A DNA stretch of 64,000 bases, from positions 1,820 through 65,819 of the forward strand of contig JASJCW010000006.1 in the NCBI GenBank assembly GCA_030065265.1. The letters run 5' to 3'. The DNA is from Prochloraceae cyanobacterium. GTDB taxonomy: Bacteria; Cyanobacteriota; Cyanobacteriia; Cyanobacteriales; JASJDA01. Of the stretch, positions 1 to 64,000 are shown piece after piece. Position numbers and translations under genes: made by a program. How positions within the stretch are numbered: the stretch's first letter is position 1; every line of letters begins with the position of its first letter. A model generated the notes under the pieces. That model did no database searches. It had not been told where the DNA came from and saw nothing but the letters and a program-made list of their open reading frames with translations.

Positions 1-81
1 GCTTATTGTGTTGTTGACAAGCATCTCGTCTAGTTTGCGGTTAGAGACGAGTTCCGATCGTCCCTAACTGCTTTTTAACTT

Positions 82-669
82 TTAACCGTATTTGGAGGCA
101 TCAAAAACATCTAACCAATGAGAACCAAAAGAAAAAGAAACAGAATTGTTAGCAGCTAGAGATTCATCAGTAGAGCGATCGCTCACAAAGGTTATGTCAG
201 AGGTAAATTGTCTGAGGTAGTTAAAAATTGTTGAGTGTCGTTCTAACGATTCGCAAATCAAGCTACTTTCTAGCTGACTGTCAGCACAGAAATAACTTTG
301 AGATTGCTTTATTGCCTCAATCTCTCTACTATACAAAATTATTTCAGATTTGTCTTGCGCTAAAAAACATCCTGAAAAATTGGTAAATGTTTGAAGCAAA
401 AACCCACAGCTATATTTAGCTTGATTTAAAGTAAACTGACTGCTTTTATTTAGTCGAGGGTAATCTACGAGTAGATAAATTTTTATCTGTTTGGAAGGTA
501 TTGATTCAATCAGCCTTACTGCTTTGGTTTTTACTTTGCCATCCTGACTGTGACAATATGCTTTCCCGTTCGGTCTTCGTAGTACTTCTGAATCAATCAA
601 GAAAGTTGTCTTGACAATTGTTTTTTTCTCTTGTCCCCGCAGTTCTTTTACATAAGTTTGTGTTACCAT
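82..669 (-). CDS. hypothetical protein (195 aa)
   Basis: Only long ORF in this stretch. No motif recognised. A hairpin (arms 699..708 and 729..738) lies just upstream. Confidence 0.5.
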   Translation of the reverse strand: MVTQTYVKELRGQEKKTIVKTTFLIDSEVLRRPNGKAYCHSQDGKVKTKAVRLIESIPSKQIKIYLLVDYPRLNKSSQFTLNQAKYSCGFLLQTFTNFSGCFLAQDKSEIILYSREIEAIKQSQSYFCADSQLESSLICESLERHSTIFNYLRQFTSDITFVSDRSTDESLAANNSVSFSFGSHWLDVFDASKYG

Positions 670-941
670 GTCACTTGTTAAATTGCGTAATTAAAAGGTA
701 GAAGCAATCGAATAATTGCCCGTTATCTATTGCTTCTATGCCTTATCTGGTACTGTGTATTGAATAAAAACTCGACTCAATATAGTTTGTATAATGAGCG
801 ATTATTGAGATTATAAATCAAAATTTGATGCAATTCACTAAAAATATTGACACGATTTATTACTGTGCAATTTTTCCGCAATTCTACCGATTTTTCTACG
901 ATATTGTGCTGAGTACATATGTTTCAGTTGCCTTACAAATA

Positions 942-967
942 AATCGGTGTCCCTGGGAACACCGATT
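942..967. repeat. Dispersed 26-bp palindrome, copy 1 of 8 (aatcggtgtccctgggaacaccgatt)
   Basis: Read directly. Consensus AATCGGTGTTCC-TA-GGAACACCGATT. One-base asymmetry in the arms. Separated from the stop of the minus-strand gene 2324..2677 only by the TnpB element. Confidence 0.85.
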
Positions 968-989
968 CAGAAAGGATAATTTAATGCCA

Positions 990-2325
990 TTTTAGCAAGA
1001 TTCGCGAGAATCCTACGATTGTAATCTTTGATTCAATCGTAGATGAATCGCCACCCAGATTTTTTTTTGTGCTATAATTATTTATAGTAAATTAAATTTG
1101 CTCTAAATGCTCAAAGTAGTCAAAGTAAGATTATATCCAAATAGCCAGCAGCAACAAGCCTTAAGCCAGTCTTTTGGTAATACTCGCTGGCTTTGGAATT
1201 ATTGTCTTAATTTGATGAATCAAACTTATATAGATACAGGAAAAGGATTATCGGGATACGAAGTTAAAAAACGAATACCACAACTGAAAAAAGAATACGA
1301 GTGGTTAAAGTTAACTTACTCTCAATGTTTGCAGCAAGTTTGTTTGAACCTTGGTACTGCTTTTAATAACTTCTTTGAACGAAGAGCTAAATATCCTCGT
1401 TTTAAATCAAAGCATGGTAAGCAATCTATACATTATCCTCAAAATGTTAAGCGGATAGAGGATTGTTTAAGGCTGCCAATGATAGGGGACGTAAAAGCAG
1501 TATTTCATCGAGAAATAAAAGGGAAAATAAAGACTGTAACTGTATCTAAGAATAAATCAGATCAATACTATGCTGCTATTTTATTTGAAGATGGAAAAGA
1601 TCAACCAGAAACAAATACTAATGGGAAAGCAATAGGTATAGACCTGGGAATTAATCACTTTGCTATAACTAGTGATGGTAGCAAGTTTGACAACCCTAGA
1701 TGGTTGACTAAACACGAGCATAATTTAAAAATTAAGCAACAAAGATTATCTAGAAGGGAGAAAGGATCTAGTAACAGAAATAAAGCTAGAAAAATTGTAT
1801 CTAAAGTACATAAAAAAATAGCTGATTGTCGCTCTGATTTTCATCACAAGCTATCACGCAGGATAGTAGACGAAAACCAAGTTATTGTAGTTGAAAATCT
1901 AGCAGTTTCAAATATGGTCAAGAACCGCAAACTATCCAAGGCTATAAGTCAAGTTGGCTGGGGACAATTCTGTACTATGCTTAAATATAAAGCAGAACAA
2001 GAGGGGAAAGTATACCAAGAAGTAGATAGGTTCTTTCCTAGCTCAAAAACTTGTAATGTTTGCCTTAACCAAGTGGATAGTTTGCCTCTTGAAATAAGAT
2101 TTTGGAACTGTTCTAACTGCGGTACTAAGCACATAGATCGTGATGTCAACGCCGCCAAAAACATCCGAGATGAAGGACTGCGAATTATTTCCTCTGGGAC
2201 GGGGGATAAAGCCTATCGCCAAACTGTAAGACGAAGTAATAGAGGACGCAAGAAATCTACTACATCGCTTGTTTCTGGGTAGGAAGCTGCTCTTGTAATC
2301 TCTGATTCAAGAGCGGTAGTTCACT
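990..2325 (+). mobile_element. IS200/IS605-superfamily TnpB-only element (no TnpA); boundaries approximate
   Basis: The tnpB ORF is flanked by two hairpins with nearly the same 12-nt loop. Left: ctacgattg-TAATCTTTGATT-caatcgtag (1013..1042). Right: gctcttg-TAATCTCTGATT-caagagc (2289..2314). This is typical of IS200/IS605 subterminal hairpins. Confidence 0.65.
1107..2282 (+). CDS. tnpB: TnpB (IS200/IS605 OrfB-type RNA-guided RuvC nuclease), apparently intact
   Basis: RuvC triad context is present: GIDLGINHFAITSDG (D), VVVENLAVSNM (E), DRDVNAAKNI (D). Zinc ribbon CNVC...CSNCG. Size of 391 aa is typical. Confidence 0.9.
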   Translation: MLKVVKVRLYPNSQQQQALSQSFGNTRWLWNYCLNLMNQTYIDTGKGLSGYEVKKRIPQLKKEYEWLKLTYSQCLQQVCLNLGTAFNNFFERRAKYPRFKSKHGKQSIHYPQNVKRIEDCLRLPMIGDVKAVFHREIKGKIKTVTVSKNKSDQYYAAILFEDGKDQPETNTNGKAIGIDLGINHFAITSDGSKFDNPRWLTKHEHNLKIKQQRLSRREKGSSNRNKARKIVSKVHKKIADCRSDFHHKLSRRIVDENQVIVVENLAVSNMVKNRKLSKAISQVGWGQFCTMLKYKAEQEGKVYQEVDRFFPSSKTCNVCLNQVDSLPLEIRFWNCSNCGTKHIDRDVNAAKNIRDEGLRIISSGTGDKAYRQTVRRSNRGRKKSTTSLVSG

Positions 2326-2677
2326 AAAGTGTCTTGCGTTCAGTATTGACGTATATTTGACGGTTTTGTAAGGCTTTTTCGATCGCTTTGATAATATCGT
2401 GAATTTTTTTGATTCTGCGATCGTCTTTTTCTTGTCCTTGCTCGACTTCATTGCGTAATAACTCTTCTCTGAGATCCATCATTTTAGGGATCTCCTTAAT
2501 TTCCATATTTGCTCTTGTCAGCTTGATGTTTATCTCTTGAAGCTTAAACTCTATACGCTCGCAAGCTTTGCTTATCTTCTTATCTACCTCTTCATCTTTT
2601 TTCGCAGTGTGCCAAACGAAACCCGCTATTATTCCGAAGTTAATTAAAAGCTGTGTTGAGTTGGTATCTATATTCAT
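2324..2677 (-). CDS. hypothetical protein with N-terminal hydrophobic segment and coiled-coil-like tail
   Basis: 117-aa ORF. LINFGIIAGFVW is hydrophobic and the rest is K/E-rich. Its stop codon sits about 10 nt from the TnpB right-end hairpin. Confidence 0.5.
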   Translation of the reverse strand: MNIDTNSTQLLINFGIIAGFVWHTAKKDEEVDKKISKACERIEFKLQEINIKLTRANMEIKEIPKMMDLREELLRNEVEQGQEKDDRRIKKIHDIIKAIEKALQNRQIYVNTERKTL

Positions 2678-2728
2678 GGTATAATATAAAGTTATTTTTT
2701 TTGGGCAACTATTAGATATTAAATTTTA

Positions 2729-2980
2729 TTACTTTGTTTCGTCTTCAGTGTTATCACCGAACCGATTCGAGTTATTTTTTTGTAATTCCCTATCCACAAT
2801 TTCCTCTACTTCTAGCGGGGTTATCTCCTTGTTGAAGTCTACTTCTAGACCGTTAGGAGTGTGAACGGAAAAAGTGGTGGAAGAAAAGACTAGGATCATC
2901 ACAGATACAGTAGTAAGACCGCCTTGTGCTGTATTCCTGAACAACTGGGCATAAGTTTTTAGCTTGCCATTTTTCATCAC
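2729..2980 (-). CDS. hypothetical small membrane protein
   Basis: 83-aa ORF with one hydrophobic stretch (GGLTTVSVMILVFSSTTF). Same strand as the neighbouring gene. Confidence 0.45.
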   Translation of the reverse strand: MMKNGKLKTYAQLFRNTAQGGLTTVSVMILVFSSTTFSVHTPNGLEVDFNKEITPLEVEEIVDRELQKNNSNRFGDNTEDETK

Positions 2981-3089
2981 ACATACCTCTAACTCGTCTC
3001 TCTTAATACCAATTTAGGTTTTTAGACTCCAAAAGCGATCGTAGTATTGTAGTAAAAATCAGACGAGATGTAATTCATCTGCAATACAA

Positions 3090-3398
3090 GTGAAGGGAAG
3101 ACAGCTTAGTATAAGGCTTTCAGACCAAGAGAATGAGTTTTTAGAACTAATGGTCGATCGGTGGGGTTGCTCGCGATCTGACGTTATTAGGATGCTGCTT
3201 AGAAACGAATATGAGTTAATAATTAGAGAAAATTCTAACGGTATAACTCTTTCAGAGAAAGAAGAGAGCTTTTTGGATTTTTTAGGTGATAGGTGGGGCT
3301 GTTCGAGATCTGACGCATTTAAAACTCTTATACGTAGCGAATACGAGTTAATCTTGAGAGAGCCGTCAAGCAACTTAAACGATAATGAAAATTCCTAA
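3090..3398 (+). CDS. tandem ribbon-helix-helix (CopG/Arc-type) DNA-binding protein, two RHH units in one chain
   Basis: Two internal repeats: LSIRLSDQENEFLELMVDRWGCSRSDVIRMLLRNEYELIIRE and ITLSEKEESFLDFLGDRWGCSRSDAFKTLIRSEYELILRE. GTG start. The repeat is also visible at the DNA level. Confidence 0.7.
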   Translation: MKGRQLSIRLSDQENEFLELMVDRWGCSRSDVIRMLLRNEYELIIRENSNGITLSEKEESFLDFLGDRWGCSRSDAFKTLIRSEYELILREPSSNLNDNENS

Positions 3399-3810
3399 AA
3401 AACTGCAGAAAAAGATAAAGGATATATATGCTGATGTCGTGGCAAAGTACGACATGGAGAGCGATCGGGTAATTGAGGATCCTAACGAGTTCGCTAATTT
3501 AGGTTTTGTTGACTGGGACATCGTTTTAACTGGTAGATTGCTAGACTCAAAAATAATAGAGACACAAGGGAGCTTTGCCACCAAATTTAGTTGGGATCCC
3601 GTCTCTCCCGAAAATAACTATCACTATGCCAGTGCTGTTTTTTGGGGGTTTAACGCCTGGGGTGGAACTAAGTTTATCCCTGGTCGCCCCTGGTCGGAGA
3701 GAGCTGCACACAATATAGATTGTGTCAGTTACTTTGCCAAAGAACTTAATAAAGCCGGCTATAATGCAAAGGTAATTCGAGATGACACCAGAACGATCGG
3801 CAAGCCATGA
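3385..3810 (+). CDS. hypothetical protein (141 aa)
   Basis: ORF overlaps the end of the RHH gene by 14 nt, so operon-like. No motif recognised. Confidence 0.55.
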   Translation: MKIPKKLQKKIKDIYADVVAKYDMESDRVIEDPNEFANLGFVDWDIVLTGRLLDSKIIETQGSFATKFSWDPVSPENNYHYASAVFWGFNAWGGTKFIPGRPWSERAAHNIDCVSYFAKELNKAGYNAKVIRDDTRTIGKP

Positions 3811-3950
3811 TAAGAGAAACTTTTGAAATCAGTCTCAGCAGCACTCTAGTAGATCGAGGATCGAAAAAACCTAAAAGTTTTACTTATCGCTATCGTCAAT
3901 ACTATTGCCCTTCTTGCCAAACATTGCCAGAACAAAAGCCAGAAGATTAA
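3807..3950 (+). CDS. small hypothetical protein (47 aa, contains CPSC)
   Basis: Not in the ORF track (<60 aa). Its ATG overlaps the upstream stop as ATGA (3807..3810). Translation: MIRETFEISLSSTLVDRGSKKPKSFTYRYRQYYCPSCQTLPEQKPED. Ends inside the terminator hairpin. Confidence 0.4.
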   Translation: MIRETFEISLSSTLVDRGSKKPKSFTYRYRQYYCPSCQTLPEQKPED

Positions 3951-3963
3951 TTCTTCTGGCTTT
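3938..3963 (+). terminator. intrinsic-terminator-like hairpin
   Basis: gccagaaga-ttaat-tcttctggc followed by TTT. Confidence 0.55.
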
Positions 3964-3985
3964 AAGGTTCCAGTTTTAACTTTTG

Positions 3986-4456
3986 TTAAATCCGTGTTCC
4001 TGGGAACACCGATTCATTTTCACTCAAAGAAACTTTTTTGACCATCCAAGCTGTTTCGCCTCCTATTTTACCTTTCTTGAGAAATACCCAATTGCCTCTA
4101 ACAAAAAGATTGACATTCTTTTTAGTCTTAGGTCGAACTCCGATAATTGCCTTTACTTCTGAGGTAGTGAGCAGCCATCATAATTCGCAGGAGGGTACTG
4201 CAACTATAAAACGAAAGCGATTTAAAACAACGCAGTTGTTGCGCTTAAAGTTTTTAGTTGTAGGGGAATCCTGCGCCAACCCTTTATGCAGCACGCGAAT
4301 GTATGGTAAAATACATAAACTCAACTTAAGACACGAAGACTTAAAAAAGAACAGGTGAAATACCTGATACACAACCGCGTATGCAGTCTGCCAATCATTG
4401 GTGAACAGACAATCGTCAGGGGTATAAATTAGACGCTTTTTTAGGAAGTGAATCAT
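3986..4456 (-). pseudogene. possible disrupted gene: ORF 4178..4456 continues in frame after a TGA (4178..4180) into a protein-like C-terminal remnant
   Basis: Minus-strand frame after the TGA reads WLLTTSEVKAIIGVRPKTKKNVNLFVRGNWVFLKKGKIGGETAWMVKKVSLSENESVFPGTRI*, with no usable start codon. The upstream part overlaps non-coding element A. Confidence 0.25.
3989..4014. repeat. Dispersed 26-bp palindrome, copy 2 of 8 (aatccgtgttcctgggaacaccgatt)
   Basis: Read directly. Overlaps the last codons (..NESVFPGTRI*) of the minus-strand coding remnant 3986..4177. Confidence 0.85.
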
Positions 4457-4634
4457 TTTTCAAGTTGAAAAAAGATAAAAGTAGACTCAATTACTTCGGT
4501 ATGAGAGGGTAGGGTCGCCTTGACAGTGCCTGTGTGCTGCCGTAACTGGCAGGTTCGTAGCTTGTGTTACCGCCGAGATTCTGTTTTTAAGAATCCGTTT
4601 CTATAACGGAGTTTAGGAACGGAGTATGTCAATG
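4300..4634 (+). ncRNA. Element A: unclassified structured-RNA-like element, paralogue of element B
   Basis: Near-identical blocks shared with 10399..10745 in reverse complement. UUCG hairpin (tac-ttcg-gta, 4492..4501). Helix 4537..4552 (ctgcc/ggcag) covaries with B (acacc/ggtgt). Closing helix ttgaca (4520..4525) / tgtcaa (4627..4632). TAAAAT -10-like box at 4307..4312. Confidence 0.4.
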
Positions 4635-4684
4635 ATTCTCCTTAGCTTGCTCTAACCACTGATGCTTTTCTATGGGGGAACTCA

Positions 4685-5119
4685 TTACTTGTTAGCTCCA
4701 AAGTAGTTAGCCTCGATCGCTTCAATAGCTTCAGTACCACTTTCAAAGTAGTAAAATTGTTTCCCTAACTCCCACTTAGTTTGAGCTATCCATATATCCC
4801 CTAAACACCAATACTTTCCGATCTCCTTCCCTAGATGTTTAATTACTTTGCGATTGTCAGCATCTATATCTAATTCTGTGGGAGTGCCGCGCCACTGCAA
4901 GTAATCTCTCTCGATCGTTTCGATCGCTTCTTCTCTTGTAGGGTAATAATCAGTCCTGCTAAACTCGCTACTTACCCAATAGTCTCCGTTATTCCAGCTA
5001 GTAACTTGACCTATCTCTCTCCCAGTAGAACGATCGTATATTTTGCCTACTCTTTTGTTGTTTTGAGTGCTGAAAATTACGTCAAATTGCTGCTGTTTGA
5101 CTGCTGTTCTGAGTGTCAT
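4685..5119 (-). CDS. hypothetical protein with internal duplication
   Basis: 144-aa ORF. Two similar halves, each ending in an ...(E)EAIE(T/A)IE... segment, and the W/Y-rich pattern repeats. Confidence 0.6.
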   Translation of the reverse strand: MTLRTAVKQQQFDVIFSTQNNKRVGKIYDRSTGREIGQVTSWNNGDYWVSSEFSRTDYYPTREEAIETIERDYLQWRGTPTELDIDADNRKVIKHLGKEIGKYWCLGDIWIAQTKWELGKQFYYFESGTEAIEAIEANYFGANK

Positions 5120-5291
5120 AATATGTTTAGAAGTAAATAAATTTTGTGTTTTTCGAGCGGTTCTGATATCTCTGGCGGGAGTTTCAACCGCTCATGTCTT
5201 TTATTGTGGCTCCTAAAAATAACAGTGTCAAGTACTAGTGTGCATTTGTGCATTAATGGTGTATATTGGAAATGTAGAGTAAAGAGCAAGC

Positions 5292-5522
5292 ATGAAGATA
5301 AAGAGAGTTCAAGAAGTTGAAGACACGAGAATAGCGAGAAAAATTCTAGTTGCCAGAAAATTAAGCGATAAGAGTTTGGAGCAGATTTGTAAAGAAGTGG
5401 GGGTATCTCGAACTTACTGGTATTCCATTGAAAAAGACGACTTAACAGGTAGCTTGTCTTATGCCAACTTGAAAAAGATTGAAAGTGTCTTGGATATAGA
5501 GTTAGAAATTTACTTTGATTAA
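5292..5522 (+). CDS. XRE-family helix-turn-helix transcriptional regulator
   Basis: SLEQICKEVGVSRTYWYSIEKDD is a classic Cro/CI-type HTH. 76 aa. Divergent from 4685..5119 across a 172-bp region that contains a hairpin (5155..5193) and a tgtgcat direct repeat. Confidence 0.8.
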   Translation: MKIKRVQEVEDTRIARKILVARKLSDKSLEQICKEVGVSRTYWYSIEKDDLTGSLSYANLKKIESVLDIELEIYFD

Positions 5523-5530
5523 TTAAACCA

Positions 5531-5648
5531 GTTAGAATCGAACCTAAAAAGGTTAGAATCGAACCTAATTGAGTTTGAATCGAACCAAAATGGTTAGAAT
5601 CAAAGTTAGAATCGAATATTGATTAAAGATTCAGAGTTAGAAATAAAA
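5531..5648 (+). repeat. array of about 6 direct repeats, GTTAGAATCGAACC-type (iteron or centromere-like)
   Basis: Copies start at 5531, 5552, 5573 (gtttgaatcgaacc), 5593, 5605 and 5636 (degenerate), immediately after the XRE gene stop. Confidence 0.75.
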
Positions 5649-5791
5649 AAATACCCTAGATGACTAGGGGCTGTGTTGTCTATAAATCTCTGTTAAAGTT
5701 TAAATCACTGCCATAGATAATCATCTATCTTTGACTTTGATGTAAGAGTATTATAAATGATATGAGAATAGTTTAATAGGGAGCGATCGCC

Positions 5792-5938
5792 GTGCCGCTT
5801 AAAAAGGGATATAGTAAGAAGAGTATAAGCGACAATATCAAGAGAGAAAGAAAAGTGGGGAAGTCTACCAAGCAAGCAACAGCGATCGCTTTGTCAGTTG
5901 CCAAAAAAGCTAAGGCTAAAGCGAAAAAGAAAAAGTAG
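5792..5938 (+). CDS. small basic protein (48 aa), GYSKKSISDNI...KQATAIALSVAKKAKA type
   Basis: Not in the ORF track. GTG start 8 nt after GGGAG. Translation: VPLKKGYSKKSISDNIKREKKVGKSTKQATAIALSVAKKAKAKAKKKK. It looks more protein-like than the antisense hydrophobic ORF 5773..5967. Confidence 0.45.
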   Translation: MPLKKGYSKKSISDNIKRERKVGKSTKQATAIALSVAKKAKAKAKKKK

Positions 5939-5941
5939 TTA

Positions 5942-6196
5942 TTACAAATATTTCTTTTCAATAGCATATTCTATTGCTTTTGTAGGTTCTATGTTGTAAT
6001 TGAGTATTGCTTTGATCGCTCTCTCTACGTCAGCACGATCGAATTCTACAGCAGCAATTTCAGCTTTGACTTTTTTATGGATATTAGAGCGATAAGACTT
6101 TTTCAAATGCTCTTTATTGAGTTCTAGATATATATCAATTGCTTGCTTTAACGTAGTTTTGAGTTCTGACGGCATGGGAAAAATAATTTCCATCAA
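5942..6196 (-). CDS. hypothetical protein (84 aa)
   Basis: ORF from the track. No motif recognised. Confidence 0.5.
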   Translation of the reverse strand: MMEIIFPMPSELKTTLKQAIDIYLELNKEHLKKSYRSNIHKKVKAEIAAVEFDRADVERAIKAILNYNIEPTKAIEYAIEKKYL

Positions 6197-6307
6197 TATT
6201 AAAAACTCGATCGTACAATCAATTAATTATACAATTGAGTTTTCCACTATTAGAGTTTTTTCTCCAATAAAGCAAAACCCCCGATCCCAGAAGGATCGGG
6301 GGTTTTA

Positions 6308-6550
6308 TTAGAATTCGTTGTTTATGTAAAACTCAAAAGCTTCTATTGGTGATTTAAAATCGTTATCCTCTTGGTTCATTCGGTGTAAGTATTCTAGAAT
6401 CAGCCAATATCCTGTAGTATCTTCAGCTATCGTTGCTATCCTGTAAGAATCTCTATATAGCGTCCATTGCCTCAAGTCTTTATGCCCTGGGATGTAACCC
6501 TTAACAACTTTAAAGTTTACGCTGTCAATCGTCAGTAATTCAGTTTTCAT
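6308..6550 (-). CDS. hypothetical protein (80 aa)
   Basis: ORF from the track. Preceded by the operator-like region 6561..6698. Confidence 0.55.
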   Translation of the reverse strand: MKTELLTIDSVNFKVVKGYIPGHKDLRQWTLYRDSYRIATIAEDTTGYWLILEYLHRMNQEDNDFKSPIEAFEFYINNEF

Positions 6551-6560
6551 GGTTCACTTT

Positions 6561-6698
6561 GTTTTGTTTGTTATGAATCCAGTATAACAATAATATTATT
6601 GTTATGATATTCGCCAAATAACGCCAACAAATATAAGCAATCTGGCTGAAGGTAGCGCAATAATATTATTGTTATACTTAGGACATAACAAACAAAAC
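6561..6698. promoter_or_regulatory. nested palindromic control region
   Basis: Outer inverted arms gttttgtttgttat (6561..6574) and ataacaaacaaaac (6685..6698). Inside are two copies of caataatattattgttat (6588..6605 and 6658..6675), each containing the palindrome CAATAATATTATTG. Confidence 0.6.
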
Positions 6699-6784
6699 AG
6701 AGAGCCAAAATGAACTCACATCTAGCTAAAAAAATCGCCGATTAAGTATTTAGGTTTTCGATATTCTACGCGCACATTTTCCTT

Positions 6785-7609
6785 TTATTCTTCTCCTTCT
6801 AATAATTCTAGTTTTTTTAAAAAATTTAAGCAGTCTTCCCCACTTTCTGTAACTTTAACGTACTTACTTATATCTACTTTCTCCCGACCTCTCATCTCAC
6901 CAATTGTCTTCCCATCCAATCTTTCAATCAATCGTAACCGTGCCAATTTTCGTAATTCATATATAACCTTATGGGTAACTTTATAATCTTGAGCCATATT
7001 GGCCTTCAAGTATTTAAGATGTTTCTTTTCATAATTGGTAAGCAAAGGATAGAATAATTCTTTCTGCCATTGTACCTGCTTTTGCAATTCGATTTTAACG
7101 AGGTCAAACTGTTTTAATTTGTCTTTTAATTGCGTTTCATATGGCTCTAATTTTTTTAATCCTTGCTTGATATTGTCTAATTGCTCATCAATTTCTTTGT
7201 GTCTCTCATTTATTCTTTTCTCGTTCTCTTCTAATGCATCTTGGAGAAGTTTATCTGCATTTTCTTTTAAATCATTTTTATATGCTTTATTATTTTTTTC
7301 TATTTCTTGTTTTGACTGCCAGTTCATAAAACCAATAAAGAATAAAAATAATGTAGCAATTGCTGTGAATGCACCCAAAGTTAAATTATAATAAAACTCT
7401 AAAAAATTACGGTGAGATTTGAATTCTTCAAGAAGAAATTTAGAGTATTCAAGAATTGTTTTACTCGGCTCTGGCGTTTGAGTTATTAGGTTGACTTGTT
7501 CCTTAGATTGACTAGGTATTAGTTTTTGATCCGATTGATTTGTTGCTATTGGATAAAGATTGGCGAAACAAGAGTAACACAAGACTGCTAAGATTATTCC
7601 TCTGAACAT
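6785..7609 (-). CDS. membrane-anchored coiled-coil protein (hypothetical)
   Basis: 274 aa. Hydrophobic N-terminus (IILAVLCYSCF), a second hydrophobic segment (LGAFTAIATLFLFFIGF), then a long K/E/Q-rich region. Confidence 0.6.
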   Translation of the reverse strand: MFRGIILAVLCYSCFANLYPIATNQSDQKLIPSQSKEQVNLITQTPEPSKTILEYSKFLLEEFKSHRNFLEFYYNLTLGAFTAIATLFLFFIGFMNWQSKQEIEKNNKAYKNDLKENADKLLQDALEENEKRINERHKEIDEQLDNIKQGLKKLEPYETQLKDKLKQFDLVKIELQKQVQWQKELFYPLLTNYEKKHLKYLKANMAQDYKVTHKVIYELRKLARLRLIERLDGKTIGEMRGREKVDISKYVKVTESGEDCLNFLKKLELLEGEE

Positions 7610-7754
7610 ATTCTGAAATACTCACTGCTAAGAGCTTATTTCTTTAAATTTTAGGCTACCAACTTTTGCCGGAAAGCTTATCTCTAAAGAGTTTTAAGCT
7701 TTGGAAATTGAGTCAATTGAGAACTTGATTTTGGCTAGTTTCCGCAAAACAATG

Positions 7755-7782
7755 TTGCAACTGTGTTGATGCTTACTATATA
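7755..7782 (+). promoter_or_regulatory. sigma70-like promoter candidate (TTGCAA-16 nt-TATATA)
   Basis: Read directly upstream of 7881..8291. Lies inside a long-range inverted repeat ggctaccaactt ... aagttggtagcc. Confidence 0.35.
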
Positions 7783-7880
7783 TTTTGATGCAATTACTTG
7801 TCCCGCTTCAAGTTGGTAGCCATCAGCAGCAATCTAAAAAAACAACTACAAGTTAGCTACTTTTAATCAATAGCAGTCCC

Positions 7881-8291
7881 TTGACTGCTTTAAATCAATC
7901 AACAGAGGATAAGAAAATGGTCAAAGCTAAAATAGATAAAAGACTCAAGCTAAAAACAACAGATAAACGCTATAAAAACCTTAGTCCAGAACAGGTTGCA
8001 ATTTTCAAAGCTAACGAGATACCAGCGTCAACAGTCCGCTATAGAATCAAAAAAGGTTGGGATGTAGAGCGAGCTATAACTGAAAAACCTAAGACTAGGA
8101 ACAATAACAACGAAGGTGATCTAGGGATGTACGGAACTAAGAATAAAGGCAAGGATCGTCACTTCAGGATTAACAAGGATCTCGACAGTCAATTAGATGA
8201 GATAGTTGCTAACAGTGGCTCTAATCATTCTGATTTTATCGCGGCGATCGTCACTGAATGGCTAGAAAAAAACAAATCGCTTTCATCATAG
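7881..8291 (+). CDS. DNA-binding protein, N-terminal HTH (..STVRYRIKKGWDVERAI..) and C-terminal RHH-like segment
   Basis: 136-aa ORF with a TTG start. An ATG at 7917 (MVKAKIDK) is an alternative start. The C-terminus RHFRINKDLDSQLDEIVANSGSNHSDFIAAIVTEWL looks CopG-like. Confidence 0.6.
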   Translation: MTALNQSTEDKKMVKAKIDKRLKLKTTDKRYKNLSPEQVAIFKANEIPASTVRYRIKKGWDVERAITEKPKTRNNNNEGDLGMYGTKNKGKDRHFRINKDLDSQLDEIVANSGSNHSDFIAAIVTEWLEKNKSLSS

Positions 8292-8382
8292 AGTTGAGAG
8301 CGATCAACATATAACAAACAAAACAAAGTTAATCAATCGAACTAATCAATCGAACTAACTAAGTTGCCATAATTATAACAAA

Positions 8383-8793
8383 CTAGTTAGGCTGAAACAA
8401 TCCATAAAATTGTTGACCTAACTCGCCTTTAACATATGGATTCTGCGGGTATAGTTTCAAAGTAAACTTCCCTTTTAACCCGTCGATCTCAATTTCCCCT
8501 TCTGACAAATGAGTGATGTCAGAAGGGAATATTTTAGGATCCGTCAATCTTCCCCTAATCTCGATTATTTTCTGGTCTTTACCCTGAGAATAGCGATCGG
8601 TGGGAGATGTCGGCGATTCATTCTCGTGTACGATCGCTCTGAACTCTCTAACATTGCTGCTAGCTCTCCCTATCCTCAATTGTCCAGTAGTTGGATCGGT
8701 GATTATCTGGGAAGTGGTAAAGAATAGAGTAGCATTAGCATTATTCTCTAAAGGTTCAAAAGCTGTTGTTGGCGGTCTGAAGTCAGAATACAT
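8383..8793 (-). CDS. hypothetical protein (136 aa)
   Basis: ORF from the track. Overlaps the next gene by 11 nt (operon). Confidence 0.55.
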   Translation of the reverse strand: MYSDFRPPTTAFEPLENNANATLFFTTSQIITDPTTGQLRIGRASSNVREFRAIVHENESPTSPTDRYSQGKDQKIIEIRGRLTDPKIFPSDITHLSEGEIEIDGLKGKFTLKLYPQNPYVKGELGQQFYGLFQPN

Positions 8794-9103
8794 TGCTAGT
8801 AGGTGTTTTAAAAGCTTCGATCGCGGGCATACCTTTTTTGAGTCTCCTATAAAAAGTTCCCCTGCTTATCTTATAATAGCTACACCACTGACTCACATTC
8901 ATTGTGGCTCTTTCAATCGTGTAGAGCGTCTGCTTGCTAGCTTTTGTTTTCAGTCCAAATATCTTGCGCAGCGACTTCCCCATAGAGTAAAGGCGATCAA
9001 ATTCCTGCTCTGACAAATCATATTGCTTGCACCAATAAGCTTTCCTTCTAGTTTTTCTGTTCAGAGTAATTAACTCGTCACTAGCTATGTAATCTCTTCT
9101 CAT
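8783..9103 (-). CDS. small HTH protein (hypothetical)
   Basis: 106 aa. ISRGTFYRRLKKGMPAIEAF resembles the KGW/KGM HTH segments of 7881..8291 and 10102..10372. Confidence 0.55.
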   Translation of the reverse strand: MRRDYIASDELITLNRKTRRKAYWCKQYDLSEQEFDRLYSMGKSLRKIFGLKTKASKQTLYTIERATMNVSQWCSYYKISRGTFYRRLKKGMPAIEAFKTPTSNVF

Positions 9104-9136
9104 CTCATCTAGTTTAATCTGTGAATCTATGTTGAT

Positions 9137-9239
9137 TAGAACGCCTAAGAACGGCTGAAATCCTACCTCTCACGTCATATTGACGAAAAAGCCGAAACAT
9201 TGTTGAACGCGTTCTATTTTCGTTCTATTCCCGTTCTAC
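9137..9239. promoter_or_regulatory. phased CGTTCT/AGAACG boxes in a divergent intergenic region
   Basis: cgttcta(t/c) at 9210, 9221 and 9232 (11-bp period). Inverted agaacg within tagaacg (9137..9143) and aagaacg (9147..9153) (10-bp period). Confidence 0.55.
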
Positions 9240-9281
9240 TTGATGTTATATTAGAGCTATTTGTTACTTGTGGTAAGTTTA

Positions 9282-9842
9282 ATGAGTCCATATACTAAAG
9301 AAGAGATAGAGAAATTATTTATAGAATCGCCACAAGATCTCACCATATCAGAGATAGCGCGACAGACAGGACGATCTAAAAGTGTCGTGCATTATTGGAT
9401 AAATAAAAATCATTGGAATAAGAAAAGGAAAGAATTTTGGGATGGTACGCAAGCTATGGAGGAGCCTTCTATAGCTCCTGCTGTCAAGAGAGCCAACCAA
9501 AGTTTAAATAAGATTCAAAAAATATTAAATTTAGATGCTGCAGGTTTAGCTTTAGATCATCTCGTAACTTACCAGAAGTTTAGAAAGTTTTCAGAGTTAA
9601 TCTTGAGTCAGATAATCAAGAAAGTCAACGAATCGCCAGATCCGATCGCTGAGATAAAAAATATAAATATAAAAGACATCAATTTACTCAGTCAGATAAG
9701 CGATCGCTCTATTAAAGGCGAGAGTGCATCTATAGCACTTCACTTGCAGATTAATCCGAGTATGGCGATCGCCAGTCTGGAAAATATGGGTTATGTAGTA
9801 ATCGATCCTAACGATTCTATTGAAACTATCCCTACTGAATGA
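9282..9842 (+). CDS. HTH protein, possible small terminase subunit
   Basis: N-terminal HTH LTISEIARQTGRSKSVVHYWINKN. Lies about 1.6 kb upstream of the large terminase, with element B and a minus-strand gene in between. The ATG at 9282 is preferred over the TTG at 9261. Function is inferred from context only. Confidence 0.4.
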   Translation: MSPYTKEEIEKLFIESPQDLTISEIARQTGRSKSVVHYWINKNHWNKKRKEFWDGTQAMEEPSIAPAVKRANQSLNKIQKILNLDAAGLALDHLVTYQKFRKFSELILSQIIKKVNESPDPIAEIKNINIKDINLLSQISDRSIKGESASIALHLQINPSMAIASLENMGYVVIDPNDSIETIPTE

Positions 9843-9867
9843 ATCGGTGTTCCTAGGAACACCGATT
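9842..9867. repeat. Dispersed 26-bp palindrome, copy 3 of 8 (perfect)
   Basis: aatcggtgttcctaggaacaccgatt. Its first base is the last base of the TGA stop of 9282..9842. Confidence 0.9.
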
Positions 9868-10025
9868 GATGTAAGCGATTACTTAAACTGAGTATCGATA
9901 TAGATATTTTATCAAATAATCAAATTATGATATAGTTTAATTGCTTATCTAAATAATTGTCGCTTATTGGTTGGTATTGATTGCATTACTTCTGTTGTCT
10001 CCGAGGTTAGACTTTTTTTATTAAA

Positions 10026-10047
10026 AAGCTAGAGAAAGCTCTAGCTT
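10026..10047. terminator. hairpin aagctagag-aaag-ctctagctt flanked by T/A runs (possibly bidirectional)
   Basis: Read directly. A T-run precedes it and T-rich sequence follows. Confidence 0.4.
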
Positions 10048-10101
10048 ATTCTTTTAAAGGGATGTTTAGTTTTTTGCTTAAATGCTGTAAAACAACTTCT
10101 C

Positions 10102-10372
10102 TTACATAGTCGGATAGCGATAAATACTCTCAGCTGCGATCGCTTGCAGCTTGTTATCCCAGTATTCAGGAATGGTAAATTGTCTGCGGCGATCGTCAGC
10201 CACTGTAGTGGCAAAAGTTCCGTCAGGATTCCTTACAATTGCAGGTTTTCTTTTTAATGGTTGAGAGATAGCTCCCCTCCATATCCCAACCGAGTGAGAG
10301 CCTTTTATTTAAAGCTTTGCGAGTGATTCCGTTATTGAGAGCGATTGCGAGATTTTTTCTCGAAATTTTCAT
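10102..10372 (-). pseudogene. HTH gene broken by a frame change at an A-rich tract (or programmed or sequencing frameshift)
   Basis: Frame 1: MKISRKNLAIALNNGITRKALNKRLSLGWDMEGSYLSTIKKK... stops at 10223. The adjacent frame continues KRKPAIVRNPDGTFATTVADDRRRQFTIPEYWDNKLQAIAAESIYRYPTM* to 10102. The switch is at attaaaaagaaaacc. Confidence 0.3.
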
Positions 10373-10398
10373 CTACTAACAGACAATAACCTCAGACT

Positions 10399-10745
10399 CT
10401 TTGACATCCTCTCTCCGTTAACCCTACGGGTTTAACGGGAGATTCCAAAACTGAAATCTCAAGGCTCGGAGGTAGCAATAAGCTACGAACACACCAATTA
10501 CGGTGTCACACTGGCACTGTCAAGGCAACCCTACTCTCTCATACCGAAGTATTTGAGTATACTTTTTTTTCTATCAACCTATGTTTAATTCACTCCCTGC
10601 TAAGTATCTAATTCAGACCCCTGACTGTCACCCGTTCACCTTTAAGGCGAGTTGCATAAGCGGTTGTGTCTCAGGTATTTCACCTGTACTAATCGCAGAT
10701 CGTCGTGTTTTAGCCGATACAGATATTATACATCGGCTAAACTCT
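10399..10745 (-). ncRNA. Element B: unclassified structured-RNA-like element, paralogue of element A
   Basis: Reverse complement aligns with 4300..4634: same UUCG hairpin, covarying helix (10491..10506), closing helix (ttgaca 10401..10406 / tgtcaa 10518..10523), caggt-gaaat-acctg hairpin, and TATAAT on the minus strand at 10725..10730. Confidence 0.4.
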
Positions 10746-10773
10746 TTATTCTGTAAAGATTTCAGCTTTTTAT

Positions 10774-11433
10774 TTATTGATTTTTTACGCTCGTGGAGTC
10801 CCCTGCGCGAAATACAGATGGCATTATATCTGAGGTTATTGTTTTAGATTCAGAATTGTTGACAATTTTTATCCCTTGAATCAGATCTCGAATAAAGACC
10901 AGATCGGTGGAAATGTAATTTTCAGGTAGCGACTGTTCGATCTCTTCTATCTGCCACTGAGAGCGATCGCAATTTAACAGCAGGTTGCCTGCTATTTTTA
11001 CAGCTAGAGTAAAGTAAGGCTTATAACCGACTGTCCCATTTAATGGCAATTGCTTTGCTTCTATTTTGAGAAAAGAAATTATAGCCTTTTGTAAGTGGGA
11101 GTAAGAACTAATTTTACTGTCATTGGCTAAAAAATACAAAAAATCTTCTAACTCATTTGAAGTCTCTAAATGTTCTGGGATGCTAACTTGTAGATTAGAT
11201 TTGCTTTGAAAGTCCTGTACTCTTTTGATAGTTTCTATGAAATTTTGTATTTCCTCGCCACTTTTTTTAAGACTTTTAGATTCGAGGCAATCTTGAAAGC
11301 TACGCAAACAACAGATTAAAAAGTCAGATTTGTAGCTGACAATCTTGCCTAATTCAGAATCCGCTAATATTCTTTTAAACTCAGTAGGGAACGATTTTAT
11401 TAATCGTTGTATCTTTTTCTCGTCTAGTTTCAT
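10774..11433 (-). CDS. hypothetical protein (219 aa)
   Basis: ORF from the track. Its ATG overlaps the terminase ATG on the other strand (CATGATG, 11431..11437). Confidence 0.55.
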   Translation of the reverse strand: MKLDEKKIQRLIKSFPTEFKRILADSELGKIVSYKSDFLICCLRSFQDCLESKSLKKSGEEIQNFIETIKRVQDFQSKSNLQVSIPEHLETSNELEDFLYFLANDSKISSYSHLQKAIISFLKIEAKQLPLNGTVGYKPYFTLAVKIAGNLLLNCDRSQWQIEEIEQSLPENYISTDLVFIRDLIQGIKIVNNSESKTITSDIMPSVFRAGDSTSVKNQ

Positions 11434-12877
11434 GATGCTAAATAGAATTATTACCCCTAAATATAAAGGTAAAATAAAAGACTGGGGTAAACTGCATTCA
11501 TTTACTCAAACTGTGGATGCTGCGAGTTATCCAGTGTTCGAGCCAAATCCTGGCGGTCAACAGGAAATCTTTGATCGTCTCTCTCTCAGTAGCATTTATG
11601 GCGGTGCTTATCGCTGGTATTGGATCCTCGGTGGCATAAACTCAGGTAAGTCTACTTGTGCTGCTGCTTTTATCTGCAATCAAGCCAGATTAGATCCCAG
11701 TATTAGAATACTCATAACTGCTAACAGCTATCCTCAGCTAATGATGAGTACTTTAGTTGCTCTAGCTGAATTCTGCGAGAAATTTGGCTACAAGCTAGAA
11801 CCATCTCTACCTTCGCCAGAAGACACAGCAGCAAAAATAGCAGCATTAAAGCATTGTAAAATAGAAGGTGCTTATTGTTTCGTCAGATCTGCTGATAGTT
11901 TCACTGGTGCAACTGAAAAAGCCAAACAAGGAGGCCGCGGCATACAAGTAAGAATTGTTTGGTGGGACGAGGGAAGTTACAACGATCGTATGTGCTTTCA
12001 AACTATAGACGGACGTTTAGGACGTGGCGCGGGTAGTGTAAAAGGGATAGGAATAATCAGCAGCAGTATCAATAGGATTAACCCATTTAACTGGACATAC
12101 GATCTATTCGCTAGCGATCGTCGAGATGAATTACAAAAGCAGATATATGGTAGTACGATTATCCCCACCACGGAAAACATACACGCCGATCCCGATTTCG
12201 TACGATCTCAAGAAGCTTCACTTACTCCAGAATTAAGAGCATTAGAACTCGAAGGTAGATTCGTTAGCATTACCACTGGTCGAGTGTTCAATTACTTCAA
12301 ACGCGATCGCCACTTAAAATCGCTATCAGTCAATCTCAATTTATACGTGTGTGTCTCTTTTGATTTCAACCGATCGCCAGCTACCTGCTTGATAGCACAG
12401 AGCAGTGGACGATCGGTTGAAGTGGTAAGAGAGTTTTATTTATTGGAATCGGACACCATGCAACTAGCTGAAGCTGTGGCACAGTATCTAAGGAAATTGG
12501 GAGTTTCTGTATTAGTATATGGCGACAGTACGGGCATTCAAAGAACAGCTAATAGTAAATTTACAAACTGGCAAATAGTCTGGGATACCTTTAGCAGACA
12601 TGGGGTTTATGGCGTTAGAAAATATCCCGATCGCAATGCCAGCGTTTTAGATAGCGTCCACAGCGTCAATAATGCTTTCAATCGAGATGAGATCTTTATC
12701 GATCCTAGCTGTAAGGAACTCATAGCAGATCTGGAATTTTTGACGTGGGATAAAAATGACAAAATAGACAAGCGCGACATCAAGCGATCGCACTTAGGTG
12801 ATTGTTTGAGATATTTGATAGATGGCATACTTCCATATAGAAGAGAAACCATCAAGAGATCTGGTCGTTGGGGCTGA
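11432..12877 (+). CDS. terL: terminase large subunit
   Basis: Walker A ILGGINSGKSTCAA. Walker B RIVWWDEGS. C-terminal nuclease-like acidic motifs (VSFDFN, VYGDSTG, GDCLRY). ATG at 11432 chosen within the track ORF 11345..12877. Confidence 0.9.
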   Translation: MMLNRIITPKYKGKIKDWGKLHSFTQTVDAASYPVFEPNPGGQQEIFDRLSLSSIYGGAYRWYWILGGINSGKSTCAAAFICNQARLDPSIRILITANSYPQLMMSTLVALAEFCEKFGYKLEPSLPSPEDTAAKIAALKHCKIEGAYCFVRSADSFTGATEKAKQGGRGIQVRIVWWDEGSYNDRMCFQTIDGRLGRGAGSVKGIGIISSSINRINPFNWTYDLFASDRRDELQKQIYGSTIIPTTENIHADPDFVRSQEASLTPELRALELEGRFVSITTGRVFNYFKRDRHLKSLSVNLNLYVCVSFDFNRSPATCLIAQSSGRSVEVVREFYLLESDTMQLAEAVAQYLRKLGVSVLVYGDSTGIQRTANSKFTNWQIVWDTFSRHGVYGVRKYPDRNASVLDSVHSVNNAFNRDEIFIDPSCKELIADLEFLTWDKNDKIDKRDIKRSHLGDCLRYLIDGILPYRRETIKRSGRWG

Positions 12878-12888
12878 TTCTCTCAATT

Positions 12889-12954
12889 GCTATAGCAATC
12901 CGATTTAATTCGTAAATGTGATTTCCTGCTCAATTTCACGATCCAGATCGGATT
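12889..12954. repeat. left copy of the duplicated hairpin element flanking the PadR cassette
   Basis: gctatagc-aatccgatttaattcgtaaat...tttcacgatccagatcggatt. Shares both ends with 14273..14386. Confidence 0.7.
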
Positions 12955-12987
12955 ATATTTCAATCTCTTGATTTATTGAAAACTTGC

Positions 12988-13020
12988 AAAAAAAACTCCT
13001 GAATTGTACAATTCAGAAGG
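12988..13020 (-). terminator. rho-independent terminator of the cassette (minus strand)
   Basis: On the minus strand: ccttctgaattg-ta-caattcaggag followed by T8. Confidence 0.7.
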
Positions 13021-13067
13021 TTAGAAACTTATTGCTTTACCAGGCTAGTAGCCTGGCAGTTTGAAGA

Positions 13068-13313
13068 TTACGAACTCGAAAACGGAATCAGCCCTTTTAG
13101 CCAATAAAACAATTTATCAAGCACGGTTTCAAATTTGCCCCAAAATAGCTGTGCTATTTTTATTGAATCAAACAGAATGAGACCTTTTGGGTTTTCCGTG
13201 TCTTCTTGTTGGTTTATCATATCAAATCTATCTTGGTCGCAGTGGTATAACCACGCTTCAGCATCTTCTTTTCCTAACAAAGCATAAGCCATAGGCAAAC
13301 CCAATTCTTTCAT
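13068..13313 (-). CDS. small hypothetical protein (81 aa) downstream of PadR
   Basis: Trimmed from track ORF 13068..13727, whose upstream part overlaps the PadR frame. ATG at 13313 gives MKELGLPMAYALLGKEDAEAWLYHCDQ.... Confidence 0.5.
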   Translation of the reverse strand: MKELGLPMAYALLGKEDAEAWLYHCDQDRFDMINQQEDTENPKGLILFDSIKIAQLFWGKFETVLDKLFYWLKGLIPFSSS

Positions 13314-13326
13314 TATCAAGGTTCTT

Positions 13327-13965
13327 TTATATCTTTTCTGATTCAGCGGATACGTCTGCAAGTAACAACTCAAATTTTGAGTTGATATTGCTTCTGACAT
13401 ATCCCCAGCCTTTTGGGGTAAGCTTGTAGTAACGTCTTCTTGCACCACAATTGCTTTTTTCGTCCCCCCATCTCCCAGAGATGAGTTCTTTGTCTCCAAG
13501 ATTTTTGATGATTGGGTAGATCGAACCCTCAGAGAGTCTTTTTCCTGTCGTCTCCTGGATGATCTGTTGTATTTGTTTGGAGTACAACTCCCGACATCCG
13601 ATTGCGAAGAGAACGGTCTCTTCTCTTTGTGTGACTTTGACTTGAAATTGGGTGAATTTAGATTCTTCATTGTGGGGGTTTGTTTTTTCCCTACTAAATA
13701 CCTCTGAGTCAAAAGATTCTGAGCCAAGAGAATCTGTAAGCTTTTTCAGGTATTTGTACAAATCTTCCACTAGTTCTTTAGCGGGCTCACCTCGTGGAAG
13801 AAGTCTTCTTTTTAAACTATTTGTGTTCATAATTTTCAGCCGTTCATACTCGCGATGTGATTTTGTCTTGTCCAGCCCCTTAGCTAGACAGAAGAGATCT
13901 TTGTGCGATCGTGGGGATCGATGGTGTGGTGATGTGATTTGAGTATTGTCGGAATCGTCGTCCAT
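13327..13965 (-). CDS. PadR-family winged-helix transcriptional regulator (start uncertain: 13965, 13830 or 14070)
   Basis: C-terminal half has LYSKQIQQIIQETTGKRLSEGSIYPIIKNLGDKELISGRWGDEKSNCGARRRYYKLTPKGWGY, the PadR signature pattern. Confidence 0.7.
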   Translation of the reverse strand: MDDDSDNTQITSPHHRSPRSHKDLFCLAKGLDKTKSHREYERLKIMNTNSLKRRLLPRGEPAKELVEDLYKYLKKLTDSLGSESFDSEVFSREKTNPHNEESKFTQFQVKVTQREETVLFAIGCRELYSKQIQQIIQETTGKRLSEGSIYPIIKNLGDKELISGRWGDEKSNCGARRRYYKLTPKGWGYVRSNINSKFELLLADVSAESEKI

Positions 13966-14017
13966 CTCCTGAAGTAGTCCTTGTAAGACGATTACGAAGT
14001 GGGGAGGGCATACAATT

Positions 14018-14200
14018 CTACAGTCCAATTCCATTATCAGCTCCAATTCCATTACCAAGATAGGCAACACTAGGAAAAATCAAAGTCGCGATCGTAACCA
14101 CAGAACCAAGAACTAACCCTCCTAATGAACCTCCATTCGCAGCAGCAGGACTGGTGTCCCTTGTGTTGCTTGTTTTTTGTTTATTTTTACAAAAAATCAT
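14018..14200 (-). CDS. small membrane protein (60 aa)
   Basis: Hydrophobic GGLVLGSVVTIATLIF. First gene after the cassette promoter. Confidence 0.4.
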   Translation of the reverse strand: MIFCKNKQKTSNTRDTSPAAANGGSLGGLVLGSVVTIATLIFPSVAYLGNGIGADNGIGL

Positions 14201-14229
14201 TTTTGGTACTCCGTTATACTTACTGTTTT

Positions 14230-14259
14230 AGTATAACCTTGGATTTCCAAGGTTGTCAA
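14230..14259 (-). promoter_or_regulatory. near-consensus sigma70 promoter with a palindromic operator in the spacer
   Basis: Minus strand reads TTGACA-accttggaaatccaaggt-TATACT, with an 18-nt spacer formed by the palindrome at 14236..14253. Sits about 30 nt upstream of the 14200 start. Confidence 0.65.
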
Positions 14260-14272
14260 GAACAAATATAGT

Positions 14273-14386
14273 AATCTGATTTAATTCGTAAATCCAATCG
14301 TCTGCTTAATCCTGTGCGTCACTACAGGGATTCAGCGAGTCGGATTGCCCCGCTCGATTTCACGACTCAGATCGGATTGCTATAGC
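14273..14386. repeat. right copy of the duplicated hairpin element flanking the PadR cassette
   Basis: aatctgatttaattcgtaaat...(extra ~45 nt)...gctcgatttcacgactcagatcggatt-gctatagc. Confidence 0.7.
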
Positions 14387-14453
14387 TTAGATATTAAACG
14401 AAAGATTGAATGTTGATACAATAAACGAACAGTTTGCAGATGAGAAATATTAA

Positions 14454-15974
14454 GTGGTTAATCTCTCCGAGTTAAACTCTAACTCACTTTTCCTCGCTCC
14501 CACAGGAGATGTAAGCAAAAAGGATCCCGACTACCTAAAAAATTTACCTACCTTAATCTACTTAGAAGATATGTGGACGGGTTTAGAAAATTGGTACAAA
14601 GACGGAATTGTAATTGATGTCCTAAAAGCTGAAAGATATCTACCTAAATTCAAGTATGAAGACGACGGTATCTACAGAAATAGATTGGCTCTGACTAGTT
14701 GGGACGATAAGTTTAAACGTACTATAGAGCAAGATTTAGCTGGCTTGCTCTCAAAAATGGTTGTGTCTAACTTGCCACCTACTTTAGAAGAGAATATAAA
14801 CAATGTAGATTTAAGCGGGAACTCATTAGACGTTGTTCTCAAGACATTAGATGTGTTGTCACTGAGAGACGGATCTGCATTTTGCTTGATCGACTTTCCC
14901 AACGAATCGCCACCACAGAACGAACTTGAAAGGAGGCGATTGCGATCGAGACAGCGACCTTATTTAGTCCCCATACCGAGAAAGCAGATAATAAACTGGA
15001 AGTATTCTAACGCTAGTGGCAATCTAACCATAGAGCAAGTCGTCATCAAGAGGGAGATTAAGAAGTATTTAGATCGTTTCGATCGCCAGTACGTCACTCA
15101 ATATCTAGTCTTAGAACCTGGTACGTTTGAAATTTACGAGAAAACTGATGCTGTCTCAACAGAAGAGTTAATCTTAGTAAACCGCGGTCAAACGAGCTTA
15201 GACTTCGTTCCCATTGTCGGATATTCGTTGCACTCGTCAGATCCTTTCCTGGCTGATTTCCCTTTAAAGTGCATAGCCGATCTGAATCTAGATTTATATC
15301 GCTACGATGCCGATCTAAAGTGGTCTCAACACCTTGCTAATTGCCCTACATTAGTTTATGAAACGATGTCAAAAGTCAAAGACGGAACTCTCCAAGGTAC
15401 GCAGCAAACTAAACAAGATGAAGAGTTAAAGATCGGTGCAGGGCAAATAATTTTTGCTGAATCTAAAGTTTACTGGTTGGAGCTAGAAGGGAAAACTCTA
15501 GAGTCAACTATGAAACTAATGCAGTTGACTAACGAGAATATCGATCGCAAGTCTATTGGATATCTCACAGGTATTCTCGGCAAGCAAAAAACAGCCACGG
15601 AAATCAGTATAAATGCCTCGCAAGCTGAAGCCAACCTAGAAGCTATATCGAAACAAAAGCAATCGGCGATCGAGCAAATATTGAGAGTTTGGCAATCTTA
15701 CACCAACGAAAATGTAGAGCCAGAATTCAGCTTCGATACTAGCTTCTTAACTAAATCACTCCAAAATACAACATTGAGCGATTATCGGGAATCTTGGCTA
15801 GTTGGGTGGCTTTCACATTCACTTTCTCTGAAATTAGCCAGTGATGCTGGTGCATTCCCTAAGCCGCTTAGCGATCGCGAACTTGAAGATGAATTAAGCA
15901 ATAATAGGGTAGAATCTCAATTAACTCCACCGCCAATATTACCGAGCGAGCCAGACGAGAGAGGCAATGTATGA
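14454..15974 (+). CDS. putative portal protein
   Basis: 506-aa ORF and the first structural-size gene after terL (ignoring the inserted cassette). Acidic C-terminus. GTG start. Called from position and size only. Confidence 0.5.
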   Translation: MVNLSELNSNSLFLAPTGDVSKKDPDYLKNLPTLIYLEDMWTGLENWYKDGIVIDVLKAERYLPKFKYEDDGIYRNRLALTSWDDKFKRTIEQDLAGLLSKMVVSNLPPTLEENINNVDLSGNSLDVVLKTLDVLSLRDGSAFCLIDFPNESPPQNELERRRLRSRQRPYLVPIPRKQIINWKYSNASGNLTIEQVVIKREIKKYLDRFDRQYVTQYLVLEPGTFEIYEKTDAVSTEELILVNRGQTSLDFVPIVGYSLHSSDPFLADFPLKCIADLNLDLYRYDADLKWSQHLANCPTLVYETMSKVKDGTLQGTQQTKQDEELKIGAGQIIFAESKVYWLELEGKTLESTMKLMQLTNENIDRKSIGYLTGILGKQKTATEISINASQAEANLEAISKQKQSAIEQILRVWQSYTNENVEPEFSFDTSFLTKSLQNTTLSDYRESWLVGWLSHSLSLKLASDAGAFPKPLSDRELEDELSNNRVESQLTPPPILPSEPDERGNV

Positions 15975-16588
15975 AAATTTTTATCGACACCGAATTTATC
16001 GAAGACGGGAAGACGATCGACCTAATATCTATTGGCATGATTAATGAAGATGGCGAGGAATATTACGCTATCAATTTAGATTGTAAATTTGATCGCGCTA
16101 ATGATTGGGTTAAAGAAAATGTTTTCCCTCCCATTGGCATAAAATTAGAAAAAGAGTTTAATTACATTAAATTCCCTAAAGAAAAAACATTATTAGATTA
16201 TTATAAAAATAAACCAGTAATAGCTAAAGAAGTAGAGCTATTTTTAAGAGGAAATAATGGAGATCGAGATATTGAAATATGGTGCGATTACGGTCATTAT
16301 GACTATGTAGTCATATGCCAGTTATACGGAAAAATGATTAACTTGCCTAATATTTTCCCGTACTACTTTAACGACATTCAAAGTTTAGCCAGGCAATTAT
16401 CTAGAATTAAAAACTATCAAGTATTGCTAAATTCTATTTTACCTGAAGATTTAGAAATTGATGGAAATCATAACGCTCTTTTAGGTGCTAAAAGTTGCAA
16501 GTTAAGATATGAATATTTAGAAACTATGCTTACTAGTATCCAAAATGTTTTGTCTGACGAAAGAATCGATTTACCAAAATTTAGTTAG
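15971..16588 (+). CDS. DEDD 3'-5' exo(ribo)nuclease, Rv2179c-like
   Basis: MKIFIDTEFIEDGKTIDLISIGMINEDGEEYYAI (DxE motif), YGHYDYVVICQLYG, GNHNALLGAKS. The layout matches the Rv2179c-like exoribonuclease family as I remember it. Confidence 0.7.
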   Translation: MKIFIDTEFIEDGKTIDLISIGMINEDGEEYYAINLDCKFDRANDWVKENVFPPIGIKLEKEFNYIKFPKEKTLLDYYKNKPVIAKEVELFLRGNNGDRDIEIWCDYGHYDYVVICQLYGKMINLPNIFPYYFNDIQSLARQLSRIKNYQVLLNSILPEDLEIDGNHNALLGAKSCKLRYEYLETMLTSIQNVLSDERIDLPKFS

Positions 16589-17000
16589 TTGGTTGGGTGC
16601 TGATATTGGAACTTATCAGGAAAATGGCATTAGCAATAATTCCATACCCGCGATCGCCATACTCCCAGATCCTAACTTTGGCTACGACTACCCGCCAGAT
16701 TCTTATCGAGCGATCGGCATTGAAATTGTAGTTAGAGAGACTATGCCCAAACATACCCCTTTACTCAATCAGCAAGCGATCGAGGAAGAAATATGGGAGA
16801 TATATCTAAAAAACTGGGAAGAAACTATAGAAGACGCTAAAGGGGAATTAAAACTCTTGAATATGGGCAAAACTTTAGCTCTCAATCTCACTCGCAACGG
16901 CGTCTTATTTAGTAATTCTGACGTAATCCCAGGCAATGAAGAGCTAAACTTGAGACCGCAAATAAAATTCGTACTAAGACAACCTGGCAGCATTAACTAA
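16545..17000 (+). CDS. hypothetical protein (start uncertain; TTG at 16593 would avoid the overlap)
   Basis: 151-aa track ORF overlapping the previous gene by 44 nt. Confidence 0.5.
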   Translation: MFCLTKESIYQNLVSWLGADIGTYQENGISNNSIPAIAILPDPNFGYDYPPDSYRAIGIEIVVRETMPKHTPLLNQQAIEEEIWEIYLKNWEETIEDAKGELKLLNMGKTLALNLTRNGVLFSNSDVIPGNEELNLRPQIKFVLRQPGSIN

Positions 17001-17040
17001 AGTGTAATACATTTAAGTTAAAGAGATTTAAGTGTATGCT

Positions 17041-17328
17041 ATGCCTTCAAAAAGACCTAATCGAAAAGTATTTACTATCAGAACAGATGAAAAAACCCCA
17101 GAACTTCTTAAACAGCAAGCTTTTCAGAAAGGATATGTTTACGGCAATCAAGGAGCAACAGGAGATTATTTAGACGCGATCGCTTCTGAAAAATACATAG
17201 TGATTGAAAAAGAAATCTGGCAAAGTGTATTGCAGTTGTGTGAAAAAGTGAGTATAATGAAGATGTCGGAAGCAAAAAAGCCTCCGACGAACCTAGATAA
17301 TCAAAAAGGAGGTGAAAGCCTTGGTTAA
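17041..17328 (+). CDS. hypothetical protein
   Basis: Track ORF 17032..17328. The ATG at 17041 (MPSKRPN...) is preferred. Confidence 0.45.
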   Translation: MPSKRPNRKVFTIRTDEKTPELLKQQAFQKGYVYGNQGATGDYLDAIASEKYIVIEKEIWQSVLQLCEKVSIMKMSEAKKPPTNLDNQKGGESLG

Positions 17329-17530
17329 CGGAAAAGGGAACGGACACGGTGACTATAACCCCTCGAAAGAATACGAGTATCTCGATGCTGACGTGTGGAT
17401 CGAGAAAAACTCAGAAACTGGAGAGAAAGGTGTCGCTTACACGGAAGATGTCGAAAAAGACATTAACCAAACTGATTCTGAGGACGATTCAGATTCAGAC
17501 TCCGAAACCAAGCCAAATAACCAAAACTAA
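17312..17530 (+). CDS. small acidic protein (72 aa)
   Basis: GTG start. C-terminus DSEDDSDSDSETK. Preferred over the overlapping basic low-complexity ORF 17349..17537. Confidence 0.4.
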   Translation: MKALVNGKGNGHGDYNPSKEYEYLDADVWIEKNSETGEKGVAYTEDVEKDINQTDSEDDSDSDSETKPNNQN

Positions 17531-17607
17531 CAACTAACTAGATTATAACCCCCTCCCTAGGGGGTTTCTTCTCAATATGATCGAATGCTGAATTAGGAGC
17601 CGAAAAA

Positions 17608-17916
17608 ATGAAAATTGTACATCCTTTGCACTATCAAATTATTGAACGCGAAGGCACTACTTGGTTTTTTAAAGAAGCTGGTAATATTCTTTACAATCAT
17701 TACGATCGACCAGTCGAATTGTCTAATATTGAAGAAAAATTTAATTTGACTAAAAGCAAAATTGTAATAGAGCTTTTTCGTATTAATGGAGGGCGCTCGG
17801 GATTTTATCTGGTAAATATGCGCGATCGTAAATACTACTATTGTGGCAAAGATTGGGATAGTGTAAAAGAAAAGTTTCTGGATCTTGGTATTGGGAGAAG
17901 AGATCCGATTGGCTGA
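17608..17916 (+). CDS. hypothetical protein (102 aa)
   Basis: ORF from the track, preceded by AGGAG (aattaggagccgaaaaaATG). Confidence 0.6.
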   Translation: MKIVHPLHYQIIEREGTTWFFKEAGNILYNHYDRPVELSNIEEKFNLTKSKIVIELFRINGGRSGFYLVNMRDRKYYYCGKDWDSVKEKFLDLGIGRRDPIG

Positions 17917-17920
17917 TTTT

Positions 17921-17946
17921 AATTGGCGGTTATTTAACCGCCAATT
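17921..17946. terminator. bidirectional hairpin between convergent genes
   Basis: aattggcggtt-attt-aaccgccaatt, an 11-bp perfect stem between the ends of 17608..17916 (+) and 17949..19874 (-). Confidence 0.6.
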
Positions 17947-17948
17947 AA

Positions 17949-19874
17949 TTATTTGAAAATATCTTGATAAGATATATTTGCATCTTCATAGACTATTGCT
18001 TGATTAGCTAACATTCTTATTTCCTGAACTTTTCTAAGCAAAACTGTCAATTCAGCAGGACTTGAGATTATATCCGCTAAAGATACAGCGAATTCAGCAC
18101 AATATTTATTGACATCTTCGTGTTTTTTCTGCCTTTCTTTATTTACAGGTGGATGATAAGAAAAAAGGTTTTTTAATTTTTCTTTGTTCACGATCTTTCT
18201 ATCTCTAGTCAATCTTTGCAATAAATTATAGCACTGTTGGACTTCCACTGAAGAAATATTTAAACAGGATTCTATTTCGCGATCGCTGGCATCTTCTAAT
18301 TTTAAAGCTACGAACAGTTCTAAACGATCGACAATTTCTTTTGAGTAAACTTTACTGGCACGATCGAGAAGTAGTTCTATTTCGGTTTGAGCTTGATTTG
18401 AAGTTTCTTCAGTTGGATTATGCTTTGCCCATTCTGGAAGATAAGAAGTATTTTTGACATTTGAATTGTCTATTTTATACTTTCTAAGAAAATGTAATAA
18501 TTTTATATTTACCCAAGATATTTTGCTTAAAGTTCCATTTTCTTTTTTGCCAATTTCAATATAAATATTCAAAGTCTGATAAATATGAGCGTACAGATCG
18601 GATATTTCAATTTTAGTTTTAGGTTCGTAATCTAAAGGCAAGCAAGAATCTTTTAAATATTTTTCCCTAGCCTTTTCTATAAAGAAAATAGCGAATTCTT
18701 GAGAGTAATTATCTACTAAAACTAAATCATTGTTTGTTATGGCAACAAGTCTTCGATAAACTTTATGTTTGATTGCATTGACGATTTTATTAAATATTAA
18801 ACTAGTATTTAATTGATAAACATATTGAATATTTTTTAAAAACTTATCTCGCCAAAATTCTATTAATGCCGATCGCGGCGTTACTTCTTGTTGTTTAGCT
18901 TTTTGTTTTTCTTGCTTTCTAAAAGCGATTAAGGTAATTTCAACTGACAATCTAGCTGCTACTTTTAGACAAGATTGTTTTTTATATCCATCTAATTCTC
19001 TGAGATTGCAGTAAAAATAATGAATTAGTTCTGCTACGATCGCATTAAATTCTTCAACTAAATCTCGCGGACACCAATAAACAGGGTAATCAAATTCAAA
19101 AAAATTCATTCCATTTTTGATAGGGGTATCTCTTTTAGCACATTTACGAATGGCAGTTGAAGATATATTTAAAGCTGTTCCTGCTTTTACTGCGTCTTTA
19201 TAGTATTCTTTGCGATCGAGCCTTACCAAAGGTATAGGTCTACCAACAGTTCGCTGTTTTACTTGATTTAGTTTGTATACTTTACTGGCTATTTCAGGTT
19301 TCAAACATTTGCATAAGTTCTTTTTTTCTATGCCCCAAAATTCTTCTGGATTAGTTAAAGCGAATTGATTTAAAGCTTTTTTAGTTATTAAATAGCGCGT
19401 TATTTTATTTGGTTTAATTTCCTTAAATTTTAACCCTTTTTCTTTCCATCTAAGTATCCTGGTTTTATGCTTTAAACCAAACGTTCTCATGAGATCGTGA
19501 ACGCACCAATTGTCTTTTGAAACTTTAATTTTTTTATTGGTTTTAGAGTATTCAAGTTTAACATAATTGTTTTTAAGCTCTGGAACTGTTTTAACAAGAA
19601 AACGAATTTTATGAATGATCTGAGACGATGTTTTTTGATACCATCCTTTTTTTTTAGCTATATTATTCCACTGTTCGATAATAATAAAAAGTGGTTGAGT
19701 CTGAATTAATTTTGTTAATTTTTGCTCTTCTTCTTTTGACCAAATAGCTCCAGGATTTCTGGTCTTAACAATTAGTTTCGCTCTACATTCAGGAGAGCAA
19801 GATTTTCTTTTTTTATATTTAGGCTGTTGAAATTCTTTGCCGCAAAATTCGCAAATACTTTTCTCTTTAAGCAA
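17949..19874 (-). CDS. large multi-domain DNA-binding protein (Zn-ribbon-like N-terminus, SANT/Myb-like WSKEEEQKL, NUMOD1-like HTH, sigma70 region-4-like HTH)
   Basis: 641 aa. CEFCGKEF...CSPEC. AGTALNISSTAIRKCAKR. LEDASDREIESCLNISSVEVQQCYNLLQRL. Domain calls are from pattern recognition only. Confidence 0.6.
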   Translation of the reverse strand: MLKEKSICEFCGKEFQQPKYKKRKSCSPECRAKLIVKTRNPGAIWSKEEEQKLTKLIQTQPLFIIIEQWNNIAKKKGWYQKTSSQIIHKIRFLVKTVPELKNNYVKLEYSKTNKKIKVSKDNWCVHDLMRTFGLKHKTRILRWKEKGLKFKEIKPNKITRYLITKKALNQFALTNPEEFWGIEKKNLCKCLKPEIASKVYKLNQVKQRTVGRPIPLVRLDRKEYYKDAVKAGTALNISSTAIRKCAKRDTPIKNGMNFFEFDYPVYWCPRDLVEEFNAIVAELIHYFYCNLRELDGYKKQSCLKVAARLSVEITLIAFRKQEKQKAKQQEVTPRSALIEFWRDKFLKNIQYVYQLNTSLIFNKIVNAIKHKVYRRLVAITNNDLVLVDNYSQEFAIFFIEKAREKYLKDSCLPLDYEPKTKIEISDLYAHIYQTLNIYIEIGKKENGTLSKISWVNIKLLHFLRKYKIDNSNVKNTSYLPEWAKHNPTEETSNQAQTEIELLLDRASKVYSKEIVDRLELFVALKLEDASDREIESCLNISSVEVQQCYNLLQRLTRDRKIVNKEKLKNLFSYHPPVNKERQKKHEDVNKYCAEFAVSLADIISSPAELTVLLRKVQEIRMLANQAIVYEDANISYQDIFK

Positions 19875-20367
19875 ATCTCAAGATTTTTTCAATAAACTTA
19901 AATTTAGTTCCCTTCGAGACGATCGTCTCGCTATTAAATGTGATTGTACCACCAGCAGGTAATAAATCGTTAATTATACCCGATCGCTCGCTATACGGCT
20001 GATTTATTGGCTCGTGGATGGGGTTCATATAGTCTCTAACCACTATAGGTTTATAAACTGTTGGATCTTGCTGAGCGATCGCTACCAGTTGAGATAATAC
20101 CTCGTAAATAACAAATCGTCCGTCATTAGTGGTTATTTGGAACCCATAGCGTCTGGGAGTAGTGCGAACGAAAAAATTAGCAGCGCCTTGTATTGGCTGA
20201 TTGGCGTTCCCTTCCCATATCGGAGAGTAACCGCCAAAGTCATTAAAAGGAACTCGCAAAAAATTTTGACCGCTATCAACAGTAAATAAGTCAGCAGTAG
20301 TAGCGTTACTGTAAATAGTTGCCAGATTAGCTGCGATCGGGAATAGAAGATGGTTAAATTTACCCAT
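19867..20367 (-). CDS. hypothetical protein (166 aa)
   Basis: ORF from the track. Overlaps the next gene by 8 nt. Confidence 0.6.
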   Translation of the reverse strand: MGKFNHLLFPIAANLATIYSNATTADLFTVDSGQNFLRVPFNDFGGYSPIWEGNANQPIQGAANFFVRTTPRRYGFQITTNDGRFVIYEVLSQLVAIAQQDPTVYKPIVVRDYMNPIHEPINQPYSERSGIINDLLPAGGTITFNSETIVSKGTKFKFIEKILRFA

Positions 20368-20370
20368 AAT

Positions 20371-20667
20371 TCAATCAGCGCGATCTATTTCCTGATAGAA
20401 GTCAAAAGACCACTGACTCTCAAAGTCGTCTTCTATTGTATACTCTCTTTCGTCTACATCTATATACTTGAAAATTTCCGATTCTACAACAGTTATGTAA
20501 AACATCCTATCTTCTTTAGAATATTCGCGATCGCTCGTCAGTATCTCCCACTTCAAGCATTCGGTAACTTCATAGCAATCGTCGTCGTGCTCGGCGAAAT
20601 AGTCCGATATACTCGGTATGCGATCCGTGTAATAGTTCTCAACTAAGCTGCTGACATAATCCAACAC
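20371..20667 (-). CDS. strongly acidic small protein (98 aa)
   Basis: By my count 15 D and 14 E versus 8 K/R. No recognised motif. Confidence 0.55.
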   Translation of the reverse strand: MLDYVSSLVENYYTDRIPSISDYFAEHDDDCYEVTECLKWEILTSDREYSKEDRMFYITVVESEIFKYIDVDEREYTIEDDFESQWSFDFYQEIDRAD

Positions 20668-20804
20668 TAACTCGTCACTGCAGATATCACCATCTATAAG
20701 ATCGAAATTTTCAAGCTCTCTATCGGAGTCTAAAAACCTTAAAAACTTGATTAAACTGCAATATTTACTTAATTCCTTAGAGTTAAAGCTGAAGTTATTT
20801 GTTG

Positions 20805-21683
20805 TTAAAAAAAAAGTTCCTCTTCATCTTCTAGAACTTCTCTTATCTCAGGTTTTTTATTGGTGTAATTCTCGTAGTTTTCAGTCAAGTCTGACTTTAA
20901 CCATTCTTGATAAGATTGAGATTTAACTACTCTACAATCATGTAGATTCATCTCGACAGCCGCAGTTATTTTGTTAGCGTTATTTTTACGCTGCCAACTA
21001 AATAAAGGGAAAACAAAATTGATTTCTTTGAGAACATTAAAAAAATCTACGCGTTCTCTCAAAACTATTTCTATATATATGTTTTTTCTTTTTAATTCAA
21101 GTTGCCAAGAAGGAAAACAAGCGCGAGTTATATTGACATCGCATTTCAACGTTTCAGCCATTCTCTTAACTAATTTCAAGCAAGCGTTAGCATCTCCTTT
21201 AGCTTTATGATTCCCAGATGGGAGCTTTTTCCAAGTGTAGTTACAGTAATAATCGTGCCACTGTCCGTAATATTCAGCATACTTGAACATTGCACATTCA
21301 AAGTTAAACTTTATTTCTGGCAATTCGTGAAGCCAGCACATATAAGCAAGTTTGTTAACGTCAAAACCAGAATTATAAATTATTACCTTTTTCCCCTCTA
21401 TCGCTCTTTTAATCTCTTCATATACTTCAGGAAAACTAGGAGCATTCTTTAGTTGTTTTTCGTCAATGCCGTGACATTTATAAGCTCCTTCAGAAATAGG
21501 ACAACTAGGCTTGATGTAAGTATCTATTAAGGTAGTTCCCCACTTGTCAATTACAGAAATTTCTATAATCTGATCCGTACTCTCTAACCCTGTTGTTTCA
21601 CTATCCAATATTAAGAAATGTTCATTGTCTATTAAGTTTTTTTGCCCATAAGTGAGCGTTGTATTTATCTCTAAAATAATCAA
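20805..21683 (-). CDS. DnaQ-like DEDDh 3'-5' exonuclease with an extra C-terminal domain
   Basis: ExoI FLILDSETTGL, ExoII IIYNSGFDVNKL, ExoIII HKAKGDANA. Confidence 0.8.
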   Translation of the reverse strand: MIILEINTTLTYGQKNLIDNEHFLILDSETTGLESTDQIIEISVIDKWGTTLIDTYIKPSCPISEGAYKCHGIDEKQLKNAPSFPEVYEEIKRAIEGKKVIIYNSGFDVNKLAYMCWLHELPEIKFNFECAMFKYAEYYGQWHDYYCNYTWKKLPSGNHKAKGDANACLKLVKRMAETLKCDVNITRACFPSWQLELKRKNIYIEIVLRERVDFFNVLKEINFVFPLFSWQRKNNANKITAAVEMNLHDCRVVKSQSYQEWLKSDLTENYENYTNKKPEIREVLEDEEELFF

Positions 21684-21734
21684 AAATCATGGGTCAACCT
21701 AAATTAATGTATTTTATATTAGTATAGTACTTTA

Positions 21735-21980
21735 TTGTTAGCTTGTATGAGTAAAATAATAATAATAAATCGTTCTAAAAGACTCTCATTAGAAGGTAGG
21801 ATATTGGAATGTTTATTCAAAAATCCTTCTGGACTGACAGCTAAGCAGATTGCGAATTTTCTCAACCGTCCTGTATCTTCAATAAATATATGTTTAAAAA
21901 ACTTAATATCTTACAAGCAAGTAAGCAGAAAAAGGAATGATTTAAATGAATCAGTGTTCCTAGGGACACCGATTAAATAG
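21735..21980 (+). CDS. winged-helix (MarR/ArsR-like) small DNA-binding protein
   Basis: LTAKQIANFLNRPVSSINICLKNLISYKQV. The last codons (NESVFLGTPIK*) are encoded by palindrome copy 4. Confidence 0.5.
   Translation: MLACMSKIIIINRSKRLSLEGRILECLFKNPSGLTAKQIANFLNRPVSSINICLKNLISYKQVSRKRNDLNESVFLGTPIK
21949..21974. repeat. Dispersed 26-bp palindrome, copy 4 of 8 (aatcagtgttcctagggacaccgatt)
   Basis: Lies where the convergent genes 21735..21980 (+) and 21973..22434 (-) end. Confidence 0.85.
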
Positions 21981-22434
21981 CTCTGGCATAGAGATCTAAA
22001 AAATGTTCTGGACAAGACACTGTCTTATTAGAAACGCGATCGTAAGGTATCTTGTCAATTACGAGGTAATCGGCAATTTTGACATTGTAGTTTTTAGTGA
22101 TAAAAGCTGAGGTAATGCCTAACCTCCTATAAGCAATCTCGAACAATAAATAGATAGTACAAATCTGAACTGATTTGAGATCTAGATCGCCAGAACCTAA
22201 AAGAATAGAACAGCAGACGAAAAGACCGTCAGAATTGTAGAATTTTTTTTTTTCTATTTTAAAATGCATTGCAAAAAGCCTAGATTCATAAAAATCGTCA
22301 TTTGAATCAATGGCATATCCTCGATCTAGAGTTAACCCAACCCAATTACAGAGATGATTTTTTAAATCTTCAATAGTGCGATCGTAGCGAAAAAATAATG
22401 ACAGTGGCGGTTCGATAAAATTGTGTCTAGTCAT
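21973..22434 (-). CDS. hypothetical protein (153 aa)
   Basis: ORF from the track. 4-nt overlap with the upstream 62-aa ORF. Confidence 0.55.
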   Translation of the reverse strand: MTRHNFIEPPLSLFFRYDRTIEDLKNHLCNWVGLTLDRGYAIDSNDDFYESRLFAMHFKIEKKKFYNSDGLFVCCSILLGSGDLDLKSVQICTIYLLFEIAYRRLGITSAFITKNYNVKIADYLVIDKIPYDRVSNKTVSCPEHFLDLYARAI

Positions 22435-22619
22435 TTCCGTGCTTTACGTTGTTTTAATTTGTTTCTAATATTTTTCTGTGATTTAGTTATTACAATTTCA
22501 GAATTAAGTAAAGCTTCTAATTCTGGAATCTCAACCGATCTAATACTTTCTATATCTTCGTCTGTAATTCTGGCTGCTGATTCTATTAAAGATTGAGACA
22601 GAGAGTTATTGCTTATCAT
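22431..22619 (-). CDS. hypothetical small protein (62 aa)
   Basis: ORF from the track. Basic C-terminus. Confidence 0.45.
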   Translation of the reverse strand: MISNNSLSQSLIESAARITDEDIESIRSVEIPELEALLNSEIVITKSQKNIRNKLKQRKARK

Positions 22620-22663
22620 GTTAAGATTCTATTGATTAGACGAGATGTATTAATTATTGTACT

Positions 22664-23185
22664 ATGGCATTTTTCACAGATGTCTTTTCGGTTCCGACGC
22701 TAACAGAACTTAAAGCGATTGCCTCTACTGGCAGACGAGATCGTATGAATGTTTTAGTCGCTGAGCCAGCAACGGGTTATATTGGAGCAACTTACAGTTA
22801 CAGACAAAATGCTACTCTAACGGAACTATTGCCCATAATTGCCGTCCCAAATGACACTCAAGGTGCTTGGGTATCGAACAATCCTATATATGCTGATACT
22901 GCTATCCCTTCAGCAGCACCGCCATTAATAGGGATTATTTGGGTGGCTACACTTACCAGTCCCGATCGCGTGGTCACTTTTCGTTCTGTGGGAACTAGTG
23001 CTGATACTGATTGGATTCCAGTTAACAACAATGCGGTTGTAGATAGCGCGACACCTTCTCACAGTGCTGATTTTATCGGGCAAATTTTCTATGACAATAG
23101 CGCTGATGAATTTCATCTGGCAACTGATACTTTCGGAACTTGGCAATTAATAGGGAGCAGTACTGGCGGTGGTACAGGATATTAA
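22664..23185 (+). CDS. hypothetical protein (173 aa), possibly structural
   Basis: ORF from the track. Gly-rich C-terminus GSSTGGGTGY. Confidence 0.55.
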   Translation: MAFFTDVFSVPTLTELKAIASTGRRDRMNVLVAEPATGYIGATYSYRQNATLTELLPIIAVPNDTQGAWVSNNPIYADTAIPSAAPPLIGIIWVATLTSPDRVVTFRSVGTSADTDWIPVNNNAVVDSATPSHSADFIGQIFYDNSADEFHLATDTFGTWQLIGSSTGGGTGY

Positions 23186-24506
23186 AATTAGTGTAATCAC
23201 GACTTTTTATAATGCGGAAGCTTACCTGAGACAAGCAATTGAAAGCGTTTTCAATCAAGAATATACTAATTGGGAATTGGTTTTGTGGGACGACGGATCG
23301 ACTGATGGGAGCGAAGCGATCGCCAGAGAGTTTCTCAGTCAATATCCTGAAAAAATATATTTAGCCAAAGACAATACAAACAAAGGGAGAGGGAACGCTC
23401 TATACGAAGCGATCGAAGTCTCGACAGGTGAAGTTTTTTGCATTCTCGATGCTGACGATCGCTTAGGTACAAAAGCTTTAAGCTTGGTTAATAACGTGTT
23501 TATTAATAATCCTCCTAACGTCGGATGGTTGTATACCAATTATACTGAGTGCGATAAGGACGGCAATCAACTAAGGCTCGGTACTAAGAATAATATTATC
23601 TACAGCAGATTAAACGAACTTCATACAATGTGCTGTTTTCATCTGAGAGCTATTAGGCGATCGTTTTACGAGGAGACTCCTAAAGTCAATCGCACTCTTA
23701 CAGCAGCAGTTGACCACGATCTAAACCTCAAACTTTCGGAGCAAGGGAAGCCAATACACATTAAAAAAGCTGTTTACAAGTATCGGTTACACAGCAATCG
23801 TATCTCCGTAGAGAAGAAAAAAGAACAGGGAGAAACTTTTGTCGCTTGCTCTGAAGCAGCAATAAAGCGTAGAGGTTGGGAAGGTAGATATTATCTCTCT
23901 CACACTGAAGATTACAGCAGTATTCAGCTATGCGAGAAAAAGTATCTTAGGGAACCTTTGCCACAAAAAGTATTCTGTGTTGGTTTAGGTCGGACGGGAA
24001 CGCGATCGCTTACTAGAGCTATTCAGATGCTAGGCTACAACACAGTTAAGAATCCTCGCGATTTAAACGTACTTCAATATTTTGATGCTGCTTCAGACGT
24101 GCTGATAGCTGCTAGCTACCAGCAATTAGATGAGACTTATCCTAATAGTAAATTTATACTGACAGTTAGAGATATTCCCAGTTGGTTAGATTCGTGGGAG
24201 CAGCACAACACGCGATCGCTCTCTAGATTTAATAATGAGCTTCCACAATGGGTTAAAGATTTCAGGATTATGTTATACAGTCAATGGGAGTTCGATCGCA
24301 CTGTATGGCAAGCTAAATACAATCAGCATTATAACTCTGCAAGAAATTATTTCTCGGGTAACTCTAACTTTATTGTTTTTAATATTTTCGAGGACGATCG
24401 TTGGCAAAAGTTAACACAATTCTTAGCTTTAAATAGTGATTTGCCACTATCTGTAACCGAAACAAACAAAGTAACTAGTAACAAGTTTCCTGCGATTAAA
24501 AATTAA
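23169..24506 (+). CDS. bifunctional family-2 glycosyltransferase / sulfotransferase fusion
   Basis: N-terminus ISVITTFYNAEAYLRQAIESVFNQEYTNWELVLWDDGSTDGS ... ILDADD (GT2). C-terminus FCVGLGRTGTRSLTRAIQMLGY ... KFILTVRDIPSWLDSW (PAPS-binding-loop sulfotransferase pattern). Confidence 0.8.
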   Translation: MVQDIKISVITTFYNAEAYLRQAIESVFNQEYTNWELVLWDDGSTDGSEAIAREFLSQYPEKIYLAKDNTNKGRGNALYEAIEVSTGEVFCILDADDRLGTKALSLVNNVFINNPPNVGWLYTNYTECDKDGNQLRLGTKNNIIYSRLNELHTMCCFHLRAIRRSFYEETPKVNRTLTAAVDHDLNLKLSEQGKPIHIKKAVYKYRLHSNRISVEKKKEQGETFVACSEAAIKRRGWEGRYYLSHTEDYSSIQLCEKKYLREPLPQKVFCVGLGRTGTRSLTRAIQMLGYNTVKNPRDLNVLQYFDAASDVLIAASYQQLDETYPNSKFILTVRDIPSWLDSWEQHNTRSLSRFNNELPQWVKDFRIMLYSQWEFDRTVWQAKYNQHYNSARNYFSGNSNFIVFNIFEDDRWQKLTQFLALNSDLPLSVTETNKVTSNKFPAIKN

Positions 24507-25981
24507 AGCTTACTAGCATCGATATAAAAACTGAAATACATTCTAAAGCCTACCTTCGGGGGATAATCAGGATCTCTCTCGTCAAAAGGTAGCTGAGCAT
24601 CTTCTAAAAAATCCGTATCTTGTACAGTATTGGCTGAGTTGGAAGCCCTGCGATCGTAAATTGGATCTAGCTCTTCGTCAATATCTGTTATGGGTTTTAA
24701 GGTTATTGGGATAGATTTAAATTCTGTAGGTTCTAAATCGCCAGGTTCCCCAATTACTCTAAGTATCTTGAGCGTTCCCTGAAAAGCTTTTTTCTCTATA
24801 AATATCGATTGATATATAGTCCCCAAAGTCTTTAAGCCATTTTCAGAATATAAAGGGTTTGGGATATTTCCGATCGACGAATTCTTTTTAAAGTTTAAAA
24901 TATTATCTTGGTTTCTCCCTACTTCCCCACTACGAGGGGAATCTACAACCTCACCAGCTACTAAAAAATAAGCTTCGTTCATCGACTTTAAAAACCCTTT
25001 AAAACTTATATCCTTTCCACTTTGTAATCTCTCTAGATAGGTGTCGCTTGTAAAGGTTCCGTCATAAGCACTTATAGGGTTTTCATACAATAATTCTACT
25101 AAGGGTTTATTCCAATCCTTACTTTGATTTGGGTCTTGCTCGTCAGTAATTTTATCTGGATAATTAACTGTAATAGTTTGAAAGTTATCACTATCTCCCC
25201 ACTTAAAAATATATCTAGTTAAAGTATTGTAAGAAGTAATGTGTATGAAAGGATCGGGGTCTTGTTGAGTCGGATCCTGTTCAAAGAAAGTACTGGGCAA
25301 CCCTTGCTGTAACCTAGTATAAAAAATATTAACTCTAATCTCTTCAGAAGTAGTTGCTAAAAGTACATTGCTACTAAAAGTATTATCTATTACACCAAGA
25401 TCTACAATAAATGTCAATGCTTCTGACTGAGCTATAGTGAGCAATTCAGTAGTTTTATTAGTGACAGAATTGTATAGATAATAGGTAGCATTGCCCAGCA
25501 CGTTCCCAAATTGCGTAACTGTTCCGACATTACAAAAAGGACGCGGATCGGCATCCCCATTGATAGCATTAGGAAGAGTTCGCCAAGTAGGTTGAGTGAT
25601 GCAAACGCGACTGCCTTGGATGCCTGGGGCTTCCCCAGCAACACTTTGTCTGTCATTCCCGAGAATGCCGTCGATCGCCTCTTCAGTGTTTTTAAGAACT
25701 ACAAATAATAAAGCGTATCTCGGTTTTGGAGGAGAAATGGGATTAATTCTACTTTTAAAAAACTGCGTCGTCTCTTCTTGTATGACTTGCGATCGTTCTC
25801 CCAGTGCGTAATATTTGCCGCTATTATCCTTAAATACAATTACCTCAGTAGAGGTAATATCCGTGAGAGCCTCGCACTTAAAAGTACCTATATCTGTTTG
25901 TACGCTTACCGTCTCTCCTTGGTCGGCAAAGTTTTGAGCAGTTCCCGCGATCGGGTTTTGTAGCTTGCTAAAATCAAACAT
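24503..25981 (-). CDS. hypothetical structural protein (492 aa), last gene of the minus-strand tail-tip operon
   Basis: Long ORF with a 1-nt overlap to the upstream gene. Function inferred from context only. Confidence 0.6.
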   Translation of the reverse strand: MFDFSKLQNPIAGTAQNFADQGETVSVQTDIGTFKCEALTDITSTEVIVFKDNSGKYYALGERSQVIQEETTQFFKSRINPISPPKPRYALLFVVLKNTEEAIDGILGNDRQSVAGEAPGIQGSRVCITQPTWRTLPNAINGDADPRPFCNVGTVTQFGNVLGNATYYLYNSVTNKTTELLTIAQSEALTFIVDLGVIDNTFSSNVLLATTSEEIRVNIFYTRLQQGLPSTFFEQDPTQQDPDPFIHITSYNTLTRYIFKWGDSDNFQTITVNYPDKITDEQDPNQSKDWNKPLVELLYENPISAYDGTFTSDTYLERLQSGKDISFKGFLKSMNEAYFLVAGEVVDSPRSGEVGRNQDNILNFKKNSSIGNIPNPLYSENGLKTLGTIYQSIFIEKKAFQGTLKILRVIGEPGDLEPTEFKSIPITLKPITDIDEELDPIYDRRASNSANTVQDTDFLEDAQLPFDERDPDYPPKVGFRMYFSFYIDASKL

Positions 25982-26169
25982 TAGAAAAATTGCCCGATCG
26001 TGCTGTCTTCCACTGAAGCATTAGAAATGGCTATTTCTAATTTTTTCCCTGCTTTCTCAATTTTAATAACTGAACCTTCAATCTCAGCATCTTGCTTGTA
26101 GACTTCTATATTTGTCTCAAGCTTTTTTATGGCTTTCCTTATGCGTTCGATTGCTTCTGAATTTTCCAT
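25981..26169 (-). CDS. hypothetical small protein (62 aa)
   Basis: ORF from the track, within the operon. Confidence 0.45.
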   Translation of the reverse strand: MENSEAIERIRKAIKKLETNIEVYKQDAEIEGSVIKIEKAGKKLEIAISNASVEDSTIGQFF

Positions 26170-26260
26170 TTCTTTCTATTTATAGGTTTATATTTGTAAG
26201 TCTTAGCGCTCCCATCTTTTGTTACTTCTATTAGTTCTAGCTCCAATTTTTCTATATTAT

Positions 26261-26623
26261 TCATGCTACCAAAGTTTTTCTATATACAAAAAAATCTATT
26301 ACTCTTATTTCAGCTTGATTCAATGGTTTAGGGAATATACAAATATTATCTTTAAAATCTAGCTCTTTACCGCCCCTGACTCCTATTGCTTCTGTTTTAG
26401 AGCGATCGAGAGTTTCTCTCATTGTATTCCAGTCTTCTATTAAATGTTTTAATCCTGCTGGATTCATTCCTATATAATCTGCTACTTCTTCAATGGGACG
26501 CTGAAAGGATAGCATCACAAAAGCAAAACAAAGCTTACTTGCTTTTGTATCATTTAACTCATTTAAATGACCTTGTAAAGCTGCAAAATATTTAAATGGT
26601 AAGTTGTGTAAATAATACATCAT
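26261..26623 (-). CDS. hypothetical protein (120 aa)
   Basis: ORF from the track. 4-nt overlap with the upstream gene. Confidence 0.5.
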   Translation of the reverse strand: MMYYLHNLPFKYFAALQGHLNELNDTKASKLCFAFVMLSFQRPIEEVADYIGMNPAGLKHLIEDWNTMRETLDRSKTEAIGVRGGKELDFKDNICIFPKPLNQAEIRVIDFFVYRKTLVA

Positions 26624-27237
26624 TGTGGAGGGATTGCCATATTTAAATAAATTGGGATAGCTTCTCTAGCACTTCTCCCAGCAGTTTCTAAGATTTGGTC
26701 TAGCCAAATTTCGCTAGACGAACTAACTATACTGATAATTTCTCTAGAGCCAACATCAATATAACTCGATACTGCTGTTTGATTGACTTCAAAAAAAACT
26801 GTTATTTCAGATTCTAAGTTTTCTAATATTCCAAGAGGTATTAAGTTTCTATAGATTAAATTATATCTCCTCCTTTTAATCTCTTCATATTTTTCTTGTT
26901 CCGTGGGATAAAATTTAACTGTGGTCACTCCTGGCTCTAACTCTCCGTCATCATAAGTCCAGCAACTTTTCGTTTCTCTTTTTTCTACTAAACCTCGGAT
27001 ATCCCTGGTAAAAACATGATCTATCCTTAGTAATAAATTTTCATAACCATTAGTTTCTTGATTGTAAGATTCATAGTATTCGCTTTGTGTCCTTTCGCCA
27101 AAAAGTATTGTAGTCTTTTTAACTGGTCTGATGGTTAAATCTCGCTTTAAACTTAGCCCTCTAGGTCTTTCTAAAATCTTCTCTGGCAAGATTGAATAAT
27201 TTACAAAATCATATACTCTAAAAACTCTATCTTCCAT
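26620..27237 (-). CDS. hypothetical protein (205 aa)
   Basis: ORF from the track. Its start overlaps the upstream stop (TAATG). Confidence 0.55.
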   Translation of the reverse strand: MEDRVFRVYDFVNYSILPEKILERPRGLSLKRDLTIRPVKKTTILFGERTQSEYYESYNQETNGYENLLLRIDHVFTRDIRGLVEKRETKSCWTYDDGELEPGVTTVKFYPTEQEKYEEIKRRRYNLIYRNLIPLGILENLESEITVFFEVNQTAVSSYIDVGSREIISIVSSSSEIWLDQILETAGRSAREAIPIYLNMAIPPQ

Positions 27238-28208
27238 TAGAACACCCTCAATGCTGTTATGTAATTATTCCAACTGTAATCAGGTAAGATTATTGGGAAT
27301 AATTCTTCTCCATTCAGTTTAAATCGATTGTCAATATCCCCTGATAATATCAGATTACTTTCATTATTCCAGTTAGTATCATCTATGGAATCTAGTTTAT
27401 ATAAATACCAAGTAGAGCCTACTACAACGTCATCAGTAAACTTAACTTTTAACCACCCATCACTATCTAATTGTCTGTTATAATCTTGCCTGTTTCTATC
27501 CCCATACAATCCTTTAAATAAGTGATTATTCTCAAAATATAAGACTACCTCAGCTTGATAGAATTGACTGCTATTATTTAATTTTCTAGGATTCTTGCCC
27601 ACTCCTATCATGAACTTTTTATTATAATTATTAAAGATTATTTCAATACTTTTTCTGTCTCCTCTAGTAAATTTGAATTTTTCAAAAGCTGCTGAACTTT
27701 TCCAAGGTTTAGCATTTTTAAACCACATTCCAGGGCGACCGCTAGCAACATCATTAGTAATTGAAATAACATCTTTGCTTAAGACTAAATCGCTACCAAC
27801 AATAAAGCTTTCATTGCTACCTTTCCTCAAGTCGATCCAGGGCGCGCTTTGAATTACGATCGCTTCACTTAAAACAGTTTCTTGTCCGTTGTTTAAGATG
27901 AGGTCGAAAATTCCATTATTAGATTGAGAAGTGGCATTGATAAGAACTTTATTATCGTTAATAAAAGTAAGATTATGTATGTCTAGCCCTTCGCAAGATA
28001 AAGTCATCTGTGAAGTAAAGAAGCTTCCTTCTATTTCTACAATTAGATTTTGATTTGACTGGAAAAAAGCTTGAGTTAGAGAAGGAATATTAGGGTAGGT
28101 TACGATAGCAGATACAATGGGGGCTGGGACTGGTATCTGCGTAACGTCCTCAATTATATCTGTTATTTCACTTACTGATGAGGATATGTTTATAGGCATA
28201 ATAATCAA
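27237..28208 (-). CDS. hypothetical structural protein (323 aa)
   Basis: ORF from the track. Beta-rich composition. Assigned by context (tail-tip operon). Confidence 0.6.
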   Translation of the reverse strand: MIIMPINISSSVSEITDIIEDVTQIPVPAPIVSAIVTYPNIPSLTQAFFQSNQNLIVEIEGSFFTSQMTLSCEGLDIHNLTFINDNKVLINATSQSNNGIFDLILNNGQETVLSEAIVIQSAPWIDLRKGSNESFIVGSDLVLSKDVISITNDVASGRPGMWFKNAKPWKSSAAFEKFKFTRGDRKSIEIIFNNYNKKFMIGVGKNPRKLNNSSQFYQAEVVLYFENNHLFKGLYGDRNRQDYNRQLDSDGWLKVKFTDDVVVGSTWYLYKLDSIDDTNWNNESNLILSGDIDNRFKLNGEELFPIILPDYSWNNYITALRVF

Positions 28209-28338
28209 GTAAACCTAAAAGCAACAATAAAGTTATCAGGGCTGATATCGGAACTAGGAAGTACAACTGGGAATGGGGATTATCTCTGAAAAAAAAGGGG
28301 CGGGAAGTCCAGTTGCAGGTATAGAAATAGCCATATTA

Positions 28339-30693
28339 TTAATTTTTTGAAACGACAACTAAACGATCGCTTAAGTCCTTAGCGTCTTGAGAATCGTCAG
28401 GGATTTTATATTTCTTAATATCTACTGGAACATTTAACAATCTTCCCATTTTTACTTTAAAGTCAGTGTAATACATTCTCAAAATCCCTTCAACTGGTAA
28501 GATTATTTGAGTTTCAGAAATTTCTAGAATTACCCATACTTTGCCATCCCAGCTAACCAGATCGCCTTCGTTGAATTCAATTCGTCTGAGTATAGAGAGT
28601 TCTACCACTTCAGCACTTTTAGTATTTTCAATCGATATTTTAGTTTGTGCTGCGATTCTAGCTGTTTCAGCATTATCAACGCCAGGAAAAGACTCGCTAT
28701 TTTGCTGTACTGGTAAGCTTTGCAAGCTGCTGAGATTGCTAAAATTGCTCAAACTAAAATCCTTTACAGTCCCAGGATTAATAGTGGCTGAAGTTGGTAA
28801 AAAAGAAGCTGTGGGAGTTTCTAAGTAATATTTCATATCCCCTGACTCTTCTAGGTCGTCAGGAGGGGTTAAGCCACTGGATACAGTTACTATTCCTACT
28901 ATCCCTGGCGGGTATTTAAGGCGAGTGTGGATAGGCGGTCTACCTTTCTTTGTAATAGATTTACCCGCAGCAGTAGAATACTTGCCTCGCTCTCCTGATG
29001 CTGCTTGCTGATACTCGATCGTCTTGTAACGTTCTGGTTTTTTTAATTGTCTGTTCCTAGGATCTGGAGCAACAATAACTGTTCTATTGTAAGAGGTCAA
29101 GCTTTCTCTGGTGGTTACTTCTGGCTTGCGATCGTCATCGGTGCTGCTTGGATCTGGTTTTGAGATGACAGAGAGATTTTTCCTGGATACGAGACTGGTA
29201 AATTTTGGCTCTACAAAATCAGTTTCCCCCACGTCAGGGATCCTGGTATCTTGATAAAATTCTCTAAAATTGCTGAGAGTGTAGTTAGTGTCGTCTTGTA
29301 TGGGGAAATCCACATTGTAATCATACAAGCTTTGCTCGGCTACTAAAGAAGCGATCGTCTCGTCAGCGAGATCGGGATCTGCTGTCGGATCGTCTTGCAG
29401 TTGTCTTATTTGCTTATCTAAATCGATTGTTTCTAAAGTATTAGATTCTTGTCTGACTCTTCCTTTTTTCGTCCCAGTTTTGAGAGTTCTAATCAAATAC
29501 CCGTCGCTGTCAAATATATGCGTAGTGGTAGTGTCTTCTACTTTTTGCCAGAACCCCAAAGCACTACTAGTAACGCCGTCTTTAAATCGAGTCCCTACTA
29601 CTTCCCCGTCTTCAATAATCACTTCATAGGTATCTTTACTATTAAATACCCATCCGTAAACTCGCTCTATTCTCTCAGTTTCAATCCCATTGCGTTCTGT
29701 TATTCTGCGATACTTTTTAACTACGCCGCCATTATCAAAAGTGCTGGAAGGATCCCTTAAAGCTGCTGTAGTAGCTTCAAAATCTCCATCAGTAGGAGGT
29801 GTTTGAATATCTTCTAAAGTATCCTCAGCAGTGGTATTTTCAAACTCTTCTCTAATAATTTCATCTAAACTCGCGCCGTTCCCTTCCGATCGGTATTTGT
29901 CTATATTGCCTCTATCCAGATTAAATATAGTATTCCTGTACTCTTTAACTAAGCATACAGTTCCGTCAGTTATGGGAGTTCCTTTACCTGGTGTTGAGAG
30001 AGAATATTTCTCGCTCACTATTTCAGCTTCAGCCAGAGTGTGAATAGTAGTTTTCCCCCACTGCTTTGTAAGTATGAAATCGGGATCCGAATAGTAAACA
30101 AAATGATTGTATATATAAGCTCTCCCCTCTAGCTCTTGCCTAAATTCCACGATCTCTCCTGTTGAAGTCTCTTTAGGTATATCTATTTTTATATCGACAC
30201 CGCGATAGCTGACATTAGACTTATTAGCTAATACGTTTATACTTACTTCTGTGGCTGATTGCCCTAAGTCTCCGAGTTTGATCGGAGTATCAGCAAGGGA
30301 TCTCGAAGGCTGAGATCTGGATGCATGAATGCCAGTTAAACTTAGAATGATTTCTATTAAGTTGCCTGGGTTACTGAGTAGAGAATATCTCTCTATTTGA
30401 ATATTACTGACAAAAAATTTCATTCCCCACAAAAAGATTTCAGCATCTTTAAAAGTATTTCTGATTTCTACTTCCCGATCTCTTGAAGCTGTAAACTGAA
30501 AAGATGCTGTAGGATGTCCCTGAAAAGTTCTAGTTATCCTAACAGTGCCATATACATTATTTGCTTTGAGTATTTGCGGATATGGTGGAGGGATATAAAA
30601 TACTATTATTGGCTGTTTATTTCGTTCTGAATCTATTGAAATCCCGCTATTTAAAGCAATCTTTGGTACATAAGTTATAGTCGCTGAAAGCAT
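28339..30693 (-). CDS. large tail-tip or baseplate-type structural protein (784 aa), function inferred from context
   Basis: Long uninterrupted ORF and first gene of the minus-strand operon. Its ATG abuts the ATG of 30694..33174 (CATATG). Confidence 0.65.
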   Translation of the reverse strand: MLSATITYVPKIALNSGISIDSERNKQPIIVFYIPPPYPQILKANNVYGTVRITRTFQGHPTASFQFTASRDREVEIRNTFKDAEIFLWGMKFFVSNIQIERYSLLSNPGNLIEIILSLTGIHASRSQPSRSLADTPIKLGDLGQSATEVSINVLANKSNVSYRGVDIKIDIPKETSTGEIVEFRQELEGRAYIYNHFVYYSDPDFILTKQWGKTTIHTLAEAEIVSEKYSLSTPGKGTPITDGTVCLVKEYRNTIFNLDRGNIDKYRSEGNGASLDEIIREEFENTTAEDTLEDIQTPPTDGDFEATTAALRDPSSTFDNGGVVKKYRRITERNGIETERIERVYGWVFNSKDTYEVIIEDGEVVGTRFKDGVTSSALGFWQKVEDTTTTHIFDSDGYLIRTLKTGTKKGRVRQESNTLETIDLDKQIRQLQDDPTADPDLADETIASLVAEQSLYDYNVDFPIQDDTNYTLSNFREFYQDTRIPDVGETDFVEPKFTSLVSRKNLSVISKPDPSSTDDDRKPEVTTRESLTSYNRTVIVAPDPRNRQLKKPERYKTIEYQQAASGERGKYSTAAGKSITKKGRPPIHTRLKYPPGIVGIVTVSSGLTPPDDLEESGDMKYYLETPTASFLPTSATINPGTVKDFSLSNFSNLSSLQSLPVQQNSESFPGVDNAETARIAAQTKISIENTKSAEVVELSILRRIEFNEGDLVSWDGKVWVILEISETQIILPVEGILRMYYTDFKVKMGRLLNVPVDIKKYKIPDDSQDAKDLSDRLVVVSKN

Positions 30694-33174
30694 ATGCCGA
30701 GCCAGTATTTATCTTTAAGAGAATCTTATTCAGATGTCGATTTTTCCCTTTCTACCTTAGCTGGTGGAAATACTACCAGTAGTATTTCTTTAAATTTCTA
30801 CATTTTGGGAAAAAATAGAGCAGGGTTTAACAGAGTCAGTAATCCTATTCCTTTTATCGTCAACGCTGGAAATAAGCTAACAGTAACTCTAAGTGTTGGC
30901 TTGAGAAATACTGGCGAAGATTTACATCAATTGGTTTTAGCTGCTGAGGATACAGGTAATTCCGTTGACGCTGTGATTTTAGCTGTATGGAATGCCAAAG
31001 AAGCAGATCAAGTGACCGATCGCTCTCTCCCAGCAACGATCGAGCTAACAGACGACGAACACTTTTTACTCAATGCTGCTGTAAATAATACGGCTGAATT
31101 CCCTAACTTCCCCATAAATGGCATGGTGAGGGAAGTTATTGAGGATAGCACTCTCTATCAATATAATGACGAGTTATCGGAATGGAATCCGATCGCTACT
31201 AACTCAGCTTACGTGAGCAGTACAACCGATCTAGGAGGCTGCGATCGTTCGCTCTCTTTAGTTGAGGATCCTTTAATCCCTCCAGATACATCAGCTAACC
31301 AATTTAGCACTCCTATTAAAATCGCTTTTTTCAATGGCTACCTAGAAGATAGCGGAGTGGCATTACAAGCAGGGGAACAATTCGGGCTATTATTTTTCGT
31401 CAATGGACAGCAGACAATTAACGGCATAGAATACGCTAATTTATTAGCGGGCTTTGTCAGAATTACTTTATTAGGCTACGTAAGACGAGCCACGGGAGAA
31501 CTCGATACTAACATTAATGGTTCTGGCACTCCTTTGACTTGGTTTCCAAATAAAGGATTAATCGAGCTACCTGCTGACTTGCCGCGAGGATACGGAGCAG
31601 CATGGGAAATCAGTTTAAACCTAGATAGCGATCGCCTCGCTGGGTTAGTTCCTTCTGGCAGTATCGTCAGCTTCAATCTTTACAATCAAGGTTTAATAGG
31701 TTCTCCTACTGATATCGGGCGAGTAACTGGAGACGTGGTATTTAATGAAGGCGATCGCCTTAGAATCGTCCCCAATAAAAGACTGGGTGGAGTTGGTGTA
31801 GTTGGGGGAAGTTCCCAGGCATATTATTTAACTCCCACGCTACAAGAAGCTAATTTATTTGGCTTATTACTTGATTCAGCCGATCAGCAAATAGCTATAT
31901 CTGGATTATTGGGAGGTCGGGTATCTGTTCGAGCTTCTGGCACTACTTTACAACCTACTGAAGCACTAAGAGCTGTCGTATCCACAGAACCAGGAATAAG
32001 TAAAGCCAGTGACTTTACTCCAGGGGTAACTTTAACAGCTAATCAGAGATTGAGGGTAGATATAACTCTACCAGTAGACGGAGAATTACAAGGAACTGTC
32101 AGAAATGACTATCCTGATGTAATTGCAGGAACGCCTAATGTTGTTTTTAACGTACCTTCTCTAATCCCTTACATCAGCTTCAATGGTTCAATTTACCAAA
32201 TGCCGCCAGTGACGATCGCTGCTGCTGCTAGCATAAGTTTCACTATAAATTCTCTTTCCAGTGGCACTATAATTTCTAACACTTCCACGCCTACAAACGA
32301 TTTTGGGTTATTTGGTTACAGTACGATATCTGCTGCGGCTGAAGAAAGCGGATCTTTAGCTGCGGGAGACTACCAAGTTGCGATCGCTTGGTTTTATCCT
32401 TCCCCCAACTTTGCCTTAACTAAAATATCTCACTCAACGCAGTTAGGATGTATCCCAGAATTTAATCAAACACTAGCTGAACTTTTACAAACTGCGCGAT
32501 CGTTCGCTATAGATGCTAATAGTACTGCTGAACTTGAATCTATAACTGCTGAAGTTCTGGCAACAAATCCCGTGGTAATTCTCAATCGCTCCGAAACTGA
32601 AAAGGAATTATATGCTTATTTCCCTAACTTTAGTGGCACGATCGACGGAGAAAGCGCGATCGCTCTCAGTAATGGGAGCGGTGCTATGGTTAGAATCAGC
32701 AGTGCTAGCACTACTCCCACAGAACCAACTACAGCTTTTAATCCAGATACTATCTTAGTAGGACCGTCAGGGGAAATATTAGTATCGCCCGAAGGATTCG
32801 TCTTAACTTCAGAACTCCCCTCCACGCCACCAACTACGAGCGTTTTAATCGATACCGTGCCACTTACTAACTTGCTATTTAGCGAAAGCGGTCAATTATT
32901 GTTCTCTCTTGACGGGTCCATACTATTAGAATCTGAAAACTCAATTACTCAAACAGACGAAACTAGCTCCGCGATCGTCGAACTAAATCAATTATTAATA
33001 TCCCCTTCTGGTGACTTGCTCTTATCTCCTCAAGGCATTCCCTTAGTATCCAGTGAAGTTAGCAGCAGCGATCCTTTAGTTCTGAGGAAATCAGACTTAG
33101 ACAGAATCTTGATTTCACCTAGCGGCGATTTCCTTTTAACCAATGATGGAGAGTTTTTGTTGACTAATGAGTGA
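30694..33174 (+). CDS. tail-fibre-like protein (826 aa) with four C-terminal ~22-aa repeats
   Basis: S/T/G/N-rich and beta-rich sequence. Repeats: ILVGPSGEILVSPEGFVLTSE, LLFSESGQLLFSLDGSILLESE, LLISPSGDLLLSPQGIPLVSSE, ILISPSGDFLLTNDGEFLLTNE. Confidence 0.6.
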   Translation: MPSQYLSLRESYSDVDFSLSTLAGGNTTSSISLNFYILGKNRAGFNRVSNPIPFIVNAGNKLTVTLSVGLRNTGEDLHQLVLAAEDTGNSVDAVILAVWNAKEADQVTDRSLPATIELTDDEHFLLNAAVNNTAEFPNFPINGMVREVIEDSTLYQYNDELSEWNPIATNSAYVSSTTDLGGCDRSLSLVEDPLIPPDTSANQFSTPIKIAFFNGYLEDSGVALQAGEQFGLLFFVNGQQTINGIEYANLLAGFVRITLLGYVRRATGELDTNINGSGTPLTWFPNKGLIELPADLPRGYGAAWEISLNLDSDRLAGLVPSGSIVSFNLYNQGLIGSPTDIGRVTGDVVFNEGDRLRIVPNKRLGGVGVVGGSSQAYYLTPTLQEANLFGLLLDSADQQIAISGLLGGRVSVRASGTTLQPTEALRAVVSTEPGISKASDFTPGVTLTANQRLRVDITLPVDGELQGTVRNDYPDVIAGTPNVVFNVPSLIPYISFNGSIYQMPPVTIAAAASISFTINSLSSGTIISNTSTPTNDFGLFGYSTISAAAEESGSLAAGDYQVAIAWFYPSPNFALTKISHSTQLGCIPEFNQTLAELLQTARSFAIDANSTAELESITAEVLATNPVVILNRSETEKELYAYFPNFSGTIDGESAIALSNGSGAMVRISSASTTPTEPTTAFNPDTILVGPSGEILVSPEGFVLTSELPSTPPTTSVLIDTVPLTNLLFSESGQLLFSLDGSILLESENSITQTDETSSAIVELNQLLISPSGDLLLSPQGIPLVSSEVSSSDPLVLRKSDLDRILISPSGDFLLTNDGEFLLTNE

Positions 33175-33199
33175 ATCGGTGTTCCGAGGAACACCGATT
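33174..33199. repeat. Dispersed 26-bp palindrome, copy 5 of 8 (aatcggtgttccgaggaacaccgatt)
   Basis: Starts on the last base of the fibre gene's TGA. The convergent gene 33202..33531 ends 3 nt after it. Confidence 0.9.
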
Positions 33200-33201
33200 T
33201 A

Positions 33202-33531
33202 TTAGATAAGCAATCTGAGGATTATTTTTGCGCGGTTGAAATCTAATTTATATTCCCCTGGTTGCAAGTTATCAGGGGATCTGCTAGGTTGATAAACTTT
33301 TCCAGCAATTTTAATATTCAATACACTACTGGCATCGCTAGGTAAGTCTAACTCTATCTCGTCACTGGTAATAGTTCCCAGAAGTGTTGAAGTTTTCAGT
33401 ATTGGCAGTGCTGAATTAAACAGATTGAACTTACCTAAACTCGCTCCGTCTCTCACGTTTTCTGATACTGCTATAACTGCTGACGATAAATGAGAATATT
33501 TCCCTAACTCGTCAGAAATAAATCTTAACAT
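33202..33531 (-). CDS. hypothetical protein (109 aa; trimmed)
   Basis: Track ORF 33202..33660 would overlap the tail-tube start. The internal ATG at 33531 (MLRFISDELGK...) removes the overlap. Confidence 0.4.
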   Translation of the reverse strand: MLRFISDELGKYSHLSSAVIAVSENVRDGASLGKFNLFNSALPILKTSTLLGTITSDEIELDLPSDASSVLNIKIAGKVYQPSRSPDNLQPGEYKLDFNRAKIILRLLI

Positions 33532-33598
33532 TATATTTGTTCGGTCAATCTTGTATATGCCATAAATTAGATTGTAGACGAGGTGCAACTTAAATACT

Positions 33599-34306
33599 AT
33601 GGGCAGATTTATTAATGGAACTACTGTCGATATTTCTATAGCTCCTTTGGTGCTTTGCAAGCGATACGTTCCGACAGATCAGACAATCGCTGTAGCTGCT
33701 GCTACTGCTAACGATCCGACAATTACAGCTACCGCGCCACTAACAGCAGATTTGGCTAAATTTTCCACTTTAACTGTGGACATATCAGGAGTTACGAGAT
33801 ATATCTACGTTGATGCTGACGTGTTGGCAGGGGGTACGAACATCCCAGTCAAAGGAATGAATTTTGACTTACCTGCAGGGAATGTCGAGTTTATAGCCAA
33901 ACAACCGATCGCCAATACCACAGAAGCTAGTTTCGAGCTAACAGCGAATGCTCAAGAATTTTACTTTTTGAACAATCAAGCCAGTAGCTTTAAAGACGAA
34001 ACAACTGTTACTGGGGAATGGTCTGTACCCATTACTACCAACTTGCAGTTAGAGACTCCAGCACAGAATATATTAGGCAATGCTTCAGTAGACTTAATCT
34101 TGAACGATCGCGAGTGTTATATGTGGTTAGAATATATCACTTCAGCTTGCGTTAGTAGTTTGGGATTCACTGGCAAGACTACTAGAGAAGGGGTAATTTG
34201 TGTAATGGAGTATTCGGAATCAGCACCAGGGGATAATATTGTAACCATCTCAGCTACACTATCGGGACGCGGCGCTGTAACCACTAGCAATTTCTACGAC
34301 AATTAA
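33599..34306 (+). CDS. putative major tail (tube) protein
   Basis: 235 aa, immediately upstream of the G/GT chaperone pair and the tape measure (conserved siphovirus gene order). Beta-rich and T/A-rich. Confidence 0.6.
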   Translation: MGRFINGTTVDISIAPLVLCKRYVPTDQTIAVAAATANDPTITATAPLTADLAKFSTLTVDISGVTRYIYVDADVLAGGTNIPVKGMNFDLPAGNVEFIAKQPIANTTEASFELTANAQEFYFLNNQASSFKDETTVTGEWSVPITTNLQLETPAQNILGNASVDLILNDRECYMWLEYITSACVSSLGFTGKTTREGVICVMEYSESAPGDNIVTISATLSGRGAVTTSNFYDN

Positions 34307-34307
34307 T

Positions 34308-35042
34308 ATGGAAAACTTTAAATTACCTTTCCTTGCTGAATATCAGCCAGATATTAAAGCACAAAAAAAAGTAAACGTGGGTAGAGATAAAACTACTGGC
34401 GTTTTATCGATTGCCAAACACTACGATCTGACTGGTCTCGAATATGACTGGTTAGATGAAGAGCGACAGCGAGAAGGCATTAAAAATAACAACGTTCTTT
34501 TAGCTGAATTTGTAGATGGAGTTTCTAAAAAATACAATATCGAACTAACTGAAGTTTGGAAGTCAGTAACAAGGATTGAGAGAGCAGCGATCGCTGCTAC
34601 TGACAGTGACGAAAATGACTGGATTGAGATTCTACAAAATGAGTTAGCTTGTCCGCTACAAGATTATATCGAATACAGCGAGCAATTAAAAACTTATGCC
34701 AGACGTGACAAATATCTCAAAGCAACACTGGTATTAAAGTTCAGGGTAAACAGCGAAACTACTTTAGAAACTGTCAAGAATCCCGATCTAGTGCCAGTGG
34801 GTTTAGTTGATTGTTTGGCGCAGTTTTGTGACGAAGAAATGGCTAAACTGGAATCCTCGGATCAGAATGTGCCAGAACCAATCACGGACAAGCAAATAAA
34901 AAACTCGTCAAGCTCGGAACAGTCGCCGAGCGAAGAAATAAAACCGACTGGGCGCAAATCTACTGGCAAATCCAAAGATACTGGGGAGATAGAGACGAAC
35001 GGTTTAACTGGAAAAACTTTGGCTTCCAGCCACTCTGGTTAA
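34308..35042 (+). CDS. tail assembly chaperone (G-like, zero-frame product)
   Basis: Lies between the tail tube and tape measure genes. Contains the slippery heptamer A_AAA_AAC in frame. Acidic, as is typical of G proteins. Confidence 0.7.
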   Translation: MENFKLPFLAEYQPDIKAQKKVNVGRDKTTGVLSIAKHYDLTGLEYDWLDEERQREGIKNNNVLLAEFVDGVSKKYNIELTEVWKSVTRIERAAIAATDSDENDWIEILQNELACPLQDYIEYSEQLKTYARRDKYLKATLVLKFRVNSETTLETVKNPDLVPVGLVDCLAQFCDEEMAKLESSDQNVPEPITDKQIKNSSSSEQSPSEEIKPTGRKSTGKSKDTGEIETNGLTGKTLASSHSG

Positions 35043-35581
35043 TCTTACAAGCTCTAGAATATGGAGAGAAATTTTATAGAAAAGAAAAGGTAGACTCAGA
35101 ACTCCCGATCGCCGCGCTTACTCGTCAACTGGTAGCCATACACGATACTAAAAATCGCAAGTACAAGCTATCAGATTTCTGCTTGTTTGCTGAAGAAACT
35201 AAAAAAACTGCTGATATACCTGCAGCAGTAGCTAATACTTTCCTTTCTCTCACTGCTCAAAGTAAAGTCCCCAACTGGTGTTTATTCTCTGGTCTCGATC
35301 CTCAGAAAATAAAAGCTAGCTCGGATTTAGAATCAGGCTACACCATTCCAAGAGCTTGGACGAACAGGGAGGAAAAAGTCTTCTTTGTCTCTCCTTTCTT
35401 TTTAAATCAAGAGCTAATAGTTCCTCTGTGCTTTTTCGGTCGCAATTTCAATCGATCGCAAGTAATAACTCTGAACGACGTGGATAGCGGTAAAGGATAC
35501 AGAGTACACCTAAAAGATCTTCAGAATTTTTGCGGTTATGCAGATAAAGAAGTATTTAACTTAGTTGGTATTGTAGTATGA
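34308..35581 (+). CDS. tail assembly chaperone GT-like fusion made by a -1 frameshift at 34898..34904 (about 424 aa)
   Basis: By my codon-by-codon reading the -1 frame is open from 34847 to the stop at 35579..35581. Track ORF 35183..35581 is the tail end of this frame and has only a TTG start. Confidence 0.65.
34898..34904 (+). other. programmed -1 ribosomal frameshift slippery site A_AAA_AAC
   Basis: Zero-frame codons are ATA AAA AAC (I K N), so X_XXY_YYZ is satisfied exactly. Confidence 0.65.
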
Positions 35582-38500
35582 GCGAAGTCTCTATAAAGTT
35601 ATCGGTAGGAATAGACGAGCAAGAGTATCTCAGAGAGATAAGTAAAATACAGAGATCGCCTGTAGATTTACAAGCTAGCTTAAATCCCACTGGCTTAAAA
35701 AGTGACTTTGAGAAATTCTCTCGTACCAACAAAATAGACTTACAGCCAGCTTTAGATACTCGCTCTCTTGGTAATTCCCTAGCCAGAGCAGCAAGACAAA
35801 CTCAATTAAATCTAAATTTTACTCTAGACAAAAAAGCTACTGAAGAAGCTATCAAACAATTCGCTAAACAGAAACAAACTATTATTAGCAGTGCTGGAGA
35901 AGTAAAGGATAATTCCAATAAAGATTTAGCCAATACTCTTAATAGTTTTACCAAGGATTTTAGCAGAAGCTTACAAGAGTTTAACAAGGAGTTAGCTCGA
36001 CAACAAAAAAGAAATAAAACTGGATTATTTGGCAATGTATTTAAGGCTTTGTTAGGAGGAGCTTTAAGTCAAGTAGGAGGCTTTTTAGCACAGTCTTTTA
36101 TAGATCGAGCCAGAGCGCAAGCTTTCAACCTTGCCAGGATTTTAAGTGGCAAAGGTGCCATTGAGGAGTTTAAGGGAACTGACGCACAAGCTAAAACATT
36201 ACAACTTAGATATTTAGAAAGAATTGCTAGAAATACCAACAAATTAAGCTTTGGCGGTTTAGAAAATGAAGTTAATAGAGCTAAGAATAATACTAAAAGT
36301 ATTATAGACATACTAAAAAGTATCGATCGCAAAACTGAAAAGCCAGAAGGTTCTATATCTAAGCTGCTAAAAATTCCCTTTGCCAAATTAGAGCAAATAT
36401 CAGTGGGATTCTTTGAAAGGATAGGAGGGTTAAAAGCTGAAACAGTGTTCCCAGCTTTCGACCGAGGCTTTAAAGAAGTTCTGGGAATTAAAGATGAAGA
36501 CATACAAAAAGAAGCTTTTACTAAAGGAGCTATATTCGCAGCACTGCTTAAAGAAAGTGGCACGCAGTTAGATAAATTCAAACAGAAATTATTAGCTAAT
36601 GTTGAAGCGCTAAAAATAGCTGCTGTAGAGAGAGCCAAAGAAGTTAAGAAGCGCGGGGGCAAAGCAGCAAAGGATCCTTTAGCTGAAGTAGGGCAAGCGC
36701 TAGAATTCCTAGATCGTGCAGTTCCTAAAGAAATAGCTGTACCTATTAAATTTATCGTTCCTTCTAAGACTCTACGAGCCATATTAGAAGAAAAAGGAGT
36801 GCTAGTAAAAGGTAGGGAAGAAATTACAATACCTCTCAGGTTCGACGTAAAAGGAAAGCTAGAGACTGTAGTCAAGACTTTAGATGAAAAGATACCAGAA
36901 AAATTAAACATCCCAGTTACTCTTCTCCCTACCAATATCAAAGAAACTTTAGGGCAAGTATTTAAAATTCAAGACGAACAAATAACAATACCTTTAAGAT
37001 TTGATATACCTTCACCTCAAGATATATCTAAAAAAATTCAATCCCTCTATGGCAAGCAAGCAGGGATTAAAATCAGTATCCCTATCTTCCCAGATATAGA
37101 CTTAAGGGCAGAAGAAGCTAGGCTGATTACCGAGCCATTGAACGAACTTAAAAAGAACATTCAAGAAGTAATAAGAACGCAACAAATCAAGATACCTCTA
37201 ACATTTTTAGCTAACTTTATTACCCCTGAAAATGAAGGTCAAGATATTGCTGATTATGCTAAGGGATTGAGAGGGAAAATAAATCAAATACTATTAAACA
37301 ATTTTGACAAAGAGATAATCGTACATTTAGACAAAATAATACAGCCTTTTTTAGACCCAAGTAGTTTTGTTTCTCAAGTAAAAGAATCAGTAAAAGTCTT
37401 GCCTTCAAAAGTCAAGGAAGCTTTAAAAAATCTACCAGATATAGACATAGAAATCCCCTTGTCAATACCTCAGCTACAGATACCTAGTTTTGGTATGTCG
37501 TCTCTTTCTGGGAACAAAATAGAAGCTTATGCGCTTTCAGTTATTGACGCTGTAAATTTAAAATTACTGCAAGTATCAGCAGCAACTAAAGAAGGGATAA
37601 AGTTTAAAATACCTGTCCCAAAAATAGATTTAGATGCTCTATCGATGAGTTTAAAAATGCTCAAGTTAGAGTTAGAATCAGAGTTAATTGCTAGACTGCA
37701 AAAGTTAGATCGACCTATAGACATTAAAATTCCTAAGATTACTTTTAAGATTCCCGATCGCATCGAAGATCCAAAAATCATAATGAAATACAACATTGTG
37801 ATGCAACAGATATTAGCGGGAATCAGGGAAGAAACCGATTCTATAAATGAAGCTTTAGCGAAAATTTCTTTCGGGGCAATTCAAATACCTAGGTTTAGTT
37901 TGCCTCCACTAACCAGAACGGGAGCCAATAAGTTTTTAGATTCGTTGCGAGAAATAAAGGCGACTATTAACGAGGATATTGATAGTTTTAATGTTGCACT
38001 TAACGAGTACCTAAATAGTTTTAAAAATGGCTCTAAAAGTTTTATTCTCCAACTTAGTTCAGTTGTTGGCAATATACCTAATGCTATACAATCTAGCATA
38101 CAAGATTTTAGCTTAGAGAAAGTTACTGCTGAACTAAAAACTAAAGTAAGTAAGTTTGTAAAAGATGTTAAAGAGTTAGACGATCGCAAGATAGCTGTAA
38201 ATTTAGAGATTTGGAAATTCAACGTAGTCAACAACATCACGGACGCTTACAGAGATTTAGAGAGCAAGATCAAATCTATTCCACCTCTAACAATTCCTTT
38301 ACCTAACATTGTTTTGCCAGATCTAGGGATTATATACCCCACATCAGTAGACGAGAAAATATATATAGGATTCGTCAACAGGTTTAACAAGACTTATCAA
38401 AACTTGAGAGAAAAGCTACAAAATATCAAATTAGGGGATCTTAATATCCCTATTAAACCAGGTAGTATATTACTAAGTATAAAAGCTTTTGAAATCACAG

Positions 38501-41500
38501 AGGATGTAGTCTCCCTTCAAAAGAACTTTGACCGAGCGATCGGTTTAATTAATAATCAATTTGAAGTTGGCAAGAATAGAATAGAAAAAACTTACACTGA
38601 TTTAGTTATTTCCCTCGAAGCTTTTAGCGGCAAGGATCTTAAGTTAAATCTTCCTAATATCCAGATACCAGATCTAGGCATAGATATTAATACAGCTAGC
38701 GCCGATGAGAAAGTATTCAAACAGATAGTAGATGCTATAAATCAAAGCTATTTAAAAGTTAAAACAGCACTCGAATCGAAATCGGTTAAACTGCCAGAAT
38801 TCAAACTACCATTAACAATCAATGCCCCTAAAATACAATTGCCTAACAGCTACGATATTATTTTTGGCACTCAAGACTTAATAGATTACTCGAAAAAAAT
38901 TTATAATGAATTTAGAGGGAAGTTACAAGAGTTAGCTAACGACCCGTCTTTATCAGTAGAAATAAAAATACCTAAGCTCAAGTTAAAGTTACCTGAAATA
39001 GTATACAAAGATATTGATAAGTTACCAGGATTATTAAGAGTATCTCTCAAGACTTTAAAACTTGTAGAGACATTACAAGATGTCTTAGACAGAGAGGCTG
39101 ACAAAACTATAACTATAAAATTCCCTAATATAGAATTACCAGAAGCCGAGCAAATACCAGAAGTATTTAAGCAAAAAATAAAAGGAATAAAGCAAGGAGT
39201 TTTAGAGCTTCCAGCAAAAATAAATCTACAATTACAAGAAAGTCAAAAAGACTTACAAGTTTTATTAGAAACTTCAAAAGCTATTTTTGGCAATATGGCT
39301 AATAGTTACGCTGTTCTTTTTGGAGCTAAAATAAGCGAAACTAAAAATAAATTTTATGATTTTATAGATAACATTCCTAAAAGAATAGAAATAGATTTAA
39401 CTTTTGACTTGCCAGACCCCAACCAATGGTTGGAGCAAGCCAATAAAACTATAGAAGAGATAGTTAAAAACCTGAGAAAAGCTCAAGGAGAGTTCAAGTA
39501 TAGAGACTTGCAGCAAGCTGTAAAAGCTTACAAACAGCAAGGCTTGACAGATATTGACTTGAGATCGAGCGCTGCTAAACTGCAGGCTGAATACGATCGG
39601 ATCAAGCAAATTCAAGTCAGTGAATTTAAAGAGATGGTTGGGAATGCTGGGAAAACAGCAGAACTCTTATCGCGATCGTTCCTATTCGATCTGATTTTTT
39701 CCGATATTAGTGCAGCATGGCATAAAACCAACAATTCCCTAACAGGGGACATGAAAGATCTCTCCCATCTCTCCGAAAAGATCGGTGATGACGTGCTGCA
39801 CGATTTGGCTGAAGGTTCCCCAGGACTGACAGCAGACATAAGAGCAGCATGGGCTAAAACTACTGCTTTTATAGGGAAAAAGCTACACGAAGTCAAGCAA
39901 GCAGCAGTAAGCGCAGGGAGCAAAATAAAAGAGAGTTTGACAGCGCCACCCACACAAGAGAGTTATACATCTTCTCAAGGTAAATATGATAGCTCTAGAG
40001 CGCAAGCAGCTATCAGAGGAGTGCGATCTAGTGCAGCAGAAAACGTACAAAATCTAAAGCAGCGTTTCAGCAATACTGCCAATAGAGCAGATATAGGGGC
40101 TAGGAATGTAGCAGGTAGATTTTTTGACGAGGGAGATGTTAATCGCGAAGCTGACAAGATAAAAGATAGTATCTCTGACTTTGCCTCACAAGTTCGAGAT
40201 ACGATCGCTAATGGAACTGAAGCAGCTAGAACCGCAGCGAGGAAAAATCTATTTAAATCAACTGACGACGTTAATAAGACTTTAAATAAGCTGAGAAACT
40301 ATAAAAAGGATTTTGACAAGGTTTACTCAAGTCTGTTCGAGCAAGTTAGACGAGCCGCGCCAAATGTCGATCTCAGTTCGTTAGAGCAAAGCTTAACTAA
40401 GATCTCTCAAGCTGAATCGAAAGTAAGCAGCTTATTGGAAAACTTCGACGTACCGCTAGATCTGGAAGGAAATATTGACAGTGACAAATTACTGAGAGAT
40501 CTGGCCAAAGTAGAGAAAGCGCTAAACGAGTATAGAAAGGACATTAAGGAACTCAACAAAGAAACTACCCTCTTGTCTCCTAAAATGCTAAACGCTCTTC
40601 CAGAAGATGTGAAAGCAGCAATTAAGAGAGCTGCTAGTGCTGCTAGTGCTGAATTGGATAATTTGAGCGAACGCGGTCAAAGAGCCATTAGGGATATATT
40701 CGATTTGCCGCCAGAACTAACAAGCCAATTACCAGAAAAGCTTAGAAGCCAATTAGAGAATTTAATCCAGCGCGGTGGTGGTCAAAGGTACTCTCAAGCT
40801 GAAGAAGAAATGAGAGGTGTTACTCAGCAAGCTAATAGATTAGCTCAAGCATTAGGACAAGTAAGAAAAGTAGGAGGGAAAGCTCTATTCTTATTACTTG
40901 GCTTCGTTGCTATTAAATCAGCTTTCTCAAGTCTATTCGGCCAGATAGGGCAAATAGTACAGTCAGCAGTTTTAGATTTGCAGAATAATTTTAACAATGC
41001 CATTGAAGTAAGAGCATTTAAAAACCTCTTCAAGCAATTCGAGCGATCGGCTAATGACAGCTTTGACTCAGTAATAGAAAAAGCTAACAGATTAGGGCAA
41101 GACTTAAAGACTTTAGCTAACACTCAATTATCATTTCAATTATCACTTCAAGGGACAGCAGTAGAGGATCAGTCAAGTCAAATCACGGAAAGCTTAACAG
41201 CAGGTTTAAGCGCTTTCGGACTGTCTAAGGACAAGTTTCAGCAAGCGATGACAGCTTTACAGCAGATAGCAGGAAAGTCAGTTGTTAGCATGGAGGAGTT
41301 GAGGCAACAATTAGGAGAAGCCCTACCAGCAGCAACAGCCATAGGTGCTAGATCTATGGGATTGACTCAACAGGAATTCAATCAATTAGTAGCATCAGGA
41401 AATTTATTAGCTGAAGACTTTTTACCGAAGTTTTCTAAACAGTTAAAACTAGAAACTATGGGCATTTTTATTAAAAATGCTAACAGTGCTTCTAACAGTT

Positions 41501-44500
41501 TTAATAGATTGAAAAACGAAGCTTATCTTACTAGTGCTGCTATGGGCGAATTTAACCTCGCTATAGGAAAACCAGTATTTGGAGTACTGGTAAACGGACT
41601 GAAAGCAATTAGAGAAAATATGCAGGTAATTAGCTTGCTAATTGCTGGAGGGTTAGTTGTTTATTTAAGAGTGCTAATAAAAACAGCACTTGCAGCAGCA
41701 GTAGCCACAGGGAGAGCTATGGGGACAATCGAGTCCAGTACTAAAACTGCTACTGCTGCTGTGAGAATTTTAGGAGGTGTCCTAAAATCTATAGCAATAC
41801 AATTTGGGATAGTTTTAGTCGCTGCACTAGCTATTAAAGCTGCGGCGAACATTTGGGACGTGTGGACGGGTGGAGGCAACGAATTTATCAAATCAGTCAG
41901 GGAAGCTAGGGAAGTCAGCAAAAATTTGAGGACTGACTTACAAGGTGCTTTCGATCGCCTCAATGATATTAGGGAAGCTGAAGGATTAAAGCCAATTGAA
42001 GTAAACATAATAGTCAAGCGAAAAGTAGAAGACGAAAAAGAGCCAGTTAGGGAAATTCCGATCGCTACTGATAAATTCAGCCAAGGGATGGATTATGTAT
42101 TGAATGCTGCTATCTCAGCTTTTGACCCTCGAACTTATATAAGCAGAATGAAATTAGAAAACCCTTATAAAGAATACAATTTAATAGCCAGAAAAGAAGT
42201 AGAAAATACTCTCAAAGAAGCCGGTAAATTTGTCAAAGAACAGAATGAAGATCTGAGCTTATTGATGAATCCTTATCAGGATAAAGGCAAGCAACAGCAA
42301 GCTTTAAAAGATGCTCTCAGATTGAAAGATGAAATATCTAGAATCAAAGTAGAAATAGGTTTAGAGAAACTCAAGCCAGAATTAGACACTGAAAGCTTAA
42401 ACAATCTAAAAGCTGCCTTACAAGAGGCTAATAAAAAATATTTAGCAGCACAAGAGACACTATTGCCTCAAGGTGGAACTCAAGCGATCGCCAGGCTGAG
42501 AAAACAAGCTAAAGCCAGAAGGCGAGAGTTAGTGGAGAAAGGACAAAAACAAGGTTTTGAAGGGGTAGAACCATATATAAAACAGATTGACGATTATATA
42601 GCTCGTCTCGATGCTGCTGAACCTCAAATAAGAGAAATACAAGAAGCATTTAAACAAGGGATTTATAATTTTGCTAATGCCTTTGCCGTTGTCGATCGCG
42701 AGTTAGGAGCTAAGCGATACGATATCAACATTGAAGATGCTAAAACTAGAATCAGTATCCTACAACAAGAAGTTAAAAACTTGCTCGCTCCCGAAGAGGT
42801 TAAACTGAAAATATCTCGCGCTGACTTGAGAAAATATGAAGCTGAAATTAAAACTTATCAAGAAGAAATAGCTAGAAAGCAAGAAACGATCGCTAAGAAT
42901 ATTACTCCCAGTTTCAGAAGTCAACTTGAAAAAGCAGCAGGGAAAAAATTAGAACTCTTTACAAGTGCTGACGTTGAAGGGATATCAAAAAGCTTTGCTG
43001 CTAATAATATAGCTCTAAATAACTCCCAAAAAGCTGTATTGCAAGCTCTCAAGGATATATCTGAAGCCAGAGCCAAAGAAAATCAAACTGAAATAAATAG
43101 ACTTAAATCTCTCAAAGAAACTATATCGGCAGCATACAAGCAATTAAAAGATACAGTGGCTAAATCGAAAGAAGCTAGCGGCAGAATTCTAGCTAAAAGG
43201 AGATTGGAGATAGTAACAGCTAGAGAGACAGGAGATATATCTCAAACTGGCTTTGACAAGCTACTTAAAAACTTAGATATAGCTAGAACTAAAGAGAAAA
43301 TAAAACTCAAATATCAAGAATTAGCAGCAGAGAAAGAAGCCCTTGAAAAGAGTTTTATTAATCAAAGACAATATGCAAAAAGAGAAACCAAAATATACGA
43401 CGATCTAGCTGAATTAAAAAACAGTTTATTAGATAAAGAAAAAGCTAAGCAAGAGAGATTGATAGACTTAAAACAGCAAGCTTTAAAACTAATAGATTTA
43501 GAGATAAAGAAAAATCAAAACTTGCTTTACAGTTACGATCGCCTTTCCAATAATGTATTAACTCTATATACCAATTTAAACAATGCTAGAAAAGAGTTAG
43601 CCACAGCTAGTGGAACTTTAGACCAGACTCAATTTAAAGGCGAAATAGACAGGATAAATAAAGCTATAGAACTCAGAAAAACTTTAGCTAATAAAGATGC
43701 TTCAGTCAAAGATAGAAGCCAAGCTAGGTATCAACTGAAGCAATTAAATATATATGGAAATATCAATCAACTAGAAAAGAAAAAGGCAACTATACAAGAT
43801 AAATCAGATATAGCAAGACTTACAGCACTCAAAGAACAGCAAGCACTCTCCTTAAAATTATTGCAGATTGAGCGACTCAGAGCAATTACTGTAGCCAGAC
43901 GAGCGATCGAGCAAGCCAAAATAGAAAAGCTTCAATCAGCGAAAAACTTTCTCACAGCACAAGGGGAATTACAAAAAGCTTTACTCGATGGGGACAAGAC
44001 TAAAATCAGGATAGCTAAATTAGGTTTAGAGATAGCACAGCAAGAGATAGCTATAGGGCAGCAGAAGATTAAAGACGCTAAAAACGCTCTAGCTACTGAG
44101 AGAGAAATAAGCAGAATCAAATTACAAGCCAATAAAAAACAGCGCCAGAATGAATTACTACAAGCAACCAATGAAATCAGACTGAATAACCCCGATCTGC
44201 TGAGGAAAAAACAGCAGAAAAAAGACTACTCGATATTTATCGACTTCGGCGATCGCCAGGTATTTAGAGAGAAAAAATACGAGAGACCAGATCCGAAAGA
44301 CTTTGTAAAAGGTCTCTCTGATATCGAGATTAATCCTAAGTTTACCCGCGATCGAGAGTTAGAAAACTTCAAGCCAATAGTAGATATTGGCAATGAAAAA
44401 CTAAATAGAGAATATACTCCTTATCTAAAGCCGAGATTACCAGAACCTAGTTTAGTTGCAGATCGCGATCTAATCTCGTCAGAAGCGCTAGGCAATCGTC

Positions 44501-44949
44501 GTCTGGGGACTCTCCCGCAGCTTACAGATCGCGATCTGGATTTAAAACGAGACTTTAGCAAGTTAGCGCCAGGAGTAACACCATTTCCAGAAACACTTCA
44601 CTCTCAAACAACATCTATCGATAAAATCCCACAATTACTACAACAGATAGATCGAAATACTCAATCTCAACAACTGAACGAGCGAGCAAATCAGCAGCTT
44701 AACGATCGCGTCAGCCCTGTAGATACAGAACAATTAGAGCAAAAAACAGTATATGCAAAAAATATACTAGATACTAATACAGCTATACTAGGTAAAGTTG
44801 GTGAGATGCTGAATACTATTAAATCGAAGCCATTAGGACAAATTGAGATAAACAACACTGTCCCTGATAGCAGCCAAAATTTAGCTGACGATTTAACTAG
44901 AAAAACTATAGAAGGAATTGTAAATATAATCGAACGTGCAGCAGGTTAA
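35578..44949 (+). CDS. tail tape measure protein (3123 aa)
   Basis: Giant ORF after the chaperones with an ATGA overlap. The tape-measure core pattern QQAMTALQQIAGKSVVSMEELRQQLGEALPAATAIGARSMGLTQQEFNQLVASGNLLAEDFLPKF is followed by hydrophobic segments. Long coiled-coil-like regions throughout. Confidence 0.9.
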   Translation: MSEVSIKLSVGIDEQEYLREISKIQRSPVDLQASLNPTGLKSDFEKFSRTNKIDLQPALDTRSLGNSLARAARQTQLNLNFTLDKKATEEAIKQFAKQKQTIISSAGEVKDNSNKDLANTLNSFTKDFSRSLQEFNKELARQQKRNKTGLFGNVFKALLGGALSQVGGFLAQSFIDRARAQAFNLARILSGKGAIEEFKGTDAQAKTLQLRYLERIARNTNKLSFGGLENEVNRAKNNTKSIIDILKSIDRKTEKPEGSISKLLKIPFAKLEQISVGFFERIGGLKAETVFPAFDRGFKEVLGIKDEDIQKEAFTKGAIFAALLKESGTQLDKFKQKLLANVEALKIAAVERAKEVKKRGGKAAKDPLAEVGQALEFLDRAVPKEIAVPIKFIVPSKTLRAILEEKGVLVKGREEITIPLRFDVKGKLETVVKTLDEKIPEKLNIPVTLLPTNIKETLGQVFKIQDEQITIPLRFDIPSPQDISKKIQSLYGKQAGIKISIPIFPDIDLRAEEARLITEPLNELKKNIQEVIRTQQIKIPLTFLANFITPENEGQDIADYAKGLRGKINQILLNNFDKEIIVHLDKIIQPFLDPSSFVSQVKESVKVLPSKVKEALKNLPDIDIEIPLSIPQLQIPSFGMSSLSGNKIEAYALSVIDAVNLKLLQVSAATKEGIKFKIPVPKIDLDALSMSLKMLKLELESELIARLQKLDRPIDIKIPKITFKIPDRIEDPKIIMKYNIVMQQILAGIREETDSINEALAKISFGAIQIPRFSLPPLTRTGANKFLDSLREIKATINEDIDSFNVALNEYLNSFKNGSKSFILQLSSVVGNIPNAIQSSIQDFSLEKVTAELKTKVSKFVKDVKELDDRKIAVNLEIWKFNVVNNITDAYRDLESKIKSIPPLTIPLPNIVLPDLGIIYPTSVDEKIYIGFVNRFNKTYQNLREKLQNIKLGDLNIPIKPGSILLSIKAFEITEDVVSLQKNFDRAIGLINNQFEVGKNRIEKTYTDLVISLEAFSGKDLKLNLPNIQIPDLGIDINTASADEKVFKQIVDAINQSYLKVKTALESKSVKLPEFKLPLTINAPKIQLPNSYDIIFGTQDLIDYSKKIYNEFRGKLQELANDPSLSVEIKIPKLKLKLPEIVYKDIDKLPGLLRVSLKTLKLVETLQDVLDREADKTITIKFPNIELPEAEQIPEVFKQKIKGIKQGVLELPAKINLQLQESQKDLQVLLETSKAIFGNMANSYAVLFGAKISETKNKFYDFIDNIPKRIEIDLTFDLPDPNQWLEQANKTIEEIVKNLRKAQGEFKYRDLQQAVKAYKQQGLTDIDLRSSAAKLQAEYDRIKQIQVSEFKEMVGNAGKTAELLSRSFLFDLIFSDISAAWHKTNNSLTGDMKDLSHLSEKIGDDVLHDLAEGSPGLTADIRAAWAKTTAFIGKKLHEVKQAAVSAGSKIKESLTAPPTQESYTSSQGKYDSSRAQAAIRGVRSSAAENVQNLKQRFSNTANRADIGARNVAGRFFDEGDVNREADKIKDSISDFASQVRDTIANGTEAARTAARKNLFKSTDDVNKTLNKLRNYKKDFDKVYSSLFEQVRRAAPNVDLSSLEQSLTKISQAESKVSSLLENFDVPLDLEGNIDSDKLLRDLAKVEKALNEYRKDIKELNKETTLLSPKMLNALPEDVKAAIKRAASAASAELDNLSERGQRAIRDIFDLPPELTSQLPEKLRSQLENLIQRGGGQRYSQAEEEMRGVTQQANRLAQALGQVRKVGGKALFLLLGFVAIKSAFSSLFGQIGQIVQSAVLDLQNNFNNAIEVRAFKNLFKQFERSANDSFDSVIEKANRLGQDLKTLANTQLSFQLSLQGTAVEDQSSQITESLTAGLSAFGLSKDKFQQAMTALQQIAGKSVVSMEELRQQLGEALPAATAIGARSMGLTQQEFNQLVASGNLLAEDFLPKFSKQLKLETMGIFIKNANSASNSFNRLKNEAYLTSAAMGEFNLAIGKPVFGVLVNGLKAIRENMQVISLLIAGGLVVYLRVLIKTALAAAVATGRAMGTIESSTKTATAAVRILGGVLKSIAIQFGIVLVAALAIKAAANIWDVWTGGGNEFIKSVREAREVSKNLRTDLQGAFDRLNDIREAEGLKPIEVNIIVKRKVEDEKEPVREIPIATDKFSQGMDYVLNAAISAFDPRTYISRMKLENPYKEYNLIARKEVENTLKEAGKFVKEQNEDLSLLMNPYQDKGKQQQALKDALRLKDEISRIKVEIGLEKLKPELDTESLNNLKAALQEANKKYLAAQETLLPQGGTQAIARLRKQAKARRRELVEKGQKQGFEGVEPYIKQIDDYIARLDAAEPQIREIQEAFKQGIYNFANAFAVVDRELGAKRYDINIEDAKTRISILQQEVKNLLAPEEVKLKISRADLRKYEAEIKTYQEEIARKQETIAKNITPSFRSQLEKAAGKKLELFTSADVEGISKSFAANNIALNNSQKAVLQALKDISEARAKENQTEINRLKSLKETISAAYKQLKDTVAKSKEASGRILAKRRLEIVTARETGDISQTGFDKLLKNLDIARTKEKIKLKYQELAAEKEALEKSFINQRQYAKRETKIYDDLAELKNSLLDKEKAKQERLIDLKQQALKLIDLEIKKNQNLLYSYDRLSNNVLTLYTNLNNARKELATASGTLDQTQFKGEIDRINKAIELRKTLANKDASVKDRSQARYQLKQLNIYGNINQLEKKKATIQDKSDIARLTALKEQQALSLKLLQIERLRAITVARRAIEQAKIEKLQSAKNFLTAQGELQKALLDGDKTKIRIAKLGLEIAQQEIAIGQQKIKDAKNALATEREISRIKLQANKKQRQNELLQATNEIRLNNPDLLRKKQQKKDYSIFIDFGDRQVFREKKYERPDPKDFVKGLSDIEINPKFTRDRELENFKPIVDIGNEKLNREYTPYLKPRLPEPSLVADRDLISSEALGNRRLGTLPQLTDRDLDLKRDFSKLAPGVTPFPETLHSQTTSIDKIPQLLQQIDRNTQSQQLNERANQQLNDRVSPVDTEQLEQKTVYAKNILDTNTAILGKVGEMLNTIKSKPLGQIEINNTVPDSSQNLADDLTRKTIEGIVNIIERAAG

Positions 44950-45155
44950 TCTTTGCTGTAATCTTCCCAATTATCAATATATTGATTGATTGCCTCTCTA
45001 GCTATTGCAGCTAGCGTCCTATCCGTCAGATTTGACAATTTCACCATCTTTGCCATTCTGTCGCGACTTATTCTCACTGAGATTAGCTTTTTATCTAGCA
45101 CTTCCCCAGTTATCTTAAACGTTCCGTTGCTTTCTCTTTGTCTATCTTTACTCAC
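44946..45155 (-). CDS. ribbon-helix-helix (CopG-like) small regulator
   Basis: KLISVRISRDRMAKMVKLSNLTDRTLAAIAREAINQYI (beta strand, helix, helix pattern). 69 aa. Confidence 0.55.
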   Translation of the reverse strand: MSKDRQRESNGTFKITGEVLDKKLISVRISRDRMAKMVKLSNLTDRTLAAIAREAINQYIDNWEDYSKD

Positions 45156-45184
45156 TTGCTCGCCATGATGTCAGCCTACTTTAC

Positions 45185-45213
45185 TTGATTATAGCTTTTT
45201 AAACTGCTATAAT
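45185..45213 (+). promoter_or_regulatory. sigma70-type promoter TTGATT-17 nt-TATAAT with an inverted repeat (tatagc/gctata) overlapping the -10 region
   Basis: Read directly. About 60 nt upstream of 45274. A hairpin gtggctga-tgtttg-tcagccac (45221..45242) follows. Confidence 0.55.
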
Positions 45214-45273
45214 TAACAAAGTGGCTGATGTTTGTCAGCCACGGGAAAACATTAACTTTTAGATTCAAAATAC

Positions 45274-45531
45274 ATGTCTGAATTATATCTCGCTTTAGAG
45301 CAGCAATCCCGCGCGGCTGCAGATCGCGAATTGACTGAAGAGTATCTAAGCTCAGTTGAATATCAAGCTCGACAGGACGCGCAATTAGGGGAACCCAACA
45401 AAGAGTTATTCTTAGATCCTGAATATTGGCAATATTACTGTGAAGGTCTCAAGCACAAGTATTGCAGGGAATTCGAGAAATATCCTCAAATTAAAGCTTA
45501 CACTGTTGAAGACGAAGACTTGCTCTTTTAA
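45274..45531 (+). CDS. hypothetical protein (85 aa)
   Basis: ORF from the track. Confidence 0.5.
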   Translation: MSELYLALEQQSRAAADRELTEEYLSSVEYQARQDAQLGEPNKELFLDPEYWQYYCEGLKHKYCREFEKYPQIKAYTVEDEDLLF

Positions 45532-45534
45532 TTG

Positions 45535-45560
45535 AATCGGTGTTCCTAGGAACACCGTTT
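45535..45560. repeat. Dispersed 26-bp palindrome, copy 6 of 8 (aatcggtgttcctaggaacaccgttt)
   Basis: 3 nt after the stop of 45274..45531. One arm mismatch at the outer end. Confidence 0.85.
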
Positions 45561-45592
45561 AAAAATGCCAACTTAAATTCGCGATAGATATT

Positions 45593-45630
45593 TCTACCAA
45601 TACAATTATTATATTGGTAGATTTTTTTTT
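45593..45630 (+). terminator. rho-independent terminator
   Basis: tctaccaata-caattatta-tattggtaga followed by T9. Confidence 0.75.
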
Positions 45631-45652
45631 GCCGTGACGATCGATGTTCTTA

Positions 45653-45735
45653 TTTATAATTAGGGAACCCTTCTATAGTATTTAAGTTATTGTTTAGCAG
45701 GATAAGTTATCGGGAAAGGGTTCCCTAATTATAAA
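45653..45735. promoter_or_regulatory. 20-bp perfect inverted repeat pair bracketing 43 bp, just upstream of the head-morphogenesis gene
   Basis: tttataattagggaaccctt (45653..45672) and aagggttccctaattataaa (45716..45735). The intervening sequence contains taagttat twice. Confidence 0.55.
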
Positions 45736-45747
45736 TAAAAGATTTGT

Positions 45748-46350
45748 ATGACATACAGATACAACACGCTAACAGGGGAATATACAGACGATCGAGGCAA
45801 TAAAGTCAGCACTCAAAGGATAAGTGCAATAATCGAATCTGAAAGAAGATTTTTAGAGCGAAAAATAAAAAGCCAGACCGAGCAACTGATAAAAAACGAT
45901 GCTACAGTTTTTGAATGGGAACGAAGCATACAGGCTCAATTAAAACAATCTCACCTCAAATTAGCTGCTTTAGGTGCTGGAGGTAAAAACGGAATTACAC
46001 CGAGGCATAGAGGACAATTAGGAGCAGCACTGAGACAAGAATACAATCTCTTATTCGACTTTAGAAAAGATATACAAGCAGGAAAATTGAGCGAGAAACA
46101 AATTCTCAATAGAGCTAGATTCTATTCGCGATCGGTCTCTCAATCTTATTATCGCTCGCAGCAATTATCCCGCGCTATGGGCGGGGCAACTCTAGCTAAA
46201 AGGGAGTTGGACCCGACAGCAAAGCACTGCCCTGAATGCCCAAAATATGTCACGAATGGTTTCGTACCGATCGAGCAAGTTGTACCCACAGGAACTAGAT
46301 GCAGTTGCCGAGGTAACTGTAAATGTAGAGTTATTTATCGACTAGCTTGA
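45748..46350 (+). CDS. head morphogenesis protein (Mu F / SPP1 gp7-like minor capsid protein)
   Basis: C-terminal signature AKHCPECPKYVTNGFVPIEQVVPTGTRCSCRGNCKCRVIY, and RARFYSRSVSQSYYRSQ. Confidence 0.7.
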   Translation: MTYRYNTLTGEYTDDRGNKVSTQRISAIIESERRFLERKIKSQTEQLIKNDATVFEWERSIQAQLKQSHLKLAALGAGGKNGITPRHRGQLGAALRQEYNLLFDFRKDIQAGKLSEKQILNRARFYSRSVSQSYYRSQQLSRAMGGATLAKRELDPTAKHCPECPKYVTNGFVPIEQVVPTGTRCSCRGNCKCRVIYRLA

Positions 46351-46388
46351 TGTTAAAATCTAAGCGTTGAATAAATAAATTTAATATC

Positions 46389-46847
46389 ATGCCTATCCTA
46401 TTTGACTTAAGTGACTATCAACGAATCCAGCAATATTTAGAATTACCTCCACAGTCTTTATATAGGCTAGGTAATGGGCAATACTCAAATTATCAACTAT
46501 ACAATTGCAGAAATGCGATTGACTTGAAATATTATGGGGAACAGCTAGAGAACTTAGATGTCAGCTTGAGAATAGAAGACGACTTCGATCGCTCCTACGT
46601 TCAAAAAGTGAAAAATATTTTAGCTGAGATAGATGTACTAGATCCTGATATAAAAACATCTCAATTAAATATAGCTTCAACTTTTGAAGAATTGGAAGTA
46701 AAAGAGGAATATCGGTGGCAACGTCCCGACAATAAAACTGCGTGGGATGGAGCGCTAGTAGCAAGGGAAGATTTGATAAAAAAATTATCAAATGCTCTGG
46801 GAATCAATAGAAGAGTTTATAATGGTTGTCTAGCGAGAAGTTTTTAA
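46389..46847 (+). CDS. hypothetical protein (152 aa)
   Basis: ORF from the track, in the head-gene block. Confidence 0.55.
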   Translation: MPILFDLSDYQRIQQYLELPPQSLYRLGNGQYSNYQLYNCRNAIDLKYYGEQLENLDVSLRIEDDFDRSYVQKVKNILAEIDVLDPDIKTSQLNIASTFEELEVKEEYRWQRPDNKTAWDGALVAREDLIKKLSNALGINRRVYNGCLARSF

Positions 46848-46859
46848 TCCGTAGAATCT

Positions 46860-47870
46860 ATGGCTATGGCTCAACAAGATAATGCACCAGAAAGTACTAG
46901 TGCAGCAAAAATAGACTTAACTACCATTACTCCACAGCAGCTTGAAGCTTTGACTAAAAACATGGCTGATAACAAAAGTTCAAGCCCTACACAAAAAGAA
47001 GAGAAACAAGCTCAACAAGTTCAGAACCCTGAAACTGTATTAGATCTCTACACATCCTATAAAAACGAAAATACTAGCTTAAAAAGCAAAATCAAAGAAT
47101 TAGAGCAACAAATACAATCAACAAATAACAATGGCAATAATGGCAATAATTTAGACTTAGAAAAATTAACTAACTTGCTAACTCAAGACCAAAGCCAACA
47201 AAGGGAAACACTAGAACAGCAAATACAGCAATTACAGAAACAAAAGACTAGCTTAAAACTTGAAGATCACGCCAGAAAACAGGAATGGGACAAAATAACT
47301 GAAATCCACTTAAACCAACAGAAAGAAGATTATAACAAGCAAATAGAGTCTTTAAGCTCTCAATTAGAGCAATTTAAACAGCAAAATCAATCTCTTAACA
47401 CTCAACTTTCTAGTAGCTTAGAGGAAATCGATCGCAACAATAGAAAGCAAGCAGCACTCAGTAAGTTTATTGCCGAAGGTGGGGATCCTTCCCACTTCGA
47501 GTATCTTTGGCGCGTGGATCTAGAACCTTACACTAAATTCGACGAGAAAGGGCAATTAAAGCTTTTTAACCCTGTAACTAAAACTTTTGTAACTGACGAA
47601 TCAGGTAAAAATTATTTAGGCGTCGAAAATAAAATACAGGAATTCAAACAAGGCTCTCAAGCGCTCTTTTTCTCGCCAATATATAGAAGTTCTGGGATAG
47701 GAACTAACAATCAAGGCTTTAATACTCAAAGCACGGATTTTACTAACTTTAAAGTTAGTAAGCGAATCTGGACTGATACAAATTATTTCAATCAAGTAAA
47801 GCAACAGATAAAAATGGATCCTCTAGAAGCAATACAAAAAGGCTTGATTCAAGTTGACACTCAAAGCTAA
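46860..47870 (+). CDS. putative scaffolding protein
   Basis: 336 aa, Q/N/E/K-rich and coiled-coil-like. Directly precedes the major capsid gene. Confidence 0.55.
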   Translation: MAMAQQDNAPESTSAAKIDLTTITPQQLEALTKNMADNKSSSPTQKEEKQAQQVQNPETVLDLYTSYKNENTSLKSKIKELEQQIQSTNNNGNNGNNLDLEKLTNLLTQDQSQQRETLEQQIQQLQKQKTSLKLEDHARKQEWDKITEIHLNQQKEDYNKQIESLSSQLEQFKQQNQSLNTQLSSSLEEIDRNNRKQAALSKFIAEGGDPSHFEYLWRVDLEPYTKFDEKGQLKLFNPVTKTFVTDESGKNYLGVENKIQEFKQGSQALFFSPIYRSSGIGTNNQGFNTQSTDFTNFKVSKRIWTDTNYFNQVKQQIKMDPLEAIQKGLIQVDTQS

Positions 47871-47891
47871 TTGTAATAGCATGATTTTATT

Positions 47892-48073
47892 GGGGGCGCA
47901 ATGCCGACCATCCGCAAGGTAAAGAAGAACCAACAGGATCCTAAATTGCCTGGCTCCAGCAGCAAAATAGATTTAGGTGGGGGCGCAATGCCGACCATAA
48001 GAAGACCCAACAGATTCTGAGATCGTCTGGCTCCAGCAGCAAAAAAGACTCAGTGGGGGCGCAATGCCGACCA
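47892..48073 (+). repeat. three tandem units, each headed by the box GGGGGCGCAATGCCGACCA
   Basis: Boxes at 47892..47910, 47979..47997 and 48055..48073. Units 1 and 2 also share ctggctccagcagcaaaa, held in the loop of hairpins with different stems (cctaaat/atttagg versus ctgag-a-tc/gactcag). Confidence 0.75.
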
Positions 48074-48197
48074 GAAGAAGATATATCAGGGCATAGAGTC
48101 CCGCGGTGCAAGATCGAAATACTCGTCACAGAGCAACTTAGACCAACAAAAGTCGTGCTCATATTTTCGTATCTCTTCACTAGATTAAACAATCATC

Positions 48198-49376
48198 ATG
48201 GTAGTCAACGTAATACAGGACATTGTACCCAGTATTAGAGCTACTGGCGCTGCTGTACTGAGAGCTTATAATCTCTTCCCTAATTTGATAAATAGTAGTT
48301 ATTCTGTGGATGCCAGACAGCCAGGATCTGCGGTTGAAGTTTCTATACCTCCGACAATAACGACTAGAAAAGTAGTTCCAGGCAATATCCACCCAGCAAG
48401 CACGCCTTTTACTGTTGGCTCGGTTCCGATAGTATTAGACTTTTTTGAAGAATCTGAATTCGGGTTGCCTGAAGACGAACTCGGAAAAATACAGAATAGA
48501 GAGGTATCCTCGTTTACTCAATCAGCAGCAGTATCGATCGTTCAGGCTGCAAATACTTATACCATCAATAAGATGTATAAGCGATCGTACAATGTTATTG
48601 GGGATGTAGCTACAACGCCTTTTGAAAACGGTACTACTTCTTACGCGAATAGAGCCAGAAGAGTATTAGATGAGAATCTAGCTCCGAATAACGATCGCTA
48701 TCTGGTGCTAGATCTATTTGCTGACGAGAAAGCGTCGAGTTTAGATTTATTCCTGAGAGTCAATGAATCTGGGACTGACCTAACTTTAAGAACTGGTGAA
48801 ATAGGAACTAAGCTTGGATTTAGTTGGTGGCGGACTCAATTAATGCCCCGTCACGAATCAGCTCCAGGACTTGACGGTGCTTATCAAATTGATTCTACTA
48901 CCCACGCGATTGACGACACTCAAGTGACTATTTCTCAAGTGGGAGGCGCGCCTAACGTTGATTTTGTTGAAGGTGACATATTTACTGTCGCTGGGGATGC
49001 CCAAACATACGTGGTAACTAAAACTGAAGTAGGTGTAAATAGCGGCGATCTTACTTTGCAATACTTGCCAAAAGCTAAAACTGCTTTCGCTGACGACGCG
49101 ATTATAAGTGTAATTCCTACTCACACTGTTAGTTTAGCTTTCCACAGAAACAGCACTGGTTTTGCTAATAGATTGTTATTTGTTGATGAATTTCAACATC
49201 AAATGCCTGGAAAGATCATCGAGCCAGTTAGAGATCCTGAAAGTGGATTGACCATGACTTACCTTGCTAGCCCGCAGTACTACCAAACAAGCCACGCTTA
49301 CAGTATCCTTTGCGGAGCAGCTGTGATCCGCCCAGAGCATATAGTTAGAATAATAGGCAATCCCAACCCTGCTTAG
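48198..49376 (+). CDS. major capsid protein (P22 coat-like, HK97 fold with insertion domain)
   Basis: 392 aa, after the scaffold gene. The N-terminal pattern (..LRAYNLFPNLINSSYSVDARQPGSAVEVSIPP..) resembles P22-coat-family proteins as I recall them. No search was run. Confidence 0.65.
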   Translation: MVVNVIQDIVPSIRATGAAVLRAYNLFPNLINSSYSVDARQPGSAVEVSIPPTITTRKVVPGNIHPASTPFTVGSVPIVLDFFEESEFGLPEDELGKIQNREVSSFTQSAAVSIVQAANTYTINKMYKRSYNVIGDVATTPFENGTTSYANRARRVLDENLAPNNDRYLVLDLFADEKASSLDLFLRVNESGTDLTLRTGEIGTKLGFSWWRTQLMPRHESAPGLDGAYQIDSTTHAIDDTQVTISQVGGAPNVDFVEGDIFTVAGDAQTYVVTKTEVGVNSGDLTLQYLPKAKTAFADDAIISVIPTHTVSLAFHRNSTGFANRLLFVDEFQHQMPGKIIEPVRDPESGLTMTYLASPQYYQTSHAYSILCGAAVIRPEHIVRIIGNPNPA

Positions 49377-49380
49377 AATT

Positions 49381-49611
49381 ATGAAAAAATACAAGCTTGA
49401 TACAGTTGTTTGTTATCCTGCTGAGGATCGAGATCTGCCAGAAGACGAGAAAACGAGATGTGTAATTAATAAGGAGCAGTACGAACAAGAAAAAGAAAAT
49501 TGGATAAGAATAGAAATCCCAGAAGAAGAGAAACAGACAAAAACTAGGAGACGATCGTCTAGAAAAGAAACTAAAACTCAAGACAAAGAAACGAAAGAAA
49601 CGCAATCATGA
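49381..49611 (+). CDS. small charged protein (76 aa)
   Basis: ORF from the track. K/E/R-rich. Confidence 0.45.
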   Translation: MKKYKLDTVVCYPAEDRDLPEDEKTRCVINKEQYEQEKENWIRIEIPEEEKQTKTRRRSSRKETKTQDKETKETQS

Positions 49612-49961
49612 CGACTTTCCAAGAAGTATTGCTAAACAGATTAGACACAGTAAATCAATCAGTAATTGATGTTTCGGCTGCGATCGGAAGTGGTGGAGGT
49701 GGGACTCAAACAATAAATGCGAGTATCAACCTCCTCTTTTTCTCTGGTCAAATTAATGTAACTGTACCTCCATCTATTTCAGCTTCAATTGTTGTGACTA
49801 GAGGAAACGGCACTTTAACAGCACCTTTCAACCTTCCTTTAGTTAGAAATTTCAATCTAGATTTACCATTTAGATCGTTTAATTATTTATATCCACAAAT
49901 TGAATTTACTTTAAATACTGGCAACAGTGAAGCTTATGTTTTTTACGAGTTAACTCCTTGA
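49608..49961 (+). CDS. hypothetical protein (117 aa)
   Basis: ORF from the track. 4-nt overlap with the upstream gene. Confidence 0.5.
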   Translation: MTTFQEVLLNRLDTVNQSVIDVSAAIGSGGGGTQTINASINLLFFSGQINVTVPPSISASIVVTRGNGTLTAPFNLPLVRNFNLDLPFRSFNYLYPQIEFTLNTGNSEAYVFYELTP

Positions 49962-49970
49962 TAGTTAGGG

Positions 49971-50441
49971 ATGCTTTATCAGCCACAAAAAGGGTATTTA
50001 ATTGATGACGGGGAACCAATATATTTAGCTACAACTGGGAAAAAGTTATTTAAATTATCATCTTGGTGGCAATATCAAGATAGTTTAGGTAATAATTGGG
50101 TAGTTCCTAAGTCTTTTATTTCCGATCTAGCTAGCGTACCATCAATTATATTTTGGTGGCAATTTGGCAACTATAATGTAGCTGCGGTGGCTCACGATTG
50201 GATCTATATTTTCGGTTATTTAATATTAGTTGAAAATGGGGAACTTAAAAAAATAGACTATACAAAAAAAGAAGCCGATCGTATATTTGCCGATATCAAC
50301 TTCACTTTAGGCGTTAGTCCGATCGTCAATACTGCAATGTATCTAGCAGTTAGAATTTTCGGGCGTGGCATATGGACTGCTAAGGATAAGCCAGAATATG
50401 GCAAGACGATCGAGCAACTACAGTTAGAATTTTTAAGCTAA
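49971..50441 (+). CDS. DUF1353-like protein
   Basis: WVVPKSFISDLASVPSIIFWW...YNVAAVAHDWIY...EADRIF matches my memory of the DUF1353 pattern (VP.GF.TD.aS.P ... HDwlY ... aD). Confidence 0.55.
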   Translation: MLYQPQKGYLIDDGEPIYLATTGKKLFKLSSWWQYQDSLGNNWVVPKSFISDLASVPSIIFWWQFGNYNVAAVAHDWIYIFGYLILVENGELKKIDYTKKEADRIFADINFTLGVSPIVNTAMYLAVRIFGRGIWTAKDKPEYGKTIEQLQLEFLS

Positions 50442-51269
50442 TATCCTGTAACCGCCTTGCCAACGTTTCTTGAACTCTTCCCGCTTAATTCTGCTGTAAG
50501 CTCCATTAGTGTTGGTGTAGTTACTAGAGAGAGTGCCATAAGGATCGTGAGCGATAAAGTTACCCATTTTACGAGCTATTAAAAGTATTACATGACCGCC
50601 TCTAGGTCTGTTGATAGTTCCTCTATGTAATATATTCGCTACCACTGGGAATCCAACATCTAGTAAATCTTCCACGAATTCTAGATCTATATCGGTCATC
50701 CATTTTGTTTTGAACCCCCATTCCTTGATTGCTGACGATTGAACGCCATGATATATCGTGTCCCCATCCTCAAACACTTCCCTTATATATTCGTCATCGC
50801 TTTTAAGTTGAGTTCTACCTGTTACCCTTAAAAGCCAGTCCAGGTACATCGCATTTGACGAACTATTGCAAGTTCTGTGAGCGTCCCTATAGTTGTCTCT
50901 CTGGCTGAAATAGCGAGTAGGAGTTTTGAGATCTAATGCCAAACCATCTTTTAAATACTTTTTAAGGCGTTCGATCTGCCTCCCTACTGCTGGATTGTCA
51001 AAAGTAGGTATCTCAGTATTGGCGATCGGATCGTCAGTTTCTATTAATCCCCAATGTGGCGCGAAAACATAACCAGAATCAAAAGGGCAATTTTCAATCT
51101 TCTCTTCTAAAGTAATCTTGTAATGGCTTTTGTCTAAATCGCCTAACTCTGTAAGTTCTAATATTTTATCTCTTCTTACTGCGAATTTTTCATCTTCTGT
51201 TAACTGTGTACTGTCAGCTAATTTCGCTTTAAAGTAAGTATGGCAGGTTGATTGTATAGCAGATGACAT
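50433..51269 (-). CDS. C39-like cysteine peptidase domain protein (possible cell-wall hydrolase or endolysin)
   Basis: FSQRDNYRDAHRTCNSSSNAMYL (Cys nucleophile context). GFPVVANILHRG...GGHVILLIA...IAHDPYG (His/Asp context). Confidence 0.45.
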   Translation of the reverse strand: MSSAIQSTCHTYFKAKLADSTQLTEDEKFAVRRDKILELTELGDLDKSHYKITLEEKIENCPFDSGYVFAPHWGLIETDDPIANTEIPTFDNPAVGRQIERLKKYLKDGLALDLKTPTRYFSQRDNYRDAHRTCNSSSNAMYLDWLLRVTGRTQLKSDDEYIREVFEDGDTIYHGVQSSAIKEWGFKTKWMTDIDLEFVEDLLDVGFPVVANILHRGTINRPRGGHVILLIARKMGNFIAHDPYGTLSSNYTNTNGAYSRIKREEFKKRWQGGYRILA

Positions 51270-51469
51270 ATTATTAAACTCGTCTAGTTCATTATTATTT
51301 TACATCAACCGCATAAATACTTAATTTAATTCAACAAATAAAAGCAAATAAGCGATCGTACTGTTTAAATAGTGCAATTGCTCTTGCTATAACTGATTTA
51401 TTACTTGAACTCCTAATAGGTTTTTTATTTATTCGTTTTTGTTATTTTTGGCTTAAATCGCAATGAGAC

Positions 51470-51781
51470 CTAACTCATTCCTTTATAAATAGGGGATGAG
51501 TTTTTCTGTTTTGATTCTATCTGTTCGATCGTGTTGCAATATTCGATAACTGGCTTGAAATACTCTCTTACAATAGCTTTGTCTTTATCGCCAGCGACAG
51601 CTATATAATTCTCTCTCTCTCCGTCCTCATCTGTAGTTTCTTTAGTAAGATAAATTATATAGCGAGTATTCCCGCGTTTTATAGAATCCTCTGTATTGCC
51701 AAAATCCACATAGAGTATTTCCTTAACATTTAATAACATCTGTAGTTCAACTAAATAGATCCAATCTTCAATGTTTTTCAT
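51470..51781 (-). CDS. hypothetical protein (103 aa)
   Basis: ORF from the track. Its N-terminus (EDWIYL) parallels the neighbour 51822..52085 (NNWFYL). Confidence 0.5.
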   Translation of the reverse strand: MKNIEDWIYLVELQMLLNVKEILYVDFGNTEDSIKRGNTRYIIYLTKETTDEDGERENYIAVAGDKDKAIVREYFKPVIEYCNTIEQIESKQKNSSPIYKGMS

Positions 51782-51821
51782 GTTTTTAAATGCTCCTTAT
51801 AGGAGCATTGATTCTTAAAAT

Positions 51822-52085
51822 TTATGCTGCTGTAGTTTCAAGATATTGTAATTGAGTTTCTCTCAATCCATAAATTAAAGATTCTAGTTTCTCTTCATCT
51901 TCAATTGAAATTATCTCTAACTCCTTGCCGTTTTTCATTGAGATTACATATATAGGTCTCAAAATTTCTTCTTTTTTAGATTTAGACTTACATTTTAATT
52001 GCTTAATGTAAAAGTGACTTATACAATCTGTATTCAGAGTAATTCCCGAATCTTCGAGATAGAACCAATTATTTTGTTTGCTCAT
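51822..52085 (-). CDS. hypothetical protein (87 aa)
   Basis: ORF from the track. Possible paralogue of 51470..51781. Confidence 0.5.
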   Translation of the reverse strand: MSKQNNWFYLEDSGITLNTDCISHFYIKQLKCKSKSKKEEILRPIYVISMKNGKELEIISIEDEEKLESLIYGLRETQLQYLETTAA

Positions 52086-52136
52086 TACTTTATCTCGTCT
52101 AGTGTAATAACTGTGGGGAATATCCCCACAGTTATA

Positions 52137-53696
52137 TTAGGCTACCTTATTACTTTCCTCAACCTTCTTTAACTTTTTGCAAAGGCGATCGATTTGTTCT
52201 TTCTCTCCTGGTGGCAAGTCGTTATAAACCCATTTCATCGTTTCTACACAAGAGTTAGGATCCTTTTTCAAAGCTTCTAACTCTTGTTTAGAATTACAAT
52301 CGAGCATGGCCCACCTGTAAAATATGCCCATCTCTTCAGTAGAGCGATCGTATCTGGTAAAGTCTTTATGCAGCCAGAAGCAATATTTTTCTGGCAGATC
52401 GCAAAACTTAAAATTAGTTGCTCTCCTTTGGAATACTTCCCCAGTATCTAAGTTTCGGCAGTTGATAAACCCTTGCTGTATCCTATCCTCTAATATTTGA
52501 TAATACTTTAAGCCATCATCTCTCAAGCTTTCAGAAGAGACAACCGCATACATCAAATTATCTAACCCTACTTCCAATACGCTTTTACCAAAGCAATCTT
52601 GAAATCTTATTAACTCTTTTTCCCTGGCTTCACTATTCCTGGGAGTGTCTAAAATTTCTGCTGTATCCTCATCTGTTTTCTCAGATTGAGCGTGCAGCAT
52701 TTTATCTAACTGCACTTCGAGGACATTTTTGCCAAAAGAATTAGCTATAAATTTTAATTCTTTTCCCTCGTCAGTAGGATCGGGATCTGGTACAGTTGTT
52801 TCAATCTCGCACCAACGATCGCAACATTGCCCGTGCCAGAATTCTTGAGGCGTTTTCTCAACTTTAGAGGTAAATTGAGAAGGGAGATCGGAACTAAAGT
52901 TAAACTGAGTCAGCCATCCTATCAAATCGTCGTCTAAACCTTTAATCTTAAGTTCGTACTTAAAATTAGTTCTTTGAGCTTTTCTCAAGACGATCGCAAT
53001 ATTCTCTAACTCTAAATTCAGCAACTTACTCTCTAACCACTTCAGACGTGCTTTGTTATTTGCACCAACATATGTGGCTTGATTTACACCTCTCCTGACG
53101 TTGAAATAGTTATAAACAGCACTGTTGCTTGTCGGCTGCCAAGTGTAGAAATCGTTTGACTTGTTTTCTTTCTCAGGACGATCGATTAGTGTTTCTTCAA
53201 CTTTATACCCACCCAAACGCGCTATATCTTCTTCAAACCTAGCTACCTGTTCAGCAGTTCTGGTAATTGGCTTTTGAGTTTTAACTGCTTCCATCCTGCT
53301 TTTAAACTCTTCTTCAGTCTCTTGCTTGTAAACTGGTCTTTGTAAAATTTCATTACGAGGAAAATTTTTATTTTTAGTGAAGGAACCTTCATTAGCAGTT
53401 AAGTTATTGACGCCAGTAGATAAGTTATCGTTAAAGGTTCCTTCACTAAAAATAATATTTGCGTTGCCAGTGCCAAATAAAGCTAAACCTTTTAAACCTT
53501 CTCTCAAGTACTCGATCGCTTTCCCGTCCCCTGCTATCTTCTCTACTGTTGCCCGTACTTTCTCGATCGTGCTATCTAATAATCTCTGTTTCTGCTGTAT
53601 CTGCTTTTTGGCTGCTTTCGCGATCGCTATCTCGTTAGCTAAGCTGTCGATTGTTTCTTCTAGTTGATTTAGTTCGGCTGTAAATGCTATATTCAT
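52137..53696 (-). CDS. hypothetical protein (519 aa) with an internal duplicated segment
   Basis: FIANSFGKNVLEVQLDKMLHA and FQDCFGKSVLEVGLDNLMYA are repeated. N-terminal coiled coil. Confidence 0.6.
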   Translation of the reverse strand: MNIAFTAELNQLEETIDSLANEIAIAKAAKKQIQQKQRLLDSTIEKVRATVEKIAGDGKAIEYLREGLKGLALFGTGNANIIFSEGTFNDNLSTGVNNLTANEGSFTKNKNFPRNEILQRPVYKQETEEEFKSRMEAVKTQKPITRTAEQVARFEEDIARLGGYKVEETLIDRPEKENKSNDFYTWQPTSNSAVYNYFNVRRGVNQATYVGANNKARLKWLESKLLNLELENIAIVLRKAQRTNFKYELKIKGLDDDLIGWLTQFNFSSDLPSQFTSKVEKTPQEFWHGQCCDRWCEIETTVPDPDPTDEGKELKFIANSFGKNVLEVQLDKMLHAQSEKTDEDTAEILDTPRNSEAREKELIRFQDCFGKSVLEVGLDNLMYAVVSSESLRDDGLKYYQILEDRIQQGFINCRNLDTGEVFQRRATNFKFCDLPEKYCFWLHKDFTRYDRSTEEMGIFYRWAMLDCNSKQELEALKKDPNSCVETMKWVYNDLPPGEKEQIDRLCKKLKKVEESNKVA

Positions 53697-53750
53697 TGGT
53701 AATTCTTTTATACGTCAGAGAGGCTGCAACCTCTTCTTTTATTTATTCTA

Positions 53751-53769
53751 TTACATTGGGAGAATGTAA
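53751..53769. promoter_or_regulatory. operator-like palindrome TTACATT-N5-AATGTAA (copy 1)
   Basis: ttacattgggagaatgtaa, 56 nt upstream of 53825. Confidence 0.5.
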
Positions 53770-53824
53770 GTCAAGTGTCAGAATATATAATTAAGTAAAA
53801 GACAATTGATTATTTGTAAAATTC

Positions 53825-54046
53825 ATGCCGCTATCGTCACAACAAAGATGGAACCGCGAAAACCGAGAGAAGCTCAAAGAAGCTAGTAAAAAATTCCGAT
53901 CCAATAATAAGCAGTTTGCTTTTACGCTCAATGTAAAAGACGACAAAGATCTTATAGAATGGCTTGAAGACAGAGTAGTAAAGAAAAACAAGTCACTGCA
54001 AGACATACTCCACAACATAGTCGAAAACGCTTACCTTAAAGACTAA
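53825..54046 (+). CDS. small regulator-like protein (73 aa)
   Basis: ORF from the track. Basic N-terminus and helical C-terminus. Flanked by both TTACATT-N5-AATGTAA palindromes. Confidence 0.5.
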   Translation: MPLSSQQRWNRENREKLKEASKKFRSNNKQFAFTLNVKDDKDLIEWLEDRVVKKNKSLQDILHNIVENAYLKD

Positions 54047-54061
54047 TTTTTTTTGTCTCAT

Positions 54062-54080
54062 TTACATTACAATAATGTAA
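54062..54080. promoter_or_regulatory. operator-like palindrome TTACATT-N5-AATGTAA (copy 2)
   Basis: ttacattacaataatgtaa, ending 1 nt before the ATG of 54082..54897. Confidence 0.5.
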
Positions 54081-54081
54081 G

Positions 54082-54897
54082 ATGAAAATAGAAAAGAGGA
54101 TTTTAAACTCAATGGAAAATAAATTCAAACTAGCAGTATTGGCAAATATGGCAACTGACAGGGAGCAGCCAGAAGCTTATATATCGCTCACTTTAGATCC
54201 TAGGGGTAGCGTATTGACGATATGTTTCAACAAGATTATCTCGGAGGAGAAGATCGCGTCAATGCTAGATCTCAAGTTCGAGTATTCCGAAGCTGCTTTA
54301 CCTTCTAAGAGAGTGATTAACGAAAATAATCTAGTTTGTGTAGCTGACGGGTTTTTACCTCCGAAAGCTGGATGGATATTTGTATCGAAGGATTTTAGCG
54401 AGATTGAAAGCAGGTATAACTTTTTGCGACATACTTTTGAGGTTGGGTTTGCCAACGGATTCACAGATTTAGATTCAGCTTTGGAACACTTCAAAAATAA
54501 GCAATTTAGATTCAGCCTTAAACTTGCTGACGATATTTTTGAATGGGGCAAGCTAGCTTTTAAGAATGCTGAGATCCTGAAAAAATCTAAGTGTCGTTTG
54601 AGGATATACCGCAATAAGAGACAAGTTACAGTTATCGTATCTGAAGTTCCAGACAATGAGGGGCGATCGATAACTAATGGCGTTGAGTCGATAATTACCC
54701 ACGGCTGCAAAAAATACGATATAGACTTCGATCGTGTCATCTGGCTCGAACACTATCCAGAAGAGATTACCAGTAGCAACGAAAAAATAGATGAATGTTT
54801 TTCACGAGTACACTTGCAGAGCAATAAAAATCCTTACTGGGAAAACTACTCCAAAGAACAAGCAGAGAGATTAATCGGAATGTCTCTAAATGACTAA
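54082..54897 (+). CDS. hypothetical protein (271 aa)
   Basis: ORF from the track. The antisense ORFs inside it are judged spurious. Confidence 0.6.
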   Translation: MKIEKRILNSMENKFKLAVLANMATDREQPEAYISLTLDPRGSVLTICFNKIISEEKIASMLDLKFEYSEAALPSKRVINENNLVCVADGFLPPKAGWIFVSKDFSEIESRYNFLRHTFEVGFANGFTDLDSALEHFKNKQFRFSLKLADDIFEWGKLAFKNAEILKKSKCRLRIYRNKRQVTVIVSEVPDNEGRSITNGVESIITHGCKKYDIDFDRVIWLEHYPEEITSSNEKIDECFSRVHLQSNKNPYWENYSKEQAERLIGMSLND

Positions 54898-54903
54898 TAA
54901 GGA

Positions 54904-54929
54904 AATCGGTGTTCCTAGGAACACCGATT
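54904..54929. repeat. Dispersed 26-bp palindrome, copy 7 of 8 (perfect)
   Basis: aatcggtgttcctaggaacaccgatt, 6 nt after the stop of 54082..54897. Confidence 0.9.
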
Positions 54930-54967
54930 GCTAGTAAGATTGAGTCAACTAGACGAGCGAAAGAATT

Positions 54968-56158
54968 ATGAAAACCTCAAAAGGATCGTTTTACACGATC
55001 TCTCAACTCCCTGGTGCTGTATCAGGTGGAGTAGAAATAGGCGATCGAGTACAAGCTATCTCTGATGCAATCGAGGTAGGGGATACCAGTAAAGTTAAAC
55101 TAAAATTTCTCGATCGCTCCGGCGAGATAACTTTAGACGATTATTGCCTGCAGCCGCTAACCAGAAAAGAAGCCAACGAGATTGACGCGTTAGAGCAAGT
55201 AGCAGGGAATATCCCTATAATCTACCGAGATCCTCGCAAGCTAAAAACTCATCCTCTAAACGACAGGATATATGGAGCAGACGAGCCGATCGCCGATCTC
55301 TTGGAGAAAGTGAAAGAGACGGGAGAGATCCACCCAATAATCGTAAATCAAAACAATGAGATCGTAAGTGGCAATAGGAGGCAAAAAGTAGCGATCGAGC
55401 TTAGCTGGAAATTAGTTCCAGTAATAGTACAAAAGTTCGCTGACGATTTTGAAGAAAAAGAAGCTTTGCTATCTTACAATGCATCGAGAGATAAAACTGT
55501 TGAGCAAATAACTAACGAGACAAACGAATGGATAGAGATAATTAAGCACAAGAGAGAGAAGGAGCCGCAAAAAAAAGGACAAAGAAGAGAGAGAGTTAGA
55601 GACTTAGCTTGCCAAAAAAGCAATCAGAAGCCTAGCAGCTACCACAGAAGTAACTCAGTTTTGAAACGAATAGAGGAGCTTAAAAAAGAAGGGGAAATAG
55701 AACAAGCTGAGAAGTGGAAAACAAAGCTAAATAATAATCCTACAGCTGCTTACAAAGAGTACCAGGAAATCAAAAAGCAAGCTACTCAATTCAGCCATCC
55801 TATAGGTGAAATATGCCAAATATCAGCAGGTTCTAACTCGGAGCTAAAAGCATATCAAGGGTTGTGGGGTGTAGTAGTAAGTAAAAACGATATCCTAGGC
55901 GATTTTATGATCTACGATACCGTACTTAAAAACGTCAATTCTTTTTACTTAAAAAGCTTGAATTTTAACGAGCTAGATCGCAAAAAAGCTAAGAAAATCA
56001 TGGAGCGTTTATATGCGATCGGAAGCCAAGATAAAGATGCCATAACTACAGATATGCTTCAAGGTATATCTAGGCGACCTAATCCTGAATTGACAGTTAA
56101 AGAACACAAACTGTTAGTAACTTTAGAAACTACTCTTAATGAATTCAAATCAGCTTAA
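54968..56158 (+). CDS. ParB-like nuclease (ParB/Srx) domain protein
   Basis: LKTHPLNDRIYG...IHPIIVNQNNEIVSGNRRQKVAIEL is the ParB N-terminal domain pattern. Confidence 0.7.
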   Translation: MKTSKGSFYTISQLPGAVSGGVEIGDRVQAISDAIEVGDTSKVKLKFLDRSGEITLDDYCLQPLTRKEANEIDALEQVAGNIPIIYRDPRKLKTHPLNDRIYGADEPIADLLEKVKETGEIHPIIVNQNNEIVSGNRRQKVAIELSWKLVPVIVQKFADDFEEKEALLSYNASRDKTVEQITNETNEWIEIIKHKREKEPQKKGQRRERVRDLACQKSNQKPSSYHRSNSVLKRIEELKKEGEIEQAEKWKTKLNNNPTAAYKEYQEIKKQATQFSHPIGEICQISAGSNSELKAYQGLWGVVVSKNDILGDFMIYDTVLKNVNSFYLKSLNFNELDRKKAKKIMERLYAIGSQDKDAITTDMLQGISRRPNPELTVKEHKLLVTLETTLNEFKSA

Positions 56159-56172
56159 ACCAAAGAGGCGAG

Positions 56173-56652
56173 ATGACTAACACGGTAATTAATGGCAACA
56201 ATAACAATCAATCAATCGAAAAAAATTCACAGCCATCAGAACCAGGCGAATGGACGCTAGCACAGATACAAACAGCTTTAAAAAGGAAATTGCCAGATTC
56301 TTTACTAAAGGAACTACCTGGTAAATTTAAAGCCAAATATATCGCTTGGCATACTGCTGTTGAAATTCTTGACAAATATTGTATTGGGTGGCAATGGGAA
56401 ATTAAAAGCGTTACTTACACTACAGATAGAATAATTTTAGTAGGGAAATTGTCAATCCCTACAAAACACGGATTAGTTATTAGGGAGGCAACAGGATCGG
56501 AACTCCTTAAAAAAACATCTCAAGACTACAATACAGGGGAAATAAAAGAAGAGGAAATACCTTATGGGGATCCTGCAAGTAATGCTGAATCAATGGCTTT
56601 TAGAAGAGCAGCATCAAAGTACGGGTTGGCGCTTTATTTATATAAGAAATAG
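56173..56652 (+). CDS. Rad52/Sak-type single-strand annealing protein
   Basis: KYIAWHTAVEILDKYCIGWQWEI ... YGDPASNAESMAFRRAASKYGLALYLY (Rad52-family C-terminal signature as I recall it). Confidence 0.6.
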   Translation: MTNTVINGNNNNQSIEKNSQPSEPGEWTLAQIQTALKRKLPDSLLKELPGKFKAKYIAWHTAVEILDKYCIGWQWEIKSVTYTTDRIILVGKLSIPTKHGLVIREATGSELLKKTSQDYNTGEIKEEEIPYGDPASNAESMAFRRAASKYGLALYLYKK

Positions 56653-56687
56653 TGCTATAATTTAAAGTTATTATAGCATTAAATGTA

Positions 56688-56719
56688 AACTGCTTTTGCT
56701 CTGAGAAGCAGTTTTTTTT
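56688..56719 (+). terminator. rho-independent terminator
   Basis: aactgctt-ttgctctgag-aagcagtt followed by a T-run. Confidence 0.7.
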
Positions 56720-56736
56720 AAGAGATCCATCACAGG

Positions 56737-56775
56737 AAAACAATCCTCGGTGTCTAAGCGAGGATTGTTTTTATT
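56737..56775. terminator. second strong hairpin (aaaacaatcctcg / cgaggattgtttt)
   Basis: 13-bp stem followed by a T-run on the plus strand. In tandem with the previous terminator. Confidence 0.5.
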
Positions 56776-56973
56776 TAAGCTGTTATCAACTAATCTTAGT
56801 AATAAAAAGCAAGCAAAAAATGTCACTAGCAATCAAACAAAAGATTATGTTTTGATTACCCAATAACACAACTTAAGTGTCCTCCTATATAAAATTTACA
56901 TCTCGTCCAGAATGTTTCGCTTTCTGTAGAGCTATCTAAATTATAATCAGTTTGTCAGCTAGGAAACATTAAG

Positions 56974-58686
56974 TTACTGACAGATAAAAGCTTGCTTCTT
57001 AGCACGAGTAAGAGCAGTGTATAAAATCTTTTGTCTGTCAGAGCATCTGTTTAAATCTGGCAAATCTAGAAAGGTAAAATCTATCGAGCTACCTTGCGCC
57101 TTATGCGTAGTTAGAGCGTAAGCAAAAGGCATATTATCAAAGTATTTAGAAAGCTGTTGGAACAGATTCCATTGTTTTTCATCTTTGTACTTTTTAAGGA
57201 TTTTACCTCTTTTTATTTCTGACTGTGGCGTGAGTATTTGCAAATCTACAGTTGCTCCATCGTCAGCTTTAACTCTCACTTGATAATATTCTAATTCCCC
57301 TTCTTTAATACTGCCTTCAACATAAGTCTTTAGAGTTGGCTCGCACAAAACCGTACACTCTTCAGAATTATTTATTATAATGCAATCTTCAGATACCTTG
57401 CCTATGCCTATTTTGGCAAATACAGGAGTTCTAGCAATCAAGCGATCGCCAATACAATAAGGATCGCAATTGTTCCCCCACAGTTGCAGCCTGACAAATC
57501 TATTTAGCTCGTCAGCTACTTTATTTCTGAATACTATAAATCTTACATCTTGCTTGGATTTAAAAAACTCCCCTGCGCGAGTCATCCATTTAATTCTAGG
57601 CAAGCTGACAATAGTCTTATCTTCAGTAGTGACGAAAGGATAACCTCTTTTATTCCACTTCTCATCACTTCTAATTTCTTCAGCTACCTTGGCTATTTCC
57701 CCGTCATAACGAACTATTTCTAAAAGTTCTAAAGTCTTGTCAATATCGTCACTCAGATCTACTGCCGGCTCTTGTTCCCCCACTGGCGGGAGCTGCATAG
57801 AATCGCCCACGATAACTAATTTTAGATCGCTGCATTCAGCTTCGCCGATCAACTCTTGATAATTCTTAGAATTAATCATAGAGTATTCGTCAATTACAGC
57901 AACGTCAAAACTCTCCAAATCTATTTTATTGTGAGCTTTCCCAGATATAAACTCTTCTTTCCCTGTTTTTTTATTTAATACTGGCTGCTGTCCTAATAAC
58001 TGTGCTACTGTATGAGTTCTTATATCTTCTAATCCAGCTTCATCAGCAATTGAAACTAGATTCTTTAAAGCTTTGTTGGTAGGGGAAGCAGCTACAAATT
58101 TAACTCGATTCACTCTCAACCATCTTAAATATTCAACTATTAAAAATGTTTTCCCTGTTCCTGCATAGCCGCATAATTTTAGATACTTTTGTTCTGTATT
58201 ATAAGTGAATTTTTTCAAAGCTATCATAGCTTTCTCTTGAGACTTTTTAAGTTTCTTACTGCTTATTTGTGCAATTTCAATTTGTTCAATACTACTTACA
58301 TCCTCTTCATAGTATTCAATCTCTTGCTGTTCAGGAGGTTCCTCCTCTAAAGTCATGTTTTCGTAAAAATCATTCTCTCTCTTTTGTGCTGCAAGTAAAC
58401 TACTTTCTTGTAAAATTGAATAGCCGATCGCTTCGTGGGATAGCAAGCTTAAGATAGTCTTACATACTCCCACAAAATCTTCTGAAAATAGATTTTCATT
58501 ATCCTTAAAAGCATAAAGAAATCCATAATATTTCTCTATTTTTTTTAATAATTCTATATCTAAAAAAACTGGCGATATTTTGCCAGAGTCTAGAGCAGTT
58601 GCCAAATTTTGCAACAATTCAGCATATTCAGTTTTTACTCTAATGCTAGAGATTTTTTTTTGATAAGCTCGTCTAGTTTGTGTCAT
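56974..58686 (-). CDS. SF1 RecD/Dda-like DNA helicase
   Basis: Walker A GYAGTGKTF, Walker B AVIDEYSMI, VGDSMQLPPV, TTHKAQGSS, LYTALTRAKK. Confidence 0.85.
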   Translation of the reverse strand: MTQTRRAYQKKISSIRVKTEYAELLQNLATALDSGKISPVFLDIELLKKIEKYYGFLYAFKDNENLFSEDFVGVCKTILSLLSHEAIGYSILQESSLLAAQKRENDFYENMTLEEEPPEQQEIEYYEEDVSSIEQIEIAQISSKKLKKSQEKAMIALKKFTYNTEQKYLKLCGYAGTGKTFLIVEYLRWLRVNRVKFVAASPTNKALKNLVSIADEAGLEDIRTHTVAQLLGQQPVLNKKTGKEEFISGKAHNKIDLESFDVAVIDEYSMINSKNYQELIGEAECSDLKLVIVGDSMQLPPVGEQEPAVDLSDDIDKTLELLEIVRYDGEIAKVAEEIRSDEKWNKRGYPFVTTEDKTIVSLPRIKWMTRAGEFFKSKQDVRFIVFRNKVADELNRFVRLQLWGNNCDPYCIGDRLIARTPVFAKIGIGKVSEDCIIINNSEECTVLCEPTLKTYVEGSIKEGELEYYQVRVKADDGATVDLQILTPQSEIKRGKILKKYKDEKQWNLFQQLSKYFDNMPFAYALTTHKAQGSSIDFTFLDLPDLNRCSDRQKILYTALTRAKKQAFICQ

Positions 58687-58774
58687 AATAATAATGCGAT
58701 TGTGTTTTGCATTCGTAAGATAGGTGATGCGACTTCGATTTAATCGAAGTCGTATAACAATATTATACTTCTAT

Positions 58775-59308
58775 TCAATTTAAATCGTATTCATTGAAAG
58801 GAATATAAGGGGTAAAAGATTGAAAAAGTTTATCTTGCTTTGAAGGTAAATATAAATCGAATAATCCGCAAGATGTATGAATTTTGCAGCCTTTTAAATC
58901 GCATTTAGAATTAGCAGCTTGCTTGAAGCTTAACCCTAAAATATATTGACTGTCAGAGTTATACTTTTCTAAAAAATTTTGACAGCTAAAAAGTTCAATC
59001 ATATTGGGGATAGCTGCTGTTGTTAAATAAGACATTTTCTTATTAAAAATTTCCCCAGTCTCAAATTTTTCATATTTTTTAGATGGGTCTAAAAGATTAC
59101 AGCCAAATTGAGTAATATCAAAAGTCAGAATTCCTTTGCCATATTCGGAATAACAACATCTTGCAGCTTTAGAAACAATCTCGCTGATAGGATTTCTAAA
59201 AGTCAATCCTTTAAAAAATACCCTGAAAATATAATCTATATCTTCATGGCTTTTATAAGCCGGTTGCACAGTTCCAAACGGTTCGAGCATTTTTGCACCT
59301 TTATTCAA
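58775..59308 (-). CDS. hypothetical protein (177 aa), Cys-rich
   Basis: ORF from the track. Preceded by the perfect palindrome at 59311..59332. Confidence 0.55.
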   Translation of the reverse strand: MNKGAKMLEPFGTVQPAYKSHEDIDYIFRVFFKGLTFRNPISEIVSKAARCCYSEYGKGILTFDITQFGCNLLDPSKKYEKFETGEIFNKKMSYLTTAAIPNMIELFSCQNFLEKYNSDSQYILGLSFKQAANSKCDLKGCKIHTSCGLFDLYLPSKQDKLFQSFTPYIPFNEYDLN

Positions 59309-59310
59309 TT

Positions 59311-59332
59311 AAATAGATTATATAATCTATTT
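59311..59332. promoter_or_regulatory. 22-bp perfect palindrome aaatagattatataatctattt
   Basis: Read directly. Starts 3 nt upstream of the 59308 start codon and contains TATAAT/ATTATA at its centre. Confidence 0.5.
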
Positions 59333-59508
59333 AGTCTGGATAATATTTGGTATATTTGACGAGGTTTTGAAGTGTTTCTCCTCGTCAGTTTCGTTATAAT
59401 AAAAAGCGATCGTATTTTGTTGTTAATTGCGATCGCTTCAAAAGGAGTAATCAAGTTGTTAAATTCATCATAGAATAAAAAAACAATTGATTATATTAAG
59501 AAATGTAC

Positions 59509-59534
59509 AATCGGTGTTCCCAGGAACTCCGATT
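59509..59534. repeat. Dispersed 26-bp palindrome, copy 8 of 8 (aatcggtgttcccaggaactccgatt)
   Basis: 6 nt after the stop of the minus-strand methyltransferase gene. One arm mismatch. Confidence 0.85.
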
Positions 59535-59540
59535 GAATAA

Positions 59541-60605
59541 TCAAAAAAGATCGTTCCTAGCTCCCACAACTATTACTCTTTCCCTGGACTGTGGAACCCC
59601 GTAATACTTAGAATTCAGCAATTGTCCTTTTACTTTGTATCCGCAGCTTCTGAGGTCGCTGACAGCAGATAGATAAAATGGTTTCATGTGACCTTTGACT
59701 ATCCCGCTAACATTTTCCATGACAAAGCATTTAGGTTGAAATCCCTGAACCAGCCTAACGAATTCCTTAAACAGAGTATTCCTAGAATCTGTGGCTCTCC
59801 GCTTGCCAACAGTAGAAAATCCTTGACATGGGGGACTACCTTGTAAGCAATCTAATTCCTTTGGCTTTAATCCAGTCAAGTTAAGAGCTTCTTCTACTGA
59901 CAGCTTTGCTATATCTCCATGAAAAACAGGAACGTTAGGAAAATTCATTTTAAAAGTAGCTATAGCGTTATCATCCCATTCAACTGCTAAAAGTTCTTTG
60001 AACCCTGCTAAGTGGAACCCTAAAGAAGATCCTCCACACCCAGCAAAAAGACTAACTACTGTGGGGGAGTCCACTTTTTTCAAGAAAGAAGATTGCTTTA
60101 AATTGAGAGCGATCGCTCTTGCTAGCAGTGGAGGAACTGAATTGCCCATCCTAGCCAACCTATCCTCAAAACTTCCCACAAATATAAAATCGTCTGGAAA
60201 TGAACATAGTCTTTGTATTTCCTCTATCGATAGATAGCGCTTGCCACTAGGATGGATTAATCCTGCTCTAGCGATCCATTGTTTAGTAACAGTGGGAGCA
60301 ACTTTTTTCCAGTAGAGAGGCATAAACCCTATAAACCCACCTGTCTTGCCAGTGTGCTTCAACAAAGCTTCTCTCATGTAGCGACAGCGATAATTTTTAT
60401 GGGGATTAATTTTGTAATATTCTTGGCAAGCTTTTTGCAAGTTTTCAGATAAATATTTAAATTCAAATACAGACTTTTCAGGTAAGTCTTTAAAAGCTTC
60501 TTTAATAGTAATGGGCTTGCTTTGCGGCTTAGGGTGAAAAAACCATTCACCATCGATATCCGCATTGAGGACATTTGTGATTAGGAGTCTTGAGTTTTTC
60601 TTCAT
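59541..60605 (-). CDS. DNA cytosine-5 methyltransferase with circularly permuted motif order (IX-X before I-VIII)
   Basis: Order in the ORF: RYLSIEEIQRLCSFPDDF (IX), GNSVPP (X, aa 154-159), FAGCGG (I, aa 187-192), PPCQGFS (IV), ENV (VI), QSRER (VIII, aa 339-343), then stop. Confidence 0.8.
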   Translation of the reverse strand: MKKNSRLLITNVLNADIDGEWFFHPKPQSKPITIKEAFKDLPEKSVFEFKYLSENLQKACQEYYKINPHKNYRCRYMREALLKHTGKTGGFIGFMPLYWKKVAPTVTKQWIARAGLIHPSGKRYLSIEEIQRLCSFPDDFIFVGSFEDRLARMGNSVPPLLARAIALNLKQSSFLKKVDSPTVVSLFAGCGGSSLGFHLAGFKELLAVEWDDNAIATFKMNFPNVPVFHGDIAKLSVEEALNLTGLKPKELDCLQGSPPCQGFSTVGKRRATDSRNTLFKEFVRLVQGFQPKCFVMENVSGIVKGHMKPFYLSAVSDLRSCGYKVKGQLLNSKYYGVPQSRERVIVVGARNDLF

Positions 60606-61158
60606 CTATATCTTGATTGTCTTCAGGAATTTCAATTTCTTTAAAAGTTTCTAACAATTCATCTAAGTTATCTTCAACTGCTATAGGGAGGGAACTTTCA
60701 GATTGCAGTAAATCTAGCTGCTGTTGTAAATTCTCAGCATCGAACATCGAAATAATTTCCTCTAAGCTTACCTCGCTACCCCACAGCACCGACCAATTAT
60801 GTTCGATACTGAATGCGACTGCTTCAGCTTCACTGGTAGAATTCACGCCGAATACCACTGGCACTAACCAATCTTCTTTTAATCCCCTAGGCAAATTGAG
60901 ATTTTGCGATCGCATTTCAATCAAACTTTCTAACCTACCATTCCCAGCTACAATTCCACCTTTCCCGTCGTTCAAATTAGGGTCGAACACCAAAGGATCC
61001 CTAAATCCATATCTGCGTATGGATTCAATTAGTTTAGCTACATCGTGTTTTTTAGAATTGTTATCTAGAAAGTGTTTTTCTAAGTTGTCTAAGGAGACGT
61101 AATGAACGGCGATCGCGTCCCCTGTCTTTTTTGCCAATTGATTTAAATCAGTATCCAC
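60547..61158 (-). CDS. ParB-like nuclease domain protein with C-terminal CPQCG half zinc ribbon
   Basis: FRDPLVFDPNLNDGKGGIVAGNGRLESLIEM. Overlaps the methyltransferase ORF by 59 nt in another frame. Confidence 0.6.
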   Translation of the reverse strand: MDTDLNQLAKKTGDAIAVHYVSLDNLEKHFLDNNSKKHDVAKLIESIRRYGFRDPLVFDPNLNDGKGGIVAGNGRLESLIEMRSQNLNLPRGLKEDWLVPVVFGVNSTSEAEAVAFSIEHNWSVLWGSEVSLEEIISMFDAENLQQQLDLLQSESSLPIAVEDNLDELLETFKEIEIPEDNQDIDEEKLKTPNHKCPQCGYRW

Positions 61159-61250
61159 AAGCTATGTTAGAATTCAGCCAACCAATTAATGTTAAAAAGC
61201 GATCGCGTTAGCACTCCGAAATAATAAACGCGATTTTTTTTTGATTGTCG

Positions 61251-61270
61251 ATACAATAATATTGTTGTAT
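61251..61270. promoter_or_regulatory. operator-like palindrome atacaataatattgttgtat, related to those at 6588..6605 and 6658..6675
   Basis: Shares ACAATAATATT-TTGT with the 6.6-kb sites. About 95 nt upstream of the 61158 start. Confidence 0.5.
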
Positions 61271-61333
61271 GACTTCAGAAAGCTCATTTTTCAATGCTGA
61301 CTGTTGCTCCACAAATTTAGTCAGTATTTTTTT

Positions 61334-63139
61334 TCAAAACGGCAAGTCGAGCCCCACCACGTCACCAAATTTATTTTTAATTAACTCGTATCCTTCTTTT
61401 TCAGCAGTAGCGATCGCATTAGGTCTCAGAATATCATCCTGTAATTCTCTTTTAAGGCGATCGAGTTTCTCATTCAATAATTGCGAGCGAGATTTTTTAG
61501 GTTCTGTTTTTAACCCCTTACCAAAGTTGCTCCGAAACTTAGCTAATTTCTCTTTTAAAGCTTGCATCTGTTCTGTAGTAGCTGGATTGTCGTCTTTCTC
61601 AGGTTTCCAGGGCTTATAAGCTTCAGCGTTGTTTACAGCTCCATATTCATCTGTAGGCAATGATGCTATGCTTTTATTATTATCATTGATAGTTGCCCGA
61701 TCGCTCTTAATCTCCTCTTGAGCAATCGGTTTTTTAGTTTCTACAAGAATTCGGTTTTGTTGAACTTCTGATAATGGAGCAACAGAATTAGTATTTTGTT
61801 GCAATCCTTTATCCTCATAGGACATCTCTGGGGGCAATGGTTTGGCAACAGCCCGAACATTATTTTTAAGTTCTTTCTCTTCTTCAATGCCAACTGTGCA
61901 GCCGTGGGAGAGCCTTAAATCGGCATTCTCATACTTAGCCAAATAAGTCTCGCTATATTGCTCCCATCGAATAACTAGCTTACTCAAATCGTTCTTGTAG
62001 TAAGCCAATACGTTCGCTTTGGCTTCGTATTTATCCTTACAATCAAATCGCTCCATCCACCAACTGACAGACCACTTGACAAACTCAGGATCTAATTTTC
62101 CTGGCTCCGTACACCAAACGCCGTCGGGAATCCAGTTCAAAGCTTCTTGCAACCTGTCCATATTCGTTTGTTTCGGATTCGCCGCGCGATGTTTCAATTT
62201 TCTTTCAAACGTACTACACGCGGAGTAAACTTCCCTTTGGGATAAATTCGGATTTGCCACGATAGCGGTGGTAGTTTCTTTATCCGAAGTCGATACGGTT
62301 TCGGTTTGTTGGTCTATTGTTTCAGCTTCAACTAATTGGCTTGTTTGCTCTTGTTTAAATTCCTCAACCTTTGTATTTGTCTCCTCGTTATCTAGCCAAA
62401 AATCTTCCAAATTTTCTTGCTCGCTCTTAGAGTATGAAAAGTCTGGATTAGTCTGTATAGTCTGAGGCGTTCCGCGATCCGTTGGGAGTGCGGGTTTCGG
62501 CGATTGCTCGCGACATTGGTGTCGTGAGTCCGACATTGGTGTCGTGGTGGCGATATTGGTGTCGTGAGACGGGGAAATTTCCCCTAACCCTTGCTGTGTA
62601 TTGACTTCAGCCACTTTTTTATCTATTTTAGGGGATTTTTTCCCTTTTTCCTTTGGTCGATTAGGGAAAATTTCCCCTTCGCCTTGCCCTGCTTTGGTTT
62701 CGGGGTTTGAGGGATTAGGGGATTTTTCCCCTTTCTCTTGCTGTGCCTTGGTTTTAGAGTCTCTTTTGTATTTAAGTCTGTCAGATTCTTGTTTTGCCTT
62801 ATAAGCAGTTAGGTTATGCCCCTGCCATTTAGTAACCCTGTGATCGTACAGTCCGAGTTGTTTTAGTCTGCGCATAGCTCGAACTACCGAGTCTGTATCT
62901 GCACCTATAGCAATAGCTATTTCTGTTGGTGGGGGGATATCTTTGTATATAATGTCGTCCCCTGTTTGAGTGCGATCGCCAAATCGATCGACAATCATCA
63001 AGTAGATCCAAGTACGGCAAAGTATGCCAGAAGCTTTGTCGGCTAGTAAAGCGGCGGCATCTTTACAGCTTGCCATAAAGTAGCCTTCTAGAAAATCATT
63101 CACTTTTATTTCTGGGTAGTTTATTCTTTTAGTCTTCAT
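61334..63139 (-). CDS. replication-initiator-like protein (N-terminal winged-helix-like domain, low-complexity linker carrying iterons)
   Basis: 601 aa. N-terminus ...PPPTEIAIAIGADTDSVVRAMRRLKQLGLY. Position in the replication block and the embedded repeats (62511..62731) suggest a lambda-O-like arrangement. This is an inference. Confidence 0.45.
   Translation of the reverse strand: MKTKRINYPEIKVNDFLEGYFMASCKDAAALLADKASGILCRTWIYLMIVDRFGDRTQTGDDIIYKDIPPPTEIAIAIGADTDSVVRAMRRLKQLGLYDHRVTKWQGHNLTAYKAKQESDRLKYKRDSKTKAQQEKGEKSPNPSNPETKAGQGEGEIFPNRPKEKGKKSPKIDKKVAEVNTQQGLGEISPSHDTNIATTTPMSDSRHQCREQSPKPALPTDRGTPQTIQTNPDFSYSKSEQENLEDFWLDNEETNTKVEEFKQEQTSQLVEAETIDQQTETVSTSDKETTTAIVANPNLSQREVYSACSTFERKLKHRAANPKQTNMDRLQEALNWIPDGVWCTEPGKLDPEFVKWSVSWWMERFDCKDKYEAKANVLAYYKNDLSKLVIRWEQYSETYLAKYENADLRLSHGCTVGIEEEKELKNNVRAVAKPLPPEMSYEDKGLQQNTNSVAPLSEVQQNRILVETKKPIAQEEIKSDRATINDNNKSIASLPTDEYGAVNNAEAYKPWKPEKDDNPATTEQMQALKEKLAKFRSNFGKGLKTEPKKSRSQLLNEKLDRLKRELQDDILRPNAIATAEKEGYELIKNKFGDVVGLDLPF
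62511..62570. repeat. three tandem 20-bp iterons, each with an internal palindrome CGACA-TTGG-TGTCG
   Basis: cgacattggtgtcgtgagtc / cgacattggtgtcgtggtgg / cgatattggtgtcgtgagac, read directly inside the initiator-like ORF. Confidence 0.8.
62571..62731. repeat. four GGGGA(W)nTCCCC boxes adjacent to the iterons
   Basis: ggggaaatttcccc (62571..62584), ggggattttttccc (62631..62644), gggaaaatttcccc (62664..62677), ggggatttttcccc (62718..62731). Confidence 0.75.
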
Positions 63140-64000
63140 CGTATTTCGCAGCAGGAGACCCCCGACTCTGTCGGCGGGAGGAATGCTGCGCCTCCAAGTA
63201 AAAGTTTGCAGATTAATCCGGTAGCGCGTTGCAATAAATGCACTTTGCTACGCGAAAACTGGGCTATGCGTTTCCAGTTAATATCGGATACGGATACTTG
63301 TGTTTTGGTATCTCCAGATACCCAACCGTGATATTGAATACCTTTTTTTTCGGCTTTGACATAATCGCCTTTTCGGAACCCATGACGAGTAACAGTTCCA
63401 CCATATTTTCTTCTTACGCCACCTGGGGCAAAAACCATTAAGTGAAGTTGTCTTCTCGATATAGGTGGACGACGAATTATGGTAAATGGTGCAGACGTAA
63501 TATTTACCTGACCTTGCCAGCAATGACCTCGACCTGAAGAATTTTCAAAGGGGAGATAATCTCTAAATTGACTAGCAGCCAAGACCACGCCATCAACTGC
63601 ATGAGTAGCAGGGACAGCATCTGCTTTTGAGTATTTTTGTTTTTCTAAGCCCAGATGTTTTCTCAGATTAGAGGTTTGCCAACCAAGTTTTGTCACTACT
63701 GGTGCTAATTTTTCTAGCTGTTCGATTGCCCATTTTTGACCAACCATAACAGCAGAAAACCCAATACCTGAACGGGCTTGTTTCCGCCTCGAAGTTAGAT
63801 CGACATCCGCTTTGACGTACTCGTACACAATCGAACTAAGGGGATAAACTTTGCCTAGTTCGGATATGACCCGAATTTCTAACTGACGGTTGGCACGTAT
63901 ACTGGGAGCGACTTTTTTTTGTCTGCGATTATCAAATCGCTTTTGACGATGGGCGCGAGCTTCAAAAGGTAGTTGACGGTTAATTCTTCTGCCTCTCCGA
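63136..64000 (-). CDS. isrB: IsrB-like OMEGA nuclease (IscB family lacking HNH), 5' end beyond the window
   Basis: My translation upstream of the track ORF gives RRGRRINRQLPFEARAHRQKRFDNRRQKKVAPSIRANRQLEIRV (Arg-rich bridge helix). Then YEYVKADVDL (RuvC-II E) and no HNH (no CxxC/H-N-H). Then ATHAVDGVVLAA (RuvC-III). C-terminus is RRQLH...GGVRRKYGG...GFRKGDYV...G.VSG. Confidence 0.75.
   Translation of the reverse strand, partial: RRGRRINRQLPFEARAHRQKRFDNRRQKKVAPSIRANRQLEIRVISELGKVYPLSSIVYEYVKADVDLTSRRKQARSGIGFSAVMVGQKWAIEQLEKLAPVVTKLGWQTSNLRKHLGLEKQKYSKADAVPATHAVDGVVLAASQFRDYLPFENSSGRGHCWQGQVNITSAPFTIIRRPPISRRQLHLMVFAPGGVRRKYGGTVTRHGFRKGDYVKAEKKGIQYHGWVSGDTKTQVSVSDINWKRIAQFSRSKVHLLQRATGLICKLLLGGAAFLPPTESGVSCCEIR
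63148..63189. other. imperfect hairpin at the 3' end of the IsrB element (candidate right-end structure)
   Basis: Outer arms gcagca...tgctgc with inner ccgac-tct-gtcgg. Ends about 10 nt from the ATG (63139) of the initiator-like gene. Confidence 0.45.

Follow-up and report, generated by a model that had tools for sequence, protein, structure and literature searches.

The spacer ahead of the major capsid gene in the window (the whole 64-kb stretch of DNA analysed here) holds three tandem copies of an RNA module that is previously undescribed and is strongly conserved among a few lineages of uncultured cyanobacterial phages. Each copy opens with the same repeated box. With about even confidence, and judging from sequence comparison, the boxes may be read as the 5' hairpins of cis-acting structured modules carried in the leader of the capsid mRNA. 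A tailed phage makes more coat protein than any other product, and to our knowledge little has been reported on how its output is tuned past the start of transcription.

The gene upstream of the array is a + strand ORF of 336 aa (46860..47870) with no PHROG or Pfam family match; counterparts occupy the same position in the phage lineages L011, L012, L019 and L138, and the ORF can be called scaffold-like by position only. Downstream, also on the + strand, lies the gene for a 392 aa major capsid protein of the P22 coat type (48198..49376), which matches phrog_283 (E 4.8e-51) and PF11651 (E 3.6e-8) and is 34% identical to the capsid protein of Vibrio phage MAR10. The spacer runs for 327 nt from the stop codon of the former gene to the ATG at 48198, and has a GC content of ~0.50 as against 0.375 window-wide, in agreement with the local GC richness described in an earlier, sequence-only reading. 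Its + strand is A-rich (AT skew 0.35-0.40), which accounts for the few stop codons on the minus strand. The local ORFs, which that reading had set aside as spurious, do appear to be so, and a coding repeat was rejected as an explanation of the array: repeat periods are mostly not multiples of 3, and no ORF is kept in L011 or L019.

The box is an exact 19-mer, GGGGGCGCAATGCCGACCA, present on the + strand at 47892-47910, 47979-47997 and 48055-48073, i.e. three times with periods of 87 and 76 nt as first reported. That it is restricted to this locus also held up, with no further match on either strand of the 64-kb window at up to 3 mismatches. None of 100 shuffles gave a box match, and a profile search placed the whole module at this one site in the window. 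A second repeated sequence, the 18-mer CTGGCTCCAGCAGCAAAA, occurs just at 47950-47967 and 48027-48044. It had been described as a conserved loop presented by hairpins with unrelated stems. The unrelated stems stand; the plain loop does not, as the 18-mer contains a 3-bp inner hairpin, GCU-CCAGC-AGC, with an internal loop on its flanks. In unit 1 the flanking stem pairs CCTAAATT (47940-47947) with AGATTTAGG (47970-47977), and in unit 2 it pairs CUGAG-UC (48017-48024) with GA-CUCAG (48047-48053). The box itself also folds into a hairpin, H1. Hairpins had been assigned to the first two units; the third box opens a complete third module (48055-48124).

All three modules lie on the + strand and share one plan. 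A short H1 hairpin, GG-G-[NNN GCAAN NNN]-GA-CC, with a 3-bp stem, a GCAAN cap and a GG...CC clamp, is followed by a long hairpin comprised of a variable outer stem (P3), an internal loop that is C-rich on its 5' and A-rich on its 3' side, and a small capped inner hairpin on top. Module 1, of 87 nt (47892..47978; nhmmer E 6e-13), includes the H1 box at 47892-47909 (GG-G-GGC-GCAAU-GCC-GA-CC), a mini GNRA hairpin at 47912-47919 (CC-GCAA-GG) followed by the purine tract AAGAAGA, the outer stem given above, and the inner hairpin at 47953-47963. Module 2, of 76 nt (47979..48054; nhmmer profile match), has its H1 box at 47979-47996 and its inner hairpin at 48030-48040, and is without the mini hairpin, which is optional among modules. 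Module 3, of ~70 nt (48055..48124; nhmmer profile match), includes the H1 box at 48055-48072, an outer stem of GAGU (48096-48099) paired with ACUC (48121-48124), and an inner hairpin of a type found in relatives, CGGU-GCAAG-AUCG (48104-48116). Across lineages the modules measure 68-90 nt, and the linkers between them are A-rich and predicted to be single-stranded.

A search of relatives, one of the checks proposed in the sequence-only reading, recovered the module in five further phage lineages, with two to four copies in the same spacer. Their capsid proteins are 95% (L138), 54% (L011), 52% (L012), 52% (L019) and 50% (L018) identical to that of the window. The module is absent from L017 and L054-L056 (capsid identity 31-38%) and, by profile search, from 80 capsid relatives in IMG/VR (28-38%), i.e. 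from ~85 more distant relatives in all. IMG/VR gave no match for the 19-mer or for a two-box pattern; among GenBank phages a 2.5-kb query found no DNA similarity and the spacer alone gave one chance 21-nt match. Of 34 metagenome matches to the two-box pattern, only L026 and L036 are real, and both are identical with L012. The others were discarded as high-GC coding repeats, CRISPR arrays and REP-like repeats, with the L039 match falling in a repeat within an XRN-like exonuclease gene. The carriers, phages of cyanobacteria that have yet to be cultured, form a narrow clade, which limits the reach of the element.

Among the carriers, sequence comparison indicates that the array is under purifying selection. 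Between L012 and L018, identity is 90.6% for the array, 75.6% for the capsid gene and 54.6% for its third-codon positions; this noncoding element changes at a rate several times below that of synonymous sites in the neighbouring genes. The box keeps 18 of its 19 bases between phages with capsid genes 59% identical in nucleotide sequence. Box periods across lineages are 68, 76, 87, 88 and 90 bp.

Pairing is retained where sequence changes. In the helices of H1 and the inner hairpin, pairing is kept in all 128 cells tested, and 6 of the 8 pairs have changed on both sides (double compensatory changes). None of 500 shuffles equalled the observed percentage paired, the number of doubly changed cells or the covariation score; the count of doubly changed pairs was reached by 6 of the 500, and slid controls paired in just 16-47% of cells. 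The units are paralogues with gene conversion, evident as parallel changes in L138, and come from six lineages, so that the cells counted greatly exceed the independent events behind them. The 13 tabulated outer stems, a table that leaves out L138, are all distinct in sequence, yet each is complementary to its own partner, and own-unit pairing exceeds cross-unit pairing (permutation p = 0.0017). Individual substitutions follow the same pattern: L012 and L018 differ by two double substitutions at the outer stem of unit 1, and L138 has a closing pair of H1 changed from C-G to U-A in units 2 and 3, and a mini-hairpin loop in module 1 changed from GCAA to GAAA with GNRA kept. The stem covariation around a conserved element that had been noted from the window is thus right in substance, but the unit-1 stem compared with L138 (90% identical) represents a block swap and not stepwise mutation. 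A further helix, P2 (GACCUG/CAGGUC), is found in L012, L018 and L011 and not retained in the window lineage, and was left outside the core model.

The defined helices include 15 G-U pairs, which assign the structure to the + (sense) strand. In 9 of 13 units this strand has the better fold, with summed energies of -259 vs -224 kcal/mol. Folding energy of the whole spacer is not better than that of shuffled sequence (z = +0.58), and the case for structure is therefore carried entirely by covariation. All 16 H1 loops are GCAAU, GCAAG or GCAAC, the final base never being A. The inner loop of window units 1 and 2, CCAGC, is unlike that of all other units, hence the inner hairpin of these two units could not be read identically by the same partner.

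A single sigma-70-type promoter candidate (47854..47882, + strand) precedes the array, with TTGACA at 47854-47859, a 17-nt spacer and TAGCAT at 47877-47882. It is the sole + strand promoter-like site in 2.9 kb, matching at 10 of 12 positions, and its predicted start (~47889-47892) falls at the first box, with the first module beginning ~7-10 nt past the -10 hexamer. The -35 hexamer falls within the final codons of the upstream ORF, where it overlaps conserved Val/Ile-Asp codons. The same arrangement, upstream of the array, is common to all six lineages. The match is 11/12 in L011 and L019 and weaker in L012 and L018, where the -10 hexamers match at 3/6 and 4/6 positions, respectively; in L138 both hexamers are unchanged and three bases between them differ. 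The array lies too close to the start codon for another promoter to fit in, so all capsid transcripts must include it.

Between the array and the capsid gene, all six lineages have a hairpin ending in UGCUY followed by a U-rich tract. In the window the tail hairpin (48131..48160, + strand) pairs GAGCA (48131-48135) with UGCUC (48156-48160) and has inner pairs GAC (48141-48143) with GUC (48152-48154). The inner pairs are changed in a compensatory way to UAC/GUA in L138, and the 3' arm, UGCUY, is kept in all lineages. The tract AUAUUUUCGUAUCUCUU (48161..48177, + strand; consensus AUUUKUYGU) lies 21-37 nt upstream of the capsid start codon. The tail hairpin with its U-rich tract fails a strict terminator scan, and its folding z-scores are weak. 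The tract could be a terminator tail, a boxA-like site, an RNase E site or a ribosome standby site.

Of the roles listed in the sequence-only reading, the option of a structured leader or sRNA is the one favoured by these data, i.e. by the compensatory pairing in six lineages, the strand signal of the G-U pairs and the promoter upstream of the array. As a structured leader, the array would work as follows. A host-type (sigma-70-like) promoter would initiate a few bases ahead of the first box, and the three 70-87-nt modules together with the short tail would form a ~300-nt 5' leader of the major-capsid mRNA. Through their invariant loop and flanking bases, the modules would offer a series of docking sites to a single sequence-specific partner, for which an RNA-binding protein encoded by phage or host is the likeliest candidate. 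The array would act in cis on the capsid message, with the 5' end shielded, and would also set the share of transcripts that pass the hairpin/U-rich tail and are translated, so that coat-protein output is tuned. Transcription from the promoter at 47854-47882, the binding of a factor and the direction of the effect on expression are what we infer from this arrangement. Protection would need just one 5' hairpin, so the several copies count against this reading.

The leaders of ompA and T7 gene 10 carry 5' stabiliser hairpins of highly expressed messages. Like them, the capsid leader has a G-rich hairpin at its 5' end and serves a very highly expressed structural gene. In contrast, these stabilisers need structure and not sequence, and one copy, whereas here the sequence is near-invariant and the unit repeated. 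A large-scale screen reported five candidate cis-regulatory RNAs typically upstream of one major capsid protein family (PMC10690425). The likeness to the present leader is that of a conserved structure preceding a capsid gene; the capsid family there is PHA00201, as opposed to the P22 type, none of the candidates is described as a tandem multi-module array, and the screen used IMG/VR-type data, in which the module is without a match. The module would be a new RNA family among the few conserved structures known next to capsid genes. The 18-nt hairpin and the 70-90-nt module offer defined baits for an RNA-binding partner, and the modules could serve as orthogonal RNA tags.

The modules could alternatively act in trans, with the leader cut or terminated into stable ~80-nt module RNAs that titrate an RNA-binding factor of the host, such as a defence nuclease or regulator, in the manner of phage pseudo-ToxI repeats and sponge RNAs, or that pair elsewhere. 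We consider this rather unlikely. The gene order recalls type III toxin-antitoxin loci, in which one promoter, tandem RNA repeats and a hairpin or terminator precede a protein gene (PMC5086642), and phages can carry ToxI-type repeat RNAs (pseudo-ToxI), as here the repeats are carried by a phage. The two to four direct repeats after one promoter-like site in six lineages fit such a scheme, as do the varying copy number and the A-rich single-stranded linkers, which could serve as cleavage sites. However, the downstream gene in type III systems encodes a ToxN, AbiQ, CptN or TenpN nuclease and here a P22-type coat protein, not a ToxN-type nuclease; ToxI-type repeats are short compared with the 68-90-nt units, and processing by the downstream protein is not expected. 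The pre-capsid position, fixed in six lineages, points to a role in cis, and no complementary target was found within the window at up to 3 mismatches. The box is kept across very divergent phages, where decoys of fast-evolving defence RNAs should diverge, and the 19-mer is absent from cyanobacterial genomes.

About as doubtful is a processive antitermination or attenuation leader, in which the nascent modules, with or without a small phage protein, would modify RNA polymerase for read-through of the hairpin/U-rich tail. The conserved tail and its one compensatory pair would suit this, and its motif, UGCUY-N-AUUUKU (UGCUC, then U-rich), may resemble E. coli boxA, UGCUCUUUA, the 8-nt NusB/NusE site. 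HK022 putL, just downstream of PL, is ~70 nt long and forms two stem-loops (PMC9378689). The modules, of ~70-90 nt with two hairpin domains and starting right after the promoter, are alike in size, number of stem-loops and promoter-proximal position, a likeness of form only. HK022 put acts on its own transcript without a separate gene (PMC9378689). It is present as one copy per promoter, for long early operons that have genuine terminators, and is characterised by a stem I triplex, by contact with the zinc-binding domain of the RNA polymerase beta' subunit and by read-through of the terminators downstream. Here two to four modules precede one short late unit with a weak terminator candidate, the tail failing the terminator scan; the transcription unit downstream of the capsid gene is only ~2.2 kb, with no strong terminators seen in a scan.

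The leader likewise shares with the lambda and P22 nut sites (boxA plus a boxB hairpin bound by N) a short promoter-proximal hairpin with a GNRA-like capped loop, and a nearby U-rich motif beginning UGCUC may recall boxA. The boxB GNRNA pentaloop requires its last A for a sheared G-A between the first and last loop bases, and sits on a 5-bp stem (PMC9830547), whereas the 3-bp stem of H1 carries a GCAA loop whose fifth base is U, G or C. Element order and copy number differ as well. No plausible arginine-rich N-like ORF emerged from a crude scan of open frames of at least 40 aa, in which the one arginine-rich stretch lies in an alternative frame of the portal gene.

A bolder reading, which we regard as a long shot, is that the coat or scaffolding protein of the phage itself pairs up with the module RNA, with assembly-coupled feedback on coat synthesis. 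Unassembled protein would bind the leader hairpins, and coat synthesis would be shut down or released. The proposal is drawn by analogy with the coat-protein/operator hairpin of ssRNA phages, the difference being that the present phage is a tailed dsDNA phage, and its gene layout of promoter, RNA repeats, hairpin/U tract and protein resembles that of a type III toxin-antitoxin pair. If true, it would represent assembly-coupled translational control in a dsDNA phage.

It is very unlikely that the modules are tandem riboswitch aptamers sensing a small molecule and gating capsid expression via the tail. They are aptamer-sized, arranged in tandem in a 5' leader, and have conserved junction and loop bases and covarying stems, and tandem arrangements are known in several riboswitch classes. 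In L012, L011 and L019 the last module offers an alternative pairing, of the 3' arm of its outer stem with the U-rich tract. In contrast, the inner loop varies within one genome, that of window units 1-2 differing from that of unit 3, a difference that sits badly with a single ligand pocket, and the gene served is structural, not metabolic. The Rfam scan that had been proposed matches no known class: with Rfam 15, no sense-strand match in the array was obtained at E up to 10 for the spacer of the window, L012, L019 or L011. The only matches were at chance level, one within the window's capsid coding sequence and four in L012, all antisense.

Generic REP-like intercistronic hairpins, stabilising the 3' end of the upstream message or insulating the cistrons with no specific partner, are scarcely probable. 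The array does lie between two same-strand cistrons, and the distant relative L017 carries other, unrelated hairpin repeats at the corresponding spacer. A passive hairpin would not need an H1 sequence that is near-invariant at ~52% capsid identity, and the conservation of the array exceeds that of the flanking genes.

Least credible is a DNA-level element, with the boxes as repeated late activator or repressor sites or as a packaging or replication site; a conserved 18-19-bp box in direct repeats, with a GGC...GCC inverted repeat comparable to operator half-sites, would favour it, but GGC/GCT in six boxes forms a G-U pair as RNA and an asymmetric half-site as DNA, and the outer stems vary from unit to unit yet remain self-complementary. 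The tandem promoter or activator array suggested earlier finds no support, in that the one promoter-like site is upstream of all boxes, the sequences before the boxes are not conserved, the 68-90-bp periods are out of helical phase, and the differing outer stems would be unreadable by a single DNA-binding protein. The suggested packaging site fares no better: no evidence was found for it, GC skew does not turn at the spacer, and the terminase gene (11345-12877) is 36 kb from the array.

Several other identities were considered and rejected. A phage RNA polymerase promoter does not fit a box unique in the window with differing sequences before each GGGGG. A host-derived repeat (MITE/REP) was rejected, as the 19-mer has 7 single genome matches, all high-GC and non-cyanobacterial; with ~4 chance matches expected for 596 Gb, these are at chance level. 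By eye, hammerhead, HDV-like, K-turn and tetraloop-receptor motifs fit poorly. A possible resemblance to 16S rRNA helix 15 (GGGCGCAAGCC) and to words of RNase P RNA, also noted by eye, is supported by no covariance-model match. The units are of tRNA length, but ARAGORN found no tRNA or tmRNA gene in the window. A CRISPR-like array was likewise rejected: the 'spacers' share 62-79% identity and are self-complementary, a screen of ~38 ORFs gave no cas domain, and the only RNA-guided nuclease-like gene found is a TnpB, located 46 kb away.

The GC-rich 19-mer GGGGGCGCAATGCCGACCA occurs as three exact copies on the plus strand, starting at 47892, 47979 and 48055, within the 327-nt spacer that runs from an ORF at 46860-47870 to the ATG at 48198 of a P22-type major capsid protein gene. 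Further matches were absent from both strands of the 64-kb window with up to three mismatches allowed, and none were seen in shuffles (0/100). The 18-mer CTGGCTCCAGCAGCAAAA is found twice in the window, each time within a hairpin, and the two stems share no sequence relationship (CCTAAATT/AGATTTAGG versus CTGAG-TC/GA-CTCAG). The repeated box and paired hairpins noticed in the sequence-only reading, and the restriction of the box to this one place in the window, are thereby confirmed. The spacer has a GC content of about 0.50 versus 0.375 for the genome, and its plus strand is strongly A-rich. This A-rich sense strand accounts for the long minus-strand frames, and no ORF is conserved, so the local ORFs had rightly been suspected as spurious; a coding repeat was also rejected, with periods that are mostly not multiples of three. 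The upstream 336-aa ORF gave no family match and is named 'scaffold' from its position.

The box is the first hairpin (H1) of a module of 68-90 nt. H1 can be written GG-G-[NNN GCAAN NNN]-GA-CC: its stem has 3 bp, its loop is GCAA+1, and the flanking GG and CC can pair. Next comes, in some modules only, a GNRA-looped mini-hairpin (GCAA, GAAA or GCGA), then a purine tract (AAGAAGA, GAAGAGG), then a long hairpin. The latter consists of a 4-8-bp outer stem (P3), an internal loop rich in C on its 5' side and in A on its 3' side, and an inner hairpin of 3-4 bp with GCAAG or GCAAC as its cap. For units 1 and 2 of the window and of the relative L138, this inner hairpin is instead GCU-CCAGY-AGC. The 18-mer thus lies within hairpins of unrelated stems, as first described, while the supposed plain loop is an internal loop plus inner hairpin. 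Unit 3 (48055-48124) is a complete module of the common type. A further helix, P2 (GACCUG/CAGGUC), is present in relatives L012, L018 and L011 and was left out of the core model because it is missing in the window lineage. The inner region of unit 2, GUCUGGCUCCAGCAGCAAAA (48025-48044), is 70% complementary to 48299-48318 within capsid codons ~34-40, including a perfect 7-mer (GUCUGGC/GCCAGAC), probably by chance.

Among fetched contigs encoding homologues of the capsid or of the upstream protein, the box occupies the same spacer in five further lineages; a search of relatives had been suggested in the sequence-only reading. These are L138 (capsid 95% identical in amino acids to that of the window; three units), L012, which is the same as L013-16, L026 and L036 (52%; three units and a degenerate copy), L018 (50%; three units and a degenerate copy), L019 (52%; two units and an extra GCAAU hairpin) and L011 (54%; two units). 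The unit was not found in distant relatives L017 and L054-L056 (capsids 31-38% identical) nor in 80 IMG/VR loci (28-38%), and distant relatives lacking it have a median capsid-upstream spacer of ~109 nt. A unit-profile search gave no additional copy in the window or in the relatives' flanks. The 19-mer is absent from IMG/VR, and a set of bacterial and archaeal DNA with one genome per species yields seven single matches to it, all in high-GC non-cyanobacteria, where ~4 are expected by chance by our own calculation; a host repeat was rejected on these matches. In a metagenome scan for a two-box pattern, the L012 lineage was the only genuine find, and the remaining 32 matches were unrelated high-GC repeats. 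The degenerate copy, 'unit 0' (GAGGGCGCGATACTGAAAC; L012 5621-5660, L018 ~790-830), can be enclosed by either of two helices that exclude each other, GUUUCA/UGAAAC or CAAACU/AGUUUG, and its ends may resemble CRISPR-repeat termini (GTTTC...GAAAC). A CRISPR array was rejected, as the 'spacers' are related to one another as well as self-complementary and the ~38 ORFs screened gave no cas domain. At the same place as the array, L017 (capsid 38% identical) has a triple repeat of different sequence (5660-5900, in a 630-nt spacer); its repeats 1 and 2 carry a terminator-like GC-rich hairpin and T-run followed by GTGGGTAyATCAAAGGCrAG, and copy 3 is degenerate. The 70-nt scaffold-capsid spacer of L054 (661-730) is full of pyrimidine repeats, CCCCAT and CCTTCAT.

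There is strong evidence that a novel RNA structure is under selection at this biologically central gene. In a 16-unit alignment, 128/128 cells of H1 and inner hairpin are standard pairs and six of the eight pairs are changed on both sides, although such cell counts overstate events since the units are paralogues with probable gene conversion. No shuffle of 500 reached the observed percentage paired, doubly changed cells or covariation score, and 6/500 reached the doubly changed pair count; sliding partners by 1-3 columns lowers pairing to 16-47%. The pairing test was also run on a 13-unit version of the alignment. All 13 tabulated outer stems (L138 not included) differ in sequence, each pairing with its own partner, and own-unit duplexes are more stable than cross-unit ones (permutation p = 0.0017). 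Of the seven differences between L012 and L018 in unit 1, four come from two double substitutions in its outer stem (A-U to G-C and G-C to A-U). The array is conserved more than the flanking genes in this pair: 90.6% identity, versus 75.6% for the capsid gene (54.6% at third-codon positions) and 79.4% for the upstream gene end. L138 shares ~90% identity with the window; its units 2 and 3 close H1 with U-A where the window has C-G, and its tail helix reads UAC/GUA in place of GAC/GUC. Whole-spacer minimum free energy is no better than that of shuffles. Comparison of L138 3533-3760 with window 47892-48124 shows the same base changes in two units at once (H1 C-G to U-A in units 2 and 3; CCAGC to CCAGT in units 1 and 2), and unit 1 of L138 bears the outer stem of unit 2. 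These parallel changes and the swapped stem indicate apparent gene conversion between modules, and such homogenisation is part of the reason why the three boxes of a genome are identical.

It is the head genes' sense strand that carries the fold, because 15 G-U pairs in defined helices (among them GGC/GCU in each of the six L012 and L018 boxes) become A-C mismatches on the opposite strand and the plus strand folds better in 9/13 units. The sole plus-strand sigma-70-like site in 2.9 kb, TTGACA-17-TAGCAT (47854-47882; 10/12 matches), precedes the units, and a promoter-like arrangement keeps this position with respect to the stop codon in all lineages: TTGACA-16-TAAAAT in L011 and TTGACG-16-TATAAT in L019 (11/12 each), TTGACA-17-TACTGT in L012, TTGACG-17-TACTAT in L018, and in L138 both hexamers as in the window with three bases differing between them. 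Conserved Val/Ile-Asp codons overlap the -35 hexamer, so its conservation may be partly coding. Predicted starts fall just before the first box or, in L012, L018 and L019, just before an extra 5' hairpin. The distance from array to start codon is too short for another promoter, so every capsid message must include the array, which the data show to be a sequence-specific structured RNA element of the sense strand. With its covarying sense-strand fold and upstream promoter candidate, the structured leader or sRNA proposed earlier is supported. Neither a tRNA nor an Rfam family, the latter a check already suggested, could be assigned to the region.

H1 and its flanks are near-invariant while outer stems vary freely, which points to recognition by a specific partner rather than passive stability, and the repetition of modules points to avidity or dosage. 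We favour, with about even confidence, a cis-acting leader array whose modules would dock a sequence-specific factor and which would set capsid mRNA stability, read-through or translation. A role of the coat or scaffold protein itself as this partner, with assembly-coupled feedback as the result, is doubtful; the locus layout is that of type III toxin-antitoxin pairs (PMC5086642), with the coat protein replacing the toxin.

A put/nut-like antitermination or attenuation leader is possible and on balance unlikely. HK022 put RNA, ~70 nt with two stem-loops and promoter-proximal (PMC9378689), is closest to the array in form, yet the array differs in copy number and operon context. The array also resembles nut boxB hairpins, but the boxB loop is GNRNA (PMC9830547) and here GCAA is followed by U, G or C, so it falls outside that definition. 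In every lineage the last module is separated from the capsid start by a tail (48131-48177 in the window), a hairpin with 3' arm UGCUY and then a U-rich tract (consensus AUUUKUYGU). The tail resembles a weak intrinsic terminator or perhaps a boxA, and it fails a strict terminator scan. An alternative pairing of the U-rich tract with the last module, in its 3' arm region, is available to L012, L011 and L019, only a lead from few sequences. Release of the modules as small RNAs acting as decoys is similarly unlikely; the upstream promoter and terminator-like tail are compatible with it, and the array's fixed position before the capsid gene in all six lineages favours a cis role. Tandem riboswitches, to which the repeated structured modules might be likened, are very improbable, the region matching no Rfam family. 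A passive REP-like element would share the hairpins and is scarcely probable given the near-invariant H1. Sites acting on DNA are the least probable: the strand-specific fold stands against them, the tandem late promoter or activator-site array put forward earlier and phased protein sites were rejected with one promoter only, upstream, and unphased periods of 68-90 bp, a packaging site was not supported, and no GC-skew feature marks a replication origin there.

For a different capsid family, candidate structured RNAs lying upstream have been reported from a large screen (PMC10690425), so the category is already known; the present motif is not in the data used by that screen. We rate the array as a new RNA family of unusual tandem multi-module build. 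It falls within phage cis-regulatory leader RNAs, a known class, and a narrow clade limits its reach.

The window is from an uncultured tailed phage of a cyanobacterium, because it encodes large terminase, portal (DUF4055), helicase, ParB and exonuclease, its capsid protein is identical to one filed by NCBI under a Prochloraceae cyanobacterium MAG (longest contig with it, 66,353 bp), and the whole window has 34 copies of the cyanobacterial HIP1 octamer GCGATCGC versus 0.27 expected, which points to a cyanobacterial host. The closest cultured capsid is that of Vibrio phage MAR10 (34% identical), and no DNA similarity to GenBank phages was found. Directly upstream of the head-gene block lies a 3123-aa plus-strand ORF (35578-44949) with tape-measure domain TMP_3 (aa 1824-1982), unusual in size and position; L011 has a 3181-aa homologue. 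A 391-aa TnpB (1107-2282, plus strand; HTH_OrfB_IS605, OrfB_IS605 and Cas12f1-like TNB domains) has a 396-aa counterpart elsewhere in L138 (116-1306), directly upstream of the head genes, and from these differing sites the element appears to have moved between near-identical phages. A 641-aa minus-strand protein (17949-19874) with Myb-like DNA-binding matches has a weak, sub-threshold match (aa 572-627) to the hairpin domain of Acb2/Tad1, an anti-CBASS/Thoeris sponge family. The phage also encodes a fusion of family-2 glycosyltransferase and sulfotransferase domains (23169-24506, plus strand).

Follow-up and report, generated by a model that had tools for sequence, protein, structure and literature searches.

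An IsrB gene in a probable ISC1-type element abutting the start codon of a cyanophage-like gene

Results and Discussion

The minus-strand open reading frame that runs off the end of the 64,000-nt stretch analysed here (the window) is evidently the C-terminal part of IsrB, an HNH-less relative of IscB. The gene very probably belongs to a non-autonomous ISC1-type element of about 1.38 kb, of the IS200/IS605 superfamily, as judged from element copies in other genomes. The element adjoins an ATGA whose first three bases open a phage gene. The features that carry the argument are:

63136..63999, minus strand: isrB ORF, C-terminal part of 287 codons with its TGA stop (open frame 63999..63139, TGA 63138..63136)
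63140..64000, minus strand: ISC1-type IsrB element, 861 bp in the window of about 1384 bp; the remainder would reach about 64523
63820..63822, minus strand: codon of the catalytic Glu in RuvC-II (fragment residue E60, opposite E160 of DtIsrB; 8DMB alignment, chain offset 149)
63592..63603, minus strand: RuvC-III HAVD motif (fragment residues H133 and D136, opposite H227 and D230 of DtIsrB)
63259..63270, minus strand: RIAQ, with the predicted TAM-reading Arg and Gln (aligned to DtIsrB R323 and Q326)
63147..63190, minus strand: two-tier subterminal imperfect hairpin (LE), from DNA folding and covariation
63136..63139, minus strand: target site N/ATGA (the slash marks the junction), also the predicted IsrB TAM, the phage gene start codon and the isrB TGA stop
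61334..63139, minus strand: 601-aa phage gene with a conserved C-terminal domain to which no function is assigned and a weak N-terminal winged-helix signal

The IsrB protein

The initial annotation had recognized IsrB from three motifs (RRGRRINRQ...RFDNRR, YEYVKADVDL and THAVDG), an IscB-type C-terminal domain and the lack of an HNH insertion. All three motifs lie where it had located them, and the full-length protein bears the assignment out. The N-terminus that it proposed to recover was reached indirectly, through a cluster member (P0133) and an element-sized contig from another assembly (L088). P0133 is 391 aa long and agrees with the window ORF at every one of residues 105-391. It contains a PLMP domain (...NKKPLMPTKPS..., aligned to that of DtIsrB and lying beyond the window) and a RuvC-I motif (GVDPGKKYSG, aligned to AVDPGAKYDG of DtIsrB), and it aligns with the DtIsrB structure (PDB 8DMB) across residues 2-370 with an E-value of 1.1e-55. 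The fragment alone matches 8DMB (E 4.9e-30), Pfam RRXRR (E 2.9e-13) and PHROG family phrog_32617 (E 8e-120), and 2492 homologues of it were found.

In the window the ORF runs from the bridge helix through RuvC-II, a short HNH-like linker and RuvC-III to the TAM-interacting (TI) domain. The bridge helix, RRGRRINRQ...HRQKRFDNRR, stands at the start of the fragment, matches positions 97-165 of the RRXRR profile and aligns to 8DMB; fragment residues 177-266 align to the TI domain of DtIsrB. Is there an HNH domain anywhere in the protein? Pfam gives RRXRR alone in both the fragment and P0133, and the stretch between E60 and H133 comprises 72 residues with zero Cys, a spacing like that in DtIsrB. 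Nor does the protein fall within the HNH-containing IscB family: the NCBIfam model guided_IscB gives 37 bits against a cut-off of 175, and IscB structures match P0133 over its N-terminal ~120 residues only.

The catalytic Glu, His and Asp are conserved in the window protein and invariant across the family, the RuvC-II Glu column being invariant in family alignment A1. So are the two A1 columns that hold R244 and Q247 of the fragment, which align to R323 and Q326 of DtIsrB. In DtIsrB the TAM is NTGA, with ATGA and TTGA both accepted, R323 reading G3 and Q326 reading A4 (Hirano 2022, PMC9581776). The Arg and Gln of RIAQ predict an NTGA-type TAM for the window IsrB as well. The isrB gene is intact and evolving under purifying selection, with a dN/dS of 0.13 against copy L001 and a range of 0.13-0.16 overall.

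Boundaries and copies of the element

Two copies in unrelated chromosomal contexts, L001 (1384 bp) and L002 (1380 bp), are 89-93% identical to the window element at the DNA level, and the homology stops at ATGA. Cyanobacterial genomes supplied 79 loci of the family, several to a genome, and the closest copies adjoin unrelated genes. L088, a contig of just 1393 bp, shares 868 nt with the window, and its positions 526-1386 are 100% identical to the window element. It begins GTCAAC, and the window element ends at 63140 as ...ACG/ATGA; the termini would be 5'-GTCAAC...ACG-3'. The GC content of the element (44.6%, against 37.5% for the window) is counted as foreign composition and as evidence for a mobile element. 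An exact 63-mer from the window's end had zero matches in viral_contigs and genome_contigs, and megablast with 61000-64000 gave no matches in phages or plasmids.

The surroundings are those of a phage, as the initial annotation had proposed, with structural and helicase genes at:

11345..12877: TerL-like protein
14454..15974: portal-like protein
48198..49376: P22-type coat protein
56974..58686: Dda-like helicase

The TnpB gene that it had placed in the same phage region is likewise present (1107..2282, plus strand), with the Pfam domains OrfB_IS605, Cas12f1-like_TNB and HTH_OrfB_IS605. A solo end-like remnant lies elsewhere in the window (4178..4283).

Could isrB instead be native to the phage and domesticated, perhaps as an RNA-guided phage factor, and not recent transposon cargo? 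There are IsrB homologues in the cyanophage Ma-LMM01, the MaMV phages and phrog_32617, and isrB is both intact under purifying selection and co-oriented with the operon. This explanation is nonetheless highly improbable given the full transposon-end architecture, the abrupt end at ATGA of homology with the chromosomal copies, the identical contig of element size and the foreign GC content. Comparison with relatives lacking the insertion, which the initial annotation had recommended, speaks against it too: at four loci with relatives of the 601-aa gene no IsrB lies upstream. As to the phage homologues, the copy in Ma-LMM01 shares this end and the ATGA junction, and so is also an IS copy.

A mobile element may of course have ceased to move. 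No Y1_Tnp was detected among the 10 small window ORFs scanned, so that present-day mobility is unproven. The copy could on this account be an immobile or inactive relic, with no cognate TnpA in the phage or with a non-functional guide, and with no present activity; tnpA is absent from most IscB/IsrB elements (Meers 2023), and the remnant at 4178..4283 shows that such elements decay here. We regard a relic as rather unlikely, however, because the ORF is full length with every catalytic and TAM residue kept, dN/dS is low, the element ends are intact, an identical copy exists in another assembly, and a TnpA from the host can work in trans.

On the minus strand the whole element would open with 5'-GTCAAC... 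and continue through an omega-RNA scaffold of the HEARO class (~212 nt) and isrB (391 aa) to the subterminal hairpin and the end, ...ACG-3'. A Y1 TnpA acting in trans, probably supplied by the host, would have inserted it directly 5' of ATGA without target duplication. The recipient is a cyanophage-like genome of ~66 kb from a Prochloraceae MAG.

The terminal hairpin

Folded as single-stranded DNA the hairpin has an energy of -14.2 kcal/mol (z = -2.4 against shuffles). Its outer stem pairs 63184-63190 with 63147-63153 and its inner stem 63170-63178 with 63159-63166, both stems lying inside the last 17 codons of isrB. Among 11 copies, 10 of the 11 predicted pairs stay paired via two-sided changes, and the same architecture recurs in all 55 element ends listed. 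A hairpin also lies just inside the opposite terminus in L088 and in relatives such as L014 and L052. In IS200/IS605 and ISC elements the defining substrate of TnpA is an imperfect hairpin lying subterminally at each end (PMC4810608), and the hairpin here is the transposon-end structure that the Y1 transposase presumably binds. By field convention the omega-RNA end is RE (Meers 2023). The initial annotation had offered the hairpin as a candidate right-end structure; it is a conserved, covarying end structure, as suggested, but the end in question is LE, since RE holds the omega RNA.

The hairpin might alternatively act mainly as RNA, as a terminator, stabiliser or translational regulator of the downstream gene, and not as DNA recognized by TnpA. 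It lies within the isrB mRNA, 7 nt ahead of the ATG of the next gene, its covariation fits RNA pairing as well as pairing in single-stranded DNA, and a ribosome ending isrB would need to melt the stem, which is consistent with coupling. A main role in RNA is nevertheless improbable: no T-run follows the stem and the scan found no terminator-like site, hairpins in this position are the TnpA substrates of both groups of elements, and relatives carry a matching hairpin just inside the other terminus.

The ATGA target and the downstream gene

ATGA directly follows essentially all element ends (55 independent ends), with ATGG in a minor sub-family. For ISC1-1_MA, an element with the termini 5'-GTCA...CG-3', empty sites have proven the N/ATGA target (Kapitonov 2016, PMC4810608). 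In the window the TGA of isrB overlaps the ATG (63139..63137) that opens the 601-aa ORF, just as the initial annotation had described. It had stressed the precise placement at a gene boundary; this placement is not special, the overlap being the published target site together with the predicted TAM: the element lies exactly at the phage start codon because its four-base target contains ATG. The stop-start overlap arises because in the window's sub-lineage the isrB frame stays open across the hairpin and ends at the target's TGA. Of the 55 independent insertions, 55% have a target ATG that begins a real gene; at control ATGA sites the figure is 16%. The Weinberg 2009 HEARO paper is said to have noted already that ATGA/GTGA junctions can be start codons.

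Element-free homologues of the 601-aa gene start MKTK, from ATGAAAACTAAA; at one such locus, L087, AGGAG is followed after 12 nt by ATGAAAACTAAA. The ATG at 63139..63137 is accordingly taken as the native start codon of the 601-aa gene, and the insertion has displaced the gene's native ribosome-binding region. The homologues also bear on the element boundary. The three closest copies have ATGAAGA in common past the ...ACG end, more than ATGA, so that these copies by themselves would allow a boundary up to 7 nt further out; the conserved MKTK start of the homologues and L088's 'TA' 5' flank both speak against such a placement. A further candidate arrangement, in which the ATG at 63139 is owned by the element and the gene starts at M22, was ruled out by the MKTK-starting homologues and the published empty sites.

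The insertion leaves the phage coding sequence (ATG AAG ...) intact but severs it from its own upstream signals. On the minus strand no promoter-like or terminator-like site was found from isrB to the 601-aa gene. Given the lost upstream signals and the ATGA overlap, the 601-aa gene most probably shares a transcript with isrB and has its translation started by termination-reinitiation.

The initial annotation had called the 601-aa gene a phage replication gene and initiator-like; since searches against Pfam, PHROG, NCBIfam and PDB profiles gave weak winged-helix matches only, that label is unproven and we have dropped it. No relatives of the gene were found in IMG/VR or among GenBank phages, and exact-protein look-ups returned no record for the 601-aa product or for protein P0121. 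Look-ups with the methylase and the 203-aa protein led to a single 8.8-kb Logan contig, which ends within the 601-aa gene.

The omega RNA

Upstream of isrB a structured omega RNA is present in the identical copy L088; on the window's own contig the corresponding region lies beyond the window. Positions 3-193 of L088 match the full HEARO model (Rfam RF02033) with an E-value of 4e-8 and 46.9 bits, below the gathering score of 83. At the gathering threshold Rfam gave nothing in the window and, in 12 relatives, an unrelated group II intron match alone. The RNA is on these scores assigned to a divergent branch of the HEARO class. Covariation was observed for 25 of the 34 predicted pairs (14 relatives). 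Within the window, nhmmer with omega-RNA alignments detected no second omega RNA, and no tRNAs were found. For this element we infer the N-terminus of IsrB, the omega RNA and the guide, all of which lie outside the window, from P0133 and L088.

IsrB with its omega RNA should nick, in the non-target strand, the empty site, that is, the upstream flank of the element followed directly by ATGA, as reconstructed from the homologues. The guide would come by read-in from the flank upstream of the element, as the 16-20 nt that precede GTCAAC, and the empty site would consist of the guide-matching flank plus ATGAAGACT. Nicking would favour retention of the element and, in mixed infections, its copying into element-free phage genomes.

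Comparison with known systems

The closest described element is ISC1-1_MA of Microcystis aeruginosa NIES-843, which is likewise cyanobacterial and non-autonomous, encodes only an HNH-less protein (IscB1 = IsrB), and shares the N/ATGA target, the lack of target duplication and the subterminal imperfect hairpins (PMC4810608). Its termini, 5'-GTCA...CG-3', compare with the GTCAAC start of L088 and the ...ACG/ATGA end in the window. The window element differs in host lineage (Prochloraceae/Pleurocapsales-type copies), in residing in a phage-like genome, and in that the isrB of its sub-lineage continues across the hairpin until it terminates at the TGA of the target.

DtIsrB of Desulfovirgula thermocuniculi (8DMB) has the same domain order (PLMP, RuvC-I, bridge helix, RuvC-II, HNH-like linker, RuvC-III, TI) in about 353 aa, against 391 aa for the window protein. 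Unlike DtIsrB, the window protein, whose activity is predicted, extends at its C-terminus into an additional tail, for which the transposon-end hairpin supplies the codons.

The RRXRR protein gp171 of Microcystis phage Ma-LMM01 and the MaMV phages is 64-66% identical to the window fragment across 89% of its length. In Ma-LMM01 gp171 lies in a block of DNA-metabolism genes, and the end of the element, ...TTTTTCG/ATGA, meets the annotated start codon of the next gene, gp170, exactly. It belongs to a different sub-family, with an ORF that ends before the hairpin, and four tandem GTCACTAACC units lie upstream of it.

GstIscB of ISGst resembles the present system in having its omega RNA at RE, with a 5' guide from outside the element. 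Its TAM, TTCAT (ATGAA on the opposite, IscB strand), is also the TnpA target motif, matching ATGA(A) here (Meers 2023). Unlike the nickase IsrB, GstIscB contains an HNH domain and introduces double-strand breaks.

Implications

Related IsrB elements are already known in Microcystis phages, and the window copy appears to be an ordinary copy of a known element. Both in this MAG and in phages of the Ma-LMM01 type, the label 'RRXRR domain-containing protein' should give way to IsrB in an ISC1 element, and the element may serve as a compact ATGA-TAM nickase candidate. Its position at a gene boundary needs no new biology, as a 4-bp target that includes ATG suffices; at the level of the family there is a pattern, with roughly half of the 55 independent insertions falling precisely on a real start codon.

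One possible, still tentative interpretation is that the ISC1/IsrB family is start-codon-seeking, with an outward end adapted to keep the downstream gene translated, and that in a phage it acts as a homing nickase that RNA guides to co-infecting genomes lacking the element. If this is true, the window's sub-lineage would keep translation going through an isrB that runs into the target's TGA, and other sub-lineages through a GGAG or AGGA that they carry 5-14 nt ahead of the target's ATG. An insertion would in that case cost its host almost nothing, while read-through would provide the element with the transcription that its guide needs. The start-codon pattern of the 55 insertions makes it testable how IS200/IS605-type elements stay harmless, and whether OMEGA nickases carried by phages drive homing from one phage to another in the same infected cell.

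Protein encoded at the end of the window

The minus-strand frame 63999..63139 runs through 287 open codons to a TGA stop (63138..63136) that overlaps the ATG (63139..63137) of the downstream 601-aa ORF (61334..63139). The translation begins RRGRRINRQLPFEARAHRQKRFDNRR and includes both VYEYVKADVDL and PATHAVDG, so that the ORF, the motifs and the stop-start overlap at 63136..63139 noted in the initial annotation are all present in the translated frame. Pfam RRXRR matches the fragment (E 2.9e-13), no HNH model does, and the NCBIfam IscB model gives it 37 bits (cut-off 175). A phmmer search with it matched one solved structure strongly, 8DMB (E 4.9e-30), which is the IsrB of Desulfovirgula thermocuniculi (DtIsrB). 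In the residue pairing, made with a chain offset of 149 residues, E60 aligns with DtIsrB E160 (RuvC-II), H133/D136 with H227/D230 (RuvC-III), and R244/Q247 with R323/Q326, the residues that read G and A of the NTGA TAM (Hirano et al., PMC9581776). These five columns do not vary among the 15 relatives aligned with the fragment, and the 72 residues between RuvC-II and RuvC-III contain no cysteine and equal the DtIsrB spacing. The structural match, the conserved catalytic columns and the lack of HNH matches agree with the earlier HNH-less reading; judged by its sequence, the product is IsrB.

The N-terminus lies outside the window and so was recovered indirectly. The closest database cluster (P0001, 91% identical) includes P0133 (MDJ0723772.1), a 391-aa protein encoded on a 66,353-bp contig in a Prochloraceae MAG. 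The C-terminal 287 residues of P0133 are the same as the product of the window ORF. P0133 begins MNRVPVIDKNKKPLMPT, also contains GVDPGKKYSGIGV, and aligns with DtIsrB over residues 2-370 (E 1.1e-55); in full length it matches RRXRR and no other Pfam domain. It thus has RuvC-I and no HNH domain, and neither of the two refuting features named in the initial annotation (an HNH domain, a lack of RuvC-I) is seen in it.

Element boundaries and target site

Copies in unrelated contexts, among them one adjoining a 2Fe-2S protein gene (L001) and one in a Prochloraceae MAG (L002), match the element DNA at 89-93% identity. The homology continues past the isrB stop codon and ends after ...GAAATACG ATGA(AGA). 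The end has a constant layout in 55 independent cyanobacterial copies: TTCCTCCC, a variable hairpin, GGGT.TCC, 10-16 nt and G|ATGA, followed by unrelated sequence. This agrees with the target site of the Microcystis element ISC1-1_MA (termini 5'-GTCA...CG-3'), for which empty-site comparisons showed N|ATGA insertion without duplication (Kapitonov et al., PMC4810608). The omega RNA of IscB is located at the transposon right end (RE), and the motif that the nuclease reads as its TAM is also the TnpA target (TTCAT in GstIscB, i.e. ATGAA on the IscB strand) (Meers et al.). Because of the common layout, the ISC1-1_MA target and this TAM/target equality, the last element base is 63140, and ATGA (63139..63136) is phage DNA.

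Beyond the ...ACG end the three closest copies have ATGAAGA in common, which is more than ATGA; from their sequences alone the boundary could be shifted outward by a few bases. The conserved MKTK start of the 601-aa protein and the 5' flank TA of L088, an identical copy, argue against this. Homologues of the 601-aa protein without an upstream IsrB start MKTK..., as in the window; the start in L087 is preceded by AGGAG and 12 nt, then reads ATGAAAACTAAA. In four related loci (L081, L082, L084 and L087) an ordinary small gene lies 15-70 nt upstream of the homologue in place of IsrB, which bears out the insertion at this site. The element part has 44.6% G+C versus 37.5% for the window (top 0.6% of 861-nt windows). 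It carries an end structure:

63147..63190, minus strand: two-tier end hairpin (ssDNA fold -14.2 kcal/mol, z = -2.4)

Only 3 of 200 shuffles fold as well. In 11 copies belonging to the nearer sub-families, two-sided changes preserve 10 of the 11 predicted pairs, with outer stems such as CGCAGCA/TGCTGCG, CGGCG/CGCCG and GCGCGAA/TTCGCGC. Relatives have a similar hairpin just inside the opposite terminus, and in two of them (L014 and L052) both hairpins have loop sequences in common. There is no T-run after the hairpin, and no terminator-like site was reported by the scan. The structure has the form of the subterminal imperfect palindrome that a Y1 transposase would be expected to recognise. Its proposed role as a transposon end is supported by the covariation; the 'right end' label is not kept, this being the left end (LE) by the convention of Meers et al.

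Omega RNA and condition of the element

A 1393-bp contig of another assembly (L088) matches window 64000..63133 with 100% identity over 868 nt; it starts TA|GTCAACTACC. Its positions 3-193 match the full Rfam model of HEARO, the IscB/IsrB omega-RNA class, at 46.9 bits (E 4e-8), under the gathering score of 83; the omega RNA placed upstream by the initial annotation is thus found in an identical copy. Among 14 relatives, 25 of the 34 pairs predicted in the ~210-nt region upstream of isrB covary. The guide is the flank 5' of GTCAAC, in sequence beyond the window. The element is 1384 bp long in L001 and 1380 bp in L002, and therefore about 62% of it is in the window.

The isrB ORF is intact (dN/dS 0.13 versus L001, 0.16 versus L002). 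The scan of ten small window ORFs turned up no Y1 transposase, so mobilisation would need a host TnpA. Synonymous divergence from L001 is mosaic, saturated in 63760..63999 (the first 80 visible codons) and 0.16 in 63139..63759, which suggests recombination between IsrB lineages. The position directly before an IsrB ORF, where the omega RNA is expected, is occupied in one cyanobacterial MAG (L006:3770-3848) by a group II intron domain (Rfam RF00029; 42 bits, just over gathering).

Insertion at start codons

The initial annotation had the element placed precisely at a gene boundary. This holds for IsrB, the target ATG being the 601-aa start, and the cause is a target that contains ATG. The target ATG is the first codon of an ORF of 80 codons or more in 30 of the 55 independent insertions (55%; loci L001-L064), versus 16% for 2730 control sites with ATGA taken from those loci (binomial p 9e-11). 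Ten of these ORFs were tested with Pfam and all ten are real genes, with domains that begin within the first 4-35 residues; among the products are three response regulators, a HAD hydrolase, RNase III and a family A DNA polymerase. ATGA/GTGA junctions were reportedly remarked on in the original HEARO description.

Microcystis phage Ma-LMM01 has the same arrangement as the window: its gp171 IsrB element ends ...TTTTTCG|ATGA (L089:3262-3325), and gp170, just upstream of a clamp-loader gene, is annotated to start on that ATG. Upstream of gp171 (L089:1847-1960) and before the omega-RNA scaffold are four tandem units, spaced 38, 38 and 28 nt, that begin GTC(A/G)CTAACC, the element 5' terminus plus first hairpin; they look like repeated transposon-end/guide-adaptor modules.

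In the window sub-lineage the isrB frame passes through the hairpin and ends on the TGA of the target, and 11 of 55 element ends have GGAG or AGGA 5-14 nt ahead of the target ATG. These features may reflect either adaptation or survivorship.

Other features of the phage region

The window is phage-like in its gene content, with genes for the large terminase subunit, a portal-like DUF4055 protein, a coat protein of P22 type, a Dda-like helicase, ParB-like proteins, a Rad52-like protein and the C5 methylase listed below. Three features to note are:

1107..2282, plus strand: TnpB (OrfB_IS605, Cas12f1-like TNB and HTH_OrfB_IS605 domains)
4178..4283, minus strand: solo transposon-end-like structure of the same superfamily (nhmmer E 0.0045)
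59541..60605, minus strand: C5 cytosine methylase (Pfam DNA_methylase in two stretches)

With TnpB and IsrB the region does carry two OMEGA nuclease classes, as first proposed. The IsrB end profile has no match upstream of TnpB, so the two elements are without common ends. The solo structure reads TTGG.GCGCAGGATTCCCCTA, a long hairpin and GCAGTACCCTCCTGCGAATTATG|ATGG, with a 7-bp outer stem (CGCAGGA/TCCTGCG), and is similar to an ATGG-target sub-family (L009, L010, L062). It has neither an IsrB nor a TnpB ORF as a neighbour and may therefore be a remnant or miniature element.

No Pfam, PHROG or PDB family assignment was found for the 601-aa protein, and 'replication initiator' is a guess from position. 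In its family (with P0122-P0129) the C-terminal ~400 aa are conserved, without assigned function; at the N-terminus, relatives exchange at least three unrelated winged-helix-like modules, and some homologues have weak winged-helix matches.

In the methylase, residues 182-353 match the N-terminal half of the DNA_methylase profile, so this enzyme may have a circularly permuted order. At its start the gene shares 59 nt with the ParB-like ORF before it. The cyanobacterial HIP1 octamer GCGATCGC occurs 34 times in 64 kb at 37.5% G+C, far above the composition expectation, suggesting that the phage has long been associated with a cyanobacterial host rich in HIP1.

Conclusions

With protein identity, boundaries, target site, end hairpin and (in the identical copy) omega RNA established, the window element is an intact member of the known ISC1/IsrB family with an N|ATGA target, in a cyanophage-like genome. 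It would be mobilised by TnpA supplied in trans, and the downstream gene would be co-transcribed and translationally coupled with isrB. RNA-guided nicking of the empty site and homing between phages are predicted as well; related IsrB copies are already known in sequenced Microcystis phages.
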